Below, piece by piece: positions 1-64,000 of a stretch of 64,000 nt of DNA. The DNA lies in the NCBI GenBank assembly GCA_951406725.2, contig OX597828.1, positions 35,650,001-35,714,000 on the forward strand, given 5' to 3'. The DNA is from Octopus vulgaris (Eukaryota). Each line of letters starts with the position of its first letter. The stretch's first letter is position 1. The notes below the pieces were generated by a model. The model was not told the origin of the DNA. It made no database searches and worked only from the letters and a program-made list of their open reading frames with translations. The position numbers and the translations under genes are program-made.

Positions 1-375
1 TCTGTATCCTTCTTTATTTCGAGTATCTTGTGAGAGATTCAGTTGTTATTTTTAGGATGCCAAATGACCACGTACAGGTCCCTTCACTATGTCTATGCAT
101 TGAGTAAGGAGAGGTTGAGCGTGACAAATGACTTCCCACTGTAACAAATCGTGCAGTTGCAATAAATGTTTTGTAACCAAACCCAGTGGTATGTGGCGGG
201 GATGGTGGTGATGATGGCGGTAGTGCGAGGTGTAACAGAATAACTATTTAAGTTCCTCGAGAACCTAACGAATATATATATATGCGTGCATGCATGTATG
301 TGTGTATCTGATGTATGTATACACACACACACACATATATATATATGTACATATAGTGTGTGTCTATGCATATGT

Positions 376-429
<54 letters not shown>

Positions 430-621
430 GTGTGTGTGTGTATTTTCATATGTATATGCATCATTGAGCACAATTGTTAGTCCAAGTTTTCCATAATGAA
501 ATAAATCAAATCAGTTATAAAAGTACACACACATGCACACACACACACATCTATATGTATATATACACATACAGATACACACACACATATAAGTATATAT
601 ATATACATACATACATATATG

Positions 622-674
<53 letters not shown>

Positions 675-704
675 ACACACATACGTATATATTCATACAT
701 GCAT

Positions 705-756
<52 letters not shown>

Positions 757-1384
757 CATATACATGTGTGTGTGTGTGCTTACACACACGCACATAAACA
801 TTTTAGTTGCTGTGTCTAGTAGAAGCAATGTTCCATGTCATGACCATTGTAAAGCTTCGTAGCACAACGACCCACCCAGCACTTTTAACATGTATTAAGA
901 ACTCATAGTCAGAGATGAGGATACATCAGTAGATTTCCCTGGGGCCATGCTGTTCCTTCTGACAAGGGTTTCAAAGTTTTGGGGCCGTTTCTAAGATTTG
1001 CAATCATTACCATCATTGATTCAATGTTTATATCAACGTGGAGTTTGACAGAATTAGAGATAAGATGCTGAGATGTGGTGGTGGTGGTGGTGGTGGTGGT
1101 GGTGGTGGTGGTGGTGGTTGTATTAGTCACGTTAGGGATGGTGATGGTGGTGGCAGTAGTAGTAGTGTTAGTAGCTCTGGTAAGTGATATTGACATTATT
1201 CACATTTAAGCACATGCATACACACACACACACACATACACACATGCACATACACACTCACATTTACACACATTCACACACTTATAGTGTATCACATGAT
1301 AGACCAATGCACACAAACACACACTTTCAAACATATATTTATATATAAACACACACACAAACACATACACACACACACACACAT

Positions 1385-1419
<35 letters not shown>

Positions 1420-2741
1420 CAGGTATATACACTTATATGTACACACACACACACACAATTCGTTGGAGACTTTTAGATAGCAGTCAACCCCAGTAGCAAT
1501 TGAAATCAGAACGTAAAGATGGACAAAATACTGCTAAGCTTTTTGCCCTGCGTGCAAACAATTCTGCCAGCTTGTCACCTTAGGAGTTCCAGTCATGACC
1601 ATCCCATCTTTTCCTTGTTTTTTTTTCACCCTGTATTGTATCTAACAACACATGAAATTTAATCTCCCAAATCTTGTCAGTGACCAGGTCACAGTTTGTA
1701 TGATCAAAATCTTGATATCTAACAATAAACCTCAAGTGAAGTTAGTAGTCTTTGTATGTTTCTCAATGGCCAGTATGAGTCTACCACACTGCAATCGGTT
1801 TAGTTTTGACATGTGATCTCAGATCAAATCACTTGCCTAGCAAATATACCTCTAGAGTTCTGTTAAGTAAAAAATATAAAAAAGACAAGGGTATGATTTT
1901 AAAGAGAGATTTGGCTACTATTTTCAGCAGGTCATAAAAAAAATACAAATGGTATAGAGTACTCGTCACCATCTCACTACAAAGATTCCACTTCGTTATG
2001 AGCTCGTTAGAACAGCCCAGTCATTGTCTAGTAATGAACTGATAATTCTGTAATGACGAAATTTGCAGAAGCGTTCTTGTAATAAATTAAATTTCTTGGT
2101 GGAAATCCCTTAAGTGATTGAATTATCTTTGTTTCTGCTATTTGGTCTGGTCAGAAGTAAGACAACAACAACAACAACAACAACAACAACACAGTGAACT
2201 GTATATTGGAAGCTATTGATTTATGCTCAATGTCCATCTCTCCGCCTTTCCTCCGACATCTCTTTCATTTTGTCTCATACATGCTAATATTGCTGATAGG
2301 TTTAATTCATTCAAGACATCCCCACCTACTACTACTGCCTCCTCCTCCTCCACCGCCTCCATTTCTTCTTATTCTTCTTTTCCTCTTTCTCCACTTCTCC
2401 TCCTTCTTCTCCTCTTCCTCCTCCTCATCCCGAACCTATCTGTTAGTCCTTTTTTATATATAGCTGTGTGTGAGTGTGTGTATGTATTTATGTATGCATA
2501 GGTATGTATGTATGTATGTATGTATGTATGTATGTATGATTGTGTGTATGTATGTATGATTGTGTGTATGTATGTATGATTGTGTGTATGTATGTATGTA
2601 TGTATGTATCTATGTATGTATGTATGTTTGTATATATGTATGTATTCACATATACATACAACAATATGAACTTATGTGTTTACCATTGCTGTGAGGATAC
2701 CATTCTGTACTGACCATATATATATATACATACATACATAC

Positions 2742-2799
<58 letters not shown>

Positions 2800-3156
2800 T
2801 CATAAATTCCTTTTTTCCTGTACATTGCTCGCAGTCATTGGTGAAGTGAAGGCACGTATTCGTCATTAACCCTAACCCCTACTTCCAAACAGGATACTTT
2901 CCCTTAATGCAGGCATGGGTTTTATGGAAGATTATTTACAAACCCCCATCACTTGCATAGCAGTTATGTTTGCTTTCAAATAGCATGTGATATCAAGACA
3001 AGGAGACACACAGATACACAAACACACACCCCTGTGTGTATGTATATTTATATATCATATTATCTATATGCATACATACATGAGCATATATGTATACACA
3101 CACACATACATACATACATACATACATAAATACATACATACTTACATACATACATA

Positions 3157-3194
<38 letters not shown>

Positions 3195-5012
3195 CATATA
3201 TACATATATCAGGGATGTGCTACCTGGGTAGGCAAAGTAGGCAGTGCCTACCTTCAATCAAATAGTTTGATAGTAACTTTTTCCTTTTATGGCAAAATAT
3301 GCACCTAATTCGATAAAATAATGAAGGTTACTCTGGTCACTATGCATAAAATGCAAAATATTTGATTTTTTTGTAGATAAGGTAGGCATAATTCGCCCCT
3401 GCCTTTCAATCTCAGTATTAAAGCTACTCATAATACTGCTGCAGTACATGTGTTGTGTACATTCCTACAACAACGTTTTCTTTATGTGCTATAAAGGCAG
3501 AAGTAAATCTGCCTTCAACTCAGTCATGCACCTGCGATTCACTCATTTTTTCCTGTGTTTTACAACATAAAGGGCGCCAACTACCTACTCTGAGTAATTA
3601 CTCAATGCACATGCCTGATATATATTTATATATATACACACATTCCTACATACATACACAAACAGATATGTGTGTGTATACATATGTGATAAAAAATGTA
3701 GTGTTTCTCAGAATGACTGGAACTGTTGTAACTTGATCCTTTTCAAATATTTGTTTTGTGCATGATTACCTGTGTAATGGTTATTGTTTGTTTCTTCAAC
3801 ACTGAATCTCCAAATAAATTTCAAGATTACAGTACTTTCCTAGGCACTAATCAAATTTGTTGTTGTGTTGGTATAGGCAATTTTTATACAAATATACTCA
3901 TCAATCAATAACTGCTGATCAAGGTGTCTGCTGTGATATATGTATGCTATATTATATATCACATTTGGCATTTCATTTGTATCACAAGGCTCTATTTCAG
4001 CTTGGGACTCTTTGTAATATAGATTGCATTTGAATAAAAGCACAGGTCTTATTAAAGGTGATTTTGTCTCTCAAGAAAGTGCTTAGGAGAAAATTTCCTG
4101 TCTTATCAAAATGCATTTCCAAAATGATCACAAATTCTTTGAGCTATTTCAAGAGAAACAACATAAATGTAACTTTTAATTGATCACATTCAGTATTATC
4201 TTGTGTCAAAATGCCAAACTATTTGCAAAGAGACCAAGTCAACTGCTGAACTATGGCGCTCACATACAAACATAGCATACACACACACACACACACACAC
4301 ACACATGCATGCACGCACAAGCATGTGCACATTCATGTATGCACACACTGTAGGAGGCAAGAACAGAAGTGTGAAATCATTTACTAACAACATAAATTTC
4401 TGAGTCTCAAGGGTAATATTTAACAACATGGTCATCATTACATAATTGTTTCAGAAATACATATAATGATGTTAAAAGTAAATAATTTCATGTTATATCT
4501 CTTTTTTCGTACTCTTTTTCATACTCTTTGACCATTATAGCCAACAAAGCTGTAACATGAAATTAACTGTGTAATAACATGAATTTTCTTCACAGGCAGC
4601 TGTTTTCGAGTATAATGGGAAATTTGGAGTTAAAATACAACAGTTATATCCTGAGCATTTTAACAGGCAGTTAGTGTTGTGAATATGTATGTGTGTATAT
4701 ACATATGTATATGTATACACACACACACACGTATAAAATATATACGTATATTAAAATGCTAGTATGGAACAGGAACATTTAATGACTATATGTATATGTA
4801 TGTGTATATATACATATATAAATATGTATGTATGTATGTATGTATGTATATGTATAAAGTTCATTTGAATATATTTATTTTTTATTTCAGTTATATTATG
4901 AATAAAATAAATGCAATCATGCCACACCTGATCTCACCTATTTTTTTCCAATAATAATAATTTTATAATTTATTTATTTTCTGTCTAATTTATTTCATTA
5001 CTTCCTGCCCAG

Positions 5013-5107
5013 ATACGAAGACATCGACGACAGCCACACAAGCCCAGTGTCAGAGCTTCGAACTAGCCTCGGTGAACAATGCGACCACTACCACAATGAC
5101 AACATCA
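5013..5107 (+). CDS. Candidate internal exon of an unidentified plus-strand gene
   Basis: Polypyrimidine tract ...cttcctgcccag| and donor |gtgagt. GC-richer, CpG-containing 95-nt island. Two frames open (DTKTSTTATQ...TTS or YEDIDDSHTSP...DNI). Confidence 0.45.
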
Positions 5108-6240
5108 GTGAGTTGTTCTATCATATTCCTAACATTCTCCTTCTTTTCTTCTTCACCTCTCCTTCCTTTTTTCACAACCATCAGAACATGAAGCGCTCCT
5201 TACGAACGCAGGTTTGTGAGATGGTTGTGACCTGTAAACAGTTTTGAGTAGGAACCAGAAAAAGAAGTATGAACACACAATGCACATGTGCACACTGAAT
5301 TCATAAAATGGGAGAGAAGCCATAAGATGGTCTGTGTGCCATATCATCTAGAAAACAAGTCGAAATTTTTTGGACCAAAATTTACATCCAAAACAATATA
5401 GGTCTACTTATATGACACGATAAACTTTGGAGGTCCAACAGTTCTATATAAAATACAGTAGGATTTGGAAAGATTGTGACGATGTTGGAATGTTTACATT
5501 ACATATTTACACTGTACACTATGTTGACTTGTATGGTGGAAAATATGGTACACTTCTTAATGTTACTTCTCCATAGTCTCCCTATAAACTCGTAAGATAC
5601 TATATTACGTGTGTGTGTGTGTGTGTATTCTGCTCATATACATATACACATAGACATATGAGTACACAAACAGAAGGGAGGAAAAGTACTCAATATATGT
5701 AGCTGTAAAGGACCATTCTTTGGAGCTGGTGATTTGTTGCATCACTACTCCAATTCTTTGTTAATTGTGATCCTTCTTGGACATCCTTTTATCACACGAA
5801 AGATTCCCATACCAAAGTTCTCTGTAATGATACAGGGAATCATGGGTTTGGTTATACATACACATATATGTATGTGTGTGTGTATATATATATATATATA
5901 TTTATGAGCAAAAACATTCAAATGTTTACATTCAAAGTAAGATGTTACTATTGTTAGTACCATTTGTGGCAAATATTTTCTATTGATAAAATTAACAGCA
6001 GCAACATAGGAGGTTCACAGGTTTAATAACATTATAAGTTATAAAATATAAAATTAGCACGAAGCCTCAAGGATGCTGTGAGCATCAACCTATTTAGAAA
6101 TGAGAGCTAGAGTCTCAGTTCATCTGCCAGAAGGCACCAAACTAATAGAAAATAACAGTATGCAAGGAAATGGACAAAGAATTAAAAAGTATATCTATAA
6201 AGTTTATGCCATTCAGATGATCATATACCATGGTTTCAGG

Positions 6241-6381
6241 TATGTGTATTATTTTTATTAATATTTAGCAGAAGCATCAAAATGACTCAAAGGGCCAAGA
6301 GTTTTGTGCAAGGGTTTTGTGAAACTCTTGGCCCTCAAATCACTCTGTTACTCGTGCTAAATATTAATAAAAATATACATA
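6241..6381. repeat. Diverged fold-back with arms of about 63 bp
   Basis: tttttattaatatttagca...gggccaagagttt / aaactcttggccc...tgctaaatattaataaaaa. Confidence 0.75.
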
Positions 6382-6518
6382 TATATTCATATTTTGAGTT
6401 CTATTTATCCTGTTTGCATCACTATATCTGTACATACATTTATATATATATAAGAATTTTTGTGTAATAAGATAAAAAACCAAGGCTGTATAGATATTAG
6501 AGCATTTATAGATAGAAG

Positions 6519-6570
6519 GTCTTACAGCTATTTCTAGTATGTTTATTAATAATATCCCTTCATCGGAGAC
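6519..6570 (-). ncRNA. Degenerate Penelope-type hammerhead motif
   Basis: Minus strand: GUCU CCGAUGA agggauau...auacua GAAA uagcug UA AGAC. Near-palindromic stem III, U4C variant, decayed stem II. Confidence 0.55.
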
Positions 6571-6987
6571 GGTGTGAGAGGGTAGTTATATATATATATA
6601 TATATATATAGCACAAATAAAGGTTACAAACCTCATACAGAGATAGCATAATCCTCTGAAAGTACTGGTTAGTTAACTATGTTAAAGAATGTTGAACATT
6701 ACAGTTAATACTCAATCGCAATGTAACTATATAAACCGTAGTTTATTTATATTTATCTATTATAATAAGATGAGAAACAGTTTGCAGCCATTTACTCTAC
6801 ATGCTAGAATTGAACACCTATCCTGTATATCTTAAACTACCTCTGATTCGACTTTTAAATCATTTTTGATTTAATTAATTAATTTTCTGAAGGTCTGGAA
6901 TTGAAACAGCTGTAAGGGATCTTTGTCAATTTCTTAATTAATAAAAAATAATTTATTAATTACTTCTCTATTTTTCTCATCTTATCA

Positions 6988-7072
<85 letters not shown>

Positions 7073-7114
7073 ATGTGTGTGTGTGTGTGTATGTGTGTGT
7101 GTGTGTGTGTGTGT

Positions 7115-7435
7115 GAAGGCACATGGCTTAGTGGTTAGGGCATTCTGCTCACGATTGTAAGGTCATGAGTTCAATTCCCAATGACATGTTGTGTCTTTGA
7201 GCAAGACACTTTTTTTCAAGTTGCTCCAGTCCATTCGGGTGGCAAAAATGAATAGTACATGTATTTCAAAGGGCCAGCCTTGTGACACACTGTGTCACAC
7301 TGAATTTCCTTGAGAACTACACATTAAGGGTACATATGTCTGTGGAGTGCTCACCCATTTGCACGCTAATTTCACAACCAAACTTTCCCATTGATCGTAT
7401 CAGCTGGGACCCTCATCATCATAACTGACAGTGCT

Positions 7436-7437
<2 letters not shown>
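7115..7437 (+). mobile_element. tRNA-derived SINE, family B
   Basis: A box tggcttagtgg and B box gagttcaattcc. Homologous copies at about 9401-9712, 47322-47610 and 31020-31196. Confidence 0.8.
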
Positions 7438-7478
<41 letters not shown>

Positions 7479-7505
7479 TTTATTAGAAGCAGCAGAAATA
7501 TCACA

Positions 7506-7551
7506 AAAACTGTTATTCAGAGTTTCATGTTCCCATTCATCAGACAGTTTT
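7506..7551 (-). ncRNA. Minimal hammerhead ribozyme motif
   Basis: Minus strand: AAAACUGU CUGAUGA AUG-ggaa-CAU GAAA cucugaaU A ACAGUUUU. 8-bp stem I, intact core, one mismatch in stem III. Confidence 0.7.
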
Positions 7552-8714
7552 GGTAGAATCTAACAAAACTGTCTAACGAACATGTGTGTTTGTATGTATT
7601 TGCTCCACTGGCATAGGTCTCAGGGTCATTGAAGCACACAAGCTACAACATCAGGACAAGATCTGGACCTTGTGGTAGCAACAGGAAAAGTACTTAGTGA
7701 CAAAAGTATTGCTTCAAATAAATACACATCCAACCTATGCCACCATTGGAAAATGGACGTGAAACCAACAAATGAATGAACAATGTTATTTCTTTGCATT
7801 TATTACTATTAAATATTGGACAATATTACCTAATATGTCCTTTTGTATGATAGCATGTGATCATTGGGAGATTTGGCTGCTATTTCTAGCAGGCTCCTTC
7901 TTACATTGTTGTTTAGCTTCAAGGCAGCTTTGATAAAGCAAACCTGTTTTCATATACATTCCATCAAATGACCATTCCATATTTTCATACATCTAGGACT
8001 ACGATATCCATCTTTTTAAAAAATAAGTAGATAGGGTGTATTTTGAGAAAGATTTGGTTGTTATTTCTAGCAGGACAGGTGAGTGACCACTTATAACCAT
8101 CCATCCAAACTGTTGTTGTTATTGTTGTTGTTGTTGTTGTTTAGACCTGTGTTAGATCTGATTGAGAAGGCCCCTTATCAGATGCAATCCAGCCCCAAAC
8201 ATCACTTCATCTATTTATTATTTCTTTTTGTAAATGCTAAGAAGGTGCAAGATTTTTGGAAGATTCGGCTGCTATTTCTAGCACATCAGGCAATCACACT
8301 GAGGCCACTCTTGTTACCCTCCCTACATTTTTACATCCAGTTCTTCCCAAGACAAATTCATTGCAAATTATCACTGCATTTAATCTAAGTTTAGCACTGC
8401 CCCACTGCCCACCACATCCCCCCTTCTCTTGTGCCAATGACCATCTAATAAATGAAACTTTCTCAATAAGAATTTCAAGAGCCTGCAATTGCAGTCTTGC
8501 AAACAATTCTACATACTAAAATAGAATGGTTACTATAAAAGAGAATTATTGTTATGCAATAACTTTCGACAGATGCTCTTTAAATGTTCATCATTCACTG
8601 ATTTGATTCCAAACCATGTGACCATGGGAAGTCCATTGACCACTGGACAGGAATAGCCAGTGTCCGGTCATCCTAGTTGTGATTCAGACAAAACTGAAAT
8701 TATAAATTTTTAAT

Positions 8715-8800
<86 letters not shown>

Positions 8801-8825
8801 TTGCCCACACATTTACATACACACA

Positions 8826-9075
8826 CATCATCATCATCATTATCATTTAACGTCTGTTTTCCATGCTGGCATGGGTTGGACGGATTGATAGGACCTAGTA
8901 CAGTCAGGAGCCACATCAGGCTTCGTTATCTATTTTGGTATGGTTTCTACAACTGGATAACCTTTCTAATGCCAACCACTTTACACAGTGTACTATGTTC
9001 TTTTTATGTGGCACCAAGAACCAATGCTTTTTTATTTGACACCAAGGACCAGTGATTCTTATGTGGCATCAACAC
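8826..9075 (-). mobile_element. RTE-like 3' tail
   Basis: (cat)n tttaacgtctgttttccatgctggcatgggttggacgg is the reverse complement of the 13.9 kb tail. Confidence 0.65.
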
Positions 9076-9400
9076 CAGAGGTATATCTGATCCCTCAACA
9101 CTTGTTCATTATATTTCCCTTCTTACCCATTCTCTATCTCTAACCATCTCTCACTCACTTATACACTCGTGCAATCTCTACCAACCCTTCCCTACTCACT
9201 TCTTCTCACCTCTTGAGGGTCCACCATAGCACCTGATTACTACTGCTTCTGTCTCCCTGTAGCCCCACTTCAGCCACTCTGGCCCTCTTTTCTATAATGT
9301 GAGAAGCTATATAAGTCTTCAACAGCATGAAAACCTGTTCTATCCTGGCCCTTTCTTGCTCACTTTAACACTTCATCCTCTTGTAAAAAGTGAATTCATA

Positions 9401-9712
9401 TAGTTTAGTGTTTAGTGTATTTAGCTCAAAATCACATCTTTGTGAGTTCAATTCCCAGGGGTATGCAGTGTCCTTGAGTAAGATGCCTTATGTCATGTTG
9501 CTCCAGTCCACTCAGCTGGTTAAAAATGAGTTGTAACTGTAATTCAAAGGGCCAGCTTTATCACTTTCTAAGTCACGCTAAAACTCCCTGAGAATAACAT
9601 TAATGTTAGGTATGTCTGTGGAGTACTCAGCCACTTGCATGTTTATTTCATGAGCAGGCTGTTCCACTGATCAGATCAACTGCAATACACTTTGCCATAA
9701 ATGGCAGAGTGC
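9401..9712 (+). mobile_element. tRNA-derived SINE, family B
   Basis: Colinear with 7115-7437 (ttgctccagtccactcagctgg, tcaaagggccagc, tgtctgtggagtactcagccac). Confidence 0.75.
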
Positions 9713-10234
9713 CTAGCCAGCCAAAGGGCCATCTGCCCCTTGACTGGAGCCCATTCAGTTGGAAAGCTTCATAGCATTTTAGTGTGCGTGGCAACTTCAC
9801 TATTTACCCACAGTAAAAAGGTTGGCTTTAAAAAGGTCACGCAGCCATAGAAATTATGCCAAAACAGACATTGGAGCATGACGCTGTCTCCAGAATTTGT
9901 CAGAATCTGTCAAACCATCCAACTCATGCTAACATGGAACATGGCCATTAAAGGATGATGATGATGACGACGACGACAACGATGATGATGATGATGATGA
10001 TGATGTTGATGGTGATGATGATGACGGTGGTGGTGGTGGTGGTGGTGGTGCTGGTGGTGGTGCTGCTGCTGCTGCTGCTGGTGGTTGTTGTGATATACAC
10101 ACACAAAGAGGCACATGCACACATTCAGCATACATCCAAAGGGTTGCTATATACCAGATTTTAGTTATTGCATTAGTCAAATCAAGGATATGGTGAAAGA
10201 CATGTGCATATACATATATACATACATATATATA

Positions 10235-11462
10235 TTGGGTTGGCAACTAAGTTTCCACTGTTTTTTTTAATTTAAATTTTTAAAAAATTTTAATAAAAAA
10301 TAACAATTAATTAATCAATAATGTATTCACTCTTGTTGTTTATAACTTCTTCCCAACGTTCAACAAGATTTTCAATACCTCGTTGGTAGAAATCTTCCGA
10401 TTTTGACTCAAAAAATTGATCCAGCCAAGCTCTCAATTCTGCATCAGTATTGAATGAAACTCTATGCATAGCATTTGAAAGAGATCGAAAGAGGTGGAAA
10501 TCTGTTGGTGCCAAATCAGGAGGGTACGGCGGGTGTGACAGCACTTCCCAGCCATGCATTTGAATGGCTTCCTTGGTCATATTGGCGATATGAGGGCTGC
10601 CGTTGTCGTGCAGCAGAAGAACTCCATGCTGCCGATTAGGTCTTTTCTCTTGAATAGCCGTGTTGAGTCGTTCCATCTGTTGAACATAGAGTTCCGCGTT
10701 GACCGTTTGGTTCCGTTCAAGAAATTCGTAATGGATAATTCCTTCCCAGTCCCACCATACACACAACATTGTTTTATGTGGATGAAGATTTTGTTTCACA
10801 CATGGTATCACTTGTTTACCGGGGCTAAGCCATTCCTTATGCTGTTTCATATTATTGTACGGGCACCATTCTTCATTGCCAGTAATGATTCAGTAAAGAA
10901 ATCGCTGCTTATGTCCATGAGTTGAGCAGTGACAAGCAAGCAAACCAGCGGAGATTGTGGCTCATTGATTTTTGTTATTGTCACTTAAAGCATGCAGAAC
11001 CCATGCTCCATACTTCTGAAAATTTCCCACTGAGTGAAGATGCTTCTCTATAGCAGTGTGGGAGCATTCCATTTTCTCTGCTAGTTCCCTTGTTTGACGA
11101 GAATTTTCATGCAAATTTGGTTTAATCGCTTTTCATCAAACTCAACTGGGCGGCCAGAACGCGGTGCATCTTTGAGGTCAAAATTTCTATTTTTGAGCTT
11201 GGCATACCAATCCCGAGTGGTTCTTTCAGTTATGGCATCCTTTCCATACACAGCTCAAATGTCGCGAGTAGCTTTTGCGGCCTTAGAACCTTGATTAAAA
11301 GCAAAAAGAAGGATGTGTCAAAAGTGCTCGTTTTTCTTAACTTGACATTCCATTTTAATGATCTGAAAATAAACAAAAATTAACTAAAATTAACTAGAAA
11401 AAAAAAAACAAAATAGATTCCAAAATTTAAAGAAAATGGTAGCAACTTAGTTGCCAATCCAA
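10235..11462 (-). mobile_element. Full-length mariner (Tc1/mariner DD34D) transposon, inactive
   Basis: Imperfect TIRs ttgggttggcaactaagtt / aacttagttgccaatccaa, TA on both sides, 1228 bp, encloses a transposase pseudogene. Confidence 0.95.
10311..11353 (-). pseudogene. Mariner transposase pseudogene
   Basis: ATG at 11353 gives MECQVKKNEHF*HILLFAF...RSGRP. WVLHAL (WVPHEL-like) is present. HDNGSPH...YPPDLAPTD has 34 residues between the catalytic Asps. In-frame stops and frameshifts in the 5' half. Confidence 0.93.
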
Positions 11463-11475
11463 TATATATATATAT

Positions 11476-11797
11476 ATTCTACTGTGTCTGGGGAGAGTCA
11501 TATTCTTTTTGTGCCTTATAATTTAACACACTCACCAGTAAAATTTCCACTTATTTCTTATTTTTATTTTCCTAAAATTTTCGTTGCATCTTGCAACCTT
11601 TTCCATAGTCTTGACTCTATGCATAGCATTTGAAAGAGATAGAAAGAGGTGAAAATAGTCAAGACTACTGAAAATGTTGCAAGACACAACGAAAATTTTA
11701 GGAGAATAAAAATAAGAAATAAGTGGAAATTTTACCAGTGAGTGTGTTAAATTATAAGGCACACAAAGAAAATTACTCTCACCAGACACAACAGAAT
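11476..11797. mobile_element. Fold-back element beside the mariner's TA flank
   Basis: Inverted arms of about 140 bp (11476-11616, 11657-11797). The 40-nt loop matches mariner sequence at 10462-10501. Degenerate hammerhead cta-CTGAAAA-t-gttgc..acaac-GAAA-attt-tag in the right arm. Confidence 0.8.
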
Positions 11798-11972
11798 ATG
11801 CTTCAACACACGAACTCACATAAAGAATCTTGCAAACCAAATCCAAAAACCAAACATATATATATATTCATATGCATATATTTATATATATATATATATA
11901 TATAAGAATGAGTAAAAGTTCAAAAGAAATGCTCATAAACATATCAGCATTATTATTATTATTATTATTATT

Positions 11973-12193
11973 GCCTTTGCACAGCTTCTAAAGCTGGAGA
12001 TGTACTACGGTGTCAGCTGTTCACTAGCAGTGAACTAAGGTAATACACCTTATTTTTCAAGCACCATTTGGAGTGTATTCAAGCGGTTCCAAGCAGTGCT
12101 GTTTTCTGCAAGTGCTCCACCCTTATTGCAACGCCCATTTGTTCCATGTACTTCTGGAGATTTTTACTCACTGTTCCCTGGGCTCTGACAATT
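11973..12193 (-). mobile_element. 3' end of an R4/Dong-like restriction-endonuclease LINE inserted in (TAA)n
   Basis: Minus strand encodes IVRAQGTVSKNLQKYMEQMGVAIRVEHLQKTALLGTA, a typical RLE-LINE C-terminus. A short 3'UTR follows; (ATT)n on both sides. Confidence 0.75.
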
Positions 12194-12227
12194 ATTATTG
12201 TTGTTATTATTATTATTATTATTATTA

Positions 12228-12327
<100 letters not shown>

Positions 12328-12855
12328 TACTATTGTTATTATCAGCGGCAAATCTAGCCAGAATTCAAAATCATGATCCAGGTATATCTGTTACCTAATT
12401 CTACAGCTTTTTAGCAGAGATCATTTGTTAAATTCCACTCGTTTGCCCAATTTCTTTTGGTCCGTTACATATTTTCAGTGAGATTAGCAGTTAAGTTGGA
12501 GGATTTTACTTCCACTCTCTAGCAAGCTGGTGCTTCGTATACCCTCTAATATATATATATATATGCACACACACACATACACACACACACACAATATGTC
12601 TTTATTTCTTTATTTTCTTTTACTTTACTTCTTGCATTGTTCTTCTCTCTGAGAGTTTTGTTTCCATTGATTTATTTATTATTTTTTTGTAAATTTTTTT
12701 TATTTGTCTTTTTTTGTTCATTTTATATTACATTTTATTTTATTTTATTTTTTATTTTCCTCGGCTTATTTTCCTTAGAAACTGAAAAAAAAAAAAAATA
12801 ACAACAATTATAATAAATCCTGCCAAATTGCTTAAAGCTTGGTTTCTTTTTCCAG

Positions 12856-12883
12856 ATACCTCCCCCTCACATACACACGCCCA
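12856..12883 (+). CDS. Candidate 28-nt microexon
   Basis: Acceptor tttctttttccag| and consensus donor |gtaagt in non-repetitive flanks. No protein-level support. Confidence 0.3.
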
Positions 12884-13499
12884 GTAAGTATTGTACTGAA
12901 TCATAGACTGAAGCGCATTATCATTTATTCATTCTCTGCTGCATCTTTATTCTTTACTCATTAATAAATGCAAGACTTCTTAAGATAAAAAATAATAAAA
13001 AGCACCTTGTGTCATGGCAATCTTCAATTCAATGAATGAATATTTTTAATTACCCTCAATCCATGCATCTTAATTTTCTTAAACGATTCGTGAAGGACAT
13101 TAAAACTCACACCACCTGAGTCTCACATCTGAGCTTTGCAAAACGATATTTTCAATTTAAACACATGTTATAATATCACTACACATACATACATACATAC
13201 ATAAATACACACACACGTGTGCACACAGTTGTAATTGCATGCTTGCGGGACATGTAAACATACATGTGTGTGAGTGTGTGTGTGTGTGTGAGTGTGTGTT
13301 TATTCACACACACACAGACGCATATATATATATATATATATATATATACTTTTGTTTATATAAGCAGAGTAGCAACTTTACCAGCTTTGGAGACTATACT
13401 AAATCATACATACACACACACACAAACACATATCATATATATATACATACATATATATATATATATGTGTATATACATATATATATATATATATATATG

Positions 13500-13555
<56 letters not shown>

Positions 13556-13579
13556 CATACATATATATATATATATACA

Positions 13580-13936
13580 AATCGAAATCGAATTGAACCA
13601 GCCAGGATCCCTGGTCTGGTGGTACGTAAAAAGCACTATCCGACTCGTGGCCGATGCCAGCACCGCCTCGACTGGCTTCCGTGCCGGTGGCACATAAAAT
13701 ACACCAATCTGACCGTGGCCGTTGCCAGCCCCGCCTGGCACCTGTGCAGGTGGCACGTAAAAAGCACCCACTACACTCACGGAGTGGTTGGCGTTAGGAA
13801 GGGCATCCAGCTGTAGAAACATTGCCAGATTAGACTGGAGCCTGGTGCAGCCTTCTGGCTTCCCAGAACCCCGGTCGAACCGTCCAACCCATGCTAGCAT
13901 GGAGAACGGACGTTAAACGACGATGATGATGATGAT
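13580..13936 (+). mobile_element. RTE-like LINE/SINE 3' tail ending in (GAT)n
   Basis: gttggcgttaggaagggcatccagctgtagaaac...ccatgctagcatggagaacggacgttaaacgacgatgatgat. Related copies at 8826-9075 (-), 9790-9965 (+), 41155-41228 (-) and about 41640-41757 (+). Confidence 0.7.
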
Positions 13937-14504
13937 GATACATACATATACATATACATATATATACAAACACACACATGCACACACACATACACACACA
14001 CACGCACACACACACATAATGTGCTGTATAGAGCATGGCCGCAGTCTGAGGTTTGCAAAAGCGTGTTCTGGGACAAGTAAAAGTTGAAAGATAAAATATA
14101 TATATATATATTTATCTATATATACATTTTTAAACACCCATATATAAGCATGCATACACATGATATGTAGGTATTTAGTCCTTTGTAAAATGGAAAATCT
14201 TCAGAATTACAATTAATTAATAACTAATTACTCATCTCTCCTCTGCCTTACTACCATCACCAACACTACCACACAACAAGGAGGTTTCTATGAAGTTGCT
14301 CAACATGCTAGAAATCATAGCCAAATCACCATCAAAACACATCCTAGCACTTTGAAAAGCAAAAAAAAGATGAGTACATTTATAATGTCCTATCAAAAAT
14401 GAACATTATTTACATTATTTACATTTGACAGATATTTGTCCTCATCAGGTGTCTTCAGAAAATTTCGAACCTGGGTTCTCATTCCTAAGTTATTTTTCCA
14501 TGTA

Positions 14505-14557
<53 letters not shown>

Positions 14558-14719
14558 GATTATTATTATTATGATTATTATTATTATTATTACTACTACT
14601 ATTATCATTCAGGTCACTGCCTGGAATCGAACTCGAAATCTTGTGGTTAGTAGCCCACGTTCTTAACCATTATGCCGTATGCTCGTGGGCAAGATTCCAA
14701 GTTTGATTCCAGCCAGTGA

Positions 14720-14785
<66 letters not shown>

Positions 14786-14786
<1 letters not shown>

Positions 14787-14868
14787 TTCCAACCTGTTGT
14801 CTCTTGAGGTCTCTGGGTGAGACTTGGAGCCAACTTGTACAAATATAAAGCAAAAGTCAAACATAGAA
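14786..14868 (+). mobile_element. Short insertion in (AAT)n, probable 3' tail of an R4-like LINE
   Basis: About 80 nt of unique sequence interrupting the AAT tract of one arm of the 14.4-15.1 kb inverted pair; absent from the other arm. Confidence 0.4.
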
Positions 14869-14926
14869 TAATAATAATATCGAAAACTACCTTAGGAATG
14901 AGAACCCAGGTTCGAAATTTCACCAA

Positions 14927-14972
14927 GACACCTGATGAAGGCTGGAGGGTATATCAGCCAAAACATTATGTT
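14927..14972 (+). ncRNA. Degenerate hammerhead motif in a SINE-like element
   Basis: GACAC CTGATGA a GGCTG-gagggtatat-CAGCC aAAACaTT aTGTT. Three G-to-A changes separate it from a canonical GAAAC-GUU-GUGUU motif. Confidence 0.55.
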
Positions 14973-15619
14973 AACAACAAACAAGATGAGGACAAAACTC
15001 CATCAAATGTAAATAATGTAAATAATGTACATAATTCCTCATCTCTTAAATATAGAACTGTATTATCAAAAAATAAAAAGAAAATGATAGGATGGTCATA
15101 GCTGGAATGCCTTTTTTGATAATTGGCCAAATTGGGTCTAAACGACAACAGCAACACATAATTTATGTCACTAAGACACTGAAGTTTCAAAAGTTGAATC
15201 CATCAAGCTTGTAAGTCGTCAGATATCACTAAGTGGAATAGTCTTTCAAGACAAATAGTACGGTAGTATTGTAAAAACTAAAGATATGAAATAAATAAAA
15301 TAAAAATTAAATAAAATAAAATATTGCCAAGGTATTTTTTTTTATTTTGTTTTTTGTTGACTAGCAGTGCCAAGCTATTTGATTATCAAAGATATGATGC
15401 TGCAAAATTATTATTTGCAATAAATTTTGTAATATAATACCTGTATTACAATAATACAATTTTCTCTGATAAGAAAAAAGAAATACAATTTATCATCACG
15501 ACTGCTGAACCAGACCAAGCCATTCACAAACAAAAAAAAAAAACCATAAAATATTTTAAAAAATAAGCTGCTTCAGAATCCAGTGTTAACTGTTTATAGA
15601 GATAACAAAATTTATTTAC

Positions 15620-16075
15620 AATATTACACTATAATGATATTTGCTTTCACCTACAATATTACAATTTAATACTATCTACATTCACCTACAATATCACAGC
15701 TTAACGATATGTGCATTTGCTAACGACATTAGAATCAAATGATGACTGCAGACACCTACATTATTGCAATTTAATGATAACCTGCATTCACCTTGAGTAT
15801 TTGAATTTGCGATGACTGCATACAACCAATAACATTACAGTCTAATGTTATCTGCATTCATCTTCAATATTACAATTTAATGATAACAAGAATTACCTAT
15901 GGTATTACAATTTAACGATGCTGGCATTCACCTACAATATTTCAATTTAGTGTTGACTGCATTCACCAGTAATAATATTATTCTAATGATCTCCAAATTT
16001 ATCCTTCGATATTACAATTTAATGATAACGGGAATAACCTACAATATTACAGTTTAATGACAAAGACATTTACCT
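15620..16075 (+). repeat. Degenerate minisatellite of about 37 bp
   Basis: Recurrent cacctacaatattacaatttaatgata..tgcatt units. Confidence 0.7.
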
Positions 16076-16143
16076 ATTATATTGCAAATTAATAATAATT
16101 GCATTCTCTGAGCATTTTGCCATCAGTGATAACCTACTAACAT

Positions 16144-16195
<52 letters not shown>

Positions 16196-16230
16196 CATCA
16201 TTATTATTATTACTATTATCATTATTGTTG

Positions 16231-16276
<46 letters not shown>

Positions 16277-16334
16277 CATTATTATTACAAGTTACAAGGT
16301 AGAGCTTTTCTTCTTCTTCTTCTTCTTATTATTA

Positions 16335-16383
<49 letters not shown>

Positions 16384-16544
16384 TATTAATATTATTATTT
16401 CCATCTAGTATTACACAGCATCACATATCATTAGATATCTTATCATTATCAGATCAACATGTCTTTCATAGCATGATGCAAGAGGAGAATGATCTGCATA
16501 TTTCAATGTCTTTGTTCCTTTCTTCTCATTTTTTTTATATTTCA

Positions 16545-16724
16545 ATCTATCTATCTATCAATTTGTCTATCTGTCTGTCTATCTATCTATCTATATCTAT
16601 CTATCTATTTATGTGTCTATCTGTCTGTCTGTCTATCTATCTATATCTATCTATCTATTTATGTGTCTGTCTGTCTATCTGTCTGTCTATCTATTAATCT
16701 ATCTCTCTATCTATCTATCTATCA

Positions 16725-16782
<58 letters not shown>

Positions 16783-16816
16783 TTATGTGTCTATCTGTTT
16801 TTCTGTCTATCTATCA

Positions 16817-16870
<54 letters not shown>

Positions 16871-17250
16871 TTATCTATCTATCTATTTATGTGTCTATCT
16901 GTCTGTCTATCTGTTTTTCTGTGTGCCTGTCTGTCTATCTGTTAATACGTATTTTTATCTATCTATCTATTTATCTGTCTGTCTTTCTTTCAGTCTGTTT
17001 TTCTGTCAGTCTGTCTGTCCATCAATATATCTATTTATGTATGTTTATCTATTTATTTTTGTATTCCTTTATATCTATATATCTCTTCATTTATCTATCA
17101 ATCCATCTGTTTATATATCTATAAGTGTTTATCTACTTATTTTTCTATTTATTTTTTATCAATCTACTAATCTATCCATCTATGTATGCATCTATCTATC
17201 TACTTATCATTCTAGTCATTTATCTATCTGTCCAGTTATCTATCTATGTA
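16545..17250. repeat. Compound (TATC)n/(TGTC)n microsatellite
   Basis: Direct inspection. An opposite-orientation (GATA)n/(GACA)n tract lies at 18640-18880. Confidence 0.9.
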
Positions 17251-17721
17251 TTTTTTTTTCCTCTTCCCCTTTTTTTCATTTCTCTTTTCTTTCGTTCCTT
17301 TTCCTTTTTTTTTATTTTTTGTTCTTTTTTTCCCTTTTACGATCCCTATTGATCGAAAACCTAAGCCACCTTTTTTATTTGTTTCTTTTGTTTTTTGTTT
17401 TTTGTTTTTTTTCATCCCCCAAAAGAAAAGCTCTACCTTGTAACTTGTCCCATCTATGTGCAGCCCTGTGTGGCCAATAAAGAAACTTATCTATGTATTC
17501 ATCACTTCATCTATCTCTCTAACTATCTATCTATCTATGTGGCTGATCATCAGCCTAATAATTTTGCCATCAATCCATTCATCTGCATATTTCTATTTGC
17601 ATATCTTTCTGTCTGTATGTATATTTGTCTTCCTAACTGTCTTCATCTCTCTCTCTCTCTCTCTCTCTCTGCTTCCCCCATGCCACCCAAATGGCCTTTT
17701 ATCATTACTATTATTATTGTG

Positions 17722-17753
<32 letters not shown>

Positions 17754-17924
17754 CATCATCATTTTTATCATTATCATTATTCGTTAAGCCAATCTTATTT
17801 GAATTTATATTTCACATGTTCACAGCCCTGCAATCTAATGATTTCCCATGCAAAATATATTACACTAAGTGGTCTACTTATATATCACATAATAACACTT
17901 ACTTCACCATTATATTAACTTAAC

Positions 17925-17980
<56 letters not shown>

Positions 17981-18668
17981 AAAAAAACAATAACAGCAAC
18001 AACAACAAAAAAACCTCCCAGAAAATAACAGTTGCATTTCCTGGAAGTTCTTTCAAGTCATAGCTGTCATCGTGGTTACTTTGTCAGATTGTGAGACGGC
18101 AGCCTACACCCTGTTTCTACATGCAAACTTTTTTTCTTTTTTTTCTGGTAGCTGAGTTGGTTTGTTAATTATTTTCTGAGTTAATCTATGGGTGGAGTGT
18201 GGTGAGGGTGAGGGATGAAGAAGGTTGAGGCTGTCTCATATATTGATGGGTCATGAATATGTGATTCTGTAGTAGCTGGGTGGTTAGATGGGTGGGTAGT
18301 GGGCTGGTTGGTTGGTTGGTGAATAGAAGAAGAGGGGTGTTGGAATTGTAGCTCCATAATCAGAACAGATTCTTTCACTAGAGATTCTTGCATATTGTCA
18401 CTTGCCGATTCTCTGCTACTATCGTTTATTTTTTTATTTTATTTTATTCTATTTCATTCATTTTTATTTATATATTTATCCATATATTATTTTTGTTGCT
18501 ATTGTTGTTCTTGTTGACTAACATTCTCTGCTGGATCAGCCAAGTCTGTTTGTCCACATTTTCATCTTCACTTCTGCTAGTATAGGCATACACACACACT
18601 CTCACATACACACACACACACACAAACATAATATATATAGAGAGAGATAGACAGACAGACAGACAGAC

Positions 18669-18743
<75 letters not shown>

Positions 18744-18846
18744 TAGATAGATAAATAGACAGATAGATAGATAAATAGACAGACAGTAAGATAGATAGAT
18801 AGACAGACACAGAAAGAAAGATAAATAGATAAATAGATAGACAGAC

Positions 18847-18878
<32 letters not shown>

Positions 18879-19172
18879 GATACAAAAATAAAAAATAGAT
18901 ACAAGGACATGGTGAAAGAACACTAAACGAGGTGTATTAAGTTTACACTAAGGAAAATGGAAGAAGTCTTTAATGTTGCAGGCTCTTTTACAGAAAGGAT
19001 AGATACAAAAAGATGGAGATGGTGAGGAAAAACAAAAAGCAAAGCATTTGAAAGCATGCTGAAATGATAGGAAGAGGAAGAAATTGGCTTGAGGCATGGA
19101 TGGCAAGGGGGACAACAGTGACCTGACATGTGTGTGCATGGATGCATATGCACGCGTGTGTATAAAGCAACA

Positions 19173-19415
<243 letters not shown>

Positions 19416-19582
19416 CAAAATAGGACGAGAACAGCAAAACATCCAAATAGACAATACAAAGAAAACCAGGACAGATCATTTAGAGTTTTCTTTCCTCAGT
19501 CGAGTTCCAGATTATCTTCGCAATTTCGGTTGGTCATACTCGAGATTGCTCCAATCTGCCACATACATACACATATACATAC

Positions 19583-19720
<138 letters not shown>

Positions 19721-19749
19721 TATATATACATATATATATATATACATAC

Positions 19750-19795
<46 letters not shown>

Positions 19796-19957
19796 TAGAG
19801 GGCATTATTATAGAGGGCATTATATATATACATACAATATATATATATTTGTTCAAAAGAAAAAAATTATTTTCGGATTCTTTTCTTTTATGAGGTTTTC
19901 ACGCTAGCTACCCGATAATTTCTTGTTAAGATCCCTTATTAAGAGATTATCCTTAAT

Positions 19958-20017
<60 letters not shown>

Positions 20018-20188
20018 TCAATTCAAATAAACAATTTAATTAAATGAGTAAAGTTAATGGACAAGTGGACGTGCACAAGAATGTACTAGCTTGATGCTTC
20101 GTGATGTTTTAAGCATAGCTCTTTGTCGGAAAGAAGGAAGGGAAAAGTCCAAAGAAGTGAAAGAAATAATCTCTAACAACGTGTGTGT

Positions 20189-20406
20189 AGGGATGCTGAA
20201 AAGTTCCTAACTTTAAGGGATTCATGAAAGGCCTGGTCGGAGGCCCAACCTTCGAAGCTCTTTTACAGGGCTTACAGAAACTGAAGGACCACTGCAATAA
20301 GTGTGTGAATCTGAGAGGGGAATATGTTGAATAAAATCATAATTAACAACTGACCCTCTTGTAGTTTCTTTTACCCAAAGCCAGGAACTTTTCAGCACCC
20401 CCTCAT
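20189..20406 (+). mobile_element. Internally deleted mariner (MITE-like)
   Basis: TIRs gggatgctgaaaagttcct / aggaacttttcagcacccc. Retains the transposase C-terminus KLKDHCNKCVNLRGEYVE*. Confidence 0.8.
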
Positions 20407-20412
20407 GTATAC

Positions 20413-20465
<53 letters not shown>

Positions 20466-20489
20466 TATATGTATGTATCTATCTATCTA

Positions 20490-20563
<74 letters not shown>

Positions 20564-20641
20564 CGTATACATATATACATATACATACATACATACATAC
20601 ATACATACATACATACATGCATACATACATACATACATACA

Positions 20642-20670
<29 letters not shown>

Positions 20671-20672
<2 letters not shown>

Positions 20673-20814
20673 CTGAAGAGAGTCATCTTATAATGATTTT
20701 AATTTTATAAATTAATTATCTAAAGATTACTGAATCGAAATACCTGTCAGAGATGTCATATTTTATAATTAATAAATAATATTTTATTAATTACCTCTCC
20801 ATTTCCTCCTTATT

Positions 20815-20818
<4 letters not shown>
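20671..20818 (+). mobile_element. Penelope-like 3' fragment with a degenerate hammerhead, inserted in microsatellite
   Basis: CTGAAGA, long AT-rich stem II, then GAAAtacctGTC. The tail ttaataaa..ttattaattacctctccattt is shared with 6902-6990, which follows gaaacagctgta. Both end at (TA)n. Confidence 0.5.
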
Positions 20819-20885
<67 letters not shown>

Positions 20886-21140
20886 TAATAAATAAAACAT
20901 ATGCATATATATATATACATATATGTACGTACCTACCTCTACATGTATATATACACGCATATATGAGTACAGGACACCAAAAAAACATCGAACACAATTA
21001 CCACAAATGAAACGCTTGACTAAGAAGACAACACAAATGCCACTAGTTTTATAGCCATTAATGAAGATAGAGGTGAGACTATTAGAAACGAAAGAGCTGG
21101 AGCTTACACATGCACCATAAAGAAGCAAAACTAAGTAAAC

Positions 21141-21205
21141 CAGTGGTACCCGACCTTCTTTGCACCATGGATCAGTTTCGTGCCAGACAGTTCTTCCATG
21201 AATCT
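21141..21205 (+). mobile_element. Possible hAT/Charlie-type terminal fragment
   Basis: cagtggtacccgaccttctttgcaccatggatcagtttcgtg resembles Charlie/MER1-type termini. Recognised from memory; only one end seen. Confidence 0.35.
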
Positions 21206-21295
21206 GAAGACCATGTGCATAACAAAAGACAATATGTAATTTAATTATTACACATCTAATTCATATACAATATATATGTATGACATAAAAGGCTA

Positions 21296-21622
21296 TACGA
21301 GGAGGTACCCAAGAGTAACTGGAAACATTCTCTGTGGAACAAGCCCGTTGTAGTTCAGGCTTCTGCCACTAAACGCCACTTGATGTGACCCCTGGGCATC
21401 AATCTACTGACTGGCATCGTCAGGTTAAGTCTTACTGTCACGTGGTGTGTCTTTGTTTTGCAGTGCTTCTACCCTATTCGTTGATTGTTGTGGTGGCTGA
21501 AACGAAAGAACAGCGTGCTTCCGTAAAATTCTGTTTTCTGCTGGGGAAAACGGCAGCTAAAGCAGTCGTCATGCTTCAAACAGCTTACAAGGACGCTGCC
21601 AGGAGCGAAACTCAAGTTTACG
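21296..21622 (+). mobile_element. 5' fragment of another mariner
   Basis: Starts tacgaggaggtacc (TA plus mariner-like TIR). Encodes EQRASVKFCFLLGKTAAKAVVMLQTAY, the mariner N-terminal HTH. Truncated at a TA run and a SINE. Confidence 0.8.
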
Positions 21623-21634
21623 ATATATATATAT

Positions 21635-21894
21635 CACCGTGACTGACCAGGCTATCAGATGTTGCTACACATCGCTGGTTACAATGCGCTTCGTATTGTT
21701 TAAGCCTTCAAATGACGACGCCCCGTGGGCTAAGCGAGCAGGCCAACAGAAGAAAGAGTAAGAGAAAGTTGTGGCGAAAGAGTGGAGCTTCAGGTGTTTT
21801 CACTCAATAAACACTCACAATGCCTGGTCTGGGAATCAAAACCGTGATCCTCCGACCGCGAGTCTGCTGCCCTAACCACTGGGCCATTGCACCT

Positions 21895-21897
<3 letters not shown>
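21635..21897 (-). mobile_element. tRNA-derived SINE, family A
   Basis: Reverse complement of 62642-62943; head tggaggtgcaatggcccagtggttagggcag. Confidence 0.8.
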
Positions 21898-21990
<93 letters not shown>

Positions 21991-22103
21991 GTATCTATAA
22001 TGTCTATGTATTTATATATATATGTGTATGCATGTATGTATGGTTATATATATTATGTGTGTGTGTATGTATGTATGTATATATATTTATTTATACACTT
22101 TAT

Positions 22104-22158
<55 letters not shown>

Positions 22159-22610
22159 TTACATAAATATATATGTCTTTTAGTATTTGAGAACCAATCC
22201 TCCACTATGCCACGCCTCTATAAGCAAAATAGTAAAGGTTTAAACAGGTTCTGGTCCAGGATGCTTTTAACAAAGTTTTTTCCAGTCAGAGAAACTGCCT
22301 ATCAACTTTGGTATTTGTTCCACTCTACACAGAAGAATATTCTTCTGATTTATTGTTTCATTTTGCTTTTTCTCAATGATTAGAGGAATATTAATCTTTT
22401 CAATCAACTACTGAAAGATATTATGGTAATGTGGAATGAAAAGCAAATTCATATCAGATGGGATTTGAAGTCAAAACAAGATTAAATATTGTAATACATT
22501 TAATCTGGTGTTATCCTATTTCTTCTATGAAATTATGTCAAAGATTATTTTGTAAAAACTTTTGTTTACGAATTTGTTCCAATACTCACACTTAAACACA
22601 TATAAACACA

Positions 22611-22685
<75 letters not shown>

Positions 22686-22889
22686 GTGTGTGTATATATA
22701 TATATAATGGATAATTAAATGAATGTGTGTGTATGTATATATGTGTATATATATATATACATACATACATATATACACACATATATATATATATATATAT
22801 ATGTATGAATATATATGTATATATATATGTATATATATGTATATGTATATATATACAGATATATGTATATATATATATATGTATGTATG

Positions 22890-22939
<50 letters not shown>

Positions 22940-24602
22940 TACATGCTCACACACACACACATGTGGGTTAAGATGGTTTTACTTAGCCAACGAAACTACT
23001 TCATTCAATTTATGTTATCAGTTTTGACATTCGGTTTTTTGTTTTTTTTTCAATGTTCTGTGCCGCTCAGAGACAAGCAGCCAACATCAAATACATAACA
23101 TAAAAGATTTTGTTTTAATTAGTTCCAACCAGCCGCCTATACAGTCTCTAAACCAAACCGTTATCTTATATACTCATTAATAAACCAAAACATTCTTCAT
23201 ATTAACCATGTGAACTGAATAACAAGAAGTATTTGGCAAAAGTTGTCAAACATTTCCTGTCTTTGAAGCTTAGAACAATCAATATATAGATTGTAGATAA
23301 TAATTAGGAAGTTTTACCATCAATGTAATTATTCATATTGGGATGGAATTCTTTCTTGTTAAGACATGCAACCACGTAGGGGGAGAAGTCTTTGAATAAG
23401 AACCAGTTGGCAAAGTTGTTAGAATGTTGGACAGCACGAACTATGCTATTTGTTGTGGTTCTCTGTTGTCTGTGTTTAAATCTCACATGGACCAACTTTG
23501 CCTTTCATCCTACCGTTAAAATTTTAATTCACAGTCTATTTGATCTGTTTTGTCTGTTTTGCCATTAGAGATATGTCGGGATTTTGGAAAAGAGCAGAAT
23601 GTATTGGCTGATGTGCAACAATTCGTCCTGATTGTTTTAAACCCATCCAGTCGGGTGACGACTGTACACCTGACCCTTTTATGGGGCCTCTGTAATTAGC
23701 TGGAAGAAAGTATCCTCAAACCAAAACCCAAGCCTGAAACTTGCAACACTGTAGACACTATTAAATGCATCTAAGGTGGCAGGAGGTGACAGATTGAGTC
23801 TACCACTCGAGTAAATTACAGCATGATTTGAACTCAGAAGGCAAAAAACTGGAATAAATACTGCAGGGTGTTCTGTCCAACATTCTTACAGTTCACCAAT
23901 TCACCACCCGGGATAGACCAATGGATTGTGGTATTTGTCCCATCCCATCCCTTTGCCTTCTGAATTCAAATCATGCTGTAGATAAATTGCATAGCAGACT
24001 TAATCCAGCCGAAGCTTGAGATATGTTTTACCAGACACAAGGTCAAGGTGTGTATGTCTTATGCAACATTACTCGAAAATAATTGTCCATATTGCTACCA
24101 ACATGATTATCTGAGATTTGTAGTGAAATTCTAATCCAAATACATATGGAATTTCCTGAAACGACTTTGGAATCTTAGCAACAATGAGCATTTCTGCCAT
24201 AGGTATCGTGTGACACGATTTGAGGAGAGATACAGACGCTTTGATCGATTATAGTACTTCACTGATAAACTTCCAACCCCACGTACAAAGGACTCTAAAT
24301 CAATCTCAGTAAGATTTGAACTCAGAAAATCTTGCTATGGATTCCGCCAAATCATCGCCTTTAATACTGAATGTAGAAAAAGGCTGTTTTCTTTGCCACC
24401 ACCACCACTACCTACCTTAATTATTCTTCAATTGAAGTTGAGGTTGAATGGTTTCGTTCTGTGACACTGAAATCAGAGCGTGACGATGTAGATAGATTTT
24501 ACGTGATCCTCAACGAAACTCGGAGGTAACGCAAATTAATCTCACATAACTGAAATTAGATCAACAAAGCATCAACAGACTATATACGTATATAAGTGAC
24601 CG

Positions 24603-24844
24603 TTCGCTATACAGTTTGTTCTAATAGAGTGCCGTTGATATGAGCTCTCCTTCCACTTTTATGAATACATAAGTCAACCGGTGGTTTGTTGTGAGAATTT
24701 CTAAACGCGGGATTGGGAGCTTAGAAGCTTGTTCGCTTAACGATTAGAAATTTTCTCAACAATCCGCGAGTTGACTATGTATTCATAAAGGTGGAAGGAC
24801 AGCATATATGAAAGGTACTCTATTAGAACAAGCTGTATAGCGAA
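24603..24844. repeat. Diverged inverted repeat with arms of about 100 bp
   Basis: ttcgctatacagtttgttctaatagagtgcc... / ...ggtactctattagaacaagctgtatagcgaa, spacer about 39 nt. Confidence 0.8.
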
Positions 24845-26086
24845 GAGTTTTTCTCGTGATTATATTCAGTCAACCAGTTGAAATTTGAAAAACAAATCAT
24901 AAATATAACACGTACATAAGTGGTAGGAGCGATTGCAGAAACAGTTAGCTTTTAATCTAAATATTTTATATATAGAAAAAAAAATAGTACTTCTCTTTTT
25001 TATTTTATTTTTTCTAATAAAAACTTAACCATGGTTCGATAGAAAGGGGAGACCCCATACACGCGCACACACAAACATACACACACGTACGTATGACAAT
25101 AATTCATTTATTTCTTATTGGTGGATGGAGAAGTAAAAGATCATACCTTTATGAAGAATTTGGGCGCGACTTGGAAAGAATTAAACCTATTTATATGTAT
25201 TTCAGTTACTCGTATAACGAACAATTTGGTTAACGAACAAAGCTCCAAGATGGATTATGTTCGTATATAGCGACCCACTATCTATGTATTTGATTAGATC
25301 GGGCGGTCTACTAGCACAAATCAATAACTAGTATTTACTGATTTATAAAGCTTTCCGTCAGCTCAGAGTTATTTTTATTAGGTATCTGCTACTGAAGACG
25401 GTAAAAAGGGCAAGATATGCGCATCTAGTTGTCCACAAGGGACGCTTTGAGCTGATACTACCTTGTATCTGAAATTACCTTATATCATTAAAAGTGAAAC
25501 TTTTATTCTTCACGGTAAACTCCAATGAGTCTTTAGAGGTTGAAATATGCCCCTAACATTTTTGATCTAACCTAAAGTGTGTGTGTGTGTGTGTGATTAT
25601 TTAAAAATACTACCTATCGCTGGAATCAAGCAGATATATGAACGTCACAAGTAAACGAATGATCAAACAAGGGCGATAACTTACTTTCATATTCGCTATG
25701 AACTGACAGCGTTAAAAATATATAGTTTCTATTCGATTCGCTTAAACCAATAAATTTCATTAATAACACTTTTTTGTTCTCAAAATTCGTTAGACGATGT
25801 TAGTTTATTTTCGCTTTTTTCTGTTTTATTTTAACTACATAAACAAGAAACTAAACTAATCAAGCGACGAAATGCTATCGTGAGGACTTAATCTAAGAGA
25901 GATAACTCTAATATATATTTGTTTGTCAATTAAGTGTTATCCACCTTGGCTGTTTTGCCGTCCTGTTTTTTTGTTTTTTTTAAATTCCATTTGTATCGAT
26001 TGTATTCCATCTGTTCGGTTCCTTTCTCTGTCAGTTTTGTCACTGTGATTTGCTCTTTACTATTAGCCAAAATTATTTACATTAAT

Positions 26087-26250
26087 CAGGCACAGGCGTG
26101 GCTATGTAGTAAGAATTTTGCTTCCCAACAATTTCGTCCCGATTTAGGTCCCGCTACGTGGCACCTTGGGCATGTATCTTCTACTATGGCCTCAGGCCGT
26201 CCAAAGCCTTGTGACTGGATTTGATAGACGGAAACTGGAAGAAGCTCCTA

Positions 26251-26346
<96 letters not shown>

Positions 26347-26589
26347 TTATATATATTATCTATGTATGTACGTGCGTGTGTCTTTGTGTCTGTGTTTGAC
26401 CCCGCCCCATCATTGCTCGACAACGGGTGTTGATGCGTTTACAAGTCCATAACTTAGTGGTTCGGCAAAAGAGGCCGATAGAATAAGTACTCGGTTTTAA
26501 AACTAAGCCCTTGGGTGGATTTCTTCAACTACTAACCCTCCAGCATGGCCGCAGTCAAATGATTGAAACAAATGAAAGAATAAAAGAAT
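26087..26589 (+). mobile_element. SINE family C with internal (TA)n/(TG)n
   Basis: Colinear with 48555-49030. Confidence 0.75.
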
Positions 26590-26629
26590 AATTTCTTTTT
26601 CTAATTCCTGCGACTGTACTATTTTTTTT

Positions 26630-26753
26630 TATAATGCGTGGTAAGATGTTTGCTTCGCACCCAATCACATGGTTCCAGGTTCGGTCCTACTCTGCGGAAC
26701 TTTGTCTTCCTTATGAGTGGATTTTAGTGGACAGGAACAGAAAGAAGACGCCT

Positions 26754-26798
<45 letters not shown>

Positions 26799-27030
26799 TG
26801 TGTGTGCGCGCGCGTGTGTGTGTGTGTATTTGTCCCCCACCACCGCTTAACAGCTACTGTTTGTGTGTGTATGTCTCCGTAACTTAACGGTTTGACAATA
26901 GAGTGTGTTACAATTAGTACCAGGCTTTAAAACAATAAGTATCCGAGTCGATTTATTCGACTAAGATTTTTTCAAGATTTTGCCTCAGCATGGCCGCAGT
27001 CTAATGACAGAGACAAGGAATAATTAAAAG
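26630..27030 (+). mobile_element. SINE family C, degenerate
   Basis: Shares atggttccaggttc, tttgtcccccac, aacttaacgg and cagcatggccgcagtc with family C. Confidence 0.65.
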
Positions 27031-27045
27031 ATCTGTTGTCGCTTT

Positions 27046-27313
27046 TTTCTTTTATTCTTTTACTTGTTTCAGACATTTGACAGTGGCCGTGCTGGAGCAC
27101 CACCTTTACTACAGCAAATCTACCCCACGACTTATTCTTTGTAAGCCCAGTACTTATTCTATTGGTTCCTTTTGCCAAAGCGCTAAGTTACGAGGACGTA
27201 AATACACCAGCATCGGTTGTCAAGCGATGGTGAGGGACAAACACAGACACACATACATATATATATATATATATACACATACATATATATATGTATATAT
27301 ATATATATGTATG

Positions 27314-27368
<55 letters not shown>

Positions 27369-27521
27369 GATGGGCTTCTTTCAGTTTCCGTCTACCAAAT
27401 CCACTCACAAGGCTTTGGTCGGGCCGACGCTATAGTAGAAGACATTTGCCCAAGGTGCCATGCAGTAGGACTGAACCCGGGTCCATGTGGTTGGTTAGCA
27501 AGCTACTTACCACACAGCCAC
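27046..27521 (-). mobile_element. SINE family C
   Basis: Colinear with 59221-59609. Confidence 0.8.
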
Positions 27522-28318
27522 GGGTAATTATTTTGTATGGCTTTAAAATGACACGCATGAAGTTAATAGAGGAAAAAGACCAACTCAAGACTCCCTTGCT
27601 CACAATATATAAATACAGATCATGTGTCGATAGCCAGCTAGAAAACATGTTTTCCTGGGGCTAAAAAGTACTGACAATGTCGTACGTACGACTATCACGT
27701 TGCGTTGGCAAATAGACTTTATCGGATCCCGATTCGCTATTGGTAAAATACTGTCAGGGGAAATAACTCTAATATTACAAACAACTGTATATTAGAGTTA
27801 TTTCCCTTAACATATAATTGAACGTTTTGTCTCGCTTTACGTCACATCTTGTTCTTACATAATATGCAACAACTTCGTAAAGATTTTATTGCGATTGTGT
27901 AGATGGAACTTGGTAGCAATTAAAGTAGTAGTAGTAGGGCTGTTAGTGAACAGATTTGGTGCAACGTACCATTAAATGCATTGCTGTTACGCACTTAGTT
28001 TCATTTGTTTACTTTAATGAGTTCAAATTACGCGAGGACTTTTTTTTTCGTCTTTCCAAATTTGCTATAATATTAAGTACTATAAAGTACTGAGGGGGAT
28101 TAAATTGGCGATGTCTCCCTTTCAATATGGTATTTGTGAATAGTTTGGCAATTTGCGGTACACTTCCACTGCAAAGAAAAGCACAGCGGTTTCAACTTTG
28201 AGTTAATAGCAATCATTTCGTTGTTTGTAGATGTGTCTGTGTGTGCGCGCGCGTGTGTGTGTGTGTGTGTGTGCGTGCGTGTGCGTGCGTGCGTGTGCGT
28301 GCGTGCGTGCGTGCGTGC

Positions 28319-28375
<57 letters not shown>

Positions 28376-28469
28376 TTTGAGCAATACATTACTGGTTATG
28401 GCATAATCCTGGACAGGCTATTACCCCCAGTTTCACATCGACCTTGCCAAAACTGACGACTCTAACATA

Positions 28470-28525
<56 letters not shown>

Positions 28526-28637
28526 CAGGCTAGAGTATTAATTTTTCTTGAATACATATTTTGTTTTTTATTATTTCTACTCTTTTATTGGGTACAACCA
28601 TTTGTCTGCATTAATGTTGAAAGCATCATAATGGGTC

Positions 28638-28728
<91 letters not shown>

Positions 28729-28946
28729 TTTTGTCTTCTTTGTGTTATGTCTTGTATTACTGAGTCCACATTCTCCTGTGGGACCTTTCCATGAGAATGC
28801 TACCATTGAAATATTGCATCCTTCTGAAAACTTAGCACTTGAGAAAATCAACAAAATCTGTGAGAAGGCATTAGTGACAACAACGAAGATGCCATTACTG
28901 TTCTTTTTCACCTACTGACTTTTGTTTCATCTTGTTGCACTTGCAG

Positions 28947-29059
28947 GCTGGAGCGTCTGGATGTGAAGAACCTGGATCGCCAGATTTACGCCTCACTCCC
29001 CTCATTGCAGAGAACGGCAATGCAGATATAGAAATTCCACACATGACACCAAAGCAAAA
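28947..29059 (+). CDS. Candidate internal exon of the plus-strand gene
   Basis: Branch-like tactgac about 30 nt upstream, acceptor cttgcag|, donor AA|gtaatt. Phase-0 frame open: AGASGCEEPGSPDLRLTPLIAENGNADIEIPHMTPKQ. The alternative frame stops at 29029-29031. Confidence 0.5.
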
Positions 29060-30002
29060 GTAATTTTTTTCTTTTTTTTCACAAATATTTCAGAATATGT
29101 ATCCAAGAAATTTCTTGCTAGTTGTTCCTATGTTTCAGCTCTGATTTAGCAGACATGTGGCCGAAGTCTCACCAGCAATGAACACCTGTTTTCTCAAATA
29201 TTTTTTCAGACCTACTATGAGGGGGTTTTGCTGCTATTTCTTATCCAGTTAATTTTAAAGACCATTTAGTGTATCCAAACACAGGTTTGGTTTAAATTAT
29301 TTTATACCATTCTCCTGCAGTTAATGCAATAAGTATTAGCAATATGATTCCACAGAACCAACTGACCAAAACCATTTCCAAGACGGAAGCAATCAAACTT
29401 GTTAGTGGCATCCTTTTTTAATATTCCCGGCATTAAATATATTAACTAGAAATAAACATGTGTTGATTAGTATAAAACAATATTAGTAGGTACATAATTT
29501 ATATTTGTCATTTTTACTGTCAAATACTTAAGGCAACTGCAGACAGATTTTAGTCTTATTCTGACCTCAACAGCCATCACAGCCTTCACAATATTTCACA
29601 AATTAATACATATCTACAGGCATTTTTAAATCCAGGACTCACAGGGCTGGTTACCCAATTTCTATGGCATTTAAATGACTAAGACTACAACATTCCCCTT
29701 GAATTGGATGCCTGTCCATTGCAGGGTTATTCATTTACAAGTGAGTGGTCTGAGGCCACAGGACTGGAAGTGTTTTGTGCAGCATCCTACTGACTAGGCC
29801 TTGTACTTTCACTTTATTTATTAACAGAGCAAAATGGAATTGTTTAGAGATTAACTGAGTCAGTGTCAAACGTCTACAAAGACCACTAACAACTTGATAT
29901 ATATATATATATATAGACACACGACAAGCTTCTTCTAGTTTCCGTCTACCAAATCTAGTCACAAGGCTTCGGGCGGCCTGAGGCTATGGTACATGTATTG
30001 CA

Positions 30003-30198
30003 AAGGTGGCGAGCTGGCAGAATCGTTAGCATGCCAGGCAAATGCTTAGTGGCTTTACATCCTGAGTTCAAATTCTGCCAAGGATGACTTCGCCTTTCAT
30101 CAATAAAATAAGTACCAATAAAGCACTGGGGTCTGTGTAATCCACTTTGCCCCTCCCCTGAAATTGCTGGCCTTGTGCTAAAATTTTAAACCAATATT
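30003..30198 (+). mobile_element. SINE family D
   Basis: Head ggcgagctggcagaatcgttagc, B box gagttcaaattc, conserved gcctttcatc...aagtacca block. Copies at 36206, 44915, 49490 and 61645. Confidence 0.75.
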
Positions 30199-32254
30199 CT
30201 TATTGCAAAGAGCATGGAAAAAGATAAGTGAGCAATGAGAAAATAGCAATATTAGTTAATGAGTGCTATTTCCTGAAAATACAGAAAATTCTTTTCTCAA
30301 GAGAATTTAAAAGGAAAATTCTTTTTTTATTTCTTTCTTAAAATGAAATCTCTGTAAATCTCTGTAAAATAATGTCATTTGTATGTAATTCAAAGGAATA
30401 CTTTATTTTTAAATGCATCGAAATTGTTTCTCATTGAAATATTTGTTTTTGGTTGCTTGTGAAAGCAACAACATAAATGAGTGAAATTGAACAGTTAATT
30501 GTGGCCTAATCCAGTGTTTGTCTGGGGAGGGAGCAAGCCTCCTAGACGTGGTAGTAGTGGGGGGGGGGGGTATCTGCGAGAATTGAAAAAAGAGCAGATA
30601 AAATCTTATGGTTAGTGAAATGTACTTCATTAGCTTGCAGTTGTTTCTGCTGTAAAATGTAATGCACTCATATGTGAGTGATTGTGTATCACATGTCTAA
30701 TGAAATTAAAATGGCTTTAAATATTTAAACTTGTCTAACTACCCTATGGCAAACAAAGAAGAATGATACAAAGGCAAGCTCTAATTTTGTCTTATCTTAA
30801 ATAAAGAGTGAGGGCAGGTGGGAAAGGATATTCACTAAAATTTGGGTAAAGACTATTGTTAGTTTGACAACCCCTAAATGCCCAAATACCCAAATTATTG
30901 AACTATTTAATGAGTTAAATCGCTTTACCAAATTGCTTTTGAATTCTTCAGAGTCTGAGAATCAAATAAATCAACTCCGAACTTTCCTCCATATACTTCT
31001 GGTTGGGTTCATCATAAGTGGAGGTGCGTGGCTTAGTGGTTAGGGTGTTGGAATCATAATCATAAGATTGTGGTTTCAATTCCTGGACCAGGCAACATGT
31101 TGTGTTCTTGAGCAAAATACTTCATTTCATGTTGCCCAGCCACTTGGCTGGTAAAAAGGAGTAATCTCCGGGAATGGACTGGCATCCCATCCCAGGAGGA
31201 ATATTTACACCAGACAAGCCAGAAAACTTGTCCAAAGCACCATATGGAGTAATGTGGACTAACATTTTCCCCAAATTAGGAATCTGTAAGAATACAAAAT
31301 ACATTTTATACATTTTTGTTTTCAACATAGCCACATTCTTAGATTATTTAATTATTATTTTCATTTTCCAGCAGTTACAGTTTTTATTATTCTTTATGTT
31401 TTTAGTTTAATTTTTTATATTATAAATTTATTTTAATTTTCATTAAAACATTTTAATTTTCATTTTATGTTTTTTTTTTATTTTCAGTTTAAATGAAGAC
31501 GAACTTTGAAAATTAAATTAAAAAGAACTATTGAGAATTTTAATTTTTTTCCCTTGGAACTGTTTCTAACACTCCATACCAAAATTTTTTTAAAAAATGA
31601 AATATATCTGCTAATATTTGCTGGATAATATCATTGCATCGATCTATGCTATCAATTGGATAGCAAAAGAAACAAATTTGAAACAAAAAGACATCATGAA
31701 GAAATAATTTTCTGGTTTTATTTTTTCTTAACTTTTTTCTTTTCAAATTGGAGAATTAACCTAAAAATATGAAAAGCAAATGAACAAAAATGTCTTCATA
31801 CAAGGAATATCTAAACGAAGAACTAATAAAAGAAAGATAATATTTTAAAGTTTTAAGACAAGGAAGACCAAACGTTGAAGATACATTCAGTGGAGTTTAA
31901 TCGGCACTTTATACCGTCAGTTCTTATCATGACACCAGTTGCAGTCAAGTAAAAGATATATTCAAAACATGTACGTACATATATATGTACCTATATATAT
32001 ATTCTTTTCTACGATAAGAATATAACGTCAATAAAATTGCCGGCTGAACTCTTCGACACTCCCTTCTCCTTCTCAAGTAAGAATTTCCAAGGACTCGACC
32101 TTTGGTAACTTGTCGAAATAGCAGAGGTAGCAAAATTATCTCATAAGGAAAGTCACCATACAAAATATAATATACAAATGCACACACATAGCACACACTT
32201 ACACAGAAATACAAACATTATACACATTATATATATATATATTCATACACACAC

Positions 32255-32316
<62 letters not shown>

Positions 32317-32319
32317 GTA

Positions 32320-32372
<53 letters not shown>

Positions 32373-32610
32373 ACAAACACATATACCTGGGATTGAGTTT
32401 GAGTAAGATATAAAGAAAATATAAAATACATGAAACAAAAGAGCAAAAGAAGAGGAGGAAGATGAGGGAGAAGGAAATGAAAACCTATGCGATTTCTTGC
32501 TCATTCGTCTTAGGTCTGTTTCAAATATTTTCAACCTGCTGTATACTGAATTATTCAAAAATTATTTACCAAATAAAAAAAAAGCAAAAAAATGCTATTT
32601 GTCAGTCAGG

Positions 32611-32670
<60 letters not shown>

Positions 32671-33272
32671 CATTATTATTCTTTTCTTTTTTTTTTTGAC
32701 AAATTACAAAACTTTAAAATGCAAAAAAAAAATATATAAATAAATAAATTTAAAGAAATTTGCTGTGATAAGTTTGGAAAACTTAACAGAATGAGAAGAA
32801 TTAATTACTGAACAATTAATTACTGAACAATTAAAACAAAAATATGAAACATAAACAGTTGAATTACTACGACTGAAACACAGAGAAAAAACATTAAAAA
32901 AAAAACATTATAAAAAAAGATAAACAAAAATGGTTAAAATTAAAATCCATTTGTTGTTGGAAAAAAAATTAATTTTAATCAAAATATTATGAAGTAATTA
33001 CTAAAACAGAATCAAATTATTACAATGATATATAAAGAAAATTATAGAACTCAACTGAATGAAACAAAGACAAAATATGGAAAGAAATATTAACTAAAAA
33101 ATATCAATTGTTCGGCATCTGGTCTAAGGAAGAGGCTGGAATTATTAGCAAAGCAATCACAGTTACTCGTGTCATTCATTATATTGCATGTGTATAATGT
33201 GCATATGTACATATATATATATACACACACATTCATATATACATATGTACACACATATACATATATATATAT

Positions 33273-33308
<36 letters not shown>

Positions 33309-33383
33309 GTGTGTGTGTAGGTATATATATATATATAAACATATGTATATATGTACAATGCACATGCATATGTGTATATATAT

Positions 33384-33437
<54 letters not shown>

Positions 33438-34149
33438 GTATATACATTTGTATGTGTATGTATGTATATATATATATATACATATATATACATACATGTG
33501 TATATAAATACATATACATACATTTATACATGTACATATATATGTGTTTTTGTGTGAATAAACTGACAAGTAGATACATATGTATATATATGTATGCACA
33601 CACATACAGACACATGTATCATATATGTGTGTATGTATATATATATAATAATTATACACACACACACACACACATATATATATATGATTACACATGAAAA
33701 TACACATATATATGTGTATATATGTATATATATATATATAAACACAAATACATATATAAATATATATTTCTGTAAAAAGATGAAGAAGCTGAAGAAGAAC
33801 CAAACAAGAAAAGAACGAAAGAAAGTCAGAAGGAAAGATTGAAACATGAAATGAAAATATCTCTGCTGCCACACTAAAAGACCAATTCTTCATTGAAATA
33901 GTTATTTTTGGACAAAAACAGACAGGATTACAGCACCATTTTCATTAGTTATTATTGTGTAAGGTGTCATAATAGATGTATATTCCTCCCAGCCCTGACC
34001 CCAACAGCCACAGACTTACTGTATACATTATCCCCATGACACCTGTTTTGTTACTGCTTCTCATGGTAATGACTATGTTATGATCAGTGTGTGTATTCAT
34101 GTATACAAATATGTGTGTGTGTATGTACACATATGTATGTGTGTATATA

Positions 34150-34198
<49 letters not shown>

Positions 34199-34220
34199 AT
34201 ATATAAATAGATAGATATAG

Positions 34221-34268
<48 letters not shown>

Positions 34269-34778
34269 ACATATAAGTGAGTATATGTAAGTATATGCAT
34301 ATGTAAATGTTTACAACATTTATATACACACATGCAGTCTCAAGTACATCATGTGCACAAATTCACATGCTCAGAAATACATGTACACACAGTCACACAC
34401 ACACACACACACACACATTTATGTATACACCCTTTCAAATATTATTAAACATATATTTACTGATTCAAACATTTACGAAAGACTATTTGTATGCATATGT
34501 GTGTATATATGTGTGTGTGTGTGTGTGCGTGTACTGAGTATGTATATATATATATATATATATATAGACCTGTATATGTATGTATGTGTATATATATATA
34601 TGTATATATATATATGTATATATATATTTATGTATATATATATATATGTCTATATATATACATATATATATGCATGTGTGTGTGCGTGCATGTGTGTGTG
34701 TGAGCATATATATGTGTATATATAAATATATATGTTTATATATACATTCATATATATACATATACATACATATGTATA

Positions 34779-34825
<47 letters not shown>

Positions 34826-35119
34826 TTTAAGTATTTAATTGCTAAGTGGTTTTATTATAGATACACATACATACAAATACATTAATAACTCTACTTCACA
34901 TTCTCTCTCTCTCTCTCTCTCCGTCTCCCTCTCTCTCTCGTTCTCTCTCCCCTTTCCACATATCTAAACACGCAGAAGAATATAGTATAATTAATTACAC
35001 ACACACACACCCACACATATATATATATGTATTCTATATGTATATGTGTGTATATATGCATGTGTATATGTAAGTATATATGTGTATGTACATTAATATA
35101 TTAGGTATACGTGTTTGTG

Positions 35120-35168
<49 letters not shown>

Positions 35169-36205
35169 GTGTTTGTATGCACTTCCCACCAATGGTAATA
35201 ACAAGAAAACCATTTTTCAGCAGCTACATCAACAACAACGAAATAATTTTGTTAGAATTTATTCTTAAATTCATTTGTGTGTGTGTGTGTGTGTGTGAAT
35301 TCTTCTGTGTACGTGCATGTGAGTACACACATGCACACATTTTCACATTCACATACATGCACAAATAGACATAGACATTTGTATGTATTTATATTCAGCT
35401 TCTTTTCTTTTCCAAAATTGTTCTGACTCGTTAGGAAACTTAATCATTGTCCATGGTAACTATGTAAGCCTTAAAGTTAGTCATACTTCAGTTTCCATAG
35501 CAACCAACTAAACTCTAAACTCTATACTTCAGTTATGTTGCGTTTGCTCAGCTTTCTACTATCTCCATTAAGTTCCCTTTGCTTCTTCTCTTTAGATCAT
35601 ATTTTAATCACTGCCTGTTTACAGCTTTCAACTGCCTTTTTCTCATTTCATAACAATGTCCGCAGTTCATAGTTATTTTCATTATCAATCTCCATACTTT
35701 ATTTCATAATCAATCACCAGGTTATACTGCTTCTTCTCTGCCTTTCTCATTTTTTTATACAGCTTTCACTCAATCATTTTACCAACCCTTAAGTTCATAC
35801 TTAGGTCTATACTCAGTATCCATTGCAACCACTCGAGTATATTGTCTCAAAGCCTTTGTCAGCTTTTTACTGCCTCTATTCATACCAATGTCTTATCAAC
35901 TTAGAGTCATACATTTCTGCATCCATAGCTCTCCTCAGCTTTTGTCAGCTTTCTACTGCCTTTACATAACCTTTTTACTCTTGTACTCAGACCACATCAT
36001 CCAACTCTATTTCATTCTCATACTGAGGCTCAATTGCTGCAGTAATCTTTAAGGTTTAAATGATGTTTATATTGAAGTCCTTAACGCAATCCTGCAGGTC
36101 GTCATACTTCAGCTCATACTCAGATAATACACCAACCTTCTTGATTAAACTCCAGCATAAACTCTTCCCCAGGATGAGAAACCTTGTTGATATCAGAGGC
36201 AAAAC

Positions 36206-36420
36206 TGGCAGCGAGCTGGCAGAACCATTAGCATGATGGATAGAATGCTCTGTGGGTCTTCTCTTGGCTTTGCGTTCTGAGTTCAAATTCTGCTGAGGAT
36301 GACTCTGCCTTTCATCCTTTCAAGGTCAATAAAATCAAGTACCAGTTGAGTACTGGGGTCAATGTAAATCTACTAGCTCCTCCCCACAAATTCTCAGGCC
36401 TTGTGCCTAGAGCAGAATAA
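36206..36420 (+). mobile_element. SINE family D
   Basis: Colinear with 30003-30198. Confidence 0.75.
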
Positions 36421-37036
36421 ATATCACAGGCAAAACTTGCAAGTAAGAAATTCTAAGATGAATCTTTGCTGAGAAAAATAATGAATCTTCAATTTTATTA
36501 ACTTTTACAAAAATTGCTGTTTTGCTCAAAATAAAACATTTTTCTGTGATTTTAGAAACAGGTCATTTTGAATCTCAATGCAGGTTAAATTTCTCCCACG
36601 AAAAAAAAAGTTTTGTGCCCCACTTCTGTGATGTAGCAGGATCCCAGGTTCCATTTTAGTTCCTGCACAGATGCTATACCAATCCTAATATTAATATTTT
36701 CTCAATAGTTTAGTTTTCCATGCTGATCCTTAATCAATTTCCATAGCAACCACTTTTGTTATGCTGTCAAGTCATTCAATATTTATATTTGTTATTTTTT
36801 TGTGCTTGATATTGTTGATTTTTATTTCATCCATACATACAATACACTTGCACATGACATGTTTGTGTATATGATGTGTGTGTGTGCATATATATATATA
36901 TATATACATATATACATGCATATATATATATACATATATATACATGCATATACACACAACACACACATATATATATACATATATATATCATTCATAAAAA
37001 TACATACCTATATATATATACATACATGTGCACACT

Positions 37037-37105
<69 letters not shown>

Positions 37106-37161
37106 AGTGACAACAAATGAATGAGACCTTGATATTAGAGAAATAGGAGATTATTTATATA

Positions 37162-37373
37162 TGTTATAATTTATAACAAACCATAAAAAGTTGTAATTAT
37201 AGTACTCAGAGTTTCAAATGTTGGAATGAAGAGCTATGATGCATTCTTGTCGGCTATTAATAGCAACAGACCCATTAATAGCCAACAAGAATGCATCGCA
37301 GCTCTTCACTTCGACATTTGAAACTCTGAGTACTATAATGACAAACTTTTACAGTTTGTTACAAATTATAACA
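37162..37373. repeat. Fold-back element with arms of about 100 bp and a 12-nt loop
   Basis: Inverted arms 37162-37261 and 37274-37373. Contains GAAACTCTGAGTA like the 7.5 kb hammerhead. TA-flanked. Confidence 0.85.
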
Positions 37374-37459
37374 CTATATATATATTTATAATACATATTC
37401 CTTCATGTATACACACACAGATATATATATATATACATATATACACATATATACACACA

Positions 37460-37497
<38 letters not shown>

Positions 37498-37498
37498 A

Positions 37499-37546
<48 letters not shown>

Positions 37547-38780
37547 CCTTCTTTTATTGCTTCTCACATGGAAGAAAGAGTACTCAATACGTGTTCTAGA
37601 ATAAATTTACTTATTTGGGGGTGACACAGGAAATGAACGATGCCTTCCAATGAAAATAAGAAGAAAGGTAAAAAGACCACATCTCAAAATGCTAGAATTC
37701 TCTTCTTCTCTTCTTATACTTGTAATCATTGTAAATAATTTGAAATTCTTCGAGATGACCATTTTTATCAGACATCTTTTTTTCGACATATGACCTTCTA
37801 TAAACAACAGCCATATCTTCTACAATCAACACTCTGCTACCTTAAAGGGTTTGTTGAATAATGTAACAAATACTAGAATCCCCGTACATAAAACAGGATG
37901 TTCATGGCATATGTTGTTGATAATAGATGGAACTAAAGAGGGCCAACCTAAGACTCAACAATTGGTACATTGGTTAAAAAATGAGCACCGTATGCTTGAC
38001 CTCTAAAGACCATAATATATATATATATATATAAATATATATATATAACTAAACTTCAAATTCCATATTGTCAGGGATCAAATTGCATCATCAGTAACAG
38101 AGTAGGGGTTGATTCCATCAATGTTTCTTTAGAATCCACTCTTAATCTCACTCAACTATGGAACCGGAATCAGTGAAAGAACTTCAATGTGGTTGCTGAA
38201 TCCACTGAAACAATAGCAACCTAAAAAATCATAATCTTGCATATTTGATAATAAAAAAAATGGTCTTTATTGAATAATGGATAATGGCAGTTCGAAATGA
38301 GATGTACTCAGTTTTTTTTTTAAAAAGATGTAAGGATGGTCATGGTTGGAATACTTTTGGTCATAAGTCTGCTCAATCAGTGTTGATGTGGAACTAAACA
38401 AAAACCAATATGTCTATATTTTTTTCTGAAATTGTAACATTTATTTCTTGAGAAAATTAAAGTAAAATAAAGATAGAGAGAAGAAAGCTTACTGTAATTT
38501 TTGTTGAAGTATTTTATGTGTTTCTTGGGGGGTGTTAATGTGATGTTAGTGGGATCTTTTGACAGTGAAATTGTTTAACATTTGAGATGTTACCACAATT
38601 GGTCAGAGTATCAATGTGTAGGGTACATACACATGCATACACACATGCATATATACATACACAGGAATAAACAGCACTACATAAGCATACCAGCAAATAT
38701 GCATGCATTCATACATGCACACATACATACATACATACATACATACATACATACATACATACATACACACACATACATAC

Positions 38781-38851
<71 letters not shown>

Positions 38852-38867
38852 CATACATATTTATATA

Positions 38868-38920
<53 letters not shown>

Positions 38921-38925
<5 letters not shown>

Positions 38926-39020
38926 GAAATGAAGAAAATGCTGACAAAATAATTTAAGTAAGGGAGAGTGCATTAAAATTTACTTAAATTATTTTGTCAG
39001 CATTTTCTTCATTTCCTTTT
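38921..39020. repeat. Short fold-back with arms of about 40 bp at (TA)n
   Basis: aaaggaaatgaagaaaatgctgacaaaataatttaagtaa / ttacttaaattattttgtcagcattttcttcatttccttt, 18-nt loop. Confidence 0.85.
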
Positions 39021-39126
39021 TTTATATATCACAACTCGTGTTCCACATCTCCTTTTTTAAATATATATATATATATATGGTAGAAATATGTTTTGAAAAA
39101 AATATAAAATACACGTGGAAATGTAA

Positions 39127-39535
39127 GGGTAAAATATGAAAAATCAACGAAAATGCATATTGTAGATATAAAAAGGCTATTTATGACAGGTAGTGACAAA
39201 TATATACATTTAGAGTATTACTAGTCAAAAAGGTCATTATTATTGATGATTATAAGAAGTTAATAATAATAATAATAATGTAAGAGACTGAAACGAACCA
39301 ATTGGTTTTCGCGTTAGCTATTCATCGTTTTCAAAACGATGAATAGCTAACGCGAAAACCAATTGGTTCGTTTCAGTCTCTTACATTATTATTATTATTA
39401 TTAACTTCTTATAATCATCAATAATAATGACCTTTTTGACTAGTAATACTCTAAATGTATATATTTGTCACTACCTGTCATAAATAGACTTTTTATATCT
39501 ACAATATGCATTTTCATTGATTTTTCATATTTTAC

Positions 39536-39537
<2 letters not shown>
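39127..39537. repeat. Near-perfect 411-bp palindrome between (TA)n tracts
   Basis: 205-bp arms with a single-base centre at 39332; two mismatches seen by eye. Confidence 0.95.
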
Positions 39538-39593
<56 letters not shown>

Positions 39594-39888
39594 CTCTCTT
39601 TGGGTTGTGGAATTGATTCTTGAAGTACATTGAAAAGCTGTTAACAATAGTATGTAAATATTGAAGTAAAAAACTCATTTGGATAGAAAAAGTTGAAGGC
39701 TGCCCATTGGACTTGAACCCACATCTCTTGTACCAAAGCAATCCTTTCAACTGTTCTATCCTTTTTAGATTAGAAATTTTCTGACATCAACAATATGTGT
39801 GTGTGTGTGTGTGTGCGTACATGTACATACTTACATACATATGCATATGCATATATACATACATATACATACATATACATATATATAT

Positions 39889-39941
<53 letters not shown>

Positions 39942-40059
39942 AGTATGTATATATGTATGTGTATATATATGTATGTATATGTATGTATGTATACACACAC
40001 ACACACATATATATATATACATATATACATTTATAGATATAGATACATATATATATATC

Positions 40060-40098
<39 letters not shown>

Positions 40099-40721
40099 TA
40101 TATAACACAGGTGATCTGGAATTAAGTAGCTACTGCTGCATATTGTAGAATGGAACACACTTCTGTCTTCATGATTCATGTTATAATATTATTAAAGAAT
40201 GTGGGTGATATCCACAGTTTATTCTCTCAGTGATTTCCTTATTCGTGGCTTATATGATATGCTGTATGTGCTCTGTGTGATATCGTTTTTATAAACTTAT
40301 GTTATATTTTTTACAGAATAATTGATTGTATGGAAATAGTTATTTATCTTACATCTTGTAGAATCGAGACTAAGCTAGCACTGATTTTTGTTGGGGGGGG
40401 GGGGTGCACGGACACGTGCATGTATGTGCATATGTGTGATTGTGCTTGTCTTGATAAGCTTGTGCTAATTGTACACAAACATTACCTTCATAGAAATGGT
40501 TGTCATTCGTTTGCAATCATCCATAAAAGCATGGCTGGCCGTTGTGTTATTCATTGTTCAAAGAACTATGGAAAATAGTACTTTAAGTGGAACCAGATAG
40601 TATCCAGCCAAACAATCTGCTTCCACAAATTTTGTCTGACCCATGCAGGCATGGAGAAGTGGAGGTTAACATGTAGATATTAGAAATGAACGGCTGAAAG
40701 AGCTTCAATGTTGTCAACAGA

Positions 40722-40791
40722 GAGTCAATGTTGTCAACACACAGTCAATACAGTCAACATAGAGTCAATACAGTCAACATAGAGTCAATAT
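40722..40791. repeat. 20-bp tandem repeat, about 3.5 copies
   Basis: agagtcaatacagtcaacat units. Confidence 0.8.
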
Positions 40792-41229
40792 AGCCTATTT
40801 GTAAACACACCACAACACTGTTGGACATTGTCACTAAATAATATACACCAGATGCTGTCAATGAAACAAAATACTGACTTCACAGCAGAACTATTGTTCA
40901 ACATGTAACAATACTGCTAATAGAATTATTCTAATACAATCACCGTGGCCCCAATACCATCAATATGGTGCCAATACAGAATACATTAACTAGATACCAT
41001 TGATATACTTCCAGTACCATTATCATTTCCCAATCACGTGGTTTTGGGTTCAGTCCCACGGCACGGCACATTGGGCAGGTATCTTCTACAACAGCCTTGG
41101 GATGAGCAAAGCTTTGTGAGTGGGTTTGGCAAAAACTGTTGTATGTGTGTATATCATCATCATCATCATCATTATCATCATCATCATCATCGCTTAACGT
41201 CTGCCTTCCATGCTGGCATGGGTGGGACT

Positions 41230-41350
<121 letters not shown>

Positions 41351-41371
41351 TATATACATATGTATATGTAA

Positions 41372-41414
<43 letters not shown>

Positions 41415-41435
41415 TATATACATATGTATATGTAA

Positions 41436-41480
<45 letters not shown>

Positions 41481-41759
41481 TATGTGTGTATATTATGTAT
41501 GTGTGCATGTTTGTGTGTGGCCTTGTCTAGACATCATGTGATTGTTGCAAATGGACATCATCATCATCATCGTACAAGTGAAATTGTTCATTTCCATTTC
41601 CACTGTTCTGTGAAAAATGTGCATGGCTGTATGGAAATATTGCTCTGCTTAGAAATAGGTGGGGATTGGCAGCAGGGCAGGCATCTGGTCTTAGGAAATC
41701 TGCTACAACAAATTCCGTCTGACACACGTACACATATAAAAGTGGATGTCAAACAATGA

Positions 41760-41807
<48 letters not shown>

Positions 41808-41981
41808 ATAAATATTAGGGAATAAATCCAAATTTACAGGGAAAAATCAGATTTAGGATTAAATCCAATTTTATAGTAAAATATTATATAATATAATTCG
41901 AGACAAAACCACTATTTTGCAAAACAAACAAGGAAAGACTTAATCAATACATAAAAATTTTTAATATAAAGAAATAAACCG

Positions 41982-42024
41982 CCACTACAATCGTTTCATG
42001 TCTTCAATGACATTCGTCAGGTGG
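41982..42024 (-). ncRNA. Minimal type I hammerhead ribozyme, intact core
   Basis: Minus strand: CCAC CUGACGA AUGUC-auugaa-GACAU GAA AC-gauu-GU A GUGG. Stems I, II and III pair, all core nucleotides are present, and the cleavage triplet is GUA. Confidence 0.8.
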
Positions 42025-42219
42025 ATTTTCGATCTCCTAATCTGTTACACACACATATATGTATGTATGTATGTATAGATATATATGTTGCATAGCATAC
42101 ACATATATATATATATATCAGTATCCATACATACAAATACACACACACACACCAAACACACACGCAAATGTGCATACTACATTTTTGTATAAATTAAAAC
42201 AGATTAGGAGATCGAAAAT

Positions 42220-42262
42220 CCACCTGACGGATGTCATTGAAGACATGAAACGATTGTAGTGG
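42220..42262 (+). ncRNA. Inverted copy of the same hammerhead with an A9G core change
   Basis: ccac ctgacgG atgtc attgaa gacat gaaa cgattgta gtgg. Confidence 0.7.
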
Positions 42263-42347
42263 CGGTTTATTTCTTTATATTAAAAATTTTTATGTATTGA
42301 ATAAGACTTTCCTTGTTTGTTTTGCAAAATATGGTTTTGTCTCGAAT

Positions 42348-42393
<46 letters not shown>

Positions 42394-42535
42394 GTAGTAT
42401 GCACATTTGCGTGTGTGTTTGTGTGTGTGTGTGTATTTGTATGTATGGATACTGATATATATATATATGTGTATGCTATGCAACATATATATCTATATAC
42501 ATACATACATATATGTGTGTGTATATATATGTATT

Positions 42536-42636
<101 letters not shown>

Positions 42637-43039
42637 CATAAATACATATATATACACACACATATATGTATGTATGTATGTATAGATATATATGTTGCAT
42701 AGCATACACATATATATATATATATATCAGTATCCATACATACAAATACACACACACACACCAAACACACACGCAAATGTGCATACTACATTTTTGTATA
42801 AATAGTGAGTCCATAAAACCTGTTACAAATATAAACAAATATATTCTTACATTTATCAGGAAGGCAGGTGGATTGCATCTCTAAAACTAAAAACATATTC
42901 ATACAAATCTGTATGTACATACATTCATTAATACATTAATACATTCATAAATACTTATGAACATACATACATACAGACATGCATACACTCACATGCACAT
43001 ATACATAAGCATTTATATTTGTGTATTTGAATATATATA

Positions 43040-43084
<45 letters not shown>

Positions 43085-43349
43085 GCATGTGTATCATCAC
43101 CATTAGAGTGAATATTAATGATAGATGCTAAAATATGTTTGTTTGTATTGTGTAACTTTAATTTTTGTTAATCTGAGCAGGGACATATTTTGTAACAGAA
43201 AAATATGAAAATATGGAGAGGAATCATCAGGCACACACACTGACACACAGACACATGCAGACACGCGTATATCTGAATGTGTGTGTGTGTGCGTGCATGT
43301 GCATGTATGTATGTATGTAAATATATATGTATGTATGTATGTTTGTATG

Positions 43350-43380
<31 letters not shown>

Positions 43381-43736
43381 ACAAGTTTCTTCTAAAGATA
43401 TTACCAATAAAATTACTATATAAAAAGCATACACACTGAAAATATTCATATTTGTGCATTTCTTTGGCTCTCGCCCTTATACACACACATATACACATAT
43501 ATGTGTATATACATACATACACATGCACACACATGCACACACATGCACATATATACATATATATTTATATATATATAGTGTGTGTATGTGTGTGTTTGTA
43601 TATATATATATATATATATATATATAATGTCCATTGGTTCAGTGCAGTGAATAACCCAATAGATATAAACTCTACACCATGTATTGAGTACTCATTTCTT
43701 TTGCTTATTAACATATACATATATCATACATACCTG

Positions 43737-43770
<34 letters not shown>

Positions 43771-43805
43771 TATATATACACATATATACACATATATAAT
43801 ATATG

Positions 43806-43856
<51 letters not shown>

Positions 43857-44059
43857 CTGTGTATAGATATATATATATATTATATATACATACACATGCT
43901 CACATATATATATAACATACATTTACTCAAATTAATGTATATTTCATACACTGACACACACACACACGCATATCTATATACACATACACACACACCCACA
44001 CAACACACACACACATATATGTATATACACATACATACGTACATACATACATACATACA

Positions 44060-44095
<36 letters not shown>

Positions 44096-44418
44096 TACAT
44101 TTATATATATATACATATATATATGTGTATGTTTATATATATATATATGTATGTATATGTATTTGTGTATATATATTAGGAAGCTCTAAGTAATCGACAA
44201 AACACCTCCATGTATATACTCCTGCCCTCCCACCCCTAAATGGCAAGAACGTTTTGCTAAATAATGTCCAGTTGTATGAATATTTAGTTTCAGTATTTGA
44301 AAACCAAAACAAACCAAAAAGAAGAAAAAGAAAAAAAAGCAAACAAAAAGCAACAAATTAAAAGAAAAAATTACATATAAATCTACACATAAATATATGT
44401 GTATATATATATATATGC

Positions 44419-44461
<43 letters not shown>

Positions 44462-45315
44462 CATACATATATATATACATATATATATACATATATATGT
44501 ATATATATATATAAAATAAATGAAAACTGTGTCTGAAATAGTTGTTCCAATGATCTACCTGTCTCCACTAGTGCCCATCATACATGTATTTTTAACAGTG
44601 CTTGCTCGAATAAACACAGTTTTTTTTCCTCATCCCACTCTCCTCTTTTTTTTTCTTTGTCTTTCTCCCTCTCTTTTCTCTTTCTCTCTCCCTCTTTCAT
44701 TATTGCTATCTCTCTCTTTCCCAAACATCATATAGATTTCCAAAGGTAAAGAAACTAAAATAGAAATGAAAAAATATAGGATTATCTCCCTTTTTATTTT
44801 TTTTTTTAGCTTCAATAATTAGACAGACTGACAAAGGCAGAGAGAGAGAAAGAGACAGACAGAAAGACAGATAGATTGAAAGAGACAGAGAGATATGAAA
44901 ATATTACCTTTCATGTACTCTGTGTTTGAAGTTCAAATCCCATCATGGTCAACTTTGCCTTTCATCCTTCCATAGGTTCGATAAAATAAAGTACCAGCTA
45001 AGCACTGGGGTCGATAAAATACCAGTGATATACTGGGGTATTAATTTATTCGACTAGATTACCCCCATCCAACCCAATCAAACATTTGTAGCCTCAGGGC
45101 CTCTCTTAAATATCATTTTTCATAAAATTATCATTATTTTTTCTTATGTTTTGTTTCCAAAACTTTTTACATTTTATACATACATACTGCCATGTGAAGT
45201 ACATGCGTGCCTGTTCTCCACATAGACATATAATATCTAAATATATATATATACACGCACACACACATATATATGTATGTATATACATATACATATGTGT
45301 GTGTATGTATATATG

Positions 45316-45360
<45 letters not shown>

Positions 45361-45423
45361 ATACATACATGCATATATATATATATGTATGTATATGTAT
45401 ATCTATGTATATATATACACACA

Positions 45424-45468
<45 letters not shown>

Positions 45469-45606
45469 TTATATATATGTGTACGTATATATATATATGT
45501 CTATGTATGTATGCATATATATATATATATTTATAATATGTATAGAATATATGTGAATATATATATTTATATGTATACAATATATGTGAATATATATATA
45601 TATATA

Positions 45607-45900
45607 TATAATTACATACATAATTATAACAAGGGATTGGCTTTACACCTCACCATGCACTGCAAGAAATAGTCGCTAAAGCCCCTGTTACCACTTTAAA
45701 ATCTCTGAGAATAGCCAAAAGAAAAATAGGCAACCAAAAGAAAAATAATGAATCATCATTATTTTTCTTTTGCTCACCTACAATATAGTGTGTTATTCTT
45801 GGAGATTTTAAGGTGGTAACATGAGCTTTAGCATCTATTTCTTGCAATGCATGGTGAGGCATAAAGCCAATCCTTTGTTATAATTATGTATATAATTATA
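45607..45900. repeat. Fold-back element with arms of about 108 bp and a nested hairpin in the loop
   Basis: Arms 45607-45714 and 45793-45900; inner hairpin 45735-45772. The right side extends to the TA tract at about 45985. Confidence 0.85.
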
Positions 45901-45989
45901 AAATATTTTGTAATATTTACCTATGAGGTTTTTATTTCTGTACTGACCACCTGGTAAAATTATTACTGATTTTACCCTTTTATTATATA

Positions 45990-46036
<47 letters not shown>

Positions 46037-46071
46037 CATATATTTATATAAATATATATATATATACATAT

Positions 46072-46134
<63 letters not shown>

Positions 46135-46141
46135 TATATAC

Positions 46142-46213
<72 letters not shown>

Positions 46214-46246
46214 GTACATATATATATATATATGTACATATATATA

Positions 46247-46305
<59 letters not shown>

Positions 46306-46687
46306 AAGAATAATTCTTTTGTGTTATCATTATTTTTTATTTTCATTTTTTATTTCTTTTCCTTATTTGAAAAACAAATTTCATTTTTTTTTCTAGATTT
46401 TTTTTTCCCCTGTTATTTTTGGTCTTGACCCTACTTTTGCAAATTGCCCATCGATTGTTTGAAATTAATTAAATTGATTGGTTATATAATTATATAATCA
46501 ATTAATTTGTTCAATCATATTTTAAAATATATTTAAAAAAAAAAGAAAGCAAAAACAAAGACAAAACAATATTTAGACAACTCCTCCTGCTCCTCCCACT
46601 TTCCCTCCTCTCAAGTTTGTTTTGACCAATAAAAATACTTCCACTGGTTATTAAGTTTGGACTTTTCATTCATTTATTCCATCTTCA

Positions 46688-47116
46688 TTCTCTCTCTTCC
46701 TCTCTCTCTCTCTCTATGTCAATCTCTATATATATGTTATTCTCTCTCTCTCTCCCTCTCTCTCTCTCTATGTCAATCTCTATATATATGTTATTCTCTC
46801 TCTCTCTCTCTCTCTATGTCATTCTCTCTCCCTCTCTCTCCATGTCATTCTCTCTCCTTCTCTCTCTCTGTCATTTGCTCTCTGTCTGTTTGTCATTCTC
46901 TCTCTCTTTCTATGTCATTCTGTCTCTCTCTCTCCTTCTCTCTGTCATTCTCTCTCTCTTTCTATGTCATTCTGTCTCTCTATGTCATTCTGTCTCTCTC
47001 TCTCCTTCTCTCTGTCATTCTCTCTCTCTTTCTCGGTCATTCTCTCTCTCTCTCTTTGTCTCTGTCATTCTCTGTCTCTCTATGTCATTCTCTTTCCTCC
47101 TTTCTCTCTATGTCAT

Positions 47117-47160
<44 letters not shown>
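46688..47160. repeat. CT-rich minisatellite (tgtcattctctctc units)
   Basis: Direct inspection. Confidence 0.85.
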
Positions 47161-47162
<2 letters not shown>

Positions 47163-47321
47163 CTGGCTTTTTGTCTTTCTCCTTCTCTGTCTTTTGCCTT
47201 CACTTTACCTTCTCTCATCCTCTCTCTTCTCTTCTTCACTCTCCTTTCTCTGTAGTTACATGTGTATGCATTGCATGTATGCATATATGTATATGCACAT
47301 GTGCATGTGTGTGTGTGGCTA

Positions 47322-47610
47322 AGGAGACATGTGGCTTAGTGGTTATGGTACTCAGCACAAGGTCGTAAGTTCAATTCCTGGTAATATATTGTGGCCTTGA
47401 GCAAGACACTTTATTTCGTGTTGTCCCAGTCCACTCAGCTGGCAACAAAGGGCCAACCTTGTTGTATTCTGTGTCATGCAGATTATCCCTGAGAGGAGGT
47501 ACGCATGTCTGTGGAGTACTCAGTCACTTCCATGTTAATTTCATGAGCAGGCTGTTCCATTGATTGGATCACCTGGAACCTTTATCATCATGACAAAGTG
47601 AGTGCCAGTT
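47322..47610 (+). mobile_element. tRNA-derived SINE, family B
   Basis: Same head and body as 7115-7437. Confidence 0.75.
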
Positions 47611-47842
47611 GTTTTACATGTGTGTGTGTATGTGTGTGTGTGTGGTATGTGCTGTATGTGTGTGTGTGTTGTGTATATATATATGTGTGTGGTGTGTGTT
47701 GTGTATGTATGTGTGTATGTTGTGCATGTAAGTGTGTGTTGTGTATGTATATGTGTGTGTATGTGTGTGGTGTGTTGTATGTGTATGTATGGTGTATGTT
47801 GTGTGTGTAAGTGTATGTTGTGTGTGTGAATGTGTGTGTTTG

Positions 47843-47877
<35 letters not shown>

Positions 47878-48554
47878 GCAGGTGCACCTCTATACAGCTA
47901 CATGGAGGAGACCCCCTTCGGTCATAAATGACCATAGGATTGCGCCTAGAAAGTTGAAGCGGACTCGTGGTTGAGGGATTGCAGGTTCAAATCTCAGACC
48001 ATGTGATGTGTGTGTGTTTATGAGCGAAACACCTAAGCTCCACGCGGCTCCGGCAGAAGGTGAAGGCGAATTTCTGCTGACTCTTTCGCCACAACTTTTT
48101 CCTCCTGCATCTTGCAGATCACCTGCAATGGACCAGTGTCCCATTCAGGTGGGGAACCTATACTCCAAGAAAACCGGGAAACCAGCCCTAAGAGCAGGCA
48201 TGGCTTGAGAAGGAACAACAATATAATCCAGAGTTAGAATCAGTACGACATGAGTGTGACAAGGCCAGACCTTAAAAATACAAGTGAAATTCATCCAAAG
48301 GGTTTCTATGCAGTTTCTGTTTTCTTAAATTCTCTTAGAAAGCTTGAGTAAATCTGAAGTAGACTTGCCATTGCCATGAGGTCCCGAGTTTGAACCCAGA
48401 ACCTTGTAGCTGTGAAGCAAACTTCTTAACCACACATCTATGCCTGTATTTCATAGGGTATACACATACAAGTCCCATCAAAAGTAAATTAGACAGCTAA
48501 TGATGACTTTATTTTAATAAATGAAAACTATCTCAGTTGAAATCCTGCATATAT

Positions 48555-48734
48555 AGGCGTAGGAGTGGCTGTGTGGTAGGTAGCTTGTTTAAGAACCACA
48601 TGGTTCCAGGTTCAGTCCCACTGCATGGCCCCTTGGGCAAGTGTCTTCTACTATAGCCTCAGTCCGACCAAAGCCTTGTGAGTGGATTTAGTAGACGGAA
48701 ACTGAAAGTAGCCCATCGTATATATGTGTGTGTG

Positions 48735-48784
<50 letters not shown>

Positions 48785-49030
48785 TATACATATATATACA
48801 TATATATCTATGTGTATGTATGTGTATGTATGTTTGTGTGTATGTCCTCCCAACATTGCTTGACAACATTGCTGGTGTATTTATGTCCTCATAACTTAGT
48901 AGTTCGACAAAAGAGACTGATAGAATAAGTACTAGGTTTAAAAAGAATAAGTCCTGGGGTCGATTTGCTTGACTAAAGGCGGTGCGCCAGCATGGCCACA
49001 GTCACATGACTGAAACAAGTAAAAGAGTAA
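48555..49030 (+). mobile_element. SINE family C, full length
   Basis: Head ggcgtaggagtggctgtgtggt...ggttcagtcc, CORE-like cttgggcaagtgtctt, internal microsatellite, tail gactgaaacaagtaaaagag. Confidence 0.85.
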
Positions 49031-49489
49031 GGAGTGAGAGTATACCAATAATATTTATAAGAATACAAGTGTGGGTTTGTGGTTAAGAACCGTGCTTTGC
49101 AAACAGAGGTTCTGGAATCGATCTTACTGTATGCCATCTAAGGTAAGTGTCTTTTACTACAGCCTGGGGGTTAACCCAAGCCATGAATCTGAAGTGGGCA
49201 GACAAAAACTTTGTAGATCTTCGTAGGAAGCAGCGTACTTGTAATTCAAGGTCTAGTTCTATCATACTTCGTATCAACTTTTAACTTGTTTTGGTTTTGA
49301 TATTCTGAGATGTTTCACGGTGTTTTATAGATAGAGAGTTAGTTCCTTCACAGGTCATTTTTAACAGCGCATGACAGGAACTAGGAGAGGCTATAAATGG
49401 TGGTCTCTTGGAATGCCAGGAAGAGAGGTTCTTACCATGAGTTTCTTCGTGGTATTCGGATATAGATATGCAACGTTCATTGTAATATC

Positions 49490-49950
49490 CCTTATTTCTT
49501 TATTGCCCATAAGGGGCTGAACTCAGACGAAATACCTATTTCTTTACTACCCACAAGGGGCTAAACACAGAGGGGACAAACAAGGACAGACAAACGGATT
49601 AAGTCGATTATATCAACCCCAGTGCATAACTGGTACTTAATTTATCGACCCCGAAAGGATGAAGGGCAAAGTCGACCTCGGCGGAATTTGAACTCAGAAT
49701 GTAGCGGCAGACGAAATACCTATTTCTTTATTACCCACAAGGGGCTAAACACAGAGGGGACAAACAAGGACAGACAAACGGATTAAGTCGATTATATCAA
49801 CCTCAGTGCATAACTGGTACTTAATTTATCAACTCCGAAAGGATGAAAGGCAAAGTCGACCTTGGCAGAATTTGAACTCAGAACGTAGCGGCAGACGAAA
49901 TACCGCTAAGCATTTTGCCCGGCATGCTAACGATTCTGCCAGCTCACTGC
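49490..49950 (-). mobile_element. SINE family D with a tandem internal duplication of about 185 bp
   Basis: The unit cagacgaaatacctatttcttta...gaatttgaactcagaa occurs twice (about 49523 and 49708). Head at about 49950. Confidence 0.8.
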
Positions 49951-50041
49951 CTTTTTGTAATGTTCCTTAATCTATGGACTATATTGCCAGGGTGGTGGTT
50001 TAGTAAAGTGTTACTCTTTGACGTGAATCTGATTCTACCAG

Positions 50042-50105
50042 TAAAGACGACAGTCCATCCAGCAGTAGACATAACAGTGTATGGGGCACAAGAGCTATTC
50101 CGTGA
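50042..50105 (+). CDS. Candidate terminal exon of the plus-strand gene
   Basis: Acceptor ttctaccag|. Phase 2 matches the AA| end of the 28947 exon, giving (N)KDDSPSSSRHNSVWGTRAIP*. AATAAA near 50144 and at 52075. Confidence 0.35.
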
Positions 50106-50329
50106 AGGCACTGACACCACCGAGACTCTAGAAAGAGTGGAGAAATAAATGAAGTGAGCAGAACAGATATTCGTTACAGAAGACGTAAATTCTGACGCGA
50201 AAAAGAAAAGTCCGATATATACGTGATCTGATCAACAAGTATTCAGACTGTTGTCATAGTAACGAAGCTAAAGCACGCAAAGAGAAATCACTTGGCACAG
50301 ATTGACCTTGAACTCTACAGTGCATGTGC

Positions 50330-52065
50330 ACTAAGTTCCGAGGGAGAAGGGAAAGAGGGGGACTTCCTGAAAAGTACCGAGGAGCAGGAAGGGGAGGAGT
50401 AAAAGGATTTCCTGGGAAGTTCCGGTGGAAGGGGACGAACGGATGGGATTCCTGAAAAGTTCCAAGGACAGGAAGGATGAGGAAGGCTTCCTGGAAATTT
50501 TCGAGGACGGGGAGGAGGGAAGGACTTTCTGGAAAATTCCGAGGAAGGAGAGACAACCTGAAAGGTTCCGAAGTGTGGAAGGGAAGGAGTAGATGTTCAA
50601 ATGAGTAGATGACTTCCTGGAAAGTTCCAAGGGGTGGAGGAAGTGGCACAGGGTAAAAGACTTCTTGGAAAGTTCCAAGGATGTGGAATGGGATTAGGGG
50701 AACGACTGCCTGGAAAGGTCCAAGGACCGGAAGGAGGGAGTAACTTCCTGGAAAGTTGCGAGAACGGAGAGGATGGGGAAGGACTTTTTGGAAATTTCTG
50801 AGAAGAGAAGAAAGAGGGAGAGGGGAAAGACCTTCTGGGAAGGACTTTTTGGAAAGTTCCGAGGTTCTGGAAGGGTAGGAGGTGGATGGACTTCCTGGAA
50901 AGTTCTGAGGAGGGGAGGACATCCTGGAAGGTTCAGAGGAGGGGGAGGAAGTGGAGAAAACGAAAGTCATTCTAGAAAATTCCGAGGAAGTGGAAGGGGA
51001 GGAGGGGAAGGACGTCCTGGAAAGTTCCGACGGTAGGAAGGGGGAAAGGGTAGGGGAGGTACTTCCTGAAAAGCTCCAAGGATGTTGAAGAGGAGGGTGA
51101 GCCTTCCTGGAAAGTTCCAAAAAGGGGAGGAAGGGGAAGAAGGGGAGACACTTCCTAGAAAGATCCAAGGATGTGGAAGAGGAGAATGGGAAGGACTTCC
51201 TCGAAATTTCCGGGGACGTGGACTTTCTGGAAAGTTTCGAGGAGGGGAAGAAGGGGAGAAATGAAGAAGACGGGGTAAGTTCCGAGGATGTGGAAGGAGA
51301 GGAAGAGAAGGACCACCTGGAAAGCTCCAACGATGGGAAGGAGGATGACTTTCTGGAAAGTTCCGAGGACAGGCAAGAAGGGAAGAGTTCGTCCTGGAAA
51401 GTTCCGAGGAAGTGGGAGGGAAGGAAGGGTAGTATGAGAATGTCTACCTGGAAAGTTCTGAAGATGTAGACGGGGAGAAGGTGGATGGAATTCCTGGAGA
51501 TTTCCGAGGAGGAGGGCTTCCTGGAAAGTTCCGAGGTGGAGAAAGGGGATGAGTGTAAGGCATCCTGGAAAATCCTGAGTAGGTGGGGTGGAGGGAAAGG
51601 AATTCATGGGAAGTTCCGAGGAGGACTTCCTGGAGATTCTGAGGAAGAAGTGAATAAGGGGAAAGATTTCCTGGAAAGTTCCGACGATGTGGAAGGGGAG
51701 GAATTCTGGAAATTTCCGAGGAGGACTTCTTGGAGGAGGTGAAGGAGATGGAGGAAGAGGAGGTGGAGCAAGGGAAGGAGGTGGAGGAAAGGGAGGAGGG
51801 GAGGTCTTTTGAGAAAATTCTGAGGAAAGGGAAGGGGGTAGAGTAGGGGAGGACCTCTTGGAAAGTTCCAAGGATGTGGAAGGGGAGGAGGGGAAGTCCA
51901 TGGATAGGGAGGAAGTGGAGGATTGACTGCCTGGAAATGTCCTACTAGAGAAGAGGAGAGGACTTCCTAGAAAAGTCCAATGCAGGGGAATGGGAGAAAG
52001 AGGAGGAAGGCCTTCCTGGAAAAGTCTGAGGAAGGGCAGGAAGGTCTTCCTAGAAAAGTCCGAGA
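50330..52065 (+). repeat. Purine-rich complex minisatellite of about 40 units
   Basis: Conserved core gacTTCCTGGAAAGTTCCgagg separated by variable G/A-rich spacers; period about 30-50 bp. Confidence 0.9.
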
Positions 52066-53989
52066 AAAGTGATGAATAAAAGAATGTGGTAATTATCATT
52101 AAGTTTAGATAATGACCAAAAAATTCACATCAAAAGGGATCTCAGATCTGAGACCATAACTTTTGATTCAGATTAGAAAATTCAACAGAACTTCTGTCAC
52201 ATGTTGTCATATTAATTTTGCTTTGTTAATCAAATTATTGCTTATAAAATTATGCTCTTGCCTTAAATCCAGTCCTTAGGTCCTTGGTGGAGTTTAGGGA
52301 CACTGTCATGGGATACAGCATGTCTTGGACAATGTTAGGTTTGGCAGATCCCATTTTTTTCTGGATCTCTAACCACAGATGGTTTCCTCCAGAAAGTGAG
52401 AAAGACAAGGAGATAGAAAGTAAAGAATTGATCTCAATATATTACTGGTACATTACTTATCAAGCAAGAAAAGATGAAAATAAAACTGACATCAGCAAAC
52501 TTTGGATTCAGAGCACAAAGAATGACATCAGTTACTGCAAAGCAACCAATCAAATGCTCTAATCACTCTGCCAAATGACCAATTTTGTCATGATTTATAA
52601 TTATTACAACAACAACAACTGGCAATAATTAAAAATAAAAACTGAAATCAAAATAAAAACAATACCAAAACACATCATGGAGGAAGGATTTTTCGTTTTT
52701 CTTTATTTAATTTATATATTTTGTATAATAATAACAGAAACGAAAATAATGAACATAATAGAAATATTAAAAATAATAATTATTAATATTATTATGACAA
52801 TATTTCAGGGATTTTCTCTTTTAAAAACAATAATTGTTTTATAGAAATTGCCATTCATTCAAGTATTAACCATTAGAATTTCATGGATAAATATTACAGA
52901 TATTGATTTATTCAAAAAAAAATCGCTCATTTATATATATCAATCAATTATAGCAATCAATCAATCAAGCAATCATTTTTTTAATGTTTTATATAGTTTA
53001 TTTTGTGCTTGTTACATTTTTATAATTGTATATTTTTTGTTTTAAGTTTATTTCTTAAATTATCAGTATACAGTGTTCATGTGTAACTCTCTCTTTTGAA
53101 ACTTCATTGTTTGCATAAATTCCTATACATATGCTGAGAGAGAGACACACAGACAGAAAAATACAAAATTATTTGTTAATGTGCATAAATTCATTCAGCT
53201 CTACTTTCACATTCTGCAAGGCAACTGTGAGTGTGCATGTGTGTGTGTGTGTGTGTGTGTGTGTGCTAAAAAGCACAGAAGTACACCAGTAACAGATCAA
53301 TAACATCCAGCATTGGTGGTGGAATAGCTAGATACAGGATGTCTGCGTCTTTGCGCATCATCAGTAGCAAGCATCCAATATCAGCCAGATGCTTAGACAA
53401 ATTTTGCTTCAACTGATATAGAAAAGCAGTGATTAGCAAATCACGGATGTTTGCAAATAGCTGGCAGGGTGGGTAAAAATTCATTATAAGCAACATATTT
53501 CTTACAGCGTATCTATTTAAGTAATACATAAAGAATGCTCATATATATATATATATATGAAGAGAGAGAGAATGAGAGAAGTGGAGGAGGTAACATAATG
53601 TTAAAATTAAAAATTAAACTATAGGACAGAAAGTAAAATAGAAATAGAGCAATCGGGTCAAAATTACTGCAGTGAAAATATAGAAACCAGAAAAACAAAC
53701 AATTCTAACTGAGGCTTCCTTACTAAAATTGTCTCCCTTGTACATAAAAGTGATACTGTATCACTGAGGGAAATTACAGTGGATTTATGACATATAGTAT
53801 TAATTGTGAGAATGTGTGTGATATATTTTACAAACTATGTGGGAAAAATGAAACTATACTCTATTCTAACAACAATAAGTGTTAATATTTATATGTTTTT
53901 TTAAGGAACCAAAGCTATTTAGCTATTTGACATTGATATTACACTGGGTCCCAGAAACACTCTGATGCATTCGTATATACATATATATA

Positions 53990-54046
<57 letters not shown>

Positions 54047-54084
54047 GTTTATTAGCTAAACTGGCAAAATGACCATTCCGAAAT

Positions 54085-54130
<46 letters not shown>

Positions 54131-54901
54131 ACATATATATAAGGACACACACAGGGCCACTACTAACAATAGACTTCAAATTGCGGACATTTGAAATGGA
54201 ATGTTTCAAAAATTTTATCACATATAAATTCTTGTCATCTCTCCCTAACCAAAGTGTAACACCCTGCTCCCATGTAACAACACTGACAACAGTAACTGAT
54301 TGCCTCAAATTTATAGTTACCCACATCCCACAACCACCCATTTTATCCTGTCTTTTCTGTCTTCCCCTCCTCAGTAAAACAATTGTATTCATTTCCTTTA
54401 TTTAAAGTTTTTGGTGGTAGTGGTCATCGTCATGGACATTAGAAGTATTTCTATGTTGGAAGTTAATATAAACAATTTGGTTTAAACCTCAATACACTAC
54501 ACATATTCAGTTTATTAGACATCACCCATTGGTATCTCTTGGAAAACTTAAGCTAATGTGACACTCCAGATGTTATTTTAAAAACTGACTTTTTATCACC
54601 TGCACACTCCTAAACTTCAAAACAATAAACACCAAGCAAACATTATTATATCTATACCCATTCGACCACCCAGAGATTTCAATTTACACAGTGCTTTATT
54701 TTCTGTCTGCATGAATGCTTTGAAATCCAAACCCCATTTTTCATATTAGATTATTCAAAAATATTTCTTCTAATTTCAAATTTATTTTAATTAATTCAAT
54801 TACTTCTTTTTCTATTTCCTCTCCCACAACTTATTTCATATTTTCTTCCTTGCATTTTTTTATTAGCCATCAAATCATATTCTTCTTCCTCCTCCCCCTC
54901 C

Positions 54902-54961
<60 letters not shown>

Positions 54962-55098
54962 CCTTGTTTACTTTAAAATAAAGCGAGGAGATACCCAAGA
55001 ATAAAGTTCTAACCCAGATTTTACACTTTCTGCACCCTTTCTTAACCACCCACAAAAACCAACTGATCCAAAATTCAAAGGATCAAGAAGATATAATA

Positions 55099-55132
<34 letters not shown>

Positions 55133-56105
55133 ATTGGATCGATTATTTAAGTATTGTGACCTGGTCATGATCCTATGTTGGAGGCTCTTTTTTCTCTCTC
55201 TAACTTTCAAACTCGCCACACTAATTATTAGAAATAAGCAGGTTTATTAAAATAGACAACAATCTATCTCACACTGTTCACTTATTTCTTACTTAATTGC
55301 ACCAAATTTTATTTGTTTTCATATTGTAATTAGTGACCTCTAGTGTTTTCAATTAGATGTTCACTAAATTTCTGACATCATGTTCAGTCATAACCAAATT
55401 TATATAAATAATTACCAAATTTACATTGATCACTAAATGGAAGTTGGAAGATAATGAATTAGAAGATACCCGGTGTAAAAGGAGAAATTTAAACATAAAA
55501 CCACGTAGTGACGATTGCAATCTAACCAGGTCCACTCCGTGTGTCACTACAGTTTGCAACCACCACCAAAACCTAGGCACACATGCAGATCCACTAATGA
55601 ACTGTCTAAGGTATCAGTTAAACTTTCCAACCCATGATATTATAATCCTAAATACACTGCATGAAATAAAAACAAATAAATAACTCATATGGAATGATCC
55701 CCATTGGAATGTCTTTGATAATATATCATCAAAATAAGATCTGACTTGGGGGTCATGTGGGGGTGGGGCATTGTACAACACTGACATCAATAACAACCAT
55801 ATAAGAATACGTCATAGAGTAGACTATATAAAGAAAACGCTAGTAGTAGCATGATGTGAGGGTCATAAACTACTGCATGCCAAGAGAGTGAGAGAGAGAG
55901 AGAGAGAGACAGGAGAGTCTTGCTTATATATGTACAGTATGGCTAAACAGGGGGTGGGTGGGAGTAGAGGTGTCATACAGTTACAATTTGTGACTTTGTG
56001 TCAAGTTTAGAAAATATTATTGCTATTATTATGGAATTAATATTTAACAATGTTGGATATCTTTATTTTATCATTATTAATGTGGCAATAATAAAGAAGA
56101 TATTA

Positions 56106-56154
<49 letters not shown>

Positions 56155-57766
56155 TTACTAGAGCTGGAACGTATACTCAAATTAATGTCTTGCAGTATAA
56201 TTCCCAACTCTGAAAGTTTTGTTTTCTGATCTGCCCAAGATCGACCTTTGATCAACAGAAGCCCCACCTGTTTTTGCTTTTAGTTTTTGTATGTTGTAAC
56301 CCATCTTTTGATATTATCCTCCATGTTCTGGGCCCTTGAGGCCAATAAAAGAAATCATTATTACTATTATTATTATTATTATTATTACTAATATTACAAA
56401 GAAAAGAAGAAAGAAACGTAATCTTTTATCGAGAGATACTGGAACGTTATTCCAATATAATAATGGTCTCTAATACAAGCACAGAACAATTTAAAGTAAG
56501 AGGAATCGGAGAATTTTGCATCAACCCAAGTACATGACTGGTACTTGCTTTATTGCCCCCCCCCCCCGCTCACGACAGCCTGTAGATATACGTAGTATAA
56601 CAATAGCCACAACAACTTGGAGCTTTTCCTCCTACTCCCTACATCTCCCCCCTCTCTCTCTCCCTCTCTCTCTCTCTCTCTCACTCTTCGCTCTCAACTC
56701 TCTCGCTTTTGTTTTCTCTTTCACTGAGCCATGTACTCCACCGGTGTGTATTTAGAAATTAGGCACAAGAAGAAGGACAGAGTGAAAGCAAAAAAAAAAA
56801 AAGAGAGAGAGAGATAGAGAGAGAGAGAAAAGAAACAGATATAAATAGCGGCGACCACCACTCACACATATACGGCCCATAGCTTGTTAAGTAGAACAGA
56901 AATCCAACCAGATGTTCATTTATTAATGAAGCCAAGAGGACGATTCTGAGAAGGGCAGGTAACTAAGGACAGCACGGCTACAGAAGGGAGACAACCGAGA
57001 GCTCTTTGATAATTACGTCTTTCTCAAGCATAAATAAAATGAAGTCATTCAACATTCTTTAAGTAATACAGCCACATATTTTACAAGAAGTGTTTAAGTA
57101 AATCAGCCAATACAGTATCTAATAAGTATTCGATCGATCCTGGAAAGATGAAAGGTAAAGTTGACCTCGGCAAGATTTGAATTCCGGGATGACAAGGAAC
57201 ATAACTAATCACAAGGCAATTATTATGGCCCTTTATCAATTATGCCATCCACCGTTTTAAAATAAAGATATTGATAATAATATTAATAATCACAATAAAA
57301 GCTTTATTTATTTATAATTTAGTTCGTTGTTATTTGTTTTTTGTTTTTTTTGTGTGTTTTTTTAATCACCAGATTTGTTTGTTTTTTTTTCTTTTTGTAA
57401 GTTAAATACTACTGATGTGGTATATCAAAAATATATACACGTTGTTAGGTAATGGGAGATGGAGTGAATCAGATAAAAAAAAAAAACGGTAAAAAAAAAA
57501 ATATCCAAATAAAAAATCAAAGAATCAGAAACAAAACTGAACTGGATTTTGAGGAAAAAAAATATACAAAAAATTCAAAAATAGAATTGCTACAAAAAAT
57601 TTAACAAAAAAGAAAGTAAATAAAATAGTTAAAAGAAATTCTTTCTCAATGTTTTTCTTTTTTAAATATTAAGAGTAAAGTGTTCTCTCTTATTTTTCTT
57701 TCTTTTATGTAATATTAAAATTTTTTTTGTGTGTGTGTAAATAAAAACAAAATTATCACGCTCCAT

Positions 57767-58257
57767 TTATTGGGTTTGCATTGTGTTGGTGGTGGTGGTG
57801 GTGATCGTCGTGTTGGTTGTGGTGGTAGTGGTGGACTTTTGCAGTTGGTGAGGGTCTTTTACTGCACCCACTGTTGATATTGCTATCATCGCTGCTGCAG
57901 CTGCAATTCCTGTAGAAGCTTTTTCAGGTGATAATTGTACAAGGGGTAGAACAGGTGTTACTGATGGAGGATCTCTTGGTTCCACTGAAGTTGTTGTTGT
58001 TACTGTTGTTGTTGTTGATGTTGCTGATGCTGTTTCTCCTGATGCTGTTCCTGGTCTTGCTGTTCTTGTCCTCGTTGGCAATGGATCCACCTTTTCACTA
58101 TTACGATGTCTGCATATCAGAAGCTTCAGATCACCTTCAGGCAGGAACTTCAGGTGGTTCCAAGCATGGAAGTGGCGCTGATTTCTAAAATCTTCACCAT
58201 TCACCTCTAAGATTTCATCTCCAACTCTCATTTCACCACACTTGTCAGCAATGCCAC
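57767..58257 (-). CDS. Terminal coding exon of the pro-IL-16/PDZD2-like PDZ protein
   Basis: Acceptor tttttag|GT, phase 1. GGIADKCGEMRVGDEILEVNGEDFRNQRHFHAWNHLKFLPEGDLKLLICR completes the PDZ. The 'RIFKG...F.AWN..K.LP.G' signature is typical of the IL16/PDZD2/bbg last PDZ. A Thr-rich tail and TAA follow. Confidence 0.88.
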
Positions 58258-58534
58258 CTAAAAACAAGATGAAAAAAAAAATTAAAAGAGATAATGAGAA
58301 TAATAAAAATAAAACAAATTATTAAATTAAAAACTAAACCTTAAGCTGAATTTAAAGACTTACCATGCAAAACCTAACCAGGTTCAATGACCATTTGTCA
58401 TGAAAAATATCTAAACTTTATACTATTTGTATAAATGCCTGCTACATTCTTTGTTAATTCATTTTATTATGTAACAATTTATCACAGATTTAGACTATGT
58501 GTGTGTGTGTGTGTGTATGTATGTATATATATAT

Positions 58535-58748
58535 TCTCTTTTTCTCTTTTACTTGTTTCAGTCATTTGACTGCGGCCATGCTGCAGCACCCCCTTTAATC
58601 AAGCAACTCGACCCCGGGACTTATTCTTTCGTAAGCCCAGTACTTATTCTATCGGTCTCTTTTGCCGAACTGCTAAGTAACGGGGACGTAAAAACACCAG
58701 CATCGGTTGACAAGCAATGCTAGGGAAGCAAACACAGACACACAAAAT

Positions 58749-58783
<35 letters not shown>

Positions 58784-58937
58784 CATATATACGACGGGCT
58801 TCTTTCAGTTTCTGTCTACCAAATCCACTGACAAGGCTTTGGTCGGCCCGAGGCTATAGTAGAAGACACTTGCCCAAGGTGCCATGCAGTGGGACTGAAC
58901 CCAGAACCATGTGGTTGGTAAACAAGCTACTTGTCAC
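58535..58937 (-). mobile_element. SINE family C in a PDZ-gene intron
   Basis: Highly similar to 59221-59609. Confidence 0.85.
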
Positions 58938-59220
58938 ACACACACAACTACATATACATATGTGTGTGTGTGTGTTCGATATTATCTGGGGAATTACCTC
59001 ATAATAACCTCATTTGAAGGCTACAATACTGTTGTTGACTATCATAAGCTGGATCATATTTATGTAATTATTTATAAAACAAATTTATGTAATGGTACAA
59101 GAATGGAAACTCAGCAACTAGCAGCCGTTGCCACACCACAGAAACAAATGTTGTAATTTGTGATTAAAACCTATTTATTCCATCTTATTGTTGTATAAAT
59201 TTTTATGTATGCATATATAC

Positions 59221-59609
59221 TCTTTACTCTTTTACTTGTTTCAGTCATTTAACTGCGGCCATGCTGGAGCACCGCCTTTAGTCGAGCAAATCGACCCTGG
59301 GACTTATTCTTTGTAAGCCCAGTACTTATTCTATCGGTCTTTTTTGCCGAACCGCTAAGTGACGGGGACGTAAACACACCAGCATCGGTTGTCAAGCAAT
59401 GCTAGGGGGACAAACACAGATACACAAACACACACACGCATATATATATATACATATATACGACGGGCTTCTTTTCAGTTTCCATCTACCAAATCCACTC
59501 ACAAGGCTTTGGTCGGCCCGAGGCTATAGTAGAAGACACTTGCCCAAGGTGCCACGCAGTGGGACTGAACCTGGAACCATGTGGTTGGTAAACAAGCTAC
59601 TTACCACAC
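59221..59609 (-). mobile_element. SINE family C in a PDZ-gene intron
   Basis: Highly similar to 58535-58937 and 48555-49030. Confidence 0.85.
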
Positions 59610-59984
59610 ATATATATTAATGTTTGTTTTTATGTGAAGTTAAGAAGAAATTGAAAGATCATTCAGAATATTTTAGAATACATATTTATCAATTTTAACA
59701 AAGAAATGGTTGACAGCGGCTTCAAAGTATCAGCTTATAAACCATCATTAGACTGTATTTTACTTTGGTATTTCTGCCAAAACTAAATATTAAAAAAATG
59801 AGAAATATCAAAGTAAATCACAGCTTGGTGACAACTTATTGAGCTGAAACTTTGAAGTCCCTATCAAATTGTTCTTTATAAAAATGAATGTATGTGTGTG
59901 TGTACTAATTATTCTCAGTTGAAAAACAAAAGAGAACATTCAACTAAAAATTCTATGCATCATAAGGCATAGAATTTTACATAA

Positions 59985-60213
59985 TTTATCCCTTTGGTGT
60001 TCAGATTATTCTGTCAAATGTGATGTTTGTTTATTTATATTGTTTTGAATTAATCATGCATTATCTTGTAGTTTAGAGATTTCAGTGATGTGATTATTTT
60101 AGTTTTAGAATGACATGGTAGGGCTGAGGTGAGAGGCAAGATCTGGTCAGTTTCAATATAAAACAGGTTAAATATTTTGGCCGGATATGGCCAGTTTGAA
60201 TGCTAAAGGGTTA
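59985..60213. mobile_element. Possible degenerate piggyBac-type MITE
   Basis: Ends ttatccctttggtgttca / tgaatgctaaagggttat resemble TTAA-CCCTTT TIRs. Confidence 0.35.
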
Positions 60214-60518
60214 TTCATAGTTTGTGTTTCTAGATTTATAATCCATATTTTTGTAAAGACTGAATACTCCCCTAGAGATGCTGGTCTTCTTATGAAAGAT
60301 ATTCTAAATTGTAGAGAGATAAATGCTGTGAATAAATTGTATGAGAAAGAAAGAAAGAAAGAAAGAAAGGGAGGCAGGAAGGAAATAAAGAAAAAAGTAA
60401 GATAAATGGATAGATAGACTGTTAGATAGTTGAGGAGAGAGAGAGGTGAGGAAACAAACTAAGAAAGATTGTGTAAGTAAGAGAGAGTGAAACAGTGAGA
60501 TATGAGAATAAACGTTAC

Positions 60519-60638
60519 CTTTGAATATTCGCTTCACAGAAATTGGTCGATCTCCAAGAGGACATCCAATCCCTCCGCCTAGACTGAAGCCTAAACCGGT
60601 TACCCCTTTACGCAGGGTAATCTCGAAGGTTTCAGAAT
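60519..60638 (-). CDS. Internal exon of the multi-PDZ protein; N-terminal half of the last PDZ domain with the GLGF loop
   Basis: Not in the ORF track. Acceptor ccctttttag|AT and donor AAAG|gtaacg. 120 nt, phase 1 to 1. Translates (D)SETFEITLRKGVTGLGFSLGGGIGCPLGDRPISVKRIFK(G). Confidence 0.9.
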
Positions 60639-60702
60639 CTAAAAAGGGAAATAAATGCTTAAATAAACATTGTACGAAGTATTGAAGTAGAGATTTATTA
60701 TA

Positions 60703-61052
60703 CGTGTTCCAGTTGATCCGATCAATGGAACAGCCTGCTCATGAAATTAACACGCAAGTGGTTGAGTACTCCACAGACACGTGTACCCTTAACGTAGTTC
60801 TTGGGGAGATTCAGTATGACACAGATGACAAATGGCCCTTTGAAATACAGGTTCAACAGAAACAGGAAGAAAGAGTGAGAGAAAGTTATGGTGAAAGAGT
60901 ACAGCAGGGTTCGCCACCACCCCTTGCCGGAACCTCGCAGAGCTTTAGGTGTTTTCGTTCAATAAAGACTCACAATGCTCAGTCTGGGAATCGAAACCAT
61001 GATCCTATGACCATGAGTCCGCTGCCCTAATCACTAGGCCATTGTGGCTCCA
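60703..61052 (-). mobile_element. SINE with a family A head and a family B tail
   Basis: About 60860-61052 matches the family A 5' half; about 60703-60850 matches the family B 3' half. Confidence 0.7.
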
Positions 61053-61644
61053 CAGAAATTTATTAATCAAAACATCAAACAACGGAAGAACATGTGAAAG
61101 AAAGAGTGGCCATGATCAGAACAACCCTAACCATGACTCATCTTGTTTAGGACTGACCTAGGGCTAAACAACAGCACTACTGCTGCCTTTATCAATGAAG
61201 CCTATATGTAGTTACTTGACCATCCATAAATAGCAGCCAAATCTCCATCAAATCAAAGCCAGTCATCTTAGAAATATGAAAGACACACTGATTAAGATAT
61301 CGTTTGACACTCTGTTTGAAGAAAGATGGAATGGTCAAAGCGGGAATGTCTTTGATTAGAAGATCTTCTGGATCATCGCAAACCTGAGGTCAATGAACGA
61401 CAATGACAGAGGGATACAAAACAATGTGGTCATTTGATCTGTTAGAAATAGCAGCCAAATCTCCTTCTTGTTATACTTTATTATCATAAAATATGAAAGA
61501 AACATTGAAAAATGCATTTCTAGATGGGTTGGTCATGAATGGAACCTCTTTGATCTGTGGTCAATAATGAAATGAAGCTAAACAACTAACAGTGACAATA
61601 ACAATACAAAAACACCAACAATAGAATAACAAAACTGTAATGCT

Positions 61645-62287
61645 GTGAGCTGGCAGAAACATTAGCACACCGGGCGAAATGCTTAGTGGTATTTCGTCTG
61701 TCTTTACATTCTGATTTCAAATTCCACCGAGGTTGACTTTGCCTTTCATCGTTTCGGGGTCACTAAATTAAGTACCAGTTGTGTACTGGGGTTCAATCTA
61801 ACTGACTGCCCCACCTCCCTCAAAATTTTGGATCTTGTGCCTAGAGTAGAAAAGAATATTTAAGGTGGTGACCTGGCAGAAATGTTAGCACACCGGGCGT
61901 AATGCTTAAAAGTATTTCGTCTGTCTTTAAGTTCTGGGTTCAAATTCCATCGAGGTCGGCTTTGCCTTTCATCCTTTCGGGATCAATAAATTAAGCACCA
62001 GTTGTGTACTAGGATTGATCTAATTGACTGGCCCCCAACTCCACATTCCCCCCAAATTTCAGGCCTTGTACTTAGAGTTGAAAAGAATCGTTAGTACAAA
62101 GGGCAAAACATTTAGTGGCATGTCATCCATTTTCGCAGTCTGAGTTCAAATTCTGCCAAGGTGAACTTTACCTTTCATCCCTTTCCAGGAGGCTGAAACA
62201 AGTAACAGCTGAGTACTATGGTTAATGTAATCAATTTATCCCCACTTCCCCGAAATTGCTGGCCTTGTGCCAAAATTTGAAACCAAA
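61645..62287 (+). mobile_element. Three head-to-tail SINE family D copies
   Basis: Units start at about 61645, 61862 and 62085; each has gcctttcatc..agtaccag and ends ccttgtgcc. Confidence 0.8.
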
Positions 62288-62317
62288 CTATAACAAACAA
62301 ATACCATCAACACTCAC

Positions 62318-62498
62318 CTTCGCCGACAAATGGTCTGGCCAACAGAAGTATGATTCTCGTGGCAGTGGTTTGTAGCAAGGTTTTCATGTCCATCACAGTC
62401 TGGTTCCATGCTGGTTTGTCATTCATGTAAAGCAGTAAATCTCCTTCGTAGATATACTGTTGTCGCTTCGCAGCGCCATCTGGCTCTAACAAAGAGAT
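62318..62498 (-). CDS. Internal exon of a multi-PDZ protein (pro-IL-16/PDZD2-like); C-terminal half of the penultimate PDZ domain
   Basis: Acceptor tttgttttag|ATC and donor GAAG|gtgagt. 181 nt, phase 0 to 1. Translates ISLLEPDGAAKRQQYIYEGDLLLYMND...RIILLLARP (PDZ GxA..GD.ll.vN pattern). Splices in frame to the next exon. Confidence 0.85.
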
Positions 62499-62611
62499 CT
62501 AAAACAAACAAAAAAGTAAAGGAAAACAAAAAAAATTAATACAACAAAGCTAATTTATAGTTTTTTGGTGAACTGACAATGTACAAATGGAAATGGAGTA
62601 CACAGTATATA

Positions 62612-62641
<30 letters not shown>

Positions 62642-62644
<3 letters not shown>

Positions 62645-62943
62645 AGGTGCAATGGCCCAGTGGTTGGGGCAGCGGACTCGCAGTCTTAGGATCGCGGTTT
62701 CAATTCCCAGACCGAGCATTGTGAGTGTTTATTGAACAAAAACACATGAGGCTCCAGTAGGGGGGGGGGGGCGATCCTTGCTGTACTCTTTTGCCACAAA
62801 TTTCTCTCACTCTTTCTTCTGTTGGCCAGCTCACTTAGCCAGTGGGGTGCTGTCATTTGAAGGCCAAAACGATGCGAAGTGCATTGTGACCAGCGATGTG
62901 TACCAACATCTGATAGCCTGGTCAGTCACTGTGATCACGGTGA
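62642..62943 (+). mobile_element. tRNA-derived SINE, family A
   Basis: A box tggcccagtgg and B box-like ggtttcaattcc. Homologous to 21635-21897. Confidence 0.8.
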
Positions 62944-63041
62944 GATATATATATATTCTGAATTTGTGTAAAGGTGTATAGAATATATCAGTTGAATAAA
63001 GTTACAACATGGTCTGGTTTTCATGTTATTTTATTATTGCA

Positions 63042-63151
63042 TTATAAAAATTATAAAAATTATAAAAATTATAAAAATTATAAAAATTATAAAAATTATA
63101 AAAATTATAAAAATTATAAAAATTATAAAAATTATAAAAATTATAAAAATT
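63042..63151. repeat. Perfect 9-bp tandem repeat (TTATAAAAA), about 12 copies
   Basis: Direct inspection; it produces the KNY repeat in ORF 62974..63201. Confidence 0.95.
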
Positions 63152-63864
63152 TTTTTGCAATTTTGAAGTGTGTTAAAAATTTTAAAATATATATTTTGTA
63201 ATATTCATAAAATTCAGTTAGCGCTTTCATACATTTGTAGTAATTATCAGGTTTCAAAATGTATTTAAGTGACAGGTGGGTACTTAACAACTGTAGTAAA
63301 ATGATTGACTTCTTCCATTTCATACCTTTTAGAAGACTCCAACAAGCTGAATTTTGGGAATACGGTTTTGACCACTCAGCATGCCACTTAAACATCATGG
63401 TTTGATGAGCACACCGATATTACTGGCATGGGTGGGACCATATATATTTATATATACATACATGATAGCTGCAAACTCATGTTTGAGTATTGTCATCATC
63501 TGATCAAAAGTCTCACACATGCGAAGGTTATGATCAGTCATTTTTGTGATAGGTCTTACCATTTTTTTTATCAAGTGATGCCTGTGTATGATGATTTTTT
63601 TTGGTAGTGGGGAAAGGATTTGCACAAAACCAATCCTACTACTCTGGATATGGACGTCATAAACTTAGAAAAAAGAACTAGTCTACATCATCAAATGTTG
63701 TCAGTGTTGCAGGTTTTCTCTCAGAGTTTCCGTCTCTAAGAGAGATGTTTTGACAACAAGAGGGGCCTCCTACTCCCAGTGAGTCAATCATGTGCCTGGA
63801 CACCAAGCCAGGTATTTCCACATCCTTAAACAAATATATCTATTTGTCTATTTATCTGTCTGAC

Positions 63865-63908
<44 letters not shown>

Positions 63909-63909
63909 A

Positions 63910-64000
<91 letters not shown>

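What the first reader, a model, noticed from the sequence alone, without database searches (positions are those of the whole stretch)
11476..11797. Hairpin loop copied from the neighbouring mariner 1.15 kb away
Seen: 11614-11656 matches 10459-10501, inside the adjacent transposase pseudogene, at 41 of 43 nt in the same orientation. A 3-nt microhomology (act) overlaps the end of the left arm. The arms are unrelated to mariner and contain a decayed hammerhead-like motif. This is a second, independent case of local-DNA capture in a loop, and the donor is high-complexity sequence, so chance similarity is unlikely. Inference: microhomology-mediated templated insertion during fold-back integration into the mariner's TA flank.
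Basis: partly seen in the sequence, partly recalled or inferred. Interest (0 to 1): 0.78.

Follow-up and report, generated by a model that had tools for sequence, protein, structure and literature searches.

The report
Penelope hairpin with locally copied loop
In an octopus genome, two back-to-back stubs of what is likely a Penelope-type jumping gene enclose 38 bases that match a neighbouring dead transposon about 1 kb away, likely a copying scar left when the element inserted: a tidy example of a known kind of event, with an unusually distant donor.

Summary
11614-11656 matches 10459-10501 at 41 of 43 bases; the best of 300 shuffles reached 30. The arms are not anonymous. They carry minimal-hammerhead motifs head to head, belong to an abundant repeat family, and only the right arm has an extension: the described layout of truncated Penelope-like (PLE) insertions (no PLE ORF seen). 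It also puts the likely microhomology at 5 bases, not 3. Best model: two reverse-transcribed stubs were joined head to head, after one end briefly copied the neighbouring mariner. Snap-back of one strand, or later repair of the hairpin tip, are not excluded. Private-mutation support is thin: one derived, hypermutable base. A second hammerhead hairpin at 41807-42355 also has a locally copied loop. PLE hairpin stubs are published, and this scan noted them before in other genomes. Templated local inserts are published for L1, typically within 15 bp. I found no report of a traced local donor in a PLE junction. New variant of a known kind; modest interest.

The parts
10234..11463 (-). Decayed Tc1/mariner-type copy with terminal inverted repeats between TA tracts; longest open stretch 10311-10889
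   Evidence: ends approximate by 1-2 nt
10459..10501 (+). Donor segment inside the transposase frame; first 5 nt are the likely microhomology
   Evidence: 41 of 43 to 11614-11656
11462..11477 (.). (TA)n tract at the mariner end; inferred insertion site; its last 4 nt overlap the arm end
   Evidence: sequence
11474..11618 (-). Left (short) arm: stub of the repeat family, hammerhead sense on the minus strand
11572..11608 (-). Decayed minimal hammerhead motif of the left arm (one core mismatch to the U3-A8 form)
   Evidence: descriptor written after seeing the arms
11614..11618 (+). Likely 5-nt microhomology shared by the arm family and the donor
   Evidence: loose ends of other copies begin behind 11618; donor 10459-10463
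11619..11656 (+). 38-nt loop copied from mariner 10464-10501, 2 mismatches
11657..11799 (+). Right arm, hammerhead sense on the plus strand
11665..11701 (+). Decayed minimal hammerhead motif of the right arm (one core mismatch)
11800..11855 (+). One-sided, AC-rich extension (tail-like); family reads cover it to 11846, some copies end at 11799 or 11836; end at 11855 inferred from the TA tract
   Evidence: tables 2 and 7
41807..42355 (.). Parallel case: hammerhead hairpin of another family, left arm longer by about 75 nt, between TA tracts
42046..42194 (+). Loop of the parallel case, direct copy of 42653-42803 (0 substitutions in 149, one microsatellite indel)
42653..42803 (+). Donor of the parallel loop; an inverted, shorter copy lies at 42380-42523

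Best explanation
The hairpin is likely a dead, truncated Penelope-like insertion in the TA tract beside a mariner, and its 38-base loop was likely copied from that mariner while two likely separately primed cDNA stubs were being joined head to head. Inferred steps: (1) the element's endonuclease cut the AT-rich site and both target ends primed reverse transcription, one from the start site at 11799 (left arm), one from further out (right arm plus extension); (2) both cDNAs stopped just beyond the hammerhead; (3) the top-strand end paired by 5 bases with the mariner about 1 kb upstream and was extended 38 bases, which gives the direct orientation seen; (4) it let go and was joined to the other cDNA with 0-1 base of overlap; (5) the locus then decayed neutrally. 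Whether the element's reverse transcriptase or a host repair polymerase made the copy cannot be told. No present function is proposed.
For: Shown: the match and its chance level. Minimal-hammerhead motifs on opposite strands of the two arms: 4 hits in the window with the relaxed descriptor, all in this hairpin and the one at 42 kb, against a mean of 0.2 in 20 shuffled windows. Abundant family, AT-rich flanks behind 11799 in contigs, further ends at 11836, head-to-head joints with varied inner ends in other copies. Non-mariner continuation behind 11618 in 204 raw reads and 52 contigs; depth in bin 11588-11649 is 291, below the 352 expected if no read crossed the loop. Mariner family is about 0.047% of raw letters, a lower bound. 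Loop and neighbour share the base that makes His where 15 of 21 homologues have Arg. Ancestral-CpG-type paired differences between the arms at 11685-6 and 11736-7 fit decay after insertion. Literature: the anole PLE protein cuts and extends both strands at AT-rich DNA from two adjacent start sites (PMC11167929); inverted truncated copies with a one-sided tail are typical (PMC8557442). Parallel geometry at 42 kb: direct copy, donor on the short-arm side.
Against: No RT or GIY-YIG ORF is linked to the arms here, so PLE membership rests on layout. The extension (47-56 nt) is longer than the 30-40 nt reported. The shared derived base is a CpG-type change seen in 2 of 21 homologues; the variant table showed no row for 10459-10501 (40 of 131 rows shown). 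A random other copy, about 14% different, would still give 2 or fewer mismatches in 38 with probability 0.05-0.11. No empty-site or orthologous allele was seen, so order of events is inferred. The right junction has 0-1 nt overlap. Loops are slightly closer to their donors than arms are to each other (2 substitutions against 4.8 expected, P=0.09), as a later insertion would give. L1 templated insertions usually come from within 15 bp, not 1 kb. The parallel case sits in microsatellite-rich DNA with an extra inverted copy and was not checked against reads.
Confidence: 0.55

Rival explanations
1. Single-strand fold-back (closest to the first reader). One cDNA, the right arm with its extension, jumped to the mariner, copied 40 bases, then snapped back on itself by a 3-base overlap and copied itself to make the shorter left arm.
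For: Self-priming is the published proposal for head-to-head PLE palindromes (PMC3846280 Discussion). The arm end is itself a tiny palindrome around 11656-11667, and the window holds a loop-less fold-back at 39062-39592. It explains why the left arm is shorter.
Against: The jump into the mariner would have 0-1 nt of homology. The two bases 11617-11618 would match the family sequence by a 1-in-16 coincidence. At 11704 the arms differ by two letters that both have high contig depth in organisms A and B, a weak, post hoc hint of two templates.
Confidence: 0.2
2. Later repair. The element inserted as a near-perfect palindrome; its tip broke afterwards and was patched by microhomology-mediated copying from the nearby mariner, unrelated to the insertion itself.
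For: Loop-donor differences are fewer than arm-arm differences in both hairpins (2 of 38 vs 14 of 143; 0 of 149 vs 3 of 154; stratified P=0.09). Centre breaks in long palindromes are recalled knowledge, not checked here. Templated inserts at breaks are general (search listings).
Against: The difference is not significant. Arms of only about 150 nt with varied inner ends and few-base inserts occur throughout the family, as expected of junctions made at insertion.
Confidence: 0.14
3. Template switch to mariner RNA or to another mariner copy. The reverse transcriptase jumped from the element's RNA to a mariner transcript; the neighbour is a bystander or only the source of the transcript.
For: The top-strand loop is antisense to the transposase frame, the polarity of a cDNA. 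The family is abundant. Switches between RNAs are reported for L1.
Against: Landing beside a mariner would be a coincidence for a family at about 0.05% of letters. The loop shares the derived His base with the neighbour. The loop at 42 kb copies non-coding local DNA.
Confidence: 0.09
4. The mariner fragment is a fixed part of the arm family or a subfamily, or the match is chance.
For: Only 24 of 3410 loose-end rows and 15 of 481 joint rows were shown, so a rare subfamily is not excluded.
Against: Consensus behind 11618 is not mariner in the X1 and X22 rows, nor behind 11610 in X7; depth leaves no room for a common loop. Chance is excluded by shuffles.
Confidence: 0.02

Closest known systems
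Truncated inverted insertions with a one-sided tail of endonuclease-bearing Penelope-like elements (PMC8557442, passages; PMC3846280, passages and Discussion)
   Same: Head-to-head inverted terminal pieces, extension at one end only, AT-rich or microsatellite target.
   Different: No ORF remains; extension is 47-56 nt, not 30-40; the junction holds a traceable copy of nearby DNA.
Minimal hammerheads of metazoan PLEs (PMC4209133, passages)
   Same: Short helix I, extra base between 9 and 10.1, G10.1-C11.1, palindromic 15.2-16.2, two motifs on opposite strands close together; core nearest the U3-A8 form.
   Different: Each arm has one core mismatch and only 3 pairs in helix I; cleavage untested and unlikely.
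Poseidon element of Anolis carolinensis, PAc (PMC11167929, parts 1-2 of 4 read)
   Same: Two nearby reverse-transcription start sites in AC-rich RNA a little over 100 nt downstream of the hammerhead; AT-rich targets; both strands extended in vitro.
   Different: No sequence link was tested; that paper leaves the later joining steps open and, in the parts read, describes no junction inserts.
Host-DNA spacers in Adineta vaga Pen1 and between solo pLTRs (PMC3846280)
   Same: PLE repeats enclosing captured host DNA that differs between copies.
   Different: Those spacers are 0.9-1.5 kb, mostly between direct repeats, and in the parts read no local donor was traced.
Templated insertions at L1 integration sites (10.1101/2024.08.27.596794 and PMC11702581, passages)
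   Same: Short copy of nearby genomic DNA built into a new retroelement junction.
   Different: Reported as rare (22 cases; 3 cases) and typically within 15 bp of the site; here the donors lie 976-1018 and 298-448 nt away, between two inverted stubs.

Membership tests
Penelope-like elements (endonuclease-bearing) | ORF with PLE-type reverse transcriptase and GIY-YIG endonuclease | not testable with these tools
   The stub has no ORF; no genome is held to find the parent element.
Penelope-like elements (endonuclease-bearing) | Hammerhead motif in the terminal repeat | tested here: met
   Decayed motif in both arms, one core mismatch each; 0 hits in 30 shuffles (strict), mean 0.2 in 20 shuffles (relaxed). 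Descriptor written after seeing the arms; Rfam gave no hammerhead hit.
Penelope-like elements (endonuclease-bearing) | Head-to-head inverted truncated copies with varied inner ends | tested here: met
   This locus and joints in other copies (15 of 481 rows shown).
Penelope-like elements (endonuclease-bearing) | 30-40 nt tail on one end only | tested here: inconclusive
   One-sided extension is present and family ends occur at 11799 and 11836 (37 nt apart), but this copy runs to 11846-11855.
Penelope-like elements (endonuclease-bearing) | Insertion at AT-rich or microsatellite DNA | tested here: met
   TA tracts on both sides; AT-rich loose ends behind 11799 in X1 and X2.
Penelope-like elements (endonuclease-bearing) | Target-site duplication (optional) | tested here: inconclusive
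   Both flanks are TA tracts; no unique duplication can be read.
MITE (non-autonomous DNA transposon) | Symmetric fixed outer ends and a shared internal sequence across copies | tested here: not met
   One end extends beyond the other, and inner junctions differ between copies.
Microhomology-mediated templated insertion | Insert matches nearby DNA | tested here: met
   41 of 43, next best 27.
Microhomology-mediated templated insertion | Microhomology at the junctions | tested here: inconclusive
   3-5 nt at the left junction, 0-1 nt at the right.
Microhomology-mediated templated insertion | Insert shares private variants with the local donor | tested here: inconclusive
   One informative derived base, CpG-type, in 2 of 21 homologues; 23 of 27 homologues were aligned. 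No DNA consensus row visible.
Tc1/mariner transposons (donor) | DDE-type transposase, terminal inverted repeats, TA flanks | tested here: met
   PF01359 above cut-off; inverted ends and TA flanks.

The most novel reading that the evidence does not exclude
Copying of DNA from up to about 1 kb away, on the side of the shorter arm, is a regular step of Penelope-like integration: the element primes two cDNAs and one free end samples the neighbouring chromosome before the two are joined. Both hairpins in this 64-kb window that pass the hammerhead descriptor show it. The many copies in octopus genomes would then be a natural record of the joining step that in vitro work has left open.
Probability: 0.3. 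Interest if true: 0.6.

Novelty: new variant of a known kind. Interest (0 to 1): 0.36.

Why it matters
As a single locus it is genomic debris. Its value is as a record. How Penelope-like elements finish insertion and why they form head-to-head copies is stated to be unresolved (PMC11167929, PMC3846280). Loops with a traceable donor give strand, side, distance and microhomology for each event, so a genome-wide count could separate two-primer joining from self-priming without an experiment. It would also show a route by which these elements make short local duplications.

Tried and rejected
No whole genome is held, so neither a DNA consensus of the mariner nor other loci with flanks could be built. 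Exact scans for an arm 25-mer found nothing in genome, viral or metagenome contigs; a 27-mer of the 42-kb family found nothing in metagenome contigs. Rfam returned only sub-threshold microRNA-type matches to the stem or to microsatellites, and no hammerhead; these were rejected as chance. Folding single arms gave mixed results (z -0.4 to -2.9) and was not used as support. Laying 4 of 24 listed runs showed no piece spanning the loop and no empty-site joint among the rows printed; that is not evidence of absence. No run held half of the stretch's words. Six other hairpins (centres near 6.3, 23.9, 24.7, 37.3, 39.0, 59.8 kb) had no copy of the centre elsewhere in the window at E 0.001; a seventh (45.7 kb) had only a weak AT-rich 35-nt hit; none of the seven passed the hammerhead descriptor. 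MITE, microRNA precursor and family-wide mariner cargo were considered and rejected. PMC5785218 is not held. Earlier-finding look-ups by place and by sequence gave nothing relevant.

Full report
Setting. The window is animal DNA rich in microsatellites. An exon at 57770-58267 is 98% identical to a PDZ-domain protein of Octopus vulgaris, so the host is in or near the genus Octopus. That gene ends about 46 kb from the finding. No whole genome is held.

Observation. The arms 11474-11616 and 11657-11799 are 143-nt inverted copies with 14 mismatches. 11614-11656 matches 10459-10501 directly at 41 of 43. The next best match in the window is 27 of 43 and 300 shuffles reached at most 30; 8 of 1999 sampled unmasked 43-mers had a comparable direct match within 2 kb, all from one tandem duplication and one pair of repeat copies. 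The donor is inside a decayed mariner-type copy, about 10234-11463 on the minus strand, with PF01359, inverted ends and TA flanks.

What the arms are. I laid 4 of 24 listed runs (three contig sets from coded organisms A, B, C and one raw-read set from C) on 10100-11940 at 82% likeness. The arm family is abundant: hundreds to about two thousand raw reads deep from 1,934 million letters. Other copies form head-to-head joints with varied inner ends and few-base inserts (15 of 481 joint rows shown). Contigs end behind 11799 into AT-rich flanks; 105 raw reads end behind 11836; depth shows the family running on to at least 11846, beyond which the tool cuts reads. So the right arm has an AC-rich extension that the left arm lacks. 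Each arm holds a decayed minimal hammerhead with the marks listed in PMC4209133 (passages): extra base before helix II, G10.1-C11.1, palindromic helix III, core one change from the U3-A8 form. One other copy in table 5c reads close to that form. A descriptor written after seeing the arms gave 2 hits, both arms, and 0 in 30 shuffled windows; a relaxed one gave 4 hits, these two and both arms at 42 kb, against a mean of 0.2. Rfam found no hammerhead. Inverted truncated copies, a one-sided tail and microsatellite targets are described for Penelope-like elements (PMC8557442 passages; PMC3846280 passages and Discussion; PMC6765202 passages). The defining ORF is absent here, so the element works like, and likely is, a PLE remnant, but membership is by layout only.

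Behind 11618, 204 raw reads and 52 contigs of X1 leave the window with a consensus that is not mariner (agreement 0.66 and 0.51); X7 shows the same continuation behind 11610 (24 of 3410 loose-end rows shown). Mean depth in 11588-11649 is 291, below the 352 expected if every read stopped at 11618. The mariner piece is thus not family cargo; a rare subfamily cannot be excluded. Because the family agrees with the window to 11618, the overlap with the donor is 5 nt if the left arm was made from element RNA, 3 nt if it was copied from the right arm. The right junction has 0-1 nt.

Is the neighbour the donor? The family is abundant, but makes up only about 0.047% of raw letters in organism C (lower bound), so a distant donor would sit beside a mariner only by coincidence. 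Listed pieces of other copies differ from this one by 14%; such a copy would give 2 or fewer mismatches in 38 with probability about 0.05-0.11. Among 23 of 27 homologous proteins aligned, 21 cover the site: 15 have Arg where this copy and the loop encode His (2 have His), and 16 have Gly where this copy has Arg. The first is one shared derived base, of a hypermutable CpG type; the second falls inside the microhomology and is not independent. The variant table showed no row in 10459-10501, with 91 of 131 rows hidden. I put a local source at about 0.9, mostly on position.

Parallel case. At 41807-42355 a different hammerhead family forms a hairpin between TA tracts, with the left arm about 75 nt longer (that the extra part is element DNA is inferred). 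Its 149-nt loop is a direct copy of 42653-42803 with no substitution, and a shorter inverted copy lies between. In both cases the copy is direct and the donor is on the side of the shorter arm, 976-1018 and 298-448 nt away. Two cases are no statistic, and the second was not checked against reads. Seven other hairpins showed no convincing copied centre; a near-perfect fold-back at 39062-39592 has no loop.

Mechanism. The anole PLE protein cuts AT-rich DNA and extends both strands from two adjacent start sites, which explains the tail (PMC11167929, parts 1-2 of 4 read). From that I infer two cDNAs, one per target end, meeting head to head. The left one would be primed from the TA tract, whose last four bases match the arm end. 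Its 3' end would pair by 5 bases with the mariner, copy 38 bases, and be joined to the other cDNA. This accounts for the extension, the orientation and the microhomology; confidence 0.55. Snap-back of a single cDNA, the published proposal for PLE palindromes, needs a homology-free jump and a 1-in-16 coincidence; 0.2. Later repair of the tip is favoured slightly by loops being closer to donors than arms to each other (2 vs 4.8 expected, P=0.09); that such palindromes break at the centre is recalled; 0.14. A switch to mariner RNA fits the polarity; 0.09. Paired CA/TG differences between the arms at two sites point to neutral CpG decay.

Known and new. PLE hairpin stubs are in print, and this scan noted them in other genomes (unchecked AI notes, seen after my reading was recorded). 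Host DNA between PLE repeats is in print without a traced donor in the parts read. Templated local inserts are in print for L1: 22 cases, typically under 250 bp and within 15 bp, and three cases near the site. Supplementary figures of these two preprints were not seen and may hold longer distances. Ten library searches (listings and abstract starts only, apart from the papers named) showed no report of a local donor in a PLE head-to-head junction; the library lacks most subscription papers, and PMC5785218 was not held.

Verdict. Real, locus-specific, likely an integration scar of a Penelope-like stub. New variant of a known kind; interest 0.36, rising to about 0.6 if a genome-wide count shows the pattern is regular.

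Noticed in passing
window 41807-42803: Second hammerhead hairpin with an intact core in the left arm, a 149-nt loop copied from 42653-42803, and an inverted copy of the same flank at 42380-42523 that makes a second palindrome centred on a TA tract.
   Followed up: partly
window 39062-39592: Near-perfect fold-back palindrome (98.8% over the unmasked 411 nt) with no loop; a partial hammerhead-like core lies next to the tip but did not pass the descriptor.
   Followed up: partly
window 14399-15060: Inverted pair of a third family with a hammerhead-like core at about 14932 (decayed downstream), enclosing a second inverted pair 14547-14786 with ATT tracts.
   Followed up: no
window 37177-37358, 45627-45880, 38923-39018, 24603-24844, 59692-59885, 6253-6372, 23817-23980: Further hairpins of unknown family; centres have no convincing copy elsewhere in the window.
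   Followed up: partly
window 11798-11855: The one-sided extension begins with an ATG and reads open into the TA tract; it could be the start of the parent ORF, untested.
   Followed up: no
window 57770-62498, minus strand: Last exons of a PDZ-domain gene, 98-100% identical in two exons to an Octopus vulgaris protein.
   Followed up: partly
window 50254-52130 and 15601-16106: Long diverged tandem arrays; the first is purine-skewed and has open frames up to 449 codons.
   Followed up: no
window 49524-49904; 58520-58940 and 59204-59610; 26088-27522; 48548-49035: A 184-nt tandem duplication, and several copies of one abundant dispersed repeat (SINE-like label is recalled, not tested).
   Followed up: no
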